Of a stretch of 35,687 nucleotides of DNA, positions 1 through 35,687 are shown piece after piece (within the stretch, counting starts at the first letter, position 1; each line of letters opens with the position of its first letter). Below the pieces are notes generated by a model. That model was given only the letters and a program-made list of their open reading frames with translations, did not search any database and was not told the origin of the DNA. Position numbers and translations under genes: made by a program. The DNA comes from an uncultured Erysipelotrichaceae bacterium (GTDB taxonomy: Bacteria > Bacillota_I > Bacilli_A > RF39 > UBA660): positions 1 to 35,687 of the forward strand of contig CACZSX010000030.1 in assembly GCA_902783915.1 (NCBI GenBank), read 5' to 3'.

Positions 1-471
1 ATCACTATAATCTTCATAATTTGGTTCGGGAAGTGGGTTATATTCTGGATTATCAATTATATCCCAACAATCAGTACAATTTAAATAAAATTCATCTATT
101 GTCATATATCCATCTTTTTGAACATCTTGATATTTTAACATATCTACTAGTGGTTTAAAATCATCAAATGTATCTTTTGTACCGGGTTTTATTGGTACAG
201 AAAAAGATCGATTATTAGATGCTTTTGGGAAACTCTTTTCATCTAAAGACATAGTTTTATTTACATATTCCCAAAATATTTTTTGGTTTTCATATGATAA
301 TTCTCCAATAGCTACCCATGAAAAATCATTATCATAATCGTTTGTATGCGTAGTTAATATATTCATATCCCATAAGTATTCAATAATTCTTTGATTTTCT
401 GGTATTACAAATTCACCAATATTTTCCATAACTGTTTTTATATCTGTTGCTACATATTCATACTTTGCCAT
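1..471 (-). CDS. hypothetical protein, first 157 codons only (gene runs off the left edge of the window)
   Basis: Not in the supplied ORF track because it has no stop inside the window. Manual minus-strand translation from ATG 471..469 (AGGAGA 6 nt upstream) gives MAKYEYVATDIKTVMENIGEFVIPENQRIIEYLWDMNILTTHTNDYDNDFSWVAIGELSYENQKIFWEY... with no stop down to position 1. The start overlaps the TGA stop (460..458) of the upstream 460-aa ORF by 14 nt. No family recognised. Confidence 0.6.
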   Translation of the reverse strand, partial: MAKYEYVATDIKTVMENIGEFVIPENQRIIEYLWDMNILTTHTNDYDNDFSWVAIGELSYENQKIFWEYVNKTMSLDEKSFPKASNNRSFSVPIKPGTKDTFDDFKPLVDMLKYQDVQKDGYMTIDEFYLNCTDCWDIIDNPEYNPLPEPNYEDYSD

Positions 472-1840
472 ATGTACTCTCCTGTTCTTTAAATCTAGAC
501 ATCCATTCTATAAATATCCAATATTCTTCACTATCTTTTATGCCTTCATACCCCTCTTCATACAATATTCTATGTATAAGTTCTTTTAATTCATTAGGTT
601 CTACCCATAACATTAATTTATCTCTTGAATTATCATCATTTGTAAAACCTTTATAATCACCATTTTCTACCGAAAATAATGCTCTACCAAGTTGAATTGA
701 ATTATATTTATCTATTGTACGTAATGATGCATTGATAAGTGCTTCTTTTTGTTCATCGTATACTATTCTTCTTGCCATATGAATATCTAACATTTCTTGC
801 ATAAGCTCTCTTATAGACTCTTTTCTAGTAAATAAATTATAGTTTCCCTCATTGGAAAATCTTTTAAAGCGTGTTATCGCTGACTCTATATCTTCTTTTT
901 TTGATATAGTTAAAAATGCATAATCATATGCCTCTTTAATCTCGTCTGGTACATCTTCAACAATTCGCAAATCTTTTCTTTCTAATCTTTCTATATTTTC
1001 AATTGCTTCTTTTACACTTTCTTTATCTTTTGCAAAACTATAAAATTTATACAAATCTATAAGTTTACTCTCTTTTCTTAATGCTATTAACAATAATTCT
1101 GTTACTCTTTGGTAATTTGCAAGCATTCTAGAAGAATTTTCAAATTTTCTTCCCCTATGAAAATCATTTATATTATTACCATTAATAAATACTTCTTTAT
1201 ATCTTTTACCTACATACTCATAAAATGAACTATATGATATCGAATCTAAATTATCTTTCATTGAATTAATATATTCACTTATCCATTCAGATACTACTAT
1301 ATTATAAGATAATTCACCATCCCATGTACATGAAATTTCTCCATCAGAAAATGTGAATGGATTTGGATCTATTAAACCTTCTTTTATATATTCATCTGAT
1401 GTTACAAATTGTTTTATTGCCAACAATGAATTTATACTATCTACTCTGATTGCCACATCATCAAATCTAGTATAATTACTTACTTTTGACATATGCGGAA
1501 TATTATATTTGGAAATAAAATCAAATAATTTATTAACTCCATGATATATGTGCAATTCATCAAGCGGTACATACATTTTTAAAAATGTTTCGGGAAATAA
1601 ATCCCCATTATATCCATAAAATTGGCAAAAATTTTTCATTTCAGGAGTTTCATATACATCTATATTTTGCACTTTATCAAATCTATCTTGCCATGAAGCA
1701 AAGTAATTTCTAATGGGTTTCTTTTCTGTTCCTAATCTAATTAAATTTGAATAAACTAAGTTTGAATCTATAGTTACTCCATTTTTTGATATTTCAGCTA
1801 TTAAATGTAGGAATTCATCAATCCTTTTTATCTTGTCCAT
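458..1840 (-). CDS. hypothetical protein, 460 aa, function unknown
   Basis: Long uninterrupted ORF. It overlaps both the upstream 51-aa ORF and the downstream partial ORF. The C-terminal half is highly charged and looks helical. I recognise no catalytic motif with confidence. Confidence 0.75.
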   Translation of the reverse strand: MDKIKRIDEFLHLIAEISKNGVTIDSNLVYSNLIRLGTEKKPIRNYFASWQDRFDKVQNIDVYETPEMKNFCQFYGYNGDLFPETFLKMYVPLDELHIYHGVNKLFDFISKYNIPHMSKVSNYTRFDDVAIRVDSINSLLAIKQFVTSDEYIKEGLIDPNPFTFSDGEISCTWDGELSYNIVVSEWISEYINSMKDNLDSISYSSFYEYVGKRYKEVFINGNNINDFHRGRKFENSSRMLANYQRVTELLLIALRKESKLIDLYKFYSFAKDKESVKEAIENIERLERKDLRIVEDVPDEIKEAYDYAFLTISKKEDIESAITRFKRFSNEGNYNLFTRKESIRELMQEMLDIHMARRIVYDEQKEALINASLRTIDKYNSIQLGRALFSVENGDYKGFTNDDNSRDKLMLWVEPNELKELIHRILYEEGYEGIKDSEEYWIFIEWMSRFKEQESTYGKV

Positions 1841-1973
1841 TAATTTTTTCTACTACCTCTTTTAAATCAATAGTATCTTCGTTGTCTTCTATATTTTTTT
1901 CTATTTCTTCTTCATCTATTCCGAAATAGAATTCTTTTTCTTTCCCATCAATAATTACTTTACCCATTCCCAT
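1818..1973 (-). CDS. small acidic protein, 51 aa (below the ORF-track size cutoff)
   Basis: Manual translation gives MGMGKVIIDGKEKEFYFGIDEEEIEKNIEDNEDTIDLKEVVEKINGQDKKD, with 17 D/E versus 8 K by hand count. An AGGTGA Shine-Dalgarno lies 6 nt upstream of ATG 1973..1971. The TGA stop at 1820..1818 overlaps the first 23 nt of the 460-aa ORF. Confidence 0.5.
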   Translation of the reverse strand: MGMGKVIIDGKEKEFYFGIDEEEIEKNIEDNEDTIDLKEVVEKINGQDKKD

Positions 1974-1998
1974 ATAATTCACCTACTATATCAATTGT

Positions 1999-2028
1999 AT
2001 TATAGCATAAAAAACAAGTAAAATGCAA
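1999..2028 (-). promoter_or_regulatory. sigma-A-type promoter for the 51-aa/460-aa/partial-ORF unit
   Basis: Minus strand reads TTGCAT (2028..2023), an 18-nt spacer, then TGcTATAAT (extended -10, hexamer 2004..1999). This is followed by the SD and ATG at 1973. It sits just downstream of the terminator at 2044-2073. Confidence 0.5.
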
Positions 2029-2043
2029 ATGAATGTAAATTTA

Positions 2044-2073
2044 CAAAAAAAGAAGAAGTTTAAAACTTCTTCT
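2044..2073 (-). terminator. rho-independent terminator ending the eight-gene operon
   Basis: Minus strand has AGAAGAAGTT-loop-AACTTCTTCT (10-bp perfect stem, 2073..2051) followed by TTTTTTG (2050..2044). The hairpin overlaps the TAG stop of the Gfo/Idh/MocA gene. Confidence 0.8.
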
Positions 2074-3013
2074 AATTACAATACTTACTACTAAAACTTG
2101 CATATTCTTTCATAATAGTACTAAAATCTATTATTCTCTTTTTATAAATTGAATTAATTCTTTTACCACTTAAATATTCATAAAAATCTTTTAAACAATA
2201 ATACATATTATCATCCACTATTTCGGCATCCATTATTTTATTTTTATCTTTATATATAACTACTCTACTATTTCTTAAACACATCAATTCTTTATCATAT
2301 ATTGAGTATTCAACGCCTATTACTACATTACCTTCGCAATATATAGTCATACCTTTATGTAATGTATTAGATGTTAAATCACATTGGTGACTTATTATTA
2401 CATTCTTATTTCTTAACATTGAAAAACTATATCCATGATTTTTTAATGTTCTATCAATATTCTGCATATCTTTTTGTTCAAGCATTAATAATTCACTTCT
2501 ATTACCAAGTAAATAATCACATATATATACTTGATGTGGTACTTCTATTTCATAGTTTTCTGTTATTTTACTACTCATTCCACGCATATTAATACTTTCA
2601 TTAATTCTATTTTTTGAAAAGTTAGTCATTATTGATTTTATTTTCAATTTATTCTTATCTAAATAATCTTTTACAAAGTTAGTTGTTAATGAATATATAT
2701 AGTTTTGAATCATAACTATATTTAATTTTGGATGTTTATTAAAGAAATCTTCTTCTACTACAAATGGTTTTTCTACAATTATGTTATAAAGTCCAAGTGA
2801 TTCACAAGTTTCAATTACTTCTACAAATACTTCTTTAGGTGTAACTATATCAACTATTACATTATTAACATCTAATTTATTATCTTTTATTACTTTCTTT
2901 ATTGGTATGTCTACATCTGCATAATATAAATTTGGTACTTTATCAAATTTCTTATATGACATTGTATGTATTCTGCTTGCTTTACCTTTTCCTACTAATA
3001 TTATATCTTTCAT
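2072..3013 (-). CDS. Gfo/Idh/MocA-family NAD(P)-dependent oxidoreductase
   Basis: N-terminal Rossmann start MKDIILVGKGKASRIH, plus the family-typical EKP motif (IIVEKPFVV). AAGGAGG RBS. The start overlaps the upstream stop by 4 nt. Confidence 0.7.
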   Translation of the reverse strand: MKDIILVGKGKASRIHTMSYKKFDKVPNLYYADVDIPIKKVIKDNKLDVNNVIVDIVTPKEVFVEVIETCESLGLYNIIVEKPFVVEEDFFNKHPKLNIVMIQNYIYSLTTNFVKDYLDKNKLKIKSIMTNFSKNRINESINMRGMSSKITENYEIEVPHQVYICDYLLGNRSELLMLEQKDMQNIDRTLKNHGYSFSMLRNKNVIISHQCDLTSNTLHKGMTIYCEGNVVIGVEYSIYDKELMCLRNSRVVIYKDKNKIMDAEIVDDNMYYCLKDFYEYLSGKRINSIYKKRIIDFSTIMKEYASFSSKYCN

Positions 3014-3978
3014 AATTCTTGTAACCTCCTTGAAATTTCTTTACAATTATTAAATAAATATTCACATAACTCTGTTCTAAAATGTGCAAATTCTAAGATA
3101 TTATTATTATCTTTTTTATAATATTCTTTATAACCATATGTACTTCTAAATAATTGGCACATATATACATATGGCATATATTTTAAATCATACTTATTAA
3201 GTGGTACACTCTTCATAAACTCCTTAACATATATTATTAAATTATCTATATCTATTTTCGCATTCTTACACTTTTTATCCATATAACTATAACTTCTAAT
3301 TATTTCCCATACAATAGGTAATTTCTTAACTCTTATAAAATCTATTATTGCATTTACTTTATCTTTATCATATATAAATTGTAAATAACTAAAATCTCCG
3401 TGTGATGTATAATGTGATATTTTACTTATATCTTTCAAATCATCTTTAAAATTATTCATCATTTCTATCTTTTTATTTAAATCAGCAACAATTAACTTAT
3501 TATTGCCTAGCTTAATTATTTCATTTAATTTTTCTATATTTTTATCAAAATCATACCAATTTTCATCTTCTATTTCTTTTGTGTCATAATTCAATAAATT
3601 CTTTACTAAAAGTCCATGAAGATAACCACATTCTTTTATCTCTTTTTTTGTTGCCGCAAATTTATCTTTTGTTGTTCCTTCTATAAAATCTTGTACAATT
3701 AAATATCTATCATTAACTTTTACTAAATATTTATCATCAATAGTTTTTAAATAAGTTGGTACTTTAATTTTATCTTTTAAATAATTTATTACTTTTACTT
3801 CTTTTTCTATTTTTTCTTTATCATATTTTTTTTGATATAACTTTAAAATATAATTATCTACTTTATATATTTCTGCTGATCCACCACTTACTAATCCAAT
3901 ATTATTTACTTTTACATTGTAATATTCTTTAAATATTTTTTTAATCTTACTTTTATTTAATACCTTCTTTTCTATCAC
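3010..3978 (-). CDS. APH/CotS/choline-kinase-like phosphotransferase (paralog 1)
   Basis: Kinase catalytic loop HGDFSYLQFIY and metal-binding IIDF motif. It is clearly paralogous to ORF 11103-12107 (WEIIRSYSYMDKKC, KYDLKYMPYVY, FRTELCEYLF). I prefer the GTG start at 3978 (GGAGG 6 nt upstream), which aligns with the paralog's N-terminus. The ORF track's ATG at 4026 would add 16 codons and lacks an SD. Confidence 0.75.
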   Translation of the reverse strand: MIEKKVLNKSKIKKIFKEYYNVKVNNIGLVSGGSAEIYKVDNYILKLYQKKYDKEKIEKEVKVINYLKDKIKVPTYLKTIDDKYLVKVNDRYLIVQDFIEGTTKDKFAATKKEIKECGYLHGLLVKNLLNYDTKEIEDENWYDFDKNIEKLNEIIKLGNNKLIVADLNKKIEMMNNFKDDLKDISKISHYTSHGDFSYLQFIYDKDKVNAIIDFIRVKKLPIVWEIIRSYSYMDKKCKNAKIDIDNLIIYVKEFMKSVPLNKYDLKYMPYVYMCQLFRSTYGYKEYYKKDNNNILEFAHFRTELCEYLFNNCKEISRRLQEL

Positions 3979-4702
3979 AAATAGCCTCCATAATTTTCTT
4001 TTCATCACCACGTATGAAATAAGCATCTATATTTAATTTTTTAATAAATTTTAATATATTTTCTCCTGTATCTTTTAATCTAACATATTTAGTAAGTAGT
4101 GGCATATCATAATGCCAATTAGAATATCTAAATATATTTTTAATATAATAATCTTTATTATCTATCTTATTTATGCTTAATTTCCCTTCTGCTGCTATTC
4201 CCTTAAGTATTACTATTTTTTCTAATTTTATTTTTTTATTAACACTCTTTTTATCTAAAAATGATATACCATTTTTATCCTTATTAAACGAACTACCTAA
4301 AACCATTTCATTAGCTTTTATCCATGTTTGATCAGCAGAATTAACTTCATACCCATACTTTGTTGCTTCAATAGCAAGAGTACTTTTTCCTACTTTAAAA
4401 TCTCCTAATATAAGTATCCCTTTATTATCTTTGCTGATAACAACTGAATGAATATATAAATTATCTTCATCATTTATTAAGTATGCGATTAAGTTATTAA
4501 GTATTGGATATATATCTGTAGTATTTACTTTAGATTCTATTTTTAATTTATAATCTAATACAGATATATCTATCAAATTATCGTTAATTATTATCTTATT
4601 ATCTGTATCTACATAATCCGCTTCAAATTGCTTTAATCTATTAAATACTGTATCAAAGGTGCTTTCTACATTGATTAAAATATTTTTAATATTAATCGTC
4701 AT
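3953..4702 (-). CDS. HprK-like P-loop protein (putative kinase), 249 aa
   Basis: YIHSVVISKDNKGILILGDFKVGKSTLAIEATKYGYEVNSADQTWI matches the HPr-kinase C-terminal pattern (H-x-x-x-V...G-x-L-I-x-G-x4-GKS...[SA]-D-[DQ]). GAGGTGG RBS. Overlaps the upstream gene by 11 nt. Confidence 0.6.
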   Translation of the reverse strand: MTINIKNILINVESTFDTVFNRLKQFEADYVDTDNKIIINDNLIDISVLDYKLKIESKVNTTDIYPILNNLIAYLINDEDNLYIHSVVISKDNKGILILGDFKVGKSTLAIEATKYGYEVNSADQTWIKANEMVLGSSFNKDKNGISFLDKKSVNKKIKLEKIVILKGIAAEGKLSINKIDNKDYYIKNIFRYSNWHYDMPLLTKYVRLKDTGENILKFIKKLNIDAYFIRGDEKKIMEAICDRKEGIK

Positions 4703-6140
4703 ATTTAACCACCTCTATAAAATTATTTTTTTCTTTTAATATATCTTCAAATATGCCATCTTTATATTTATTTACATGTACTATTTCTTTTATTAAAGAA
4801 TTCTTATTATTATTTTTTAATAATTTTTCAAATAATTTTACTCTATCAGATTTTTCTACTCCTCTTAATTCATGACCACCTACTACCAATAAATTATTTC
4901 TATGTATTAGTAATGGATCTATTAAATAATTGCTTTCTCTTGGCGTACCAATTAAGAATATTGTTTTAAATGTTTTTATGTCTTTAAAAATCATTTCTAT
5001 TACAGTACTTACTCCAGTAGTATCAATATAAGTTTCATATTTACCTATTTTATTTACTAATTTAATATTTGAATCATATTTTTTATTTAATTTTTTTATT
5101 GTGTTTTCTATATATGGTTTAATATCTTTCGTATATATATCAATATTTTTATAATTATTATCTAATAAATACATTAATGCACTTATTCCGATATTACCAA
5201 GTCCACATAATAATATATTATCTTTAAAATTAATTCTAGAAAGTGCCAAAGCACTTATCATTTCAAATCTTGAAAATGCAATTATTTCTATATCATAGTT
5301 GTAACATTTTAAACTATCTTTAAAACAAGTTATATTTTTATTCTCATGACCTTGCACAATTAAATATCTTGATTTATTTATCTTTTTAGTAATAGCCATA
5401 TATCCTTTTGAGCCACTCTTTTCAGTTCCCCTACTTACTATGTTATATTCTATTTCTCTTTCTTTTTTATTTATTTTATTATCTAAATATGAATACATTA
5501 AATCATAATTTACACCTAGTTCTTCTACCTTATGAGCATCACTACCAATAGTATATTTAATATCATATTTTTTGAATAAATCTAACATATAATTTAATTG
5601 TTCAATATTCCAAATACTTCTATCACTAGTATTTATTTCCATCATTACATTTTTCTTTTTACATTCTTTTAATATTTGATTAATTATTTTATCATGCTCT
5701 TTATAATCATCATATAATTTTAAATGTGCGAGTATATTTAGTGGATACTTTTTTACTGTATCAAGCATTGCTTTATAATATCCAGAATTATCTAAATTAA
5801 GGTATTTTGTACCATGTACACTTGATATTACATAATCAAATCCACTATTCATAAGTTCTATTTCATTATCCTGTTTTTCTTTATCAAAAAAGTAATCTGT
5901 TTCTATACCACTATGTATAGTTATACTTTTATATTCTTTTTTAGCTTTTTCTATTAATTTAAGAAACTCTTTTATTATTTTTTTATTATTTAATACTGGT
6001 TTATGATTGGGTGATGTTCTATTACCATGATCTAAGAATACTACTTCATCTATTCCTAGTTTAATACATCTATCAATGTACTTTTTCATCACCTCATAAT
6101 CAGTTACACCTTGTTTTAGATGTATATGAAAATCTTTCAT
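4692..6140 (-). CDS. fusion protein: HisJ-type PHP phosphoesterase (N-terminal) plus Rossmann-fold MDR-like dehydrogenase module (C-terminal)
   Basis: The N-terminal ~230 aa carries PHP motifs in order: DFHIH, FLDHG, GIETD, SSVHG, AHL, EINTS, GSDAH. The C-terminal ~240 aa carries a dinucleotide-binding loop LLCGLGNIGISALMYLL and a GGHE-type segment. GGAGAA RBS. Confidence 0.65.
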   Translation of the reverse strand: MKDFHIHLKQGVTDYEVMKKYIDRCIKLGIDEVVFLDHGNRTSPNHKPVLNNKKIIKEFLKLIEKAKKEYKSITIHSGIETDYFFDKEKQDNEIELMNSGFDYVISSVHGTKYLNLDNSGYYKAMLDTVKKYPLNILAHLKLYDDYKEHDKIINQILKECKKKNVMMEINTSDRSIWNIEQLNYMLDLFKKYDIKYTIGSDAHKVEELGVNYDLMYSYLDNKINKKEREIEYNIVSRGTEKSGSKGYMAITKKINKSRYLIVQGHENKNITCFKDSLKCYNYDIEIIAFSRFEMISALALSRINFKDNILLCGLGNIGISALMYLLDNNYKNIDIYTKDIKPYIENTIKKLNKKYDSNIKLVNKIGKYETYIDTTGVSTVIEMIFKDIKTFKTIFLIGTPRESNYLIDPLLIHRNNLLVVGGHELRGVEKSDRVKLFEKLLKNNNKNSLIKEIVHVNKYKDGIFEDILKEKNNFIEVVKYDD

Positions 6141-7555
6141 TATTTCTCCATATATAAACTATAGTATTTATCTAATATGCCTGATTCATTAATCCATTCA
6201 TCTACTATATTTACTTCTAACTTATTTTCTAGAGTTTCTTTATTAATCATGTTATATACTGTAAGAAGCTGTGCTGCTTTAAATACATCATTACTCTTAT
6301 TAGGGATAGCTTCTGAATCAAATAAGTTTACACTTCTTCCGTTTCCTAATACATCTACATGTTTACCAAATACATAATATTGAGTTCCATATTTATCTAT
6401 TTTCTTAAATACTTCACCCCTTGCTTCAAATTCTCTAAATGCATGAAGGTCAGCTGTTGCACCGCTTGTTACATATCCATAATCTGGAAGCATTTTTATT
6501 ACATCTTCACTTATACTTTTATAACCAGATGCTCCTACTATCATAAATGGTTTTTCGTTTTTAACTGCATCATAACAATTTTTATAAGTTGTAAATCCTC
6601 TTTCAGCTGCTATTATAAGTCTTAATACATCTACATCTACTACTGTTACTCTAACGCCATAACTTCTTAATCTATCTGCAAGTATTTCTCCTAAATCACC
6701 ATATCCGCACATTACCACACTTCTACCTACTAATTTTTCACCCGCAAGTAATTCTATTATTCTTGTAAATATACTACTAGATATTTCAGTATAAGTAATA
6801 TGTCTTTTTAATTTAGTCTTTGCAACATTAAGTACTGGATATAATAATTTATCTTCATTTGGTCTTATTCTTCTTAATCCCATTTCAGTAAGTTCTACTA
6901 CACCTACTACATTATCAAAATGTACTTTATCTAATATCTTAGTCACTATCGCGCCATCATCTAATACTACTACTTTTAAATTTTTTCTTTTATTAATAAA
7001 ATCAAATATTAATTCTTCACCAATTTTCATCAATTTATCATTATCTACATCAGTATTATCAAGTACACTTACATTAAAACCCATCTTTTTAAATGTTTCA
7101 GTTATTTCAAATCTATGTTTTGTACTGTCACCTTTATCAATAGCAAGTATATTTTCTGGTTTAACACCCATATTAACAAATCCATTTAGAAGTCCTACAT
7201 TTTCTTCTAAGAAGTGATCTCTCCAAATAAGAGCTACATTATTTAATGTATTTTTATGATTTGAACTATACCAATTTATTACAGGCATATCTCTTACTAT
7301 TGCTTCTATCTCAAAGTCTGAATACGCTAAACAAATCTTATTTACTAAATCATAATCTACATCTACTGCCATAAGTTCCAATCCAGGCTCTGCAAATCTA
7401 GTAACAGAAAAACTTCTTATAGGTAATTCCTTTTCTTTAAATTTGATATATCCATCACCTATTATTATCTTATCATCTTTAATTTTATAACTTATCTTTA
7501 AGTTATCAAGTTTCTTTTTTAAATCTTCTAAACTCCCATAAAAATTCCTATTCAT
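6140..7555 (-). CDS. S-adenosyl-L-homocysteine hydrolase-like NAD-binding protein with an N-terminal extension
   Basis: GRSVVMCGYGDLGEILADRLRSYGVRVTVVDVDVLRLIIAAERGF aligns with the AHCY NAD-domain signature (GK-x-VVV-x-GYGDVGKG-x-A...V-x-V-TE-x-DP-x-x-A-x-x-A-x-x-EG). The upstream segment MPVINW...NVALIWRDHFLEENVGLLNGFVNMG parallels the AHCY substrate domain but has diverged residues. AAGGAGGA RBS. Confidence 0.6.
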   Translation of the reverse strand: MNRNFYGSLEDLKKKLDNLKISYKIKDDKIIIGDGYIKFKEKELPIRSFSVTRFAEPGLELMAVDVDYDLVNKICLAYSDFEIEAIVRDMPVINWYSSNHKNTLNNVALIWRDHFLEENVGLLNGFVNMGVKPENILAIDKGDSTKHRFEITETFKKMGFNVSVLDNTDVDNDKLMKIGEELIFDFINKRKNLKVVVLDDGAIVTKILDKVHFDNVVGVVELTEMGLRRIRPNEDKLLYPVLNVAKTKLKRHITYTEISSSIFTRIIELLAGEKLVGRSVVMCGYGDLGEILADRLRSYGVRVTVVDVDVLRLIIAAERGFTTYKNCYDAVKNEKPFMIVGASGYKSISEDVIKMLPDYGYVTSGATADLHAFREFEARGEVFKKIDKYGTQYYVFGKHVDVLGNGRSVNLFDSEAIPNKSNDVFKAAQLLTVYNMINKETLENKLEVNIVDEWINESGILDKYYSLYMEK

Positions 7556-8252
7556 AAATCCTCCTTATACTCTCTTTGAATAAATCTTCTTTTTTTAAAT
7601 TACTACACATTGGTAAATGTGTTTCTAAAGATATAATTGTATCTTTATTAATCATATTTAATATTTTGTCTATATTTATTTCCCCATCATACAGATAAAC
7701 AAACTTTCCACCTTTAATATCTCTTAAATGAATATAAACTATATCATCTTTTAATAATCTTAAAGCTTCAATATAATCCAAATTCAAACTATAATAATTT
7801 TCAGCATCATATAATAATTTAATATTGCTATATTTTTTATTCATTAATTCTTTTAAATATATATAACTTTCACCTTTAGTACCTTTTTCATTTTCAATTA
7901 ATAAAGTTATATTATTTTCTTTTGCTATATTATTATATTTTTCTATATCAGATACATCTGTAAATATTCTTAAATACTTACATTTAAATATCTTACAAAT
8001 ATTAATGTATTTAATAAATAATTTGTTTTCTTTATCATAACTATACTTATGCTTACCAATAGGACTATCTATTAATGAAACTTTATAATTATTTAATTTC
8101 TTATTTATTAATCTTAATTCACCTGTATCTATTTCAAATAAATACTTATCATTTATTTTTCTCAATTCTACATATTCCAATTTAGTTTCTTCTAATATTT
8201 TTATTAATGAATCGATATCACTTGATACTTCATCAGTAATTACACTTACCAT
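7548..8252 (-). CDS. xylose-isomerase-like TIM-barrel protein (sugar-phosphate isomerase/epimerase family)
   Basis: The pattern is typical of AP_endonuc_2/IolE-IolI-like barrels: YVELR near the N-terminus, YLRIF, LLIENE, LLYDAEN, YIHLRD and SLETH. At 234 aa it is short for the family. The start lies inside the upstream stop region (ATGGTAA). Confidence 0.6.
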   Translation of the reverse strand: MVSVITDEVSSDIDSLIKILEETKLEYVELRKINDKYLFEIDTGELRLINKKLNNYKVSLIDSPIGKHKYSYDKENKLFIKYINICKIFKCKYLRIFTDVSDIEKYNNIAKENNITLLIENEKGTKGESYIYLKELMNKKYSNIKLLYDAENYYSLNLDYIEALRLLKDDIVYIHLRDIKGGKFVYLYDGEINIDKILNMINKDTIISLETHLPMCSNLKKEDLFKESIRRIYE

Positions 8253-9295
8253 AATGTTTTTCTTAATACCTTTTCTAAGTAAGTACTACTTGTATCTTTC
8301 GTATACTCTACTTCAATAATTGGAATATGTGTTATTAAATCTTCATTTAATTCTTGTTTTCTTCTTTCTATTTCTTCTATAGATACAACTCTATGTCTTA
8401 GCCATTCTCTTCTTTCATTTTCTCTATCATTTGGTGTAAAATTTGTTTCATTCAATCTTCTTATTGCTTCTTCTTTACCTAAATAACTATATCTTTCAGT
8501 ATCAGTTATTCTTGGAAATATTATTAAATCTATTTTACTTTTATCAATATTTTCTATATTAGGAAATATCTTTGGTACATCTTTTAGTGGTACATCACAT
8601 TTAGTACCATCACTGCATGTTTTATAATCTTTACCTCTTCTTTTTTCTAATGCATGAGTTCTTCTAAAATATTGATCTAAATTTCTATTTGCTCTTGCTG
8701 TACCCATCGCGTATATAATGGGAAGTGGATAATAATGCATCATTCTATTTTTTACAAATACTCTATCATTAGATATGAATCTTTCTTTAGTATCTAATTC
8801 ACTTAATTTAGTCATAAACGTTGTTTTACCACTACCAGAATTACCGAGTAAAAGTATTCCTTTATCAAATACCTCTATACCTGTACCATGCATATAAAAG
8901 TATCCTTTATCTTCCATTTCTCTTATTAATAATTCTCTAACTATCCAACTTAATCCTTTTATTGTTCCAAATAATTTATAATTATTATCATTTGTTTTAA
9001 TGCACATATACTCTTCTGTATCAATTAAATATTGACTACCATTTTTTAAATGTGTTTGATTTTTAAATGTAGAAATAACTATAGCTTCTTTTTTATTAAA
9101 ACTATTTACTAATGCATCTAATATATCCTTATCTCTATCAAAATAAATATTATAAGTAGCCACTACTTTTTCATTACATGGTGTAACAAAATTACTAAAA
9201 TATCTTTCTACTTCTTCTACATCTTCTGTAAATATATTGAAAAGGACTCCATTAATGTTTAATACTTTTTTTCTTAATTTTTTCACTAATTTCAT
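8246..9295 (-). CDS. HprK-like P-loop protein (putative kinase), 349 aa
   Basis: MHGTGIEVFDKGILLLGNSGSGKTTFMTKLSELDTKERFISNDRVFV matches the HPr kinase pattern LHG-x-x-V-x-x-x-G-x-G-V-L-I-x-G-x-SG-x-GKS...ADDRV. The start is uncertain. ATG 9295 abuts the AGGGAG SD, while GTG 9286 has a 9-nt spacing and may be the true start. Confidence 0.65.
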   Translation of the reverse strand: MKLVKKLRKKVLNINGVLFNIFTEDVEEVERYFSNFVTPCNEKVVATYNIYFDRDKDILDALVNSFNKKEAIVISTFKNQTHLKNGSQYLIDTEEYMCIKTNDNNYKLFGTIKGLSWIVRELLIREMEDKGYFYMHGTGIEVFDKGILLLGNSGSGKTTFMTKLSELDTKERFISNDRVFVKNRMMHYYPLPIIYAMGTARANRNLDQYFRRTHALEKRRGKDYKTCSDGTKCDVPLKDVPKIFPNIENIDKSKIDLIIFPRITDTERYSYLGKEEAIRRLNETNFTPNDRENERREWLRHRVVSIEEIERRKQELNEDLITHIPIIEVEYTKDTSSTYLEKVLRKTLW

Positions 9296-10076
9296 CTCCC
9301 TTCACTCTATCACCAATTTCTATTTCTGGTTTAGCAATAGGTCCATGATAATCACTGCCTGCACTTATTAATAATTTTTTTGCTATACATAACTTATGAA
9401 TATAATCTTCTTCTTCATCATTATGCTTAGTAGTAAATACTTCAACACCATCCAATCCATAATGCACTAGTTCATCAATTACTGAATCTATTACTACATT
9501 CTGTTTTCTTACTATTTCAAATGGATGCGCTAGAATTGCAATACCATCATGTTCTTTTATTTCACCAATTATTTTTTCTGCATCTTGTCTTATCTTAGGT
9601 CCTATTTTATATCTACCTAATATTTCATTAAATGCTTTATTAACAGATGGAGCATATCCATTCTTTACTAAGAACTTAGATATTTCTACTTTACCAACAC
9701 ATGTGCTTTCAGTATTATAAAAATAATTTATATCCTCTTCAGTAAATCTATAACCTTTTTTTATTAAGTCTTCTAATATTTCAAGAGTAAGTTCTTTTCT
9801 TGTCCTTTGAACAAATTCACAAGTATTTCTTAATTTTGAATCATAATCAACACCATATCCAAGTATGTGCATTTTAGTGCCATTACTTACTGCGCTCATC
9901 TCTACACCTGGTATATATGTAATATTTGGTATTGTTTCTAATACTTTTATACTTTCTACACTATCATGATCTGTTATTGAAAATAATTCAACTTTTTTAG
10001 CTTTAAGCATATCAATAAGTTCACTAATATTTTTATCACCATCTGAAAATGTTGAATGAATATGTAAGTCAATCAT
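9252..10076 (-). CDS. PHP-family metal-dependent phosphoesterase (TrpH/YciV-like)
   Basis: Motifs MIDLHIHSTFSDGD, ITDHD, GVEMS, MHILGY, LAHP, GVEVF and SAGSDYHGP. The start is set at ATG 10076 (GAGGAG upstream), which gives the family-typical N-terminus. The ORF track's 10148 start would add 24 unlikely residues that run into the promoter region. Confidence 0.8.
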   Translation of the reverse strand: MIDLHIHSTFSDGDKNISELIDMLKAKKVELFSITDHDSVESIKVLETIPNITYIPGVEMSAVSNGTKMHILGYGVDYDSKLRNTCEFVQRTRKELTLEILEDLIKKGYRFTEEDINYFYNTESTCVGKVEISKFLVKNGYAPSVNKAFNEILGRYKIGPKIRQDAEKIIGEIKEHDGIAILAHPFEIVRKQNVVIDSVIDELVHYGLDGVEVFTTKHNDEEEDYIHKLCIAKKLLISAGSDYHGPIAKPEIEIGDRVKGDEISEKIKKKSIKH

Positions 10077-10150
10077 GGGCGCACACTCCTCTCTACTTAC
10101 ATAATACACAAGATTTTTGAATAAAAAAAATACATATTTTTTATACATCC

Positions 10151-10165
10151 ATAACTTTAAGTTAT
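10151..10165. promoter_or_regulatory. candidate LysR-type regulator binding site (T-N11-A palindrome)
   Basis: ATAACTT-T-AAGTTAT is a perfect 7-bp inverted repeat with a 1-nt centre, and it contains T-N11-A. It lies between the divergent LysR gene and the eight-gene operon and directly abuts the LysR -35 box. It is about 55 bp upstream of a candidate minus-strand -10 (TATTAT, 10106..10101). Confidence 0.55.
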
Positions 10166-10172
10166 ATTTCTG

Positions 10173-10200
10173 TTGACATATCTAAAAATATATATATAAT
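10173..10200 (+). promoter_or_regulatory. sigma-A-type promoter of the LysR gene
   Basis: TTGACA (10173-10178), a 16-nt spacer, then TATAAT (10195-10200). GAGGTGA SD precedes ATG 10219. Confidence 0.65.
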
Positions 10201-10218
10201 AAAAATCGAGGTGATAGT

Positions 10219-11088
10219 ATGAATATAAGTTTTGAATATTATAAAACCTTCTGTGTGGTTTCAGAAAGCAAAAGTATTACAGAAGCAGCTGAAAAATTAA
10301 TGATCTCACAGCCCGCTATCACAAAAACTATTAAAATATTAGAAAATGAAATTGGCAGTAGTCTATTTAATAGAAGTCATTCCGGAATAAGGCTTACAAG
10401 TGAAGGAGAAAGGCTTTATGCATATGTAAAACCACTAATGCTCCAATTAGATGAAACTAAGAATGTAATGGATGAAATTATTGGTGATGGTAAAATGAAT
10501 ATAAGAATTGGTACATCTATTACAGTATTAAGAATGTTCTTAATTGAGTATATAGAAAAATATACAAAAGAACATCCAAATGTTCATATATATGTAGAAG
10601 ATAATACAAATAATAACTTGATTACTAAGATTAAAGAAGGTGCTATTGATATAGCAATAATAATTTCAAGTTATAACTATGTTAATAAGTATTCAAATAT
10701 AACTAGATACAAAATAGAAGATTTAACATATGGGTTATTCTGTAGTGATAGTTATATGGAGAATTTAAATAAGTCTGTAAGTGTACAAGATATTAAAGAT
10801 AAAAACTTTATAATAAATGTTAATACTACTGAAATAAATAAATTCTATCAGAATCATAAATTAAATAATCATTTAAGCGTTGCATCTAACTCATTTATCA
10901 TAGATTTTGTTAAAGCGGGAGTTGGTATTGGAATGGTTATAAGAGAGTTTGGTGAAAAAATATATGGAATACATGAAATAAAAGTAAAAGAAGAACTACC
11001 AAAATCTGAATTAGTAGCTCTTACAAATAATAATAAATATCATAGTATAGCAATATCTTATTTCTTAAATGGATTATTAAAAAAATAA
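10219..11088 (+). CDS. LysR-family transcriptional regulator
   Basis: N-terminal winged-HTH: FEYYKTFCVVSESKSITEAAEKLMISQPAITKTIKILENEIGSSLFNRSHSGIRLTSEGERLY. At 289 aa it has the typical length with a C-terminal co-inducer domain. It is divergent from the adjacent operon. Confidence 0.9.
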   Translation: MNISFEYYKTFCVVSESKSITEAAEKLMISQPAITKTIKILENEIGSSLFNRSHSGIRLTSEGERLYAYVKPLMLQLDETKNVMDEIIGDGKMNIRIGTSITVLRMFLIEYIEKYTKEHPNVHIYVEDNTNNNLITKIKEGAIDIAIIISSYNYVNKYSNITRYKIEDLTYGLFCSDSYMENLNKSVSVQDIKDKNFIINVNTTEINKFYQNHKLNNHLSVASNSFIIDFVKAGVGIGMVIREFGEKIYGIHEIKVKEELPKSELVALTNNNKYHSIAISYFLNGLLKK

Positions 11089-11104
11089 AAGACTAATGTC
11101 TTTT
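11087..11104. terminator. short bidirectional hairpin between the convergent LysR and APH-like genes
   Basis: AAAAGAC-TAAT-GTCTTTT, flanked by A-run and T-run. It overlaps both stop codons. The stem is only 7 bp and AT-rich, so strength is uncertain. Confidence 0.4.
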
Positions 11105-12107
11105 ATTTTAATTTTAATAATTCTTTCGATATCTTTTCTAAATTATCATATAAGTAATTACATAGATTAGTTCTAAAGAATGCAAAATCTAGTAATGAAG
11201 TTTTAGTATAATCATTATTATATTGTTTATAACCAAATGTACTTGATACTAATTGAAATATATAAATATATGGCATATATTTTAGATCATACTTTGTTAA
11301 TTTTATATATTTTTGTACTTCTTTAACGTAATCAATAAATGTATTTAGATTAAATTCTCCATTTGCGCATTCTTTATCAATATAACTATAACTTCTTATT
11401 ATTTCCCAATCAATTGGCATCTTTCTTACTGTTTCAAAATCTATTACAGCTGTTTCCTTATTATCATTATATATTAACTGTTGTACTGAATAATCTCCAT
11501 GGCATATTTTTAATGTTACCTTTTTAATATCTTTAAAATTAAAATCTAATAGTTCTTTAGATATTTCTATTCTTCTTTTTAAATCAGATATTATTTTATC
11601 TTTATATGGATTATCTTCCTTTATCTTAGTTATTAAATCACTTAGTTTATTTATTCCCTCTTCTAATCCTTCTTTAGTTGGATAATCATTATATGCACTA
11701 TCTAGTTCATAATCTTCTAATGCTTTAGTTAATTTACCTAATATAGTGGCTGATTCAATTGTCTTATAATAATCACCTGTATTATTAGGAATTGCATATC
11801 CATCAAGATATACTTGAAGTATTATTATTTTTTTCTCATATAAAATATATGGATTACCAAACTTTGTTTCTACATATGTTGGGACTTTTAATCCTTTACT
11901 ATCTAAATGTTTAATTACACTATATTCTTTTTCAATAGAAGATATTTCTCTATCACTAGTAAATTCTTTTAATATATATTTATTATCTATATTAAATATA
12001 TTAGCACTACCTCTATTAATTCTTTCAACTTTTGATACTTTAATGCCATAATTATCTTTCAATAATTCTTTAATTAAATCTTCTGTTAATACACTATCTT
12101 CTAACAT
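11103..12107 (-). CDS. APH/CotS/choline-kinase-like phosphotransferase (paralog 2)
   Basis: HGDYSVQQLIY catalytic loop and VIDFETV motif. The C-terminal half is highly similar to ORF 3010-3978. It is the last gene of the hisS-aspS chain and overlaps the upstream gene by 14 nt. Confidence 0.8.
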   Translation of the reverse strand: MLEDSVLTEDLIKELLKDNYGIKVSKVERINRGSANIFNIDNKYILKEFTSDREISSIEKEYSVIKHLDSKGLKVPTYVETKFGNPYILYEKKIIILQVYLDGYAIPNNTGDYYKTIESATILGKLTKALEDYELDSAYNDYPTKEGLEEGINKLSDLITKIKEDNPYKDKIISDLKRRIEISKELLDFNFKDIKKVTLKICHGDYSVQQLIYNDNKETAVIDFETVRKMPIDWEIIRSYSYIDKECANGEFNLNTFIDYVKEVQKYIKLTKYDLKYMPYIYIFQLVSSTFGYKQYNNDYTKTSLLDFAFFRTNLCNYLYDNLEKISKELLKLK

Positions 12108-13374
12108 TTTTTCTTCTCCTTCTTTTTGATAATTTATCTATTCTTTTATAAATTATTGCTAATATGAATAAAGATAAAATAACTATTGATATTATAAAAA
12201 TATTATAATAATCATCTTCTAATTTACTTGTATGTTCATCAATTATTACTTCATCAATAATTTCTTTTTCTGGATTCACTATTTTAGATGGGAGTACATC
12301 TTCTTTATGTAAGTTATTCCAGTCTTTATTGCTTTCTTCTATCATATAGAATCTAGATTTACCTGTATTCTTTAAATTCTTTGCTTCAGTTACATATGTA
12401 TCTATCCATGTTGGATCTATACCATACCATTTACCATCTAAATATACATTTACCCATTCATGTCCAAGTCCCGTCTTATTAAATCCACTAACTAAATATG
12501 ATTTAATACCTGCTCTATTTAATAACTTATTCTCTAAATGTGCATAATTATAACATATTCCTTTACCAGATAAACTTCTTTCTAAAATATTAAATGATGT
12601 ATCTGTATATTCACATTTATTATTAACACCACATTCATCATCATATTCTATATTATCTATCACATATATTGTTATTTTTTTAATTTTATCTAAAGCACTT
12701 AAATTATCCAATTCTAAACTATCTATTATATTTTTTAATTTAGTATCTAGTCCTTTATTTAAATACATATATTTAGTTTCATCATAATTTGAACCTACTA
12801 TATTATTTTTTTTAATATAATTTAATACTTTATCATTTACTAATTCTTCAGACCCACCAAAATCTAATTTTTTTAATTTTGGAAGATATGTAAGCGGTTC
12901 TAAACTTCTTAAATTACTAATTGAATTTAAATATATTTCTTCTAATGATACTATATTTTTTAATGTATATATACTTGTAACATAAGAACCATATAAATCT
13001 AATTTTTTAATACTTGTATTAATTAATGATGTAAAATTATCATCTACAATATATGAACTTATAAATGTCATTTCTTTAATATTACTATTATTTAATTTAA
13101 ATAAATTTATTTTACTATAAGATATTGTTACACTATATAAATTACTTAAATTATTTAAAAAACTTATATCATCAATTATTACATTTCTAATATTAATACT
13201 TTTAATATTTGGATAATATTTTAATTTATCAATATTATCTAAAGATGTTATATCAACCTCTGTTACATATTCACTATTATCAGATATAGAATCAGATAGT
13301 ATTATACTATCCGCATAACAATTTGTAATAAAACTTATACATATTATTAATAAAACTCTTAATATTCTTTTCAT
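12094..13374 (-). CDS. secreted/membrane-anchored leucine-rich-repeat protein with a transglutaminase-like cysteine protease core
   Basis: Signal peptide MKRILRVLLIICISFITNCYA. About 22-residue LRR periodicity (LxxLxxLxL-type, residues ~45-190). Transglutaminase core GKGICYNYAHL...GHEWVNVYLDGKWYGIDPTW (Cys-His-Asp). C-terminal TM helix plus a basic tail (KRRRRKNVRR). Confidence 0.75.
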   Translation of the reverse strand: MKRILRVLLIICISFITNCYADSIILSDSISDNSEYVTEVDITSLDNIDKLKYYPNIKSINIRNVIIDDISFLNNLSNLYSVTISYSKINLFKLNNSNIKEMTFISSYIVDDNFTSLINTSIKKLDLYGSYVTSIYTLKNIVSLEEIYLNSISNLRSLEPLTYLPKLKKLDFGGSEELVNDKVLNYIKKNNIVGSNYDETKYMYLNKGLDTKLKNIIDSLELDNLSALDKIKKITIYVIDNIEYDDECGVNNKCEYTDTSFNILERSLSGKGICYNYAHLENKLLNRAGIKSYLVSGFNKTGLGHEWVNVYLDGKWYGIDPTWIDTYVTEAKNLKNTGKSRFYMIEESNKDWNNLHKEDVLPSKIVNPEKEIIDEVIIDEHTSKLEDDYYNIFIISIVILSLFILAIIYKRIDKLSKRRRRKNVRR

Positions 13375-14324
13375 TATACACCACTATTTGTTAAATAATA
13401 GAATATATCAAAACCCAGTTTAATATTATCATGTCTAAGTAAGTTGTTTTTTGTAACATATACATAATTATCTTCTATTATTTTTATTTTTATATTTTCT
13501 TTATCTAATATAACAGGATCTTTTTGTTCTGTAGTTTCATAAAATTTAGCCATCTTTTTATCAATTTTAGAATTGTTTGCAACAACTATTTCTATTTTTC
13601 TTTTACCTAAATATTTATTTAATTTATTAATATGATCTGATACTTTAAAATTATCTGTTTCTCCAGGCTGAGTCATCATATTACATGCATACATTATTTG
13701 TGCTTTACTCTTATCTATTTCTTCTACTATATCTTTAATAAGAAGATTAGGTATTATACTTGTAAATAAACTACCCATTGAGAATAGTATTAAATCTGCT
13801 TCTTTAATTGCTTTTAAGGCATCTTTATTAACTCTTGGTTTTTCTTTATAGTATACTTTTTCTATTTTTTTCTTAGATAAAGTAATGTGATGTTCTCCTT
13901 CTACTATACTGCCATCATCCATTTTAGCCATCAATGTAACATTATCTTCTGTAAGAGGTATTACTTTACCTTTTAAATTTAATACTTTACTTAGTGATTC
14001 AATACCATCAGACATATTACCACATATTTCAGTGGCTGCAGTAAGTAATAAATTACCTACTGTATGTCCATCTAAATCACTTGTTGTCTTAAATCTATAA
14101 TTAAATAAATCCATAACAAGTGGTTCTGTTTCTGATAATGCCACAAGTACTCTTCTTATATCACCAACTGCCGGTATATTAAATTCTTCTCTTAGTATGC
14201 CTGTAGATGAACCATCATCACAAACTGTAACTATTGCAGAAATGTCTAATGGGAAATTTTTAAGCCCCATTAGAAGATTAGACATTCCTGTTCCTCCACC
14301 TAAAACTACTACTTTCTTTTTCAT
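13374..14324 (-). CDS. yvcK: YvcK/CofD-family protein (gluconeogenesis factor-like, UPF0052)
   Basis: N-terminal VVVLGGGTGMSNLLMGLK and overall YvcK-like sequence. 316 aa. The start overlaps the aspS stop (TAATG). Confidence 0.8.
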   Translation of the reverse strand: MKKKVVVLGGGTGMSNLLMGLKNFPLDISAIVTVCDDGSSTGILREEFNIPAVGDIRRVLVALSETEPLVMDLFNYRFKTTSDLDGHTVGNLLLTAATEICGNMSDGIESLSKVLNLKGKVIPLTEDNVTLMAKMDDGSIVEGEHHITLSKKKIEKVYYKEKPRVNKDALKAIKEADLILFSMGSLFTSIIPNLLIKDIVEEIDKSKAQIMYACNMMTQPGETDNFKVSDHINKLNKYLGKRKIEIVVANNSKIDKKMAKFYETTEQKDPVILDKENIKIKIIEDNYVYVTKNNLLRHDNIKLGFDIFYYLTNSGV

Positions 14325-15637
14325 TATGGTGTAATCCTATTTGGTCCTCTAAATAAGAACATTGTTTCTTTTAAATTTGGCATACCTAGCATTAACATTG
14401 TAATTCTATCTATTCCAAGTGCAAATCCACCATGTGGAGGGCATCCATACTTAAAGAATTCTAGATAGAACTCTACATCTTTTCCCAATCCTTTTTCATC
14501 ACATTGTGCTTTTAATACATCATATCTATGCTCTCTTTGTGCACCTGTAGTTATTTCCATACCTTTCCAGATAAGATCATATCCTTGAGGTATTCCATCT
14601 TTTCTCATATGATAGAATGCTCTTTTTTTAGCACTATAATCAGTTACAAATATAAATTCATGACCATAAACTTCTTTTGCAAATCTACCTGTTAATTTCT
14701 CTGCTTCCGCATTCATATCTCCAACGTCTTCAGTAGGTATATTGTAACCATATCTCTTTTCTAATTCCTTATATAAATCATGCAATTTAATTCTTGGAAA
14801 TGGTCTAGTTGGAATTATTATTTCCTCACCAAACATTTCTTTTATTTTTTCGCCATATAATTCTTTTACTTTAGTAAGACCTGCTATAAGTAATTCTTCT
14901 TCTAAATCCATTACTTCAGTAAAATCTTTTATATAACTAAATTCTAAGTCAAATGATGTGAATTCAGTTGTATGCCTATTAGTATTAGAATTTTCAGCAC
15001 GGAATGCTGGTGCTACTTCAAATACTTTTTCAAAACCAGCAGCCATTGCCATTTGTTTATAAAATTGTGGACTTTGAGCAAGATATGCTTTGTTTTCAAA
15101 ATATTTTACTTCAAATACATCTGATCCAGATTCAGAAGCTGCTGCTATTAATTTTGGTGTATGTATTTCAGTAAATTCATTTTCATAAAGATAATCTCTC
15201 ATGCCTTGCACAAATGCACTTTGCACTCTAAACATAAGAATATTCTTTTCGTTTCTTAAATCTAAGAATCTATAATCTAATCTAGTATCTAATAATGTAT
15301 TATTCTTATCTTTATAATTTATTGGAAGTTCATTTTCACTTCTACTATTTACTTCTATACTAGCTGGTATTACTTCCATACCATTTAATTTTACTTTTTC
15401 ATTTTCAAGTAATTTACCTGTTACAGTAACTACACTTTCTAATGTTAAATTAGAAACTATTTCATTTAATTCTTTATTATCATCATTCTTTTCTATAGTT
15501 ACTTGTATTTTACCTGTTCTATCTCTAAGTACTAAAAATTGTACATATTGTAAATCTCTTAAATTATCAATAAATCCTTTTAATACCACTTCTTCATTAA
15601 AATGTTCTTTTAATTCACAAAATTTTAACTTACTCAT
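14324..15637 (-). CDS. aspS: aspartate--tRNA ligase, archaeal/eukaryal type (type 2, 437 aa)
   Basis: Class II motifs FRAENSNTNRHTTEFTSFDLEF and GGFALGIDRITMLMLGMPNLKETMFLFRGPNRITP resemble eukaryal/archaeal AspRS (FRAE-x-SNTHRH-x-TEF...FPRDP-x-RLTP) rather than AsnRS (EFWM-x-EPE) or the ~590-aa bacterial AspRS. It sits directly after hisS, as in the classical Bacillota hisS-aspS operon. Confidence 0.8.
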   Translation of the reverse strand: MSKLKFCELKEHFNEEVVLKGFIDNLRDLQYVQFLVLRDRTGKIQVTIEKNDDNKELNEIVSNLTLESVVTVTGKLLENEKVKLNGMEVIPASIEVNSRSENELPINYKDKNNTLLDTRLDYRFLDLRNEKNILMFRVQSAFVQGMRDYLYENEFTEIHTPKLIAAASESGSDVFEVKYFENKAYLAQSPQFYKQMAMAAGFEKVFEVAPAFRAENSNTNRHTTEFTSFDLEFSYIKDFTEVMDLEEELLIAGLTKVKELYGEKIKEMFGEEIIIPTRPFPRIKLHDLYKELEKRYGYNIPTEDVGDMNAEAEKLTGRFAKEVYGHEFIFVTDYSAKKRAFYHMRKDGIPQGYDLIWKGMEITTGAQREHRYDVLKAQCDEKGLGKDVEFYLEFFKYGCPPHGGFALGIDRITMLMLGMPNLKETMFLFRGPNRITP

Positions 15638-16895
15638 AATTCCTCCTTATAAATTCTACTAATTCATTTCTATTTATTTTGTATTCTTCTTTTGTATTAT
15701 TATTCTTAATAGTAATAATATTAGTATTCATTTCTTCTTCTCCAATAATTATTACAAACTTCGTGCTATTAGCATCACATTCTTTAAATTGACCCTTTAA
15801 ATTTCTATTTGTATAGCACATATCACATTTTAAATTATTATTTCTTAATTCACTTAATAATCTAAATGCATAATCTTTTTCATTATCGCTTATATAACAT
15901 ATATAAGCATCAATTTCCTTTTTACCAAAATTTATACCTTCTGATTCTAAAGCATTCATAAGTCTTTCTATACCCATTCCAAAACCAACTGACGGATATT
16001 CTGGGCCTCCTAAATTACTTACAAGGTTATTGTATCTTCCACCGCCACATAATACATTTTGAGATCCAAAATCTTTTATTTCTGCAGTTATTTCAAATAC
16101 AGTATGTGTATAGTAATCAAGTCCTCTTACAATATTTGGATTTACATTATATTCTATACCGAGAATATCTAAATTCTTTTTAACTTGATTAAAATATTCT
16201 TTAGATTCTTCATTTAAATAATCTATTATTTTTGGCGCTGTTTTTATTACTTCTAATTCACTATCTACTTTACAATCTATTATTCTTAAAGGATTTCTAT
16301 CAAATCTTTCTTTACAATCTGAGCATAATTCAGATAAGTGCGTTCTAAAATGTTCTTTTAGGACTTCTCTATAATTATTTCTAGATTCTATATCACCTAA
16401 ACTATTAATATTTACTTTAATACCTTTAAGTCCCAAACTATTTAATATTTTTACTGCTATAGATATTATTTCAGCATCTGCATATGGACTATTAGTACCA
16501 AATGATTCAAAACCGAATTGGAAGTGTTCTCTAAGTCTTCCAGATTGCGGTCTTTCATATCTAAACATAGGCATAAAATACCATACTTTGTTTACACCAT
16601 TAACATATAATTTATTTTCAATTATACTTCTTACAACTGCTGCAGTTCCTTCTGGTCGTAGGGTCATATTTCTATTTCCTCTATCTACAAAGTCATAAGT
16701 TTCTTTTTCAACTATATCAGTAGTATCTCCTACACCTCTTTTAAATACTTCTGTTCTTTCGAAAGTAGGTGTTCTAAAATAATTATAATTATATTCTTTT
16801 GCTATTTTCTCTACTAAATCTCTAATATAAAGAACAATTCTTCCTGTATCATCATAAATATCATTTGTTCCTTTAGGTCTTTGTATTATTTCCAT
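15630..16895 (-). CDS. hisS: histidine--tRNA ligase
   Basis: MEIIQRPKGTNDIY..., RPEGTA, FRYERPQSGRLREHFQFG and GGGRYNNL are HisRS signatures. The start is set at ATG 16895 (AAAGGAGGAAAT upstream). The ORF track's 16943 start lies inside the T-box terminator. Confidence 0.9.
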   Translation of the reverse strand: MEIIQRPKGTNDIYDDTGRIVLYIRDLVEKIAKEYNYNYFRTPTFERTEVFKRGVGDTTDIVEKETYDFVDRGNRNMTLRPEGTAAVVRSIIENKLYVNGVNKVWYFMPMFRYERPQSGRLREHFQFGFESFGTNSPYADAEIISIAVKILNSLGLKGIKVNINSLGDIESRNNYREVLKEHFRTHLSELCSDCKERFDRNPLRIIDCKVDSELEVIKTAPKIIDYLNEESKEYFNQVKKNLDILGIEYNVNPNIVRGLDYYTHTVFEITAEIKDFGSQNVLCGGGRYNNLVSNLGGPEYPSVGFGMGIERLMNALESEGINFGKKEIDAYICYISDNEKDYAFRLLSELRNNNLKCDMCYTNRNLKGQFKECDANSTKFVIIIGEEEMNTNIITIKNNNTKEEYKINRNELVEFIRRNYE

Positions 16896-17103
16896 ATTTC
16901 CTCCTTTAAATAAAAAGCGCACAAAAGAATTATAAGGGTCCAATTGGACGGTACCACCTTACTTCACTAATGTGCACTTTAATTATAACGTAATTAACGA
17001 TTTATTATATATGGATGTCATTCATAAATTATTACTATTAGTTTACACCTGCCACTAACTCTCTATAAGTAAATTATTTATTACTAATTCCAAAATAAAT
17101 TAC
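16896..17103 (-). promoter_or_regulatory. T-box leader (tRNA-sensing riboswitch), probable His specifier
   Basis: Minus strand shows an AGAGAG element, then two CAU triplets (17017..17015 and 17013..17011, the second followed by A) in the expected specifier region. The conserved T-box core AAGGTGGTACCG lies at 16960..16949. A long-range helix AAAGTGCACA / TGTGCGCTTT is followed by TTTTTATTT (terminator). An extended -10 TGTTATAAT lies at 17118..17110. Confidence 0.8.
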
Positions 17104-17141
17104 AAGTGTATTATAACACAAGATATTAATATGTACTACAT

Positions 17142-17543
17142 TTATTTTAAATCTTTGTCAAATAATTCTTTTAAAAATGGAACTATATTATCAAGTTTAT
17201 CTATATTTTTAATTAACTTATATTCAGAATGTTCTATATTTAGTTTTATATTTTCAATACTATCATTTAATTCACATAGATATACAAGTCTTATAAATAT
17301 CATGTTTTTTACTTTGTCCAAATTACTATCTTCATGTATTATTTTAGTCGGAATTACATTTAGATTTACTTCTTCTTTTGTTTCTCTTATTGCTGCATTT
17401 TTTGGTAATTCACCATATTCTACCATACCCCCTGGTATATCCCAACAATCTGGATATGGATCTTCATCCTTACTTCTTCTAATAATCAAATATTCATCAT
17501 TATACTTTATAAGTACATGTACTATTATTCTATTCCCATTCAT
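17142..17543 (-). CDS. Nudix hydrolase
   Basis: Nudix box GGMVEYGELPKNAAIRETKEEVNL (G-x5-E-x7-REUxEExGU). It lies 33 nt downstream of the MetK-like gene with no terminator between them. Confidence 0.85.
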   Translation of the reverse strand: MNGNRIIVHVLIKYNDEYLIIRRSKDEDPYPDCWDIPGGMVEYGELPKNAAIRETKEEVNLNVIPTKIIHEDSNLDKVKNMIFIRLVYLCELNDSIENIKLNIEHSEYKLIKNIDKLDNIVPFLKELFDKDLK

Positions 17544-17576
17544 AAAAACACCTCATATATATTTTAACATATTTTT

Positions 17577-18359
17577 TTAATATAGTCCCCATTCTGCAAA
17601 TTTTTCAAATCCACCAACACTCTTAATATAATTTCTAGCTATTTCTACTATTTCACTATATGGTTTATTATCTACATATTCATCTCCTATTGCACAACTA
17701 ATTTCAATAGTTTTATTTTCTTTTTGCGCTTTTAAAAATGCATATATATTTATACTTACATCCGCTTTAGATAAATCTTTACCATGTAATCCACCCCCAG
17801 TAATACTTCCTGCCATATCACTACCTAGTTTTCTATTAGTAGCTCCAGAATCAACATTAGTACCACCACTCCATTCTCCAAGCGGATTAATAATAGCTTT
17901 TTTATATATTTTTCTTAAGTCGTTAGTTTTACAATTACTTTGGCATATAACTAATTTATTTTTATCCAATATATATTTACCATCATATGGATATTTACTA
18001 TAAATATCTCTTGCTATTTTAGATAACTTCTTTTCTTCTTTAGTAAGTGGAACTCCTTTAAATATTCCATTATCTCCACATCTGAGTTTTCCTATTTGGT
18101 TATTAGCAAGATATATATCTTGCTTTACAATTTGTAAATCTAATTTAATATTACCTGCAATCCTTTTTACAATATTATTTACTTCATTTTTATTAAACTT
18201 TTCACTAGTCTCAATTATTATATGACAATTTCCATGCCCAATTAATACTTCTACTGCTACTTTAGGATTGTTATTTTTTAAATATGCAATATCTACTATT
18301 GCTCCTGCAATTCTATCTGCCACTTTATCAGGATGACTTGGGTTTACTTTTTCTATCAT
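17577..18359 (-). CDS. metK: compact MetK-like protein (putative S-adenosylmethionine synthetase), 260 aa
   Basis: SHPDKVADRIAGAIVD matches GHPDKIADQISDAVLD. CGDNGIFKG matches GAGDQGLMFG. INPLGEWSGG...ATNRKLGSDMAGSITGGGLHGKDLSKADVS matches INPTGRFVIGGP...TGRKIIVDTYGG...GGGAFSGKDPSKVDRS. It is about 120 aa shorter than canonical bacterial MetK and is preceded by a SAM-I riboswitch. Confidence 0.65.
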   Translation of the reverse strand: MIEKVNPSHPDKVADRIAGAIVDIAYLKNNNPKVAVEVLIGHGNCHIIIETSEKFNKNEVNNIVKRIAGNIKLDLQIVKQDIYLANNQIGKLRCGDNGIFKGVPLTKEEKKLSKIARDIYSKYPYDGKYILDKNKLVICQSNCKTNDLRKIYKKAIINPLGEWSGGTNVDSGATNRKLGSDMAGSITGGGLHGKDLSKADVSINIYAFLKAQKENKTIEISCAIGDEYVDNKPYSEIVEIARNYIKSVGGFEKFAEWGLY

Positions 18360-18510
18360 TTTACTTCCTTTCTATCCCATAAAAAAATGCCCAAGATAAC
18401 TCCTGCGCACAAAGTTATCTTATAGATCTAGCATTACCACCTAATTTAATAGGTTGGTGTGATTTCATTGGGCTAGTCCCTCAATCACTCTTTATAAGAT
18501 AATTAAATTA
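18360..18510 (-). promoter_or_regulatory. SAM-I (S-box) riboswitch with hairpin/U-run expression platform
   Basis: Minus strand reads TCTTATAAAGAGTGATTGAGGGACTAGCCCAATGAAATCACACCAACC...AGGTGGTAATGCTAGATCTATAAGA, which matches the S-box core (CTTATCAAGAG..GAGGGACTGGCCC.ATGAA...GCAACC...GGTGCTAA...AGATAAG). The P1 helix is TCTTATA/TATAAGA (18509..18418). Downstream is the hairpin AAGATAACT-loop-AGTTATCTT followed by GGGCATTTTTTT. A -10 TATAAT lies at 18522..18517. Confidence 0.85.
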
Positions 18511-18530
18511 TATCATTTTATTTTTGTTTT

Positions 18531-19028
18531 TCAATACCTTTTTAAATATATATTTCTTATACCTCTTTTAAATTCTTTTGTACTTTTATATTCAAAGCCA
18601 TCTTTTAATAAATTATTTATAGAATATATATTATCCGGATGAATAGTTCCTGCTGAATATTTATATCCTAATGAAATACTATATTTATCTATCTCTCTAA
18701 GCATTTGATATTGTAAACCATTGCCTATATATTTAGGATTTACAAACATAGGCCCGTAATCTACTACTTCTTTGTAATTTAGATTTAACTCAAACTTAGA
18801 AACATCTTTCTCTGTTGATGGTATAAACATCATCGAACATATTGGAATATTATCTAAATAATATATCCATATTTTAGAATTATTATTTAACATATTAATT
18901 AAATCTTCCTTTGTAAAATCTCCTAACCATTCTGGATGCTCCATATGCATTTTTACATATTCTCTAAATTTTATATATTCATCTAAATTAATATTTTCTG
19001 ATATACTTTTCAATTCATTTAATTTCAT
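18531..19028 (-). CDS. GNAT-family N-acetyltransferase
   Basis: Acetyl-CoA binding motif A-like segment VNPKYIGNGLQYQMLREI. Size (165 aa) and overall pattern are typical of GNATs. Confidence 0.65.
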   Translation of the reverse strand: MKLNELKSISENINLDEYIKFREYVKMHMEHPEWLGDFTKEDLINMLNNNSKIWIYYLDNIPICSMMFIPSTEKDVSKFELNLNYKEVVDYGPMFVNPKYIGNGLQYQMLREIDKYSISLGYKYSAGTIHPDNIYSINNLLKDGFEYKSTKEFKRGIRNIYLKRY

Positions 19029-19035
19029 AATTCAC

Positions 19036-19662
19036 CTACTTAAAATATAAATATTTAAATCCTAATTTGCTATATATCTTTGTAGATTTTGGCAAATTAA
19101 ATAATTTAGTAAAAATCAAATTATATATTTCATCTAACAAGAATATAGTACATAATATTATACTTATTGTTAATATAGTATTTATATGTTTAGATTGTAC
19201 TAATTTAATAAGTAGTGGTACTAATACATATATTAAGAATAATCCTGATAATCCAAATATAAGTACACTTCTCAAACATACATATCCACCTATATTACCA
19301 AAATTTAATATTTCAGTATTATAATCCCAACATTTAGTTAAACCTAATACTCCATATAATATATATCCTGATAAGTATTCTAATATACCAGTAGATAATA
19401 TACTTATTAGAAACACTTGTAATGGATACTTTCTTCTTTTATATGTGGAAAAAAGTATTATAAATGCTCCATATGCATATATATTTATCCATGGTAAGAA
19501 ATTACCACCTCTCATATAAAATGTTTTAAATCCGCTATTTATAAAATAAAATATAAATTCATATATCCATCCAAATATACCTGATATTACTATTATTAAA
19601 CATATTATACTTATCATTTGCTTTTTATTTAATTTAATGTCATTGTCTATATATTCTTTCAT
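19036..19662 (-). CDS. polytopic membrane protein (possibly PF06541/CmpB-like)
   Basis: About six hydrophobic helices. The N-terminal GIFGWIYEFIFY segment resembles that family, but this assignment is from memory only. Confidence 0.5.
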   Translation of the reverse strand: MKEYIDNDIKLNKKQMISIICLIIVISGIFGWIYEFIFYFINSGFKTFYMRGGNFLPWINIYAYGAFIILFSTYKRRKYPLQVFLISILSTGILEYLSGYILYGVLGLTKCWDYNTEILNFGNIGGYVCLRSVLIFGLSGLFLIYVLVPLLIKLVQSKHINTILTISIILCTIFLLDEIYNLIFTKLFNLPKSTKIYSKLGFKYLYFK

Positions 19663-19742
19663 CTTACACCTCTATTTAAATATATCATAAATATTGTTTA
19701 CAATAAATATATATAGTATTAAAATTATATTAGAGGTAGTAT

Positions 19743-20000
19743 ATGAAGAAATTAGTAGTATTTGTTACATGTATTATATTATTATTTGTATCTTATTATG
19801 CATATATAAATATTAATAATTATTATAAAACTAGTAACATTAAAAAAGGTGAAATAATTAAATTAAAGAACGATATTAGTAAGTTAGATACTAATATTAA
19901 AGATATGAGAGATAAAACTGATAAAATAGTTGTTGATGATACCAAAAAAGGAATACTTAAAGTATGGGAAAAAGAATTACAAAAAGTAAAAAATTTATAA
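19743..20000 (+). CDS. small membrane-anchored coiled-coil protein, 85 aa
   Basis: AGAGGT SD. N-terminal TM helix (LVVFVTCIILLFVSYYAYI) followed by a charged helical region. Overlaps the downstream deacetylase gene by 37 nt. Confidence 0.5.
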   Translation: MKKLVVFVTCIILLFVSYYAYININNYYKTSNIKKGEIIKLKNDISKLDTNIKDMRDKTDKIVVDDTKKGILKVWEKELQKVKNL

Positions 20001-20893
20001 TTATAGAAACTATTTTATTAGTACTCATCATCTCATTACTGAATACCTCATACTATTTTAAAAACAAAATATTAACTATTGATAAATCAATGATAGATGA
20101 ATATAATTCATTAAAAGAAAATCAAAAAAATAAGGAAAAAGAACTAACTAAATTAAATAATTATTATATTGAATATAGTAATATTGATAATAAAATTAAT
20201 TCTATTAAAGAAGAATATTTTAAATATATTAAAAATTTGGAAAATGATATTATAAGTGGTAAATCAAATAAAAAAATTGCTTATTTAACTTTTGATGATG
20301 GTCCATATTATAATACATATAAGGTTTTGGATATATTGGATAAATATAATATTAAAGCAACTTTTTTTACTACTACTACAAATGGTACTTATTGTTATGA
20401 TAATAGATCTTATGAATGTTTTAAATTATATCCAGAGTATGTTAAAAGAGGTCATACTATTGCAAATCATACATATACACACGCAATAAGATATGGATTA
20501 TATAGCAGTGCTGATTCATTTATTAAGGCAGTTAAAGATCAGGAAGAACATGTAAAAAAATATGCATATGGTTATATTACTAATATTGTTAGATTCCCCG
20601 GTGGTAGTTCTACCGCTAGAAGTTTAAAAAGTCCCATTATAGAAAAATTAAGAGAAAACCATTATGGTTATGTAGATTGGAATGGTTATGATGGAGATGG
20701 TGGTATGTTATCATCTAAAGATGAAACATGGAATAATTTTATATCTACAATAAATGAGAAAATAGAGGTTATTCTATATCATGACTATAGTAGATATACT
20801 ACCGCTCTTCTTCCAGAAATGATTACTTATTTAAAAGAAAATGGATATATATTATTACCATTATTTTATGAAAGTGTTATGATAAAAAAATAG
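19964..20893 (+). CDS. polysaccharide deacetylase (NodB homology domain), membrane-anchored
   Basis: NodB motifs AYLTFDDGP and GHTIANHTYTH, plus RFPGGS. N-terminal TM helix and a coiled-coil spacer. Confidence 0.85.
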   Translation: MGKRITKSKKFIIIETILLVLIISLLNTSYYFKNKILTIDKSMIDEYNSLKENQKNKEKELTKLNNYYIEYSNIDNKINSIKEEYFKYIKNLENDIISGKSNKKIAYLTFDDGPYYNTYKVLDILDKYNIKATFFTTTTNGTYCYDNRSYECFKLYPEYVKRGHTIANHTYTHAIRYGLYSSADSFIKAVKDQEEHVKKYAYGYITNIVRFPGGSSTARSLKSPIIEKLRENHYGYVDWNGYDGDGGMLSSKDETWNNFISTINEKIEVILYHDYSRYTTALLPEMITYLKENGYILLPLFYESVMIKK

Positions 20894-20913
20894 AAATTAA
20901 TTTCTATTTTTTT
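20885..20913. terminator. bidirectional rho-independent terminator
   Basis: AAAAAA-TAGAAATTAATTTCTA-TTTTTTT, a 16-nt palindrome flanked by A-run and T-run, between convergent genes. Confidence 0.7.
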
Positions 20914-21637
20914 AATAATTACCAATTTTTGATAAAAATGTTTTTAATTTATCATCTTTTGGATTTTCAAATAATTCTTTACTAGATCTATCTTCTTTTA
21001 TAATACCATCTGATAAAAATATAACTCTATTACAAAAACTTTTTACAAAATTCATTTCATGAGATACTACTAACATCGTCATACCATTATCTCTTAGTTT
21101 TCTCATTAAATTAGTTACTTCACCTATCATTTCTGGATCAAGGGCACTTGTAGGTTCATCAAATAATATTATTTCTGGATTCATTATTAATGTTCGTATT
21201 ATTGCAACTCTCTGTTTTTGACCACCACTTAATCTATTTGGATAACTATACATTATATCTTCTAAGTCTATCTTTTTTAATAATTCAGTCGCTCTTCTTA
21301 TAGCTTCATCTTTAGACATAAGTTTTAATGCTACTGGAGATAGTATTATGTTTTCTAATACATTCAAATGATTAAACAAATTAAATTGCTGAAATACCAT
21401 ACCTATTTTTCTTCTTGTTATATTATGTTTTTTATTATCTACTAAATTATCTCCATCTAATACTATTTCTCCACTAGTAGGAATTTCTATTAGATTAATA
21501 CATCTTAAAAGAGTACTTTTACCACATCCTGAAGGACCAATAATACCAATTACATCACCTTTATTAACATTTAAATTAATACCATTAAGTACTACTTTAT
21601 TATCAAATTTTTTAGTTAAATTCTTAATTTCTAGCAT
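20912..21637 (-). CDS. polar amino-acid ABC transporter ATP-binding protein
   Basis: Walker A GPSGCGKST, signature LSGGQKQRVAI, Walker B ILFDEPTSALD. GlnQ/ArtP-like length (241 aa). Confidence 0.9.
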   Translation of the reverse strand: MLEIKNLTKKFDNKVVLNGINLNVNKGDVIGIIGPSGCGKSTLLRCINLIEIPTSGEIVLDGDNLVDNKKHNITRRKIGMVFQQFNLFNHLNVLENIILSPVALKLMSKDEAIRRATELLKKIDLEDIMYSYPNRLSGGQKQRVAIIRTLIMNPEIILFDEPTSALDPEMIGEVTNLMRKLRDNGMTMLVVSHEMNFVKSFCNRVIFLSDGIIKEDRSSKELFENPKDDKLKTFLSKIGNY

Positions 21638-23039
21638 TATTTAACCTTCTTTCCAGTACATTAATTAATTTACTTAATATAACAGTTATTACTAAATATA
21701 TTAATGCAATTATCATAAGTGGGAAGAAATAATCATAAGTTCTAGATGCAATTATATCCGATGCTTTTGTAAGTTCTATTATTCCTATATATGCTCCTAT
21801 AGATGTTTCTTTTACAAGTGTTATAAACTCATTACCAAGTGCAGGAAGTATATTTCTTATTGATTGCGGAAGTATTATTTTTTTCATTACTTGTGAATAT
21901 TTGAGTCCAAGTGCATATCCTGCTTCCCATTGACCTTTATCTATTGATGAAATACCAGCCCTTATTATTTCAGATACATATGCTCCACTATTTATACCAA
22001 AAGCCATAATACCAACTAGTACCATGTTAATATCCATACTTCTAAATATTACATAATATATAATCATTAATTGTAATGTCGATGGCGTTCCCCTTATTAC
22101 TGTTACATATGCTTTTGATATTAAATGTAATATTTTTAATTTACCAGTATTCTCATATATATTATTTGATATGGCACTTATTGTACCTAACAATATACCT
22201 ATTAATACTGCCCCTAATGCTATTAAAAGTGTATTTTTCAAACCCTCTAATATATATTTATATCTAGCATTATATATAACACTATCATAGAATTTACCTA
22301 ATATTCCACTAGATTCTTTTTTGGATTTAATACCCATGTGATTCAATAAAAATTCATCTATTTCATTATTATTTTTTAAATCATTTATCACTTTATTAAT
22401 AGTTTCTAATAATTCAGTATTACCTTTTTTAACTATCATCCCATAACTATCCGTTAATAATTCGTTAGGTAATATCCTCATATTATCAGTAATAAGTTTA
22501 CTAGCAGGAATTTCATCCATTACAACAGCATCTACTTTATTATCCTTTAAATCCTCTATTGCTGCCAAAAACTTTTTTTCACGTATTAATTCTACATCCT
22601 TATAATTTTCTGTTAAATACGTATCTGCTACTGACCCAAGTTGTACTGCTATTTTTTTATTATTAATACCTTCTGTATTATAAATATCACTATTATTATT
22701 TACTATTACTACTTGTTTTGAATCAATATAATTAATAGTAAAATCTACTTCTTTACTTCTTTCTTCTGTATAACTTATCCCTGCTGCTCCAAAATCACCT
22801 TTTCCAGTTTTCACCTCACTTATTATTGAATCAAAAGCAACATCTTTAACAACAAGTTTTTTACCTAAATAATCTGCTACTTTCTTTGCAATATCAATGT
22901 CCACACCAACTATTTTATTGCCTTCATAATATTCATAAGGTGCAAAACCCGCCTCTGTTACAACAATAAGTTCATTATGTTTACTACTACATCCTGTAAG
23001 CATAAATATACTTAATACAATTAATAATACTTTCTTCAT
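21624..23039 (-). CDS. amino-acid ABC transporter, fused substrate-binding lipoprotein domain plus permease domain
   Basis: Lipobox LTGCSS. A type-3 SBP-like domain (VVTEAGFAPYEY, GDFGAAGISYT) is followed by a His/Glu/Gln/Arg-type permease with an EAA-like region (EAGYALGL...ILPQS). Confidence 0.85.
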   Translation of the reverse strand: MKKVLLIVLSIFMLTGCSSKHNELIVVTEAGFAPYEYYEGNKIVGVDIDIAKKVADYLGKKLVVKDVAFDSIISEVKTGKGDFGAAGISYTEERSKEVDFTINYIDSKQVVIVNNNSDIYNTEGINNKKIAVQLGSVADTYLTENYKDVELIREKKFLAAIEDLKDNKVDAVVMDEIPASKLITDNMRILPNELLTDSYGMIVKKGNTELLETINKVINDLKNNNEIDEFLLNHMGIKSKKESSGILGKFYDSVIYNARYKYILEGLKNTLLIALGAVLIGILLGTISAISNNIYENTGKLKILHLISKAYVTVIRGTPSTLQLMIIYYVIFRSMDINMVLVGIMAFGINSGAYVSEIIRAGISSIDKGQWEAGYALGLKYSQVMKKIILPQSIRNILPALGNEFITLVKETSIGAYIGIIELTKASDIIASRTYDYFFPLMIIALIYLVITVILSKLINVLERRLNNARN

Positions 23040-23079
23040 ATACTACCTCTACTATAATAATACCACATAAATAAAAAAA

Positions 23080-23096
23080 AGTAGATATAATCTACT
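23080..23096 (-). terminator. rho-independent terminator after the arc operon
   Basis: AGTAGAT-ATA-ATCTACT hairpin flanked by A8 and T7 runs, immediately downstream of the YfcC-type gene stop. Confidence 0.65.
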
Positions 23097-23101
23097 TTTT
23101 T

Positions 23102-24568
23102 CTATAACATTATCATTGCTAAAGTAAGTACTAAAATATTTGCAAGGGCAATACAAACAACTATTTTAGCAACCCATTTTAACCAAGTAGTATATTCAAC
23201 TTTTGCAAGTCTTAATCCTCCCATTATAGCACCACAAGTTGGTGTAAATAAATTTACTAATCCATTTGCTGCAACCATACCCATTATAGTAGCTTCAACT
23301 GAATATCCAACATTTTGTGCAAGTGGTCCCATTATTGGTGTAGAAAGTGATGCAAGTCCACTTGATGATGGTACTAATACAGATAATACTGTGTGTAGTA
23401 AATAGTTAAGCGGTGCAAATACACCTTTTGGCATATTTTTTAAAGCTTCTGCTGCATTAAATATAATATAATTATCCAAATGAGTTTGTGTCATAAGTAC
23501 AGATGCTCCTCTAGCTATTGCTATAACTAAGATAACACCAACCATATCATCAGCACCATCTACAAATACATCAACAAAATCTCCTTCACTCATTTTATTA
23601 ACTATACCTATTATAATAGTCATAATTAAGAACCATAATGTTGATTCTTGGAAATACCATTCTCCTAGAGGATATCCTGTAATTGCAGACATTATTTTTC
23701 CTTTTTCAAATAATGTTACTCCAAAATCTCCCCAAGGTATAAATCCTATAATCATTACAACAAATGTTAATAAGAATAGTATTAATGTAACCTTTTGTCC
23801 ACCTGTTAATTTAGCAGCTTTTCTTTCTTCATTTATTCCATATTTTTCATTCATTGATTTTTGTTCTTGTAATGATAAGAAAGTTGATCCTTTTTTCTTA
23901 ATAACTTTTCTAGCATAAAGCATTACAAATATTGTTGCAATTATATATGATGTAATCCATAATGCAACCCCAATACCTATAATTGCACCTTGATTAACTG
24001 TTATACCTTCTGGCAAAGCATCAATTGCAGCACCTACTGCAAATGGATTAATAGTAGAACCTAAAACCCCGACACCAGCCCCTAATAACACTGTTGCTGA
24101 AGCAACTATAGTATCCATTCCTGCTGCCACCATTGCTACTGATAATATAGCATAGAAACCAACTGTTTCTTCAAGCATACCATATGTTGTTCCACCAATT
24201 GAGAATAAGAACATCAAAATAGGTATTAGTACTAATTCTTTTCCTTTTAATTTTCTTATTAATACTTCAATTCCTGTTTCAAGTGCTCCTGTATGGGTAA
24301 CAACTTTTAGGAATCCTCCTAATACAAGAACGAATAAGCAAATATCAATTGCATCTGCAAATCCTAATATTGGAGCAAGTAAAGTTTGCGATAGTGTTGC
24401 TCCAATTACTCCACTACCATCAACTAATTTTTCACCAACAAATTTTGCTTCTGGTAAGAAATGTGTAATAATTGCCAACACAAATGTTAAAAGCAAAATT
24501 ATAGTGAAAGCAGATAAAGCAAATACTCTTTTTTTCTTTGGTCTTGCTCTTTCTTCTGAAACTTCCAT
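23102..24568 (-). CDS. YfcC/DcuC-like anaerobic carrier family membrane protein, putative arginine/ornithine exchanger
   Basis: 488 aa with many TM helices and YfcC-like sequence. It lies 4 nt downstream of arcC as the last gene of the arc operon. The transport role is inferred from this context. Confidence 0.75.
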   Translation of the reverse strand: MEVSEERARPKKKRVFALSAFTIILLLTFVLAIITHFLPEAKFVGEKLVDGSGVIGATLSQTLLAPILGFADAIDICLFVLVLGGFLKVVTHTGALETGIEVLIRKLKGKELVLIPILMFLFSIGGTTYGMLEETVGFYAILSVAMVAAGMDTIVASATVLLGAGVGVLGSTINPFAVGAAIDALPEGITVNQGAIIGIGVALWITSYIIATIFVMLYARKVIKKKGSTFLSLQEQKSMNEKYGINEERKAAKLTGGQKVTLILFLLTFVVMIIGFIPWGDFGVTLFEKGKIMSAITGYPLGEWYFQESTLWFLIMTIIIGIVNKMSEGDFVDVFVDGADDMVGVILVIAIARGASVLMTQTHLDNYIIFNAAEALKNMPKGVFAPLNYLLHTVLSVLVPSSSGLASLSTPIMGPLAQNVGYSVEATIMGMVAANGLVNLFTPTCGAIMGGLRLAKVEYTTWLKWVAKIVVCIALANILVLTLAMIML

Positions 24569-24572
24569 ACTT

Positions 24573-25481
24573 CTATTTACCTCCTTCTATGGTTGTACCA
24601 GTTTTTCCTTCTATTGCAAACTTGGCTTTTGCTAAAGATGTTATTATTGCTTTGCCCTTACTATGTTTAGCAAATTCGATACATGCTTCTATTTTAGGAA
24701 GCATAGATCCTTCAGCAAACTCCTTGTTCTCAATACATTTTTTAGCTTGTGTTAAATTTAATCTATCTATTTTCTTTTCATTAGGTTTATTAAAATTAAG
24801 TGATACTCTATTTACAGTAGTAAGAATTAATAGAATATCTGCTTTTAATTTAATTGCTAATAATGAACTTGTCCTATCTTTATCTATTACTGCGTCTACA
24901 CCTTTATATCCAATTCTATCTTTTATTACTGGAATACCTCCACCACCACATGCAACTACTATATTCTTATCTTTAATTAATTTTTCTATTGTTGATAGTT
25001 CACAAATCTTAATTGGTTTTGGAGAAGGTACTACTTTTCTATAACCTCTTCCTGCATCTTCTTTAAATATGCCTAATCCTTGTTTTATAAATGTTTCTGC
25101 TTCTTCTTTTGTATAAAAATTACCTATTGGTTTAGTGGGATTTTTAAAAGCATAATCATTTTTATCTACTAAAACTTGTGTAATTACTGCTGATACATTC
25201 TTTTTTATTTTTCTTCTTTCTAATTCCTTCTGTATTGATTGCACTAAATGATAACCAATATAGCCTTCACTCATTGCACCACATTCTGCAAAAGGAAAAT
25301 CTAACTTACTCATTTCTTTATAAATTATTCCTACTTGTGGACCATTACCATGTGTAATAACTATCTCATGACCCATATCTACTAAATCAACCAATCTTTT
25401 TGCTGTTATTCTTGTATTTTTTAATTGTTCTTCTACTGTATTACCTAGTGCATTACCACCAAGTGCAACAACTATTCTCAT
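24573..25481 (-). CDS. arcC: carbamate kinase
   Basis: [22 protein letters not shown] and CGGGGIPV motifs. 302 aa. Overlaps the arcB stop. Confidence 0.9.
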
Positions 25482-26470
25482 TCTTTTAATGTCTCCAACA
25501 TTACAGCTTTAATTGTATGTAATCTATTTTCTGCTTCTTCAAATACTCTTGATTTAGAAGATTCAAATACTTCATCAGTAACTTCCATTTCAGTAATACC
25601 AAATTTATCATATATTTCTTTACCAATTTTAGTATCTATATTATGAAATGATGGCAAGCAATGTAAGAATATTGCATTTTTATTTGCATTATCCATTACT
25701 TTTTTATTAACTTGATATGGTTGTAATAATTTAATTCTATTTTCCCATAATTCCATTGGTTCACCCATTGAAACCCATACATCAGTATATAACACATCCA
25801 CATCTTTAGTAGCTTTCATTATATCTTCTTCTAATCTTATAGTACCACCTGTCTCATTACAAATATTTTTACAAATACTAACTAATTCTTCATTAGGAAA
25901 CAATTCTTTTGGTGCAGCACATACAAAATTCATACCCAACTTTGAACATACTACCATAAGAGAATTACCAACATTATTTCTTGCATCTCCGCAAAAACAT
26001 AATGTAATACCTTTCAATTTTCCAAATTCTTCTTTAATAGTCATTACATCCGCTAACATCTGAGTTGGATGAAATTCATTAGTAAGACCATTCCACACAG
26101 GGACAGATGAGTATTTTGCTAAATCTTCTACTATTGTTTGATCAAATCCTCTATATTCAATTCCATCATATATTCTGCATAATACTCTTGCCGTATCAGC
26201 AATTGTTTCTTTTTTACCAAGTTGTGAACCAGTAGGTCCAATATAAGTTGCTTGCATGCCTAAATCTACTGCACCTGCTTCAAAAGAGCATCTTGTTCTT
26301 GTAGAATCTTTTTCAAATATTAATGCTACCTGCTTACCTTTTAAATATCTATGTGATTCATGGTTCCTTTTTTGTTTCTTTAATGTACTAGATACAGTTA
26401 ACAAATGATTTATTTCTTTTGGAGTAAAATCTAATAATTTTAAGAAATCTCTACCTCTTAAATCTACCAT
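25478..26470 (-). CDS. arcB: ornithine carbamoyltransferase (catabolic)
   Basis: [17 protein letters not shown] and HCLPSFH motifs. It lies between arcA and arcC. Confidence 0.9.
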
Positions 26471-27708
26471 TCTACATCCTCCCTAACTAAAGGCATACTC
26501 ATACATCTAGGTCCACCTCTACCACGTGATAATTCAGCACCATGTATTTCTATTACCTTAATTCCTTCTTTTCTTAATACATCATTTGTTACATTATTTC
26601 TATCATATACAACTACTACACCTGGAGCAATACATAATGTATTAGAGCCATCATTCCATTGTTCTCTTTCTGCAGCTACTTTATCACCACCTGCACATGG
26701 GATTAATTTTACTGGATGATTTAAATATTTTTCTAATATCTTATCTAATGGTGCATTTATTTCTTTTACATTTAAATCTTCAAATGTATTTGGATCAAAT
26801 CCTTCAGTTATTTCAAATACTTGTAGAGTTCCCATAATACCAGGATGATATGTAAATGTATATTTATCTATTTGAGTAAATACTGTATCCAAATGCATAA
26901 ATGCTCTAGATGAAGGTATATTAAATGCTAAAATAGTATCTATCTTACATGCAGGATCTTTAAAATAATTTTTTGCTAATTGATCTATTGCTTCAGGTTG
27001 TGTCCTTTGACTTATACCAATAGCAACGGTATGCTCATTTATATTTAATAAATCTCCTCCCTCAGTATGCCAATCATAATTTCTATTATAATAGAATATT
27101 GTATTTTTATATTCTGGATGATACTTAAATACATATTCTGCATATATTGTTTCTCTATTTCTAGTAACAGAATACATTCTATGTAAATCTATTCCATCAC
27201 CAACACTAGCAAAATTATCTCTTGTAAAATATAAATTTGGCATCGGGTCAGCTATAAACTCATCCGGATTATTAATCATATCAACAAGAGTTTTTTCAAC
27301 TTCTCTTTCTTTTTTTGGAATGTCTCCAACTTGAATACCTTCCATAGTTTTTAATACCAAATCCTTTGGATTTTTAAAACTATCTAAATATTCTTTAACT
27401 AGTGTTCTATACTTAATAGTATTTATACCAGCTTCATCCATAAATTGATTAACAAACTTTTCTCTTATATCTTTATTAGATAAAACGTCAGCTACTAAAT
27501 CCTCTAAATATACAACCTCTACACCATTATCAGTCAATGCTTTAGCAAAAAGATCATGTTCCTTTTGAGCATCTGGTAAATATGGTATATCATCAAATAA
27601 AAGTCTCTCTAGTGTATCTGGTGTTAAATTTAATAATTCATTGCCAGGTCTATGTAACAAAACTTTCTTTAATTTTCCAATTTCACTTGTAACGTGAATA
27701 CTACCCAT
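26464..27708 (-). CDS. arcA: arginine deiminase
   Basis: N-terminal [17 protein letters not shown] and C-terminal [12 protein letters not shown] (catalytic Cys) are typical ADI signatures. AGGAGGAA RBS. Confidence 0.9.
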
Positions 27709-27765
27709 TTCTATTCCTCCTATTATAATTGTATTATATCACTTATATTAATTAAAATAAATAAA

Positions 27766-27785
27766 AATGACTATATTTAGTCATT
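27766..27785 (-). terminator. rho-independent terminator upstream of arcA
   Basis: Minus strand has AATGACTA-AATA-TAGTCATT followed by TTTTATTTATTTT. The hairpin overlaps the stop codon of the Cys-repeat protein gene. Confidence 0.6.
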
Positions 27786-29144
27786 TTGTTTTGCTTTTAT
27801 TATTTCATAAGTAATACACATATTACCTTCTAATATACTATTATCACTACATACATATCCATCTTGTTTTTCAATAGTATTATTCATATTTATACATCTA
27901 TCATTGTTTACTAATGTATATCCATCTTTACAATATCTTTCATGTAATACATCTTGAATATGTTCTTTTATACATTTTTTATCTTCCAATTTAAAACCAT
28001 CACTACATTTATAACCTTTTATTTCAGGCTCAGTATATGTAAATGTATCTGGGCATAAAGAAACATATGTGTCCTTAGACTTTTCATATATATTACCATC
28101 TGGACATACATATTGATCATATGTATCTTTTGAATAACACCAGCCATTTACTACTACATCACTACCTGGACATCCTCCATTAATAAGAGGTGCTGGTCCA
28201 TTATAACATACTCCACCAATCATTATATGACCACTATTAGTTAAACATCTTAATGTAGGTGCTTTACCTGTAGATTTATCAATGCAGTAATATTTATCAT
28301 TATCTTTTGAACCGATAGGATTTACATCCCCCTTTTTCATTAATTCACCAGTAGTACATTTATATTCTATTTCACTATCTATAGTTTCAGTAAGTACACA
28401 TTTGTCTTCTTTTAAACTAAAAGCATCAACGCATATAGATTCTTCTTTTTCTTCTATGCCTACTTCTTCATAACATATACCTTCATATTCATAATAACCA
28501 CGTGGACATACATTACCCTTTGATGCAGGTTCTTTACTAATTTCTTTAAAACATTCATTACCTCTTAATGTATATCCGGAATCACAATAATTACCTGTCT
28601 CTTTAATATTATCTAATTCTCTAACATCTTTTTCTATTAAATTTTCAGTAGATATATCTTCATTTTCTTTCTTTATCTCATTAACATATGCTGCTTTAGC
28701 AGGACTTATATTATATTTTTTTGCAAGTTTTTCATCTTCCTTACTTATATTTTCAATCACAATAACATTAGTAGCAATTTCTTTTTCGGTAAATTTTTTA
28801 TTTACAATATCTTTTACCTTTTCATTATTAACACTGTCACTACTATGTACAAGTATTGTTACTTCATCTTCTTTAGCGTACCCTTTTTCAACTACATTAT
28901 CTGCAATTACAGTTACTACTTCATCAAGTTTCATATTATTAAATTTAAAATCAACAATTTCTTTAGCATCTTCATTTAATGCTGTTACACTTTTTACTTC
29001 ATCTTTTTTATTTATTTTAAGTTCAATACTTGGATTTATATCCAAAGTAATTGTAGATAACTTCTCACCAAAAATAGTAAATCTTAGAACTAATAAAATA
29101 ACTACTAATACTACTGCACCTATAATTAATATTTTCTTTTTCAT
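27777..29144 (-). CDS. membrane-anchored extracytoplasmic protein with a C-terminal cysteine-pair repeat domain
   Basis: N-terminal signal-anchor (ILIIGAVVLVVILLVL). The juxtamembrane domain begins ITLDINPSIELKINKKDEVKSVTALNEDAKEIV, which resembles the post-TM domain of RsgI-like proteins (from memory). The C-terminal ~265 aa contains 20 Cys arranged as 10 pairs. Confidence 0.8.
   Translation of the reverse strand: MKKKILIIGAVVLVVILLVLRFTIFGEKLSTITLDINPSIELKINKKDEVKSVTALNEDAKEIVDFKFNNMKLDEVVTVIADNVVEKGYAKEDEVTILVHSSDSVNNEKVKDIVNKKFTEKEIATNVIVIENISKEDEKLAKKYNISPAKAAYVNEIKKENEDISTENLIEKDVRELDNIKETGNYCDSGYTLRGNECFKEISKEPASKGNVCPRGYYEYEGICYEEVGIEEKEESICVDAFSLKEDKCVLTETIDSEIEYKCTTGELMKKGDVNPIGSKDNDKYYCIDKSTGKAPTLRCLTNSGHIMIGGVCYNGPAPLINGGCPGSDVVVNGWCYSKDTYDQYVCPDGNIYEKSKDTYVSLCPDTFTYTEPEIKGYKCSDGFKLEDKKCIKEHIQDVLHERYCKDGYTLVNNDRCINMNNTIEKQDGYVCSDNSILEGNMCITYEIIKAKQND
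27803..28583 (-). repeat. protein-level repeat: ten Cys-pair units, mostly C-x(2)-G-[YF]-x-[LY]-x(4-5)-C (C-x10-C)
   Basis: Units read off the translation: CDSGYTLRGNEC, CPRGYYEYEGIC, CVDAFSLKEDKC, CTTGE...YYC, CLTNSGHIMIGGVC, CPGSDVVVNGWC, CPDGNIYEKSKDTYVSLC, CSDGFKLEDKKC, CKDGYTLVNNDRC, CSDNSILEGNMC. Confidence 0.7.
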
Positions 29145-29161
29145 ATATCCTCCTACTTTAA

Positions 29162-29953
29162 TTATATCAATTCTTTTTTATTATATCTAATATATGTACC
29201 AGTTATAAATATAATAGATATTAATAAACTTATAATTATATTAATTGGATTAATAGAAATATTTGATATAACATTTCTAGTGTCTGCTAATGTATAAATA
29301 CTAAAATATTTAATAAATTCTACATTAGATGATAATTCAGATAATACACTAAATAAATAAAATATAAATACCATACCTAAACTTATACCAACTATTCCTT
29401 TAGTTTTATGTAAAAATGTTGATATAAATAAATTAATTGCAAATAATGGTAATCCAATAAATATTGGTGTAATACTTAATAATATAAATTGTTTGTGTTC
29501 AAAAGAACAACTTAATGATAAACCAATATAATTAAATATTCCTAATATTAGTACCATTGATAATATATAAAGAATACTTACTAATATTTTATTAGTTATT
29601 ATCTTTGATCTTTTTATAGGTAATGATCCTAAATACTCTATAGTTTTATCATTTTCTTCTTTAAGTAATATATTTCCACCTAATATAGAAGAATAAAAAC
29701 CTACAATTAATAATATAAACATAAATCCTTCAGTTTTAAACCATCCATATGATGTTTCAATTGAAGACATATCCATATTAAATGCCTTTAATACTTCTTC
29801 TGGAAAGACTTTCATAAGTTCATCCATACTTTTCATAGTTTCATCTGTAATAATATATGGATATATTAAATAAACAAATAAAAACATAACTATTAAAATA
29901 GATAACCAAATTATAAAACTTTTTAAATTTACTTTAAATTCTCTTTTTATCAT
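29162..29953 (-). CDS. ABC-2 type transporter permease
   Basis: 263 aa with six predicted TM helices. It lies immediately downstream of an ABC ATPase, with the typical ABC-2 exporter layout. Confidence 0.7.
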   Translation of the reverse strand: MIKREFKVNLKSFIIWLSILIVMFLFVYLIYPYIITDETMKSMDELMKVFPEEVLKAFNMDMSSIETSYGWFKTEGFMFILLIVGFYSSILGGNILLKEENDKTIEYLGSLPIKRSKIITNKILVSILYILSMVLILGIFNYIGLSLSCSFEHKQFILLSITPIFIGLPLFAINLFISTFLHKTKGIVGISLGMVFIFYLFSVLSELSSNVEFIKYFSIYTLADTRNVISNISINPINIIISLLISIIFITGTYIRYNKKELI

Positions 29954-29961
29954 ATAATCAC

Positions 29962-30831
29962 CTACTTATAATAATTCATAAATAAATCTTCTAATGGTAT
30001 TTCTTCTATTAATAAATGTTCAATATTGTATTTACTTAATTTATTTATTAATGTATTAAAATCCATATTATTAATAAATACTATCTCATTATTAGATTCC
30101 TTATATATTTTTAATTTTAAATCTTTTTTAATCTTATTTATATCTTTAGATATAATTTTTAAATATGTATAATTTTCTTTTCTAATACTCTCAATAGAGT
30201 CTTCTTTAATAATCTTCCCATCTTTAATAAAACCAACCTTATCACAAATATTTGATACTTCACTTAACACATGTGATGAATATAATATTGTTGTACCTTT
30301 TTCTTTTTCTTTTAATAATAGTTCATGAAAAATATTCTGCATTATTGGATCAAGACCACTAGTAGGTTCATCAAGTATTAATATTTCTGGTTCATGCATT
30401 AGTGCAAGTACTATACCTACTTTTTTTAAATTACCCAATGATAAATCTTCTATTTTTTTATTTACATCTATTTTTAATAATTTTACCAATTCTTTTTTTC
30501 TCTTATCAAAATCTTCATTATAAAATGATTCATGATAATTAAATAATTCTTTAACTGTCATATCACCATATAAATTTATTTCACTAGGTAAATAACCTAT
30601 TTTCTTTTTTATATTTCCATCATTAGAATCTAATTCTTCACCATTAAAATAAATATTACCACTAGTCTTATTAATCAAACCCATAATAGTTCTTATAGTA
30701 GTAGATTTACCAGCACCATTAGGTCCAATAAAGCCATATATATCACCTTTATTTAATTTTAATGATACATCTTCTATTCCTCTATTATTTCCATAATATT
30801 TTTTTAAATGTTTAAGTTCTATAATACTCAT
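29962..30831 (-). CDS. ABC transporter ATP-binding protein (ABC-2 exporter type)
   Basis: Walker A GPNGAGKST, signature LSLGNLKKVGI (degenerate LSGG), Walker B LILDEPTSGLD, plus a C-terminal accessory domain. Confidence 0.85.
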   Translation of the reverse strand: MSIIELKHLKKYYGNNRGIEDVSLKLNKGDIYGFIGPNGAGKSTTIRTIMGLINKTSGNIYFNGEELDSNDGNIKKKIGYLPSEINLYGDMTVKELFNYHESFYNEDFDKRKKELVKLLKIDVNKKIEDLSLGNLKKVGIVLALMHEPEILILDEPTSGLDPIMQNIFHELLLKEKEKGTTILYSSHVLSEVSNICDKVGFIKDGKIIKEDSIESIRKENYTYLKIISKDINKIKKDLKLKIYKESNNEIVFINNMDFNTLINKLSKYNIEHLLIEEIPLEDLFMNYYK

Positions 30832-30862
30832 ATTATCACCTATTAAAATTATATCATAAAAA

Positions 30863-30884
30863 AGATTAAGTATTAACTTAATCT
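30863..30884 (-). terminator. rho-independent terminator between the two ABC modules
   Basis: Minus strand has AGATTAAG-TTAATA-CTTAATCT followed by TTTTTTATGATATAAT. The T-run runs into a candidate -10 (GATATAAT) for the downstream ATPase gene. Confidence 0.55.
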
Positions 30885-32502
30885 ATACTGATAACTTATT
30901 AAATCTTTTAGTGCCTTTATTAATTAAACATAAATATAAAATAATATCTATAATTATGTATACTATTACTTCAATAATTAATAATAAAATAGAACTTATA
31001 TGATTAATTGCTGCATATATAATTCCAATATTTATTATAGCAAATATTATACCTAACATAACTGATACTAAGGAACTTGTACTTTGCTTTACTATTTCAG
31101 TAGCATTATCAGCATCTAATTTAGGATATCTCAAATTAACTAATATACCTATAAAATGAGATACTAATGGTACTAATACTAATAATAATAACAATAATAT
31201 TGACTCAATAATACTTATTTTAAATTTAATAAATAATATTATATTTCCAATTAATAATATTGGAGTTGTTATTATTAAACATGCATATATTTTAGACATT
31301 AATATTGTTTCTACTTTAACTGGTAATGATTTAAGTATATTAATACTTCTTCCTTCTAAACTAATTACTGAATTAGTAATAGAAGTCATATATCCAGTAA
31401 TTAATATTAATGCTAATATTAATATTGATAAATTATTCATTATTAAATCTTTAGATATACCAAGACCTGTTTCTTTATTAGTAACAAATGGTATTAAACT
31501 ATCAAATTTAAATACTAATGCAAATACAAATATCATAAACATTATAAGTCCAAATCCAGAATTAACTATAAATACTGGTGTTTTAAAAAATGTATTTAAT
31601 TCTTTTTTTACTAATGATTTAGTCTTAGATTTAGATCTAATTGTTAAATTACTTACATTTACTTTATTAGTTGTTCCAACACTTTTTAATCTAGAATTAA
31701 TTTTAAAATAGAATTTACTTAATACATAGATAGATATTATACATAATATAATATTAACTAAGATATATATTAATAAATCAATAATATTAAACTCAGCAAT
31801 TAATTTAACATATACTCCAGCAGGATAATATATTTTTGTTATTAAATCATTTAAACTAGTTGCATTCTTTGCTAAATGTTTAATAAAGTCACTCATTTTA
31901 AATGAAAGAGCAAATATAAATAATAAAAGTACAATAGCTGTTATTATTTCAACTAAATTTTTATATTTAAATTTACTAGATAAACTGGATGTAATGGCGC
32001 CTATAAAACATGATATTATAATTGGTATTATTGGTAATGTTAGTAACATAATAATACTTAATATAATGTATGTTACACTTATTGATTTTATAAAAATTAC
32101 ATATACTACCATAGCTGGCAACATAAATATTGAATTAAATAATAATTCAAATATATAAAATTTAAATATTCTAACAAATAAAACTGTTCTTCTTTTTATC
32201 GGTAAAGATAACAATAAGTTATCATCTTTACAATTAAATATCAATGAACTTGCTTTATATACTCCTTCTGTAAGTGTTATAAAAAATGTACCAAATATGA
32301 ATAATGATAATATAATATATTCCAAGTGTAGAGGTGCTAGTTTTTCAAACATTTGGTATGAACTAGCGCCTATTGTAAACATTAAATATATTGCTAAAAT
32401 TATTGGAAGTAATATTGAAAACTTTTTATTTTTTGTTTTTATTTTAAAAAGATTCATATCACTAGTCATACAAGCTTTTATTAGTGAAATTAACTTTTTC
32501 AT
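30883..32502 (-). CDS. large polytopic ABC exporter permease-like membrane protein
   Basis: 539 aa with at least 10 hydrophobic helices. The start overlaps the stop of the upstream ABC ATPase gene by 1 nt. Confidence 0.65.
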   Translation of the reverse strand: MKKLISLIKACMTSDMNLFKIKTKNKKFSILLPIILAIYLMFTIGASSYQMFEKLAPLHLEYIILSLFIFGTFFITLTEGVYKASSLIFNCKDDNLLLSLPIKRRTVLFVRIFKFYIFELLFNSIFMLPAMVVYVIFIKSISVTYIILSIIMLLTLPIIPIIISCFIGAITSSLSSKFKYKNLVEIITAIVLLLFIFALSFKMSDFIKHLAKNATSLNDLITKIYYPAGVYVKLIAEFNIIDLLIYILVNIILCIISIYVLSKFYFKINSRLKSVGTTNKVNVSNLTIRSKSKTKSLVKKELNTFFKTPVFIVNSGFGLIMFMIFVFALVFKFDSLIPFVTNKETGLGISKDLIMNNLSILILALILITGYMTSITNSVISLEGRSINILKSLPVKVETILMSKIYACLIITTPILLIGNIILFIKFKISIIESILLLLLLVLVPLVSHFIGILVNLRYPKLDADNATEIVKQSTSSLVSVMLGIIFAIINIGIIYAAINHISSILLLIIEVIVYIIIDIILYLCLINKGTKRFNKLSV

Positions 32503-33206
32503 TATTTTTCCAACTCCATAAATACTTTTTCCAAAGATTTATCGCCTTTAATCTTTTTCATATCACCACTTTTAACTAATTTACCATTTTTTATAATAGC
32601 TACTTTAGAACATAGTTTTTCAGCAACATCTAATATGTGAGTTGAATAAAATACTATTTTCTTTTCTTTAATCATTTCATTTAATACTTCTTTAATATCA
32701 AATACTGCTTTTGGATCTAATCCTACAAATGGTTCATCCATAATAAGAATTCTTGGATTATGACATAATGCAGATATTAATACTATCTTTTGTTTCATAC
32801 CATGAGAATAACTCTCAATAGTATCAGTTAATTTATCTTCCATATCAAATAATTTTGAATATTTTTTAATATTCCTTTCTCTAGTTTCTGTATCTATATC
32901 ATACATATCACATATAAAATTAATATAATCTATTGCCCTCATATGTTCATATGTTTCTGGACTATCTGGTACGAATGCCATTAGTTTTTTACATTCAACA
33001 GGATTATCTTTAATAGACATACCATCTATTAATATATCTCCAGAATCAAAATCATGTATACCTACCATTGATTTAATTAATGTAGTTTTACCCGCACCAT
33101 TATGACCAATAAATGCGAATATTTCACCATCTTCTACATTAAAAGATACATTATCTACTGCTAGTTTATCACCATATTTTTTTGTTACATTTTTTATTTC
33201 TATCAT
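32502..33206 (-). CDS. ABC transporter ATP-binding protein
   Basis: Walker A GHNGAGKTT, signature YSHGMKQKIVL, Walker B LIMDEPFVGLD. Confidence 0.85.
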   Translation of the reverse strand: MIEIKNVTKKYGDKLAVDNVSFNVEDGEIFAFIGHNGAGKTTLIKSMVGIHDFDSGDILIDGMSIKDNPVECKKLMAFVPDSPETYEHMRAIDYINFICDMYDIDTETRERNIKKYSKLFDMEDKLTDTIESYSHGMKQKIVLISALCHNPRILIMDEPFVGLDPKAVFDIKEVLNEMIKEKKIVFYSTHILDVAEKLCSKVAIIKNGKLVKSGDMKKIKGDKSLEKVFMELEK

Positions 33207-33207
33207 A

Positions 33208-33633
33208 TTATTCTCCTTTCAATTTATTTAGTTCAATCCACACTAATGGAGATACATCACTTTCTTTTAATTTATTTATATCATACCAATTAGCTCCTAA
33301 TGAATCATAACCATCAAAATCAGATTTTAAATTGTTTCCTTTTAAAGTTACTGTATAAAATATTCCTATATGATGCATATTCTCTTCTATATCATTATGA
33401 ACCCAATTTACAACAATAGATTCAGAATCAAATAATTTATAATCTTTTATATCAACATTTAATTCTTCTTTTATTTCTCTTTTTAATGTTTCTTCCGGTC
33501 TTTCACCATGTTCAAAACTACCACCTGGTAGATCTAATTTACCAGTATATGCACCTCTTGATTTTAAAACTAATGCTATTTTATTATCTTTAATTATTAA
33601 ACCATATACCCCTAAATGCCTAGTTTCTTTCAT
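33208..33633 (-). CDS. Nudix hydrolase
   Basis: Nudix box GGSFEHGERPEETLKREIKEELNV. Its stop lies 1 nt from the start of the ABC ATPase gene. Confidence 0.85.
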   Translation of the reverse strand: MKETRHLGVYGLIIKDNKIALVLKSRGAYTGKLDLPGGSFEHGERPEETLKREIKEELNVDIKDYKLFDSESIVVNWVHNDIEENMHHIGIFYTVTLKGNNLKSDFDGYDSLGANWYDINKLKESDVSPLVWIELNKLKGE

Positions 33634-33664
33634 ACTCTCACCTATAAATATTATAGCATAAAAA

Positions 33665-33684
33665 AAGACTATAATAATAGTCTT
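33665..33684 (-). terminator. rho-independent terminator followed by the promoter of the Nudix-ABC operon
   Basis: Minus strand has AAGACTAT-TATT-ATAGTCTT, then TTTTTTA, then TGCTATAAT (extended -10), then AGGTGAG SD and ATG 33633. Confidence 0.65.
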
Positions 33685-33696
33685 TCATTAGTTATA

Positions 33697-33972
33697 TTAA
33701 TCAACAACTTTTTTATTTTTTGTCATTATAGCAAATATAATAACTACTATAAGTGCACTAATTTCAATTAATAATGCTTTAAGTAAAGTGTCACTTATAT
33801 TGTTTTTTTCTAAACGATTTACATTTACACTAGAGTCATTAAATGTAATTTCTTCTCCACCAGTATAACTATTTATATTTGTATATAATCCATTAGTTTC
33901 TTCACCATCAATAGTTCCACCTGTATATATTTTATAGGATTTATAATCTAAATTGCTACTACTATATACCAT
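33697..33972 (-). CDS. small protein with C-terminal TM anchor, 91 aa from the first in-frame ATG
   Basis: ORF with C-terminal helix LLIEISALIVVIIFAIM. The reading frame stays open for 30 more codons upstream (to 34062) without a canonical start. See the finding on the out-of-frame SD-ATG. Confidence 0.45.
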   Translation of the reverse strand: MVYSSSNLDYKSYKIYTGGTIDGEETNGLYTNINSYTGGEEITFNDSSVNVNRLEKNNISDTLLKALLIEISALIVVIIFAIMTKNKKVVD

Positions 33973-34105
33973 ATTTTGAATATCTCTACTTGTTTTAAAA
34001 GCAGTTATTATATTATCATTTTGATCTTTAATTACAATTAATGTATCTGCATTTAATTCACCTCAAATATAATTATTAATTTAAATATTAAATAAACATT
34101 AAATA

Positions 34106-34588
34106 TTATAATTTTTTTATAGTAGTAAGCATTCTAGGATGATATCCTTGTTTAAAATAAAACTTTAAGGCCATATCATTATATCCAAATACATCTACCA
34201 ATATATATTCACATTTCATTAATTTAAAATATTCTTCCATCTTACTTATTAATGCTTGACCTACTCCATTACTTCTTATTTTAGAAGTTACAACCAATTC
34301 AGTAATTACACCTCTTTTTGGACATTTATAATCCAAATAATCATATTCATTATACTGTGAAATAGTTCCCATTATTAAACCTACTATTTTGTTATCACTA
34401 ACTGCCAAATAACACTTCCCATTATTTTCTTTGACATCCTTTAAATCAACTAATGCCATTTTATCTCTATATTCTGGATGTAAATGATCTAAATGATCCA
34501 TATCAATAGATATTATATATTCCTCTAATTCAACCAATAAATCTCTAACATCTTCTAAATATTTATCTTCATATTCAATTATATTCAT
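34106..34588 (-). CDS. GNAT-family N-acetyltransferase
   Basis: Motif A-like VVTSKIRSNGVGQALISKMEEY (R-x-x-G-x-G). 160 aa. Confidence 0.75.
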   Translation of the reverse strand: MNIIEYEDKYLEDVRDLLVELEEYIISIDMDHLDHLHPEYRDKMALVDLKDVKENNGKCYLAVSDNKIVGLIMGTISQYNEYDYLDYKCPKRGVITELVVTSKIRSNGVGQALISKMEEYFKLMKCEYILVDVFGYNDMALKFYFKQGYHPRMLTTIKKL

Positions 34589-34614
34589 AATATCACCACT
34601 TTAATTATACTAAA

Positions 34615-34636
34615 AAGACTAGTTTTACCTAGTCTT
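34615..34636 (-). terminator. rho-independent terminator downstream of the lipoprotein gene
   Basis: Minus strand has AAGACTAG-GTAAAA-CTAGTCTT followed by TTTTAGTATAAT. A candidate -10 for the GNAT gene follows. Confidence 0.55.
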
Positions 34637-34733
34637 AATTATATAATCATTTTTTTAAGTATAGTTTTTTAATACATTATTTACACATAATACATACATT
34701 TATTTACTACCTTTTAATCTTTTTATCAATATT

Positions 34734-35423
34734 CTAATGGCAAATCAACTTACCAGTATTAGAATCTGACCCATATATTGTACAACTTGTTTCATAATGT
34801 AATGCAGTATAACCAGATGTTTTAGAATTACCATTATAATGCCCATCTGTACACCAATAATTATGTCCATCAGATAGAGTTTTACATTGATCTGCAGTAA
34901 ATATTTGATTTAAAACGCCAATATTATTTGTATGGTATGCTCCATCTGTAGATCCTTGAATACAATAAATTGTATAATCCTTTAAAATACATGAATATGC
35001 TTTTGAAATAGTATTACCTGAAAGTACTAATCCGAAAAAATTATGTCTTTGTTTTCCACCTGCTGTTTTTAATTTGTTGATATCATTTGTATAATCGCTA
35101 GGAGATAATGTATCACCCAATTTTTTAGCTTTGTCACCTTCATCGCTGAAATAAGCATATACGCATCGTTCGCAATTGACTACTTTTTCTACAGTAATTC
35201 TTTCATTTTTAACTGGTGGGCTGTTGTCTTCATCATCAATATCAATAATCTCATCATCATCTACTATGACATTATCAGATGTATTAGAATTATTATTGTC
35301 ATTAGTTTGAATTGAATTAGAATTATCATTTAAATTATTATTCAAATTCTTTTCCTTTCCACAACCCACTAACATTAAACACATAACAATAGTCAATAGA
35401 CCAATTAGAAATTTGTTTTTCAT
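34734..35423 (-). CDS. Cys-containing lipoprotein with an Asn/Asp-rich low-complexity linker
   Basis: The start is set at ATG 35423 (AAGGAGGAG upstream), giving MKNKFLIGLLTIVMCLMLVGCGKE with lipobox LVGC. An N/D-rich linker (NLNNNLNDNSNSIQTNDNNNSNTSDN...DDDEIIDIDDEDN) follows. The globular C-terminal domain has 10 Cys. Confidence 0.75.
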   Translation of the reverse strand: MKNKFLIGLLTIVMCLMLVGCGKEKNLNNNLNDNSNSIQTNDNNNSNTSDNVIVDDDEIIDIDDEDNSPPVKNERITVEKVVNCERCVYAYFSDEGDKAKKLGDTLSPSDYTNDINKLKTAGGKQRHNFFGLVLSGNTISKAYSCILKDYTIYCIQGSTDGAYHTNNIGVLNQIFTADQCKTLSDGHNYWCTDGHYNGNSKTSGYTALHYETSCTIYGSDSNTGKLICH

Positions 35424-35548
35424 TAAAGCTCCTCCTTGTATATATTTTATCATATAACTATATTTTTTTATTATTATATTTTTATAAAAGTGTAGATATT
35501 TTTAACAACTTTATAAAAGGAACGGAATTTCTTAATGTTACGATTATT

Positions 35549-35687
35549 TTATTTATTACATAGTTCTAATATTTTTTTCATTGTATTAGCTGTTCTAATT
35601 GTTATTTGATCTTTAATCGATTCAGTTGCAGTTCTTTTCCACCAATTAGATTTTTTATAATTGTTTAAATCAAAAGACCAAAAAATA
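35549..35687 (-). CDS. 3' end (last 45 codons) of an unidentified gene entering from the right edge
   Basis: Manual minus-strand translation gives IFWSFDLNNYKKSNWWKRTATESIKDQITIRTANTMKKILELCNK, followed by TAA at 35551..35549. Not in the ORF track because it has no start inside the window. Confidence 0.4.
   Translation of the reverse strand, partial: IFWSFDLNNYKKSNWWKRTATESIKDQITIRTANTMKKILELCNK

Follow-up and report, generated by a model that had tools for sequence, protein, structure and literature searches.

The window analysed here is an entire contig (C30) of 35,687 nucleotides from an uncultured Erysipelotrichaceae bacterium, with the genes of interest on the minus strand at the contig's left end. 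An upstream operon ends in an intrinsic terminator (2051..2073, minus strand) made up of a 10-bp stem, a 3-nt loop and a T-run; a scan for terminator-like sites returned two in 2.4 kb against 0.3 expected. Past the terminator lies the predicted cassette promoter (1999..2028, minus strand), which combines a -35-like TTGCAT (2028-2023), an 18-nt spacer and a perfect -10 TATAAT (1999-2004), directly preceded by TGc (2007-2005). This promoter was missed by a consensus scan because TTGCAT fits TTGACA at just three of six positions, and its prediction rests on the extended -10. Downstream, an ORF for a 51-aa acidic microprotein (1818..1973, minus strand) begins with ATG at 1973, behind the SD sequence AGGTGA (1985-1980). 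It overlaps by 23 nt a 460-aa ORF (458..1840, minus strand) for a cytoplasmic protein with a lyase-like N-terminal domain and two IreB-like repeats, which in turn overlaps by 14 nt a third ORF (1..471, minus strand; SD GGAGAG) that is cut by the contig end, leaving 157 of its 232 codons. The original prediction had described the terminator, the TGcTATAAT promoter, the 51-aa ORF, both overlaps and the truncated third ORF, all of which are present in the sequence; it was also right to treat the cassette as independent, with a promoter of its own placed past the terminator.

The third gene could be completed on longer public contigs from the same species, as the original prediction had proposed, where its product is 232 aa long and uvrC, a racemase gene, hrcA, grpE and dnaK come next. 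Its membership of a three-gene module did not hold up, however: its adjacency to the other two genes is limited to this species and the nearest relative, and homologues in other taxa occur on their own, so that two genes, not three, make up the unit conserved in other genomes. The third protein yields a good model but matches no PDB fold (best E 0.16); searches of family libraries returned just a sub-threshold DUF6108 match. Predicted to be co-transcribed here, the third gene falls outside the conserved unit and is a lineage-specific passenger. On sequence grounds, the first two genes form a cassette that is complete in itself and translationally coupled.

The acidic microprotein and the lyase-like domain

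The window's microprotein contains 17 acidic (D+E) and 8 basic (K+R) residues (pI ~4.3). Gene callers also arrived at 51 aa in three further assemblies of this species, while an alternative GTG start at 1982 would give a 54-aa product. Among 31 distinct loci, 26 have a small acidic ORF upstream of, and overlapping, the ~460-aa gene (13/13 distinct loci with close and distant homologues, plus 13/18 further genera), which bears out the earlier suggestion that the tiny ORF is a translationally coupled partner of the 460-aa protein, with which it is co-conserved. Across orthologues, the motif LEDT[ILV][DE]L surrounds an invariant Thr; in the window it reads E32-D-T34-I-D-L37 (1863..1880, minus strand; T34 codon 1874-1872), and T34 is the sole Ser/Thr of the peptide. 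The pattern [ED][DN]T[ILVM] occurs in ~22 of the 26 small ORFs, and the Thr motif appears three times in tandem in one microprotein (L069). All four codons (ACT, ACA, ACG, ACC) are used for the invariant Thr across orthologues, and this variation, combined with the recurrence of the ORF, marks it as a real gene by the measures available from sequence comparison. Other conserved features are an N-terminal β-like segment and an EEIExN patch, whereas Cys is missing from 12 of 13 aligned orthologues, Ser/Thr number a few at most and a DNA-binding domain is missing. The idea that the microprotein is a detached phospho-acceptor tail of IreB was rejected (hhalign E 0.1, with differing motif registers), as was a Rosetta-stone fusion of microprotein and large protein, for which the one motif match in 186 proteins amounts to chance.

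An AF2 model of the 460-aa protein (pLDDT 90.5) was compared with known structures using Foldseek. The ~255 N-terminal residues (1076..1840, minus strand; approximate limits) have HopA1 as their best match (4rsx; E 4.6e-4, TM 0.55 on target, probability up to 1.00), and also match HopA1 4rsw, LxmY (9dk1_B, 9dk3_B, 9dk2_B) and the lyase domains of ThurKC, PneKC and SalKC together with SpvC and OspF (8sap_B, 8sam, 2p1w, 3i0u, 2q8y). Judged by this model, the N-terminal ~255 residues share the fold of phospho-Ser/Thr β-elimination lyases, and β-elimination from pSer/pThr may be the activity of the 460-aa protein. The original prediction had voiced a hunch of HopA1/LanKC resemblance for the N-terminal region KMYVPLDELHIYHG...RFDDVAIRV, which proved well placed: the region is the conserved core, and the model matches HopA1, LxmY, LanKC and SpvC/OspF. 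At the level of sequence families, Pfam HopA1 (PF17914) matches neither the window protein (E<=1) nor 25 family members (E<=5), and it gave no candidate in 299 genomes of the phylum, the window's genome included.

The conserved polar set of the domain comprises Y30, K88, Y90, D94, H97, H116, S118, K119, R125, D127, R132, D174, S178, N180 and Y190. In 177 cluster representatives, K88, Y90 and D127 are each conserved at 99%, R125 at 97%, K119 and D174 at 96% and R132 at 90%, in a family with a mean identity of ~23%. Published active-site residues include K104/H106/K136/R148/D201 in SpvC, K65/H67/K94/K117/D152 in ThurKC and R187/K219/R229 in CaoY, among which K136, K94 and K219 are the general-base Lys and K104, K65 and R187 the enolate-stabilising Lys/Arg (PMC9486802, PMC10604976). 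By order and spacing, K88-x-Y90 would correspond to SpvC K104-x-H106, K119 to the general base K136, R125/R132 to R148 and D174 to D201. K88 and K119 lie 31 residues apart on consecutive strands, compared with published spacings of 32, 29 and 32, which is a match of order and spacing rather than of superposed structures. Because no HopA1/LanY profile was obtainable (PF17914 not being found), we infer the catalytic mapping from this correspondence.

Two features set the putative active site apart from that of SpvC. A Tyr (Y90, 99%) stands where SpvC has its general-acid His, and the SpvC R213/R220 pocket has no counterpart, with no Arg conserved 11-12 residues past D174 in the 177 representatives; the domain could therefore be a reader or pseudoenzyme. 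The large protein would then be a non-catalytic scaffold, in which a pseudoenzyme or phospho-Thr reader serves as an IreB-type adaptor, for example in regulated proteolysis or MurA inhibition, and the microprotein is a structural subunit. Such a role would suit the IreB-like repeats, which retain their partner-binding loop, and the loss of ireB from the genus (see below), and HopA1 itself is without reported lyase activity in the texts consulted, including PMC9486802. It nevertheless appears unlikely, given that the Lys/Tyr/Lys/Arg/Asp set is near-invariant (96-99%) despite the low mean identity, a pattern more typical of an active site. In addition, the LanY lyases retain activity although they lack the His and most of the Arg pocket (PMC9486802), so the missing residues exclude an enzyme of the OspF type, not one of the LanY type.

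The presence of LxmY among the best structural relatives, and of a short peptide gene immediately before the enzyme gene, raises the question of a RiPP-type pathway modelled on class V lanthipeptides or thioamitides. Here the microprotein would be the precursor, with its Thr (tripled in one orthologue) phosphorylated and then eliminated to dehydrobutyrine by the LanY-like lyase; the kinase would be the product of the APH-family phosphotransferase gene at 3010-4026, 1.2 kb upstream of the cassette. We give this pathway very little credence. The peptides are nearly devoid of Cys and poor in Ser/Thr, their conserved segment is the would-be core rather than the leader, the peptide C-terminus overlaps the next gene, and the 29 loci compared have no co-conserved gene for a kinase, cyclase, protease or exporter. 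The APH gene lies in a different operon, which is absent beside the pair in genome G003 and at the other inspected loci; the APH-like and HprK-like kinases of this operon are not co-conserved with the pair and were rejected as candidates. The operon itself, which the original prediction had taken as an accessory context for the cassette, is irrelevant, as the 29 loci show no conserved neighbour other than uvrC, whose conservation is limited to the genus.

IreB/ReoM-like repeats and the IreB pathway

IreB is a substrate of PASTA Ser/Thr kinases and a binder of MurA. The C-terminal half of the 460-aa protein consists of two tandem IreB/ReoM-like (UPF0297) repeats: repeat 1 spans residues ~295-362 (755..958, minus strand; motif G-N-Y-x-x-F-T-R-x(4)-R) and repeat 2 residues ~363-426 (563..754, minus strand; motif G-D-Y-x-x-F-T-N-x(4)-R). 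When the large-protein family was aligned to IreB with hhalign, repeat 1 scored a probability of 94% and E 1.3e-7, and repeat 2 an E of 1.3e-3. The IreB HMM matches many family members two or three times (E down to 7e-11), and Pfam IreB (PF06135) matches one family member at 2.5e-5 plus family frames in three genomes, with the window's own 460-aa protein falling under the Pfam threshold. A PDB sequence search with a profile of close homologues found nothing and a diverse profile was needed, for which the top four matches are all UPF0297 proteins (CcpS, ReoM and IreB: 7y86, 7y8z, 6tif, 5us5); Foldseek likewise matched the C-terminal half to ReoM, IreB and CcpS (TM 0.57-0.69). The repeats had gone unremarked in the original prediction.

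Both repeats contain a conserved G-[ND]-Y, which aligns with the loop holding IreB D50, a residue required for MurAB binding (PMC12077105). Each covers almost the whole IreB profile (positions 9-73), starting past the tail that bears the phospho-acceptor Thr, and in tandem they could mimic the obligate dimer of IreB. As the repeats lie within a 460-aa protein, and the gene sits outside the alaS-ruvX slot in which canonical ireB is encoded, they are regarded as IreB-like domains rather than as an IreB orthologue.

Canonical ireB is present in 136 of the 151 genera of the bacterial family, but was found in none of the nine genomes of the window's genus, and alaS abuts ruvX in all five genomes of the genus that were inspected. 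The genus retains one PrkC-like kinase, one PP2C and one MurA-type gene. Given that ireB was lost, the large protein may have assumed part of its role here. Such a replacement is not general, because most genera with the large-protein family also keep canonical IreB; over the 151 genera, complementarity between IreB and the family amounts to a weak enrichment, not a rule.

Our preferred reading, which we hold tentatively, is that the pair forms a signalling module of the phospho-Ser/Thr lyase type, in which the peptide is a pseudosubstrate or a substrate. The IreB-like pseudo-dimer would dock the large protein onto the partners of IreB, namely the single Hanks/PASTA kinase and possibly MurA, where the lyase domain would bind phospho-Thr and probably remove it irreversibly. 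The microprotein may fill the lyase groove through its Thr motif and act as a pseudosubstrate cap, its T-x-acidic sequence resembling pT-x-pT/pY; alternatively, once phosphorylated in trans, it might be a substrate. A more specific proposal is that the large protein is a self-directed bacterial phospho-threonine lyase, the first to be neither an effector aimed at a host nor an enzyme of RiPP synthesis, that irreversibly erases the marks of the PASTA kinase, whether on the kinase or on its substrates, is restrained by the microprotein pseudosubstrate and, in one genus, has displaced canonical IreB from the control of cell-wall synthesis. This version is speculative and we think it improbable as a whole.

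Distribution and genomic context of the family

The large-protein family comprises 1071 clusters at 50% identity from small-genome gut bacteria. It carries no family or functional annotation, 'hypothetical protein' being its only name in any source, and searches of Pfam, NCBIfam, PADLOC and PHROGs with all three proteins gave nothing above noise. The family is patchy, occurring in 33 of 151 genera, although it is kept in all nine genomes of the window's genus. It also diverges quickly, with identities of 59% for the large protein against 94% for UvrC, and of ~40% against ~75% for the kinase. Such fast evolution and patchiness fit conflict genes better than core signalling genes.

These properties bear on the toxin or defence role suggested in the original prediction. 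In a toxin-antitoxin-like or conflict module, a toxic phospho-lyase would irreversibly inactivate an essential phosphoprotein, for example at the activation loop of the PASTA kinase. The IreB-like bait would select its targets and the microprotein would be a labile antitoxin, with addiction, stress arrest or phage defence as the outcome. The small acidic gene placed upstream and overlapping, the separate promoter, the divergence relative to housekeeping genes, the patchy spread and flanks that vary even within the genus are all in keeping with this scenario, as are the extra copies held by some genomes, the reuse of the N-terminal domain within a 6451-aa multidomain protein and one divergent member beside a type VII secretion locus. 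Other findings argue against it. The toxin, antitoxin and defence families of PADLOC, PHROGs, Pfam and NCBIfam are without a match, and the phage, plasmid and IMG/VR collections contain no copies of the large-protein family, on which grounds a mobile-element origin was rejected. The flanking genes across loci are housekeeping genes (uvrC, rpoZ, PFOR, recU and PBP) rather than defence islands or mobile elements, the gene is retained throughout the genus, and the microprotein has no DNA-binding domain. Both the conflict module and its detailed course are thus judged rather unlikely, and the signalling module is preferred.

The member beside the secretion locus is a divergent homologue in one genome (G016), encoded directly upstream of YukD-like, EssC and WXG100-like genes. 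By analogy with HopA1/ShcA in type III secretion, the large protein might be a type VII secretion substrate with the microprotein as its small chaperone, and EssC is indeed encoded in the window's genome and in seven of eight congeners. The linkage is confined to that one locus, however, and was rejected as a general association: the T7SS genes of the window's genome are on a different contig, another genome (G031) contains the family without EssC, and many EssC-bearing genomes are without the family. The protein also has no LXG/WXG-type N-terminus, and its IreB-like domains point to a cytoplasmic target, making secretion highly improbable.

Significance and comparison with known systems

We know of phosphothreonine lyases only as host-injected effectors and as biosynthetic enzymes for lanthipeptides and thioamitides, and, to our knowledge, every IreB/ReoM described so far is a small, separate protein that acts as a switch between the PASTA kinase and MurA. 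The novelty here is a family of 1000+ clusters without annotation that fuses lyase-like and IreB-like domains and is usually preceded by a Thr-bearing microprotein. The pair points to a means of dealing with protein phosphorylation that has not been described before, and suggests that some gut Firmicutes may eliminate Ser/Thr phosphorylation irreversibly, or read it through a lyase-derived domain, in their own cytoplasm. If true, this would provide a candidate new class of 'eraser' in bacterial signalling and a function for the conserved microprotein, and would explain how the link between PASTA kinase and cell-wall synthesis persists in a genus without ireB. Were the pair a toxin-antitoxin system instead, its toxin would act by a chemistry new to such systems.

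The pair can be set against several known systems. With type II toxin-antitoxin pairs that have an acidic upstream antitoxin it shares gene order, start/stop overlap, a promoter of its own, divergence and patchy spread; it differs from them in that neither protein belongs to a known toxin or antitoxin family, the microprotein has no DNA-binding domain of the antitoxin kind and the context is neither mobile nor a defence island. The LanY/HopA1 group (LxmY 9DK1, CaoY; HopA1 4RSX, 4RSW) provides the structures that best match the N-terminal ~250 residues. By order and spacing, a Lys on one strand, a second Lys ~31 residues on in the next strand and then a conserved Arg would parallel R187/K219/R229 of CaoY (PMC9486802), and, as in LanY/HopA1-like lyases, the catalytic His is missing and a short peptide gene adjoins. 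Unlike LanY/HopA1, the domain does not match PF17914, is fused to IreB-like repeats and is not a secreted effector. The LanK-LanY systems of class V lanthipeptides are distinguished by a partner LanK kinase, a Cys-containing precursor and genes for RiPP tailoring, export or proteolysis, none of which accompany the pair among the 29 loci.

[quoted passage not shown] The present domain differs from OspF/SpvC in its Tyr in place of the general-acid His and its lack of an R213/R220 counterpart, and the Foldseek E-values for these enzymes are just 0.17-0.5. The partnerships differ as well, with a MAPK docking motif or a kinase-cyclase fusion in OspF/SpvC/LanKC and IreB-like repeats here. Finally, whereas IreB is a stand-alone protein of ~80-100 aa, the repeats described here are internal, begin without the N-terminal tail bearing the phospho-acceptor Thr and are fused to an enzyme-like domain; with IreB/ReoM/CcpS (PF06135) they share profile positions 9-73, the SGDPxYI...AR loop-helix that includes D50 and the same fold in Foldseek comparisons.

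Organization and spread of the cassette

All features of the cassette lie on the minus strand of the window, which is the entire contig C30 of a 0.92-Mb MAG (66% complete). A terminator scan places an intrinsic terminator at 2073-2051 (10-bp stem, then a T-run), followed by a weak -35 hexamer (TTGCAT; 2028-2023) and a perfect -10 hexamer (TATAAT; 2004-1999) with TGc just before it, both read from the sequence; this promoter was unlisted by a consensus promoter scan because its -35 matches at 3/6 positions only. The 51-aa ORF (ATG at 1973, end at 1818), preceded by the SD AGGTGA, encodes a microprotein with 17 acidic and 8 basic residues (pI ~4.3). It overlaps the 460-aa ORF (1840-458) by 23 nt, which in turn overlaps by 14 nt a third ORF (471-1) cut at the contig end. 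The original prediction had described each of these features, all of which are present, and had proposed completing the third gene; longer contigs of this species in public databases do so, carrying the 51-aa, 460-aa and 232-aa genes, then uvrC, a racemase gene, hrcA, grpE and dnaK.

The conserved unit is a self-contained two-gene cassette. A small acidic ORF (44-66 aa) lies upstream of the 460-aa-family gene and overlaps its start by 8-38 nt in 13/13 distinct loci, which take in large-protein homologues of only 24-37% identity. An upstream overlapping small acidic ORF is also found in 13/18 further genera, bearing out the coupling first proposed from the window, and gene callers predict the small ORF on independent assemblies. 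The third gene, claimed as part of a three-gene module, is found 3' of the pair only in the window's species and its closest relative (G003); other genomes have uvrC, a DHH-family gene, a membrane protein gene or another gene at this position. Given this restriction, and since all-against-all clustering of 29 loci recovered no recurrent neighbours save uvrC within the genus, the unit is a pair rather than a trio. Nor is the adjoining operon conserved alongside it. At one locus (G006:C68; L012:250-1287), the gene ahead of the pair encodes a protein with a Pfam Amidoligase_2 domain, a neighbour not seen at the other loci.

The third gene is co-transcribed with the pair in the window, yet inherited independently. 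Its product (complete gene copy at L066:7001-7699) has conserved motifs IPEN, QDVQKDGYMT and GHMRYK, and about 33 homologous clusters, all unannotated; in other taxa its homologues stand alone, often beside aspS or hisS. The proposed fold comparison was informative for the 460-aa protein, with lyase and IreB-like matches, but not for the third protein: its AF2 model is confident (pLDDT 89.2) but matches no PDB fold (best E 0.16), and DUF6108, sub-threshold, is its sole family match.

Homologues of the 460-aa protein occur in 8/8 other genomes of the genus and 3/28 other genera first sampled, and a profile detects the family in 33/151 genera of the bacterial family. In a global protein library, profile search returned 1071 family clusters at 50% identity (624 at E<=1e-30), whose record titles are 'Bacilli bacterium', 'uncultured Mollicutes bacterium' and 'uncultured Clostridium sp.'; none of the clusters has a Pfam domain annotation or a name beyond 'hypothetical protein'.

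A divergent family member of 415 aa (G016:C20; L023:1754-11102) has a 44-aa acidic ORF ahead of it and lies directly upstream of YukD-like, EssC (1533 aa; FHA plus FtsK/SpoIIIE) and WXG100-like genes. This arrangement would fit a type VII secretion (T7SS) substrate, a highly improbable reading, as the linkage is seen in this genome only and the type VII genes of the window's genome are on another contig than the pair. That minimal locus (G000:C33; L034:4326-10311) comprises a DUF1292-like 128-aa gene, EssC (1541 aa), a YukD-like gene and two WXG100-like genes, and directly precedes rplU-rpmA-obg.

A lyase-like fold in the N-terminal half

The AlphaFold2 model of the 460-aa protein (pLDDT 90.5, pTM 0.76; 25-sequence alignment) presents an N-terminal half with a lyase-superfamily fold and a conserved polar constellation. 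The best Foldseek PDB match is HopA1 (4rsx; E 4.6e-4, TM 0.55 on target; also 4rsw), and top matches include LxmY, the lyase subunit of lexapeptide dehydratase (9dk1_B, 9dk3_B, 9dk2_B), the lyase domains of the class III synthetases ThurKC, PneKC and SalKC, and SpvC and OspF, all members of the phospho-Ser/Thr beta-elimination lyase superfamily. The resemblance to HopA1/LanKC-N-like domains first suggested was therefore right, and the N-terminal stretch quoted with it is the conserved core of the domain. A 6451-aa protein of another genome of the genus (G007:C3, about 152.9-172 kb; L022:2896-19998 and beyond), encoded beside a RecD2-type helicase gene, contains this N-domain twice plus a transglutaminase-like core, and is without Pfam matches elsewhere.

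Across 177 cluster representatives (mean identity near 23%), residues Y30, K88, Y90, D94, H97, H116, S118, K119, R125, D127, R132, D174, S178, N180 and Y190 are conserved at 79-99%. Reference active sites comprise K104, H106, K136 (base), R148, Y158, D201, R213 and R220 in SpvC; K65, H67, K94, K117, D152, R163 and R191 in ThurKC; and R187, K219, R229 and Y236 in CaoY, which is without the His and most of the Arg pocket (PMC9486802, PMC10604976). Judged by order, secondary-structure position and spacing, K88-x-Y90 would be the counterpart of SpvC K104-x-H106, K119 of the general base, R125/R132 of R148 and D174 of D201. K119 is 31 residues after K88 (vs 32, 29 and 32 in SpvC, ThurKC and CaoY), and D174 is 55 residues after the putative base (vs 65 and 58 in references). 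In contrast to SpvC, the protein has Tyr in place of His and no evident counterpart of the R213/R220 pair; the domain therefore has more in common with the LanY type than with the OspF type, or may be a non-catalytic reader. That the whole protein is a non-catalytic scaffold seems doubtful.

IreB-like repeats and the IreB pathway

The 460-aa protein joins this fold to two IreB-like repeats. Foldseek also matches ReoM (6tif), IreB (5us5) and CcpS (7y8z) at TM 0.57-0.69 on target. An HMM of 22 canonical IreB sequences taken from relatives has two or three consecutive matches in many family members (E down to 7e-11), and comparison of IreB with the 177-sequence family alignment by hhalign matches residues 295-362 (probability 94%, E 1.3e-7) and 351-426 (E 1.3e-3). 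When a profile of 49 diverse members was searched against all PDB sequences, the best four matches were exactly the four UPF0297 entries (7y86, 7y8z, 6tif, 5us5). The curated Pfam IreB model matches one family member at 2.5e-5, and in three genomes it also matches family frames. The signature G-[ND]-Y-x-x-F-T-[RN]-x(4)-R is retained in each repeat and aligns with the IreB loop SGDPxYI...AR, whose residue D50 is needed for MurAB binding and inhibition (PMC12077105). Unlike IreB, the repeats start past the phospho-acceptor tail; as IreB acts as a dimer (PMC12077105), two in tandem could form a pseudo-dimer. The lyase-like domain is missing from large frames of 2032 aa and 957 aa (G012:C5, about 13.2-14.2 kb; G153:C1, about 91.1-91.7 kb) that contain several IreB-like repeats; within this bacterial family the repeat serves as a reusable module.

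Canonical IreB is encoded in 136/151 genera of the bacterial family, but in 0/9 genomes of the window's genus. Relatives have ireB-ruvX-DUF1292, whereas alaS directly abuts ruvX in five genomes of the genus (G000:C83, L091; G001:C59, L087; G003:C2, L089; G004:C13, L090; G007:C1, L088), so the absence is no assembly gap: ireB is absent at exactly its conserved position. The genus retains a PrkC-like kinase (~575 aa; activation loop ...NSTQLTQTNS...), a PP2C phosphatase and a MurA-type enzyme, one of each. The 460-aa family is not simply an IreB substitute, as most other genera carrying it keep IreB too; its enrichment among IreB-less genera is weak (151 genera).

The microprotein and a possible role for the pair

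Alignment of 13 microprotein orthologues defines an N-terminal segment (G-[KR]-[IV]-x-[IV]-x-G ... [FI]-x-[FL]-G-I), an acidic patch ([DE]-E-I-E-x-N) and a motif, [LF]-[ED]-[DN]-T-[ILVM]-[DE]-[LI]-x-x-[VI], whose Thr is invariant (13/13); among 13 further genera, 9 or 10 have it. In the window, this residue (T34) is the sole Ser/Thr of the microprotein. Codons for the Thr (ACT, ACA, ACG, ACC) and the next Leu (TTA, CTT, CTA) vary synonymously, indicating that constraint acts on the peptide. Three tandem LEDT/LENT motifs in one orthologue (G378:C1; L069:3182-3424) fit a short linear motif serving recognition or modification. The lyase-like partner might suggest a RiPP, specifically a lanthipeptide-type precursor; however, Cys is absent in 12/13 aligned orthologues and the C-terminal codons run into the following gene, making this very unlikely.

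In the favoured, though tentative, reading, the IreB-like repeats would dock the 460-aa protein onto IreB's partners, the lyase-like domain would bind phospho-Thr and probably eliminate it, and the microprotein would sit in the phospho-Thr site as pseudosubstrate or substrate. The main rival, a toxin-antitoxin-like version of the same chemistry, is considered unlikely. The pair evolves fast: the copies of the window and of G003 are 59% identical (UvrC 94%), and identity among those of G001, G004 and G007, three other genomes of the genus, is ~40% (Ser/Thr kinase 73-76%). The suggested proximity to defence islands was not found: the flanking genes, which vary even inside the genus, are housekeeping, no defence-system model (PADLOC) matches the pair, and 50,697 phage records, 72,556 plasmids and IMG/VR contain no relatives. 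Under the docking and phospho-Thr reading, the T-x-acidic pattern of the microprotein resembles the pT-x-pT/pY sites attacked by OspF-type enzymes.

Follow-up and report, generated by a model that had tools for sequence, protein, structure and literature searches.

The operon described here, part of a window of 35,687 nucleotides of DNA from an uncultured Erysipelotrichaceae bacterium, encodes a set of enzymes that matches no characterised pathway, and whose core recurs in uncultured gut Firmicutes, on Streptomyces plasmids and in marine Phaeobacter. With slightly less than even confidence, we propose that it directs the LysR-controlled biosynthesis of a modified, possibly high-carbon, nucleoside or nucleotide by NAD chemistry resembling that of Her4 and Her5.

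The features are listed in Table 1. As the initial annotation had described, eight tightly packed genes lie on the minus strand, and the junctions 9295/9252, 8252/8246, 7555/7548, 6140/6140, 4702/4692 and 3013/3010 proved exact. The shorter starts that it had preferred for gene 1 (10076) and gene 7 (3978) match the gene calls in the near-identical contigs L001 and L043 (274 aa and 322-323 aa, respectively). Start 10076 is preceded by a GAGAGGAG ribosome-binding site, and the alignment of gene 7 with its paralogous kinase starts at residue 17 of the long ORF, which favours the shorter start. The hairpin closing the operon directly after the last stop codon was likewise recovered, and a scan of the minus strand from 10076 to 2051 finds no other terminator-like site. 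Both the divergent LysR gene, which passes both Pfam domains, and the T-N11-A palindrome are present. The earlier reading of one operon, linked to LysR and made up of kinases, phosphoesterases and NAD enzymes, is supported. A LysR gene occupies the same position in L001-L003, L009-L011 and L043. In relatives whose LysR is 70-78% identical the palindrome is the best-conserved intergenic block, ATAAC-N5-GTTAT being kept in L001, L009, L010 and L011 within diverged surrounding sequence.

Table 1. Features of the operon and its surroundings in the window.
Feature	Position	Strand	Basis
Gene 1, PHP phosphoesterase (PHP1), TrpH/YciV type, 274 aa	9252..10076 (ORF to 10148)	-	Pfam PHP
Gene 2, PEPCK/HprK-superfamily P-loop protein 1, putative small-molecule kinase	8246..9295	-	Hpr_kinase_C, weak
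Gene 3, xylose-isomerase-like (AP_endonuc_2) TIM barrel	7548..8252	-	Pfam, 39.3 bits (cut-off 31.1)
Gene 4, Her4-like SAHH-fold NAD enzyme	6140..7555	-	Pfam, AF2/Foldseek, tblastn
Gene 5, HisJ-type PHP phosphatase fused to truncated MDR-type (polyol-dehydrogenase-like) Rossmann domain	4692..6140	-	
Gene 6, PEPCK/HprK-superfamily P-loop protein 2, paralogue of gene 2	3953..4702	-	hhalign
Gene 7, APH/CotS-type kinase 1	3010..3978 (long ORF to 4026)	-	Pfam APH near cut-off, paralogy
Gene 8, divergent Gfo/Idh/MocA-type oxidoreductase	2072..3013	-	Motif, profile, homologue
Intrinsic-terminator-like hairpin, operon end	2051..2073	-	10-bp stem, 3-nt loop, T run
LysR box (predicted), palindrome ATAACTTTAAGTTAT (T-N11-A)	10151..10165	.	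Sequence reading
Promoter-like site for LysR gene, TTGACA-16-TATAAT	10173..10200	+	12/12 consensus, best in scan; consensus match only
LysR-family regulator, divergent from operon	10219..11088	+	HTH_1 3.9e-18, LysR_substrate 1.1e-18, both above cut-off
Terminator-like hairpin after kinase 2, within LysR gene 3' end (opposite strand)	10991..11022	-	12-bp stem, then T-rich tail; consensus match only
APH/CotS-type kinase 2, conserved accessory, separately transcribed here	11103..12107	-	Pfam APH 32.9 bits, passes

The signature enzyme is the product of gene 4, which scores 42.2 bits against AdoHcyase_NAD, above the cut-off. SAHH is the top Foldseek match of its AF2 model (pLDDT 86.5; TM 0.57-0.67, ~20% identity), and the DDG, E-T-G and K250 positions of SAHH are retained, with no counterparts of D190/N191, H301 and H353. 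The earlier label of AHCY-like holds for the fold but not for AHCY proper, adenosylhomocysteinase being ruled out by a score of 76 bits against the TIGR00936 cut-off of 497.6. The adenine-binding residues of SAHH cannot be mapped onto gene 4, so its substrate could be a non-nucleoside sugar. Gene 4 is 31-35% identical to SAHH-fold Streptomyces proteins of ~540 aa (tblastn: 33-35% over 83-88% of its length, E 1e-54 to 1e-62). One of these, of 541 aa, lies beside genes for a B12-binding radical SAM enzyme, two Gfo/Idh/MocA proteins and a beta-lactamase-type hydrolase, which is the Her4/5/6/7/9 gene set as tabulated (PMC6794829). Kinship with Her4 was judged through this protein of a her-like gene set. 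Gut, Her4-position and fused members have 41 invariant positions in common; by sequence comparison, gene 4 is best placed in an SAHH-fold family of its own, to which the Her4-position protein of the herbicidin/aureonuclemycin-type gene set also belongs.

Fusions of the SAHH-fold enzyme with a Gfo/Idh/MocA domain are found in Phaeobacter and on Streptomyces plasmids, S. clavuligerus pSCL4 among them, where the fusion proteins have 907 aa; several 50%-identity cluster representatives (P0134, P0149 and P0154) show the fusion as well. In these operons the fusion gene keeps the partners that gene 4 has here: PEPCK/HprK-like P-loop proteins (two or three), a truncated Rossmann protein of the MDR type and an APH kinase. 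The Streptomyces operon reads P-loop, P-loop, Rossmann, annotated 'AP endonuclease', APH, fusion protein, P-loop; Phaeobacter has the P-loop, Rossmann, APH and fusion proteins together with a HAD phosphatase, and no TIM barrel was recognised there. On the high-GC contig L036 the APH gene adjoins the fusion gene, and a further Gfo/Idh/MocA gene, glycosyltransferases, an MFS transporter and a BTAD regulator are present. Gene 8 itself has no direct Pfam match, but its EKP motif is invariant, its family profile hits known structures of Gfo/Idh/MocA proteins (3db2 at E 1e-4), and L033 encodes a homologue, 26% identical, that passes PF01408. It aligns with the Gfo domains of the Her4-like fusion proteins (hhalign probability 96%, E 3.9e-9) and has the motif FSK(N/D)R in common with them; on this profile match and single common motif, gene 8 may be Her5-like.

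The earlier domain assignments are right as to superfamily for the operon as a whole, but no "equivalog" model reaches its cut-off. PHP1 passes Pfam PHP (29.7 bits, cut-off 26.4) and is nearest to nucleoside 3',5'-bisphosphate phosphatase and RNase RNM; its best NCBIfam model, 3',5'-nucleoside bisphosphate phosphatase, gives 3.6e-35 and 121 bits against a cut-off of 400. Genes 2 and 6 score 26.3 and 20.2 bits for Hpr_kinase_C, below the cut-off of 33.3, and gene 6 matches the gene 2 family in hhalign (probability 97%, E 7.5e-11). The AF2 model of gene 2 (pLDDT 94) finds ATP-dependent PEPCK as best Foldseek match (TM 0.5) and HprK/P next; its Walker A motif GNSGSGKTT and SNDR motif are invariant, and there is a weak match to FomB-family phosphonate monophosphate kinase (2.3e-6). 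The HprK-like label is right for the superfamily, but the likeness to ATP-dependent PEP carboxykinase equals that to HPr kinase. Gene 7 falls slightly under the Pfam APH cut-off (22.0 bits against 23.2), shows HGD and IDF motifs, and is 38% identical to kinase 2 (E 1e-65). In Clostridia-type loci, the gene immediately upstream of the first PHP gene is an orthologue of kinase 2 (54-58% identical); the eight genes form the operon, but the system is larger than first described, with kinase 2 also a member.

The gene-neighbourhood comparison, set beforehand as a test for refutation, found the gene set kept together in other genomes. Gut Firmicutes keep the eight-gene order, with ~20 distinct metagenomic lineages sharing it at protein identities of 36-58%, which exceeds chance. 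A UDP-glucose 6-dehydrogenase, of a TuaD-like or a Ugd-like subtype, adjoins the cluster in 24 of the 34 gut loci (nearly all of those with enough flanking sequence), and a sugar-nucleotide SDR epimerase is found in 15. Most relatives combine the dehydrogenase with NUDIX hydrolases and often with the epimerase; MutT-like NUDIX, CobC-like histidine phosphatase and NMP-kinase-like P-loop proteins also occur; like PHP1 and the distant SAHH-fold relatives fused to cytidine/dCMP deaminase or PRTase domains, they lend the system a nucleotide character. UDP-glucose dehydrogenase, NUDIX and epimerase genes are absent from the window, from its 99% relative L043 and from the Streptomyces operons, which counts against the biosynthetic reading.

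Matches of the remaining enzymes point partly to sugars. The family profile of gene 3 finds Art22 among PDB entries (2e-9), then MJ1311, AsbF, IolI and IolE. In gene 5 the PHP half passes Pfam (53.4 bits) and reaches 69.3 bits for hisJ_fam (cut-off 90.2), while the profile of the C-terminal domain finds sorbitol dehydrogenase (5e-7) and galactitol-1-phosphate 5-dehydrogenase (3e-6); L024, L026 and L030 encode each half in a gene of its own, and the Rossmann half occurs alone in L033, L035, L038 and L042. APH-fold kinases include anomeric sugar kinases. An alternative, unlikely though of some weight, is that the operon remodels a sugar or cyclitol phosphate, with no nucleoside involved, and delivers a rare sugar (phosphate or nucleotide) to glycosyltransferases. 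The SAHH-fold enzyme would transiently oxidise a phosphorylated sugar, and the Gfo/Idh/MocA protein and TIM barrel would work via 3-keto-sugar intermediates. The proximity of the TIM barrel to IolI, IolE, AsbF, 3-keto-glucoside 4-epimerase and ketose 3-epimerases and that of the Rossmann domain to the two polyol dehydrogenases fit this, as do the glycosyltransferases with variant clusters L024, L026, L030, L033 and L036 and the link to UDP-glucose dehydrogenase and epimerase. However, gene 4 has a fold and nearest characterised relatives that work on nucleosides or nucleotides, the NUDIX enzymes and PHP1 indicate nucleotides, a nucleotidyltransferase for activating the new sugar is missing, and window-type and Streptomyces operons lack a glycosyltransferase.

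The inositol and methylthioribose/5-deoxyribose resemblances noted initially amount to superfamilies in common, and the operon indeed lacks a transporter, glycosyltransferase and aminotransferase. LysR regulators often control catabolic operons, and Gfo/Idh/MocA proteins with a TIM barrel are typical of inositol and 3-keto-glycoside catabolism. LysR-induced catabolism or salvage of an unusual dietary or host nucleoside or sugar would suit gut-dwelling hosts, but we judge it very unlikely: no cluster version contains a transporter, glycosidase, phosphorylase or aldolase, kinases together with phosphatases are an anabolic signature, as is the UDP-glucose dehydrogenase/epimerase link, and the same core occurs on soil Streptomyces plasmids and in marine Phaeobacter.

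A role in biological conflict or defence, through the production or destruction of a nucleotide (e.g. a toxic analogue made upon phage infection, with phosphatases shielding the host), is improbable and is not favoured. Distant SAHH-fold relatives are fused to STAND-like ATPase, PRTase (PRTase-CE) or cytidine/dCMP deaminase domains, the relative in L033 (37% identical) comes straight after AbiEi/AbiEii and a Cap15-like protein, the Streptomyces copies sit on plasmids (one near a restriction endonuclease, another beside an nSTAND1 protein), and genomic context varies among lineages. Against this, PADLOC models match none of the ten proteins, no homologue was found among 50,697 phage records, and the conserved core has no sensor or effector module. 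The operon lies among housekeeping genes (YvcK, AspRS, HisRS), and its GC3 of 0.114, against 0.103 for flanking genes, gives no compositional sign of recent import; a ligand-type LysR and linked UDP-sugar supply also suit metabolism better.

That no pathway could be named was upheld, in that no NCBIfam equivalog (all far below cut-off) or PADLOC model identifies any protein. A precedent is aureonuclemycin, which can be produced with just four genes, anmB-E, encoding an SAHH-like protein, two oxidoreductases and a radical SAM enzyme (PMC6794829, PMC10339500). The herbicidin-type set has a radical SAM enzyme whereas the window operon has none, so the product cannot resemble herbicidin past the first steps; the conserved core holds no exporter or resistance gene, a further point against the biosynthetic reading.

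For the biosynthetic reading, we infer substrates, step order and product as follows. Gene 4, with tightly bound NAD+, would oxidise the 3'-OH of a 5'-phosphorylated nucleoside, form a 3'-keto-4',5'-ene by elimination of the 5' leaving group, take up a nucleophile and re-reduce, the chemistry of SAH hydrolase and of Her4. Gene 8, whose counterpart in other phyla forms a single protein with the SAHH-fold enzyme, would oxidise the partner substrate, most likely UDP-glucuronate, given that most relatives have a UDP-glucose 6-dehydrogenase gene next to the cluster. Her4 and Her5 are reported by Chen et al. (JACS 2022) to join C5' of ADP/ATP to UDP/TDP-glucuronate. Keto intermediates could then be isomerised, epimerised or reduced by the metal-dependent TIM barrel and the truncated MDR Rossmann domain. 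The two APH kinases and two PEPCK/HprK-like P-loop proteins would phosphorylate hydroxyls, perhaps phosphates (FomB-like), making leaving groups or holding intermediates charged and inactive, and the two PHP phosphatases, with NUDIX enzymes in relatives, would take the phosphates off again. Herbicidin is a nucleoside antibiotic whose biosynthesis begins with an enzyme of gene 4's family, and since the signature enzyme belongs to that family, a modified nucleoside or nucleotide is the most likely product, which strengthens the initial preference for a nucleoside scaffold.

The eight consecutive minus-strand open reading frames (ORFs) described in the initial annotation are all present with the proposed junctions, from 10148 down to 2072, and the shorter starts at 10076 (gene 1) and 3978 (gene 7) coincide with those annotated in near-identical contigs, where the products are 274 aa and 322-323 aa long. 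A ribosome-binding site, GAGAGGAG, precedes 10076, and the alignment of the gene 7 protein with its paralogue starts at residue 17 of the long ORF, which favours the shorter start. The divergent LysR gene encodes both an HTH_1 and a LysR_substrate domain, and the T-N11-A palindrome reported upstream of the operon, ATAACTTTAAGTTAT, does lie in the divergent promoter. The palindrome is kept in relatives whose LysR protein is merely 70-78% identical, and since the surrounding intergenic DNA has diverged it constitutes a phylogenetic footprint. The unit is closed, as had been proposed, by a hairpin right after the last stop codon, its stem 10 bp long and followed by a T run, the sole terminator-like site on the minus strand within the operon. 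A further terminator-like hairpin ends the second APH kinase gene, which converges on the LysR gene, and falls within the 3' end of the LysR coding sequence on the complementary strand.

Coordinates of the operon, its regulatory signals and other features of the window
Feature	Position	Strand	Assignment
Gene 1 (PHP1)	9252-10076	-	TrpH-type PHP phosphoesterase
Gene 2 (P-loop 1)	8246-9295	-	PEPCK/HprK-superfamily P-loop protein
Gene 3 (TIM barrel)	7548-8252	-	Xylose-isomerase-like TIM barrel
Gene 4	6140-7555	-	SAHH-fold, putative Her4-type protein
Gene 5 (PHP2-Rossmann)	4692-6140	-	HisJ-type PHP phosphatase with truncated MDR Rossmann domain
Gene 6 (P-loop 2)	3953-4702	-	PEPCK/HprK-superfamily P-loop protein
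Gene 7 (APH)	3010-3978	-	APH-like kinase
Gene 8 (Gfo)	2072-3013	-	Putative divergent Gfo/Idh/MocA protein
Terminator hairpin	2073-2051	-	End of operon
Palindrome	10151-10165		T-N11-A
LysR gene promoter	10173-10200	+	TTGACA-16-TATAAT, perfect consensus match
LysR gene	10219-11088	+	LysR-type regulator
Terminator-like hairpin	10991-11022	-	End of second APH kinase gene
Second APH kinase gene	11103-12107		APH kinase beyond the LysR gene
460-aa protein gene	458-1840	-	
NUDIX gene	17142-17543	-	NUDIX protein
Short MetK-like gene	17577-18359	-	260-aa protein
SAM-I riboswitch	18417-18500	-	Rfam RF00162, 67.5 bits
Arginine deiminase genes	23102-27708	-	Complete pathway
455-aa protein gene	27777-29144	-	RsgI-like anti-sigma domain protein

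Windowed composition, which the initial annotation proposed to set against that of the flanks, was compared through GC3 (0.114 in the operon, 0.103 in neighbouring genes). The composition therefore carries no foreign mark, and recent horizontal import of the operon was rejected. At the cluster, an Rfam search of the window and seven related loci found no riboswitch or other RNA element, so that RNA gives no clue to a ligand. A RiPP system with a kinase was also considered and rejected, the core having neither a conserved small ORF nor a maturase.

The superfamilies named from the sequence for the eight proteins are largely borne out by Pfam and NCBIfam, in which no operon protein is an equivalog of anything characterised. 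For the AHCY-like product of gene 4, the SAHH fold is upheld by an AF2 model (pLDDT 86.5), whose top 50 Foldseek matches are all SAHH or SAHH-like (TM 0.53-0.67, E down to 6e-22, about 20% identity), the foremost being SAHH at TM 0.57-0.67. Gene 4 and SAHH have in common the two-domain fold with its NAD-binding domain, and in SAHH-fold enzymes the bound NAD+ transiently oxidises the ribose 3'-OH, permitting elimination and re-addition at C5'. The equivalents of K186 and D131/E156 (human numbering) are kept, as the catalytic-lysine, DDG and E-T-G positions, and counterparts of D190/N191, H301 and H353 are missing, the HMMER alignment placing T/Y, A/T and I there. Gene 4 also carries a 65-residue N-terminal beta domain that SAHH lacks. 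Identity as adenosylhomocysteinase was rejected on the low sequence identity, the incomplete catalytic set and a score of 76.2 bits against the AHCY equivalog model TIGR00936 (cut-off 497.6). The exact protein sequence was not on record when looked up, and the source names on distant relatives, such as 'hypothetical' or 'adenosylhomocysteinase', are uninformative.

Searching 1.84 billion cluster representatives with a profile yielded 112 relatives of gene 4 at E < 1e-30, mostly of 500-560 aa. When annotated plasmids were searched with tblastn, all ten matches came from Streptomyces or Kitasatospora; nine, all from Streptomyces, had 33-35% identity across 83-88% of gene 4. A 541-aa 'hypothetical protein' on a plasmid of S. 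cadmiisoli scores 227 bits against gene 4 (34.6% identity), whereas any solved SAHH scores at most 55 bits. Its neighbours are a B12-binding radical SAM protein, two Gfo/Idh/MocA proteins (one canonical, one divergent), a beta-lactamase-type serine hydrolase, an AMP-binding enzyme and an ABC transporter. This gene set matches the Her4/5/6/7/9 set of the herbicidin/aureonuclemycin clusters, as tabulated in PMC6794829. Gut, Her4-position and fused members of the family align with 41 invariant positions and share the motifs RDH(F/Y), KGD-T, DDG, E-T--G, K250, Y255-E257, AT-D and G-G-S-NL. These common features place gene 4, by alignment, in the Her4-type family, the reference being the protein in the Her4 position of this her-like cluster. 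Among the homologous representatives, P0041 and P0121 (TIM barrel plus AHCY-like) were set aside as neighbouring genes joined by a short linker, which may reflect read-through or sequencing error, and P0047 (class II aldolase plus AHCY-like) is probably a chimeric metagenome assembly, since its amino-acid composition shifts abruptly at the junction.

The gene 8 protein has no Pfam match, PF01408 included, but its family profile matches the Gfo/Idh/MocA structure 3db2 at 1e-4, and an EKP motif is invariant in the family. A distant homologue in L033, one of the loci fetched for relatives of gene 4, scores 25.1 bits with PF01408 (cut-off 24). In 907-aa proteins of Streptomyces a Her4-like enzyme and a Gfo/Idh/MocA domain are fused, as they are in Phaeobacter and on a high-GC contig, and this fusion provides a Rosetta-stone link that joins gene 4 to gene 8. 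The window Gfo family aligns by hhalign, at 96% probability, with the fused Gfo domains and with the divergent Gfo of the her-like cluster, and all three have the motif FSK(N/D)R.

Genes 2 and 6 are paralogous (hhalign probability 97%), and each encodes a P-loop followed by an HPr-kinase-like SNDR/SADQ motif. With Hpr_kinase_C they score 26.3 and 20.2 bits (cut-off 33.3), and with TIGR00679 27.5 bits against a cut-off of 240. The AF2 model of gene 2 (pLDDT 94) is closest in Foldseek to ATP-dependent PEP carboxykinase (TM about 0.5, E 1e-8) and next to HprK/P (E 2e-5), and the Walker A sequence GNSGSGKTT and SNDR are invariant in its family. From these matches and motifs, genes 2 and 6 encode PEPCK/HprK-superfamily proteins with the two-domain build of small-molecule kinases, gene 2 being placed by structural comparison and gene 6 through hhalign. 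Gene 2 also matches the FomB phosphonate-monophosphate kinase model weakly over residues 30-190 (26.9 bits, cut-off 400). Together with its PEPCK/HprK fold, this recalls the FomA/FomB pair, which converts fosfomycin to the mono- and then the diphosphate, in that a partner kinase of another fold could add the first phosphate. Here, however, the first kinase would have the APH fold instead of the amino-acid-kinase fold, and there are no phosphonate genes. Gene 7 lies slightly under the cut-off of Pfam APH (PF01636; 22.0 against 23.2 bits) with the motifs HGDFSYLQ and IDF visible; the second kinase, 38% identical to it, passes at 32.9 bits.

Gene 1 matches PF02811 at 29.7 bits (cut-off 26.4), and its best models, 3',5'-nucleoside bisphosphate phosphatase (121.5 against 400) and RNase RNM (110.1 against 375), remain below equivalog level. 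The PHP part of gene 5 scores 53.4 bits with PF02811 and 69.3 bits with the HisJ model TIGR01856 (cut-off 90.2); its truncated MDR Rossmann domain is nearest to sorbitol and galactitol-1-phosphate dehydrogenases. Gene 3 matches PF01261 (AP_endonuc_2; 39.3 bits, cut-off 31.1), and its family profile is closest in the PDB to Art22, then to MJ1311, AsbF, IolI and IolE, and also matches a 3-keto-glucoside 4-epimerase. Papers on aurantinin make no mention of Art22. As in the iol and 3-keto-glycoside pathways, members of the Gfo/Idh/MocA and xylose-isomerase-like TIM-barrel superfamilies stand side by side. The matches of gene 3 to iol enzymes are nevertheless remote (E 1e-5 or worse), IolB, C, D and J are absent, and the window Gfo groups with domains fused to a Her4-like enzyme. 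Both myo-inositol catabolism and methylthioribose/5-deoxyribose salvage were rejected because their defining partner enzymes are lacking: among the ten proteins scanned, the IolE model reaches 22 bits against 290, the IolB/C/D/J models are unmatched, and no isomerase (MtnA/DrdI) or aldolase model is matched. More generally, the operon might serve the catabolism of some other substrate, to which we attach only slight probability, as it encodes neither a transporter nor a cleaving enzyme. A sugar or cyclitol pathway that involves no nucleoside would agree with the affinities of the TIM barrel and the Rossmann domain and with glycosyltransferases in variant clusters; since gene 4, PHP1 and the NUDIX enzymes of related loci point towards nucleotides, we consider it unlikely.

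The expectation that the genes occur together elsewhere is supported, the eight-gene order of the window being kept in gut relatives at 36-58% identity. Relatives of gene 4 belong to uncultured Bacilli and Clostridia from goat, rumen, rabbit, chicken and human gut. In 34 fetched gut loci, among which are near-duplicates, the families that accompany gene 4 are PHP2 and the TIM barrel (31 loci each), Gfo (30), APH and P-loop 2 (29 each), PHP1 (25) and P-loop 1 (23). Accessory genes in gut loci include a second APH kinase, one or two MutT-like NUDIX hydrolases, a CobC-like histidine phosphatase, a 195-aa unknown protein, an NMP-kinase-like P-loop protein and, in 15 loci, a sugar-nucleotide SDR epimerase. 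Variant clusters add, besides the glycosyltransferases, an acyl-AMP ligase, an acetyltransferase and hydrolases. UDP-glucose 6-dehydrogenase, of two different subtypes, is found in 24 gut loci, nearly all that have enough flank, and is lacking from the window and its 99% relative L043. In L001 (11397-12716) and L009, whose AHCY-like proteins are 96% identical, a TuaD-like UDP-glucose 6-dehydrogenase lies between the last operon gene and the gene for the 460-aa protein, an interval that in the window (1840-2072) and L043 is about 230 bp alone; the dehydrogenase must have been gained or lost between close strains. The 460-aa protein itself, which has no Pfam or PADLOC match, recurs 3' of the cluster in close relatives, with 59-60% identity in L001 and in L009; immediately upstream of the L043 counterpart, a 51-aa ORF is called.

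Outside the gut, several Streptomyces plasmids, including pSCL4 of S. clavuligerus ATCC 27064 (around 1,419,000-1,427,200 of CP045850), carry a seven-gene operon with an adjoining divergent XRE regulator, in the order P-loop, P-loop, Rossmann, 'AP endonuclease', APH kinase, 907-aa Her4-like-Gfo/Idh/MocA fusion, P-loop. A Phaeobacter contig encodes the fusion protein, both P-loop types, the Rossmann protein, an APH kinase and a HAD phosphatase, and no TIM barrel was recognised on it. On the high-GC contig an APH kinase adjoins the fusion protein, and a further Gfo/Idh/MocA gene, glycosyltransferases, an MFS transporter and a BTAD regulator are present. The system is conserved in three phyla.

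Some branches of the SAHH-fold superfamily lie in another setting. The distant members P0256, P0194 and P0204 have a STAND-like AAA ATPase, PRTase-CE or cytidine/dCMP deaminase domain as fusion partner, which suggests that these branches act in nucleotide-centred conflict systems. In L033 (5408-17879) a 37%-identical AHCY-like gene directly follows a Cap15-like cyclic-nucleotide-receptor protein and an AbiEi/AbiEii pair, and is followed 3' by a Rossmann protein, GT2, two small radical SAM proteins, GT2, GT64 and the Gfo homologue, so that defence-island neighbours are mixed with glycosyltransferases. Such fusions and neighbours, and the plasmid location of the Streptomyces copies, might point to a defence or conflict role for the operon as well. 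We regard this as quite improbable: a PADLOC-DB v2 scan found no defence component (two P-loop matches, E 0.002-0.005, were at chance level), no homologue turned up in 50,697 phage records, and the context in the window is housekeeping. In L037 (Streptomyces sedi, GCA_039537025.1; 9001-15337) a 748-aa protein, part of which is AHCY-like, lies beside an nSTAND1-trypsin-WD40 protein; about 5 kb off, two APH genes, a DegT aminotransferase and a DHQ-synthase-like gene form an aminocyclitol-like set.

The closest known system is that of the early steps of herbicidin and aureonuclemycin formation in Streptomyces (Her4/AnmB and the oxidoreductases Her5/AnmC and Her7/AnmD), in which the same divergent SAHH-fold family occurs (31-35% identity). 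Work by Chen et al. in JACS in 2022, which PMC13406329 cites, is reported to show that Her4 and Her5 couple C5' of ADP/ATP to UDP/TDP-glucuronate. Gene 4 is likewise paired with a putative, divergent Gfo/Idh/MocA protein bearing FSK(N/D)R, and a gene for UDP-glucuronate supply adjoins the cluster in gut relatives. The Her4/Her5-like enzyme pair is all that the two systems have in common. The operon is devoid of a B12 radical SAM enzyme, a methyltransferase and a serine hydrolase, and no radical SAM gene was found in the window or in the gut-type loci L001-L032; conversely, its two or three P-loop proteins, APH kinases, TIM barrel, truncated MDR Rossmann domain and PHP phosphatases are absent from the her/anm/hcd clusters, and it is found in gut Firmicutes that are uncultured and low in GC. 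For the undecose nucleoside aureonuclemycin, the four genes anmB-E are enough (PMC6794829, PMC10339500); this core cassette of an SAHH-like protein, two oxidoreductases and a B12 radical SAM enzyme is incomplete here, the radical SAM enzyme being missing. The product cannot be the herbicidin tricycle. Literature searches on HprK with PHP and adenosylhomocysteinase, homocysteine hydrolase with MocA, ScmC, Art22, and herbicidin with UDP-glucuronic acid returned nothing relevant. The early statement that the operon matches no pathway as a whole thus stands, as no characterised pathway has its gene set.

We tentatively suggest, at somewhat short of an even chance, that the operon directs biosynthesis of a modified nucleoside or nucleotide around the Her4/Her5-like pair. 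The proteins of genes 4 and 8 would act on a 5'-phosphorylated nucleoside and an oxidised partner, probably UDP-glucuronate in view of the linked UDP-glucose 6-dehydrogenase. The TIM barrel and Rossmann domain might handle keto intermediates, the two APH kinases and two PEPCK-like proteins would add phosphates, possibly mono- then diphosphate, and PHP1, PHP2 and, in relatives, the NUDIX enzymes would strip phosphates, with LysR perhaps sensing an intermediate or the product. Each of these steps, taken singly, is much less probable than the general proposal. A bolder version, possible but rather unlikely, is that gut Firmicutes, Streptomyces (including S. clavuligerus with pSCL4) and Phaeobacter make an unseen phosphorylated, possibly high-carbon nucleoside or nucleotide analogue by Her4/Her5-type C-C or C-heteroatom coupling and subsequent PEPCK-like kinase steps, as an antimetabolite against competitors or phages.

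Elsewhere in the window, the SAM-I riboswitch precedes a gene whose 260-aa product matches the N-terminal domain of methionine adenosyltransferase only (metK model 48.9 bits against 309), followed by a NUDIX gene; so short a MetK under S-box control is unusual. The arginine deiminase genes encode ArcA (520.9 bits), ornithine carbamoyltransferase, ArcC (359 bits) and an antiporter for basic amino acids of the YfcC type; such a pathway agrees with a fermentative organism of the gut that has a small genome. In the 455-aa protein, the central part is an RsgI-like anti-sigma domain (86 bits), and a long Cys/Tyr/Gly-rich repetitive region makes up the C-terminal part.

Her4-type SAHH-fold enzymes have been associated with a single rare class of nucleoside antibiotics made by Streptomyces. 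With its 112 cluster representatives the family is now large, and it is also embedded in a second, cross-phylum enzyme system that is apparently unstudied and is common in gut metagenomes, where single 90%-identity clusters of the signature protein reach 499 member sequences. As to product and role, we infer a nucleoside-type specialised-metabolite cluster with a Her4/Her5-like core, an unprecedented complement of kinases, phosphatases and TIM barrel, and an unexpected host range. Since the core is present in cultured, genetically tractable Streptomyces, the question is directly testable. Should the product prove to be a nucleoside analogue, gut commensals would have a new bioactive metabolite, and the many orphan "HprK-related" P-loop proteins a function; if the antimetabolite reading is true, the system would represent a new class of nucleoside natural products with new enzymology, in the form of PEPCK/HprK-fold small-molecule kinases.
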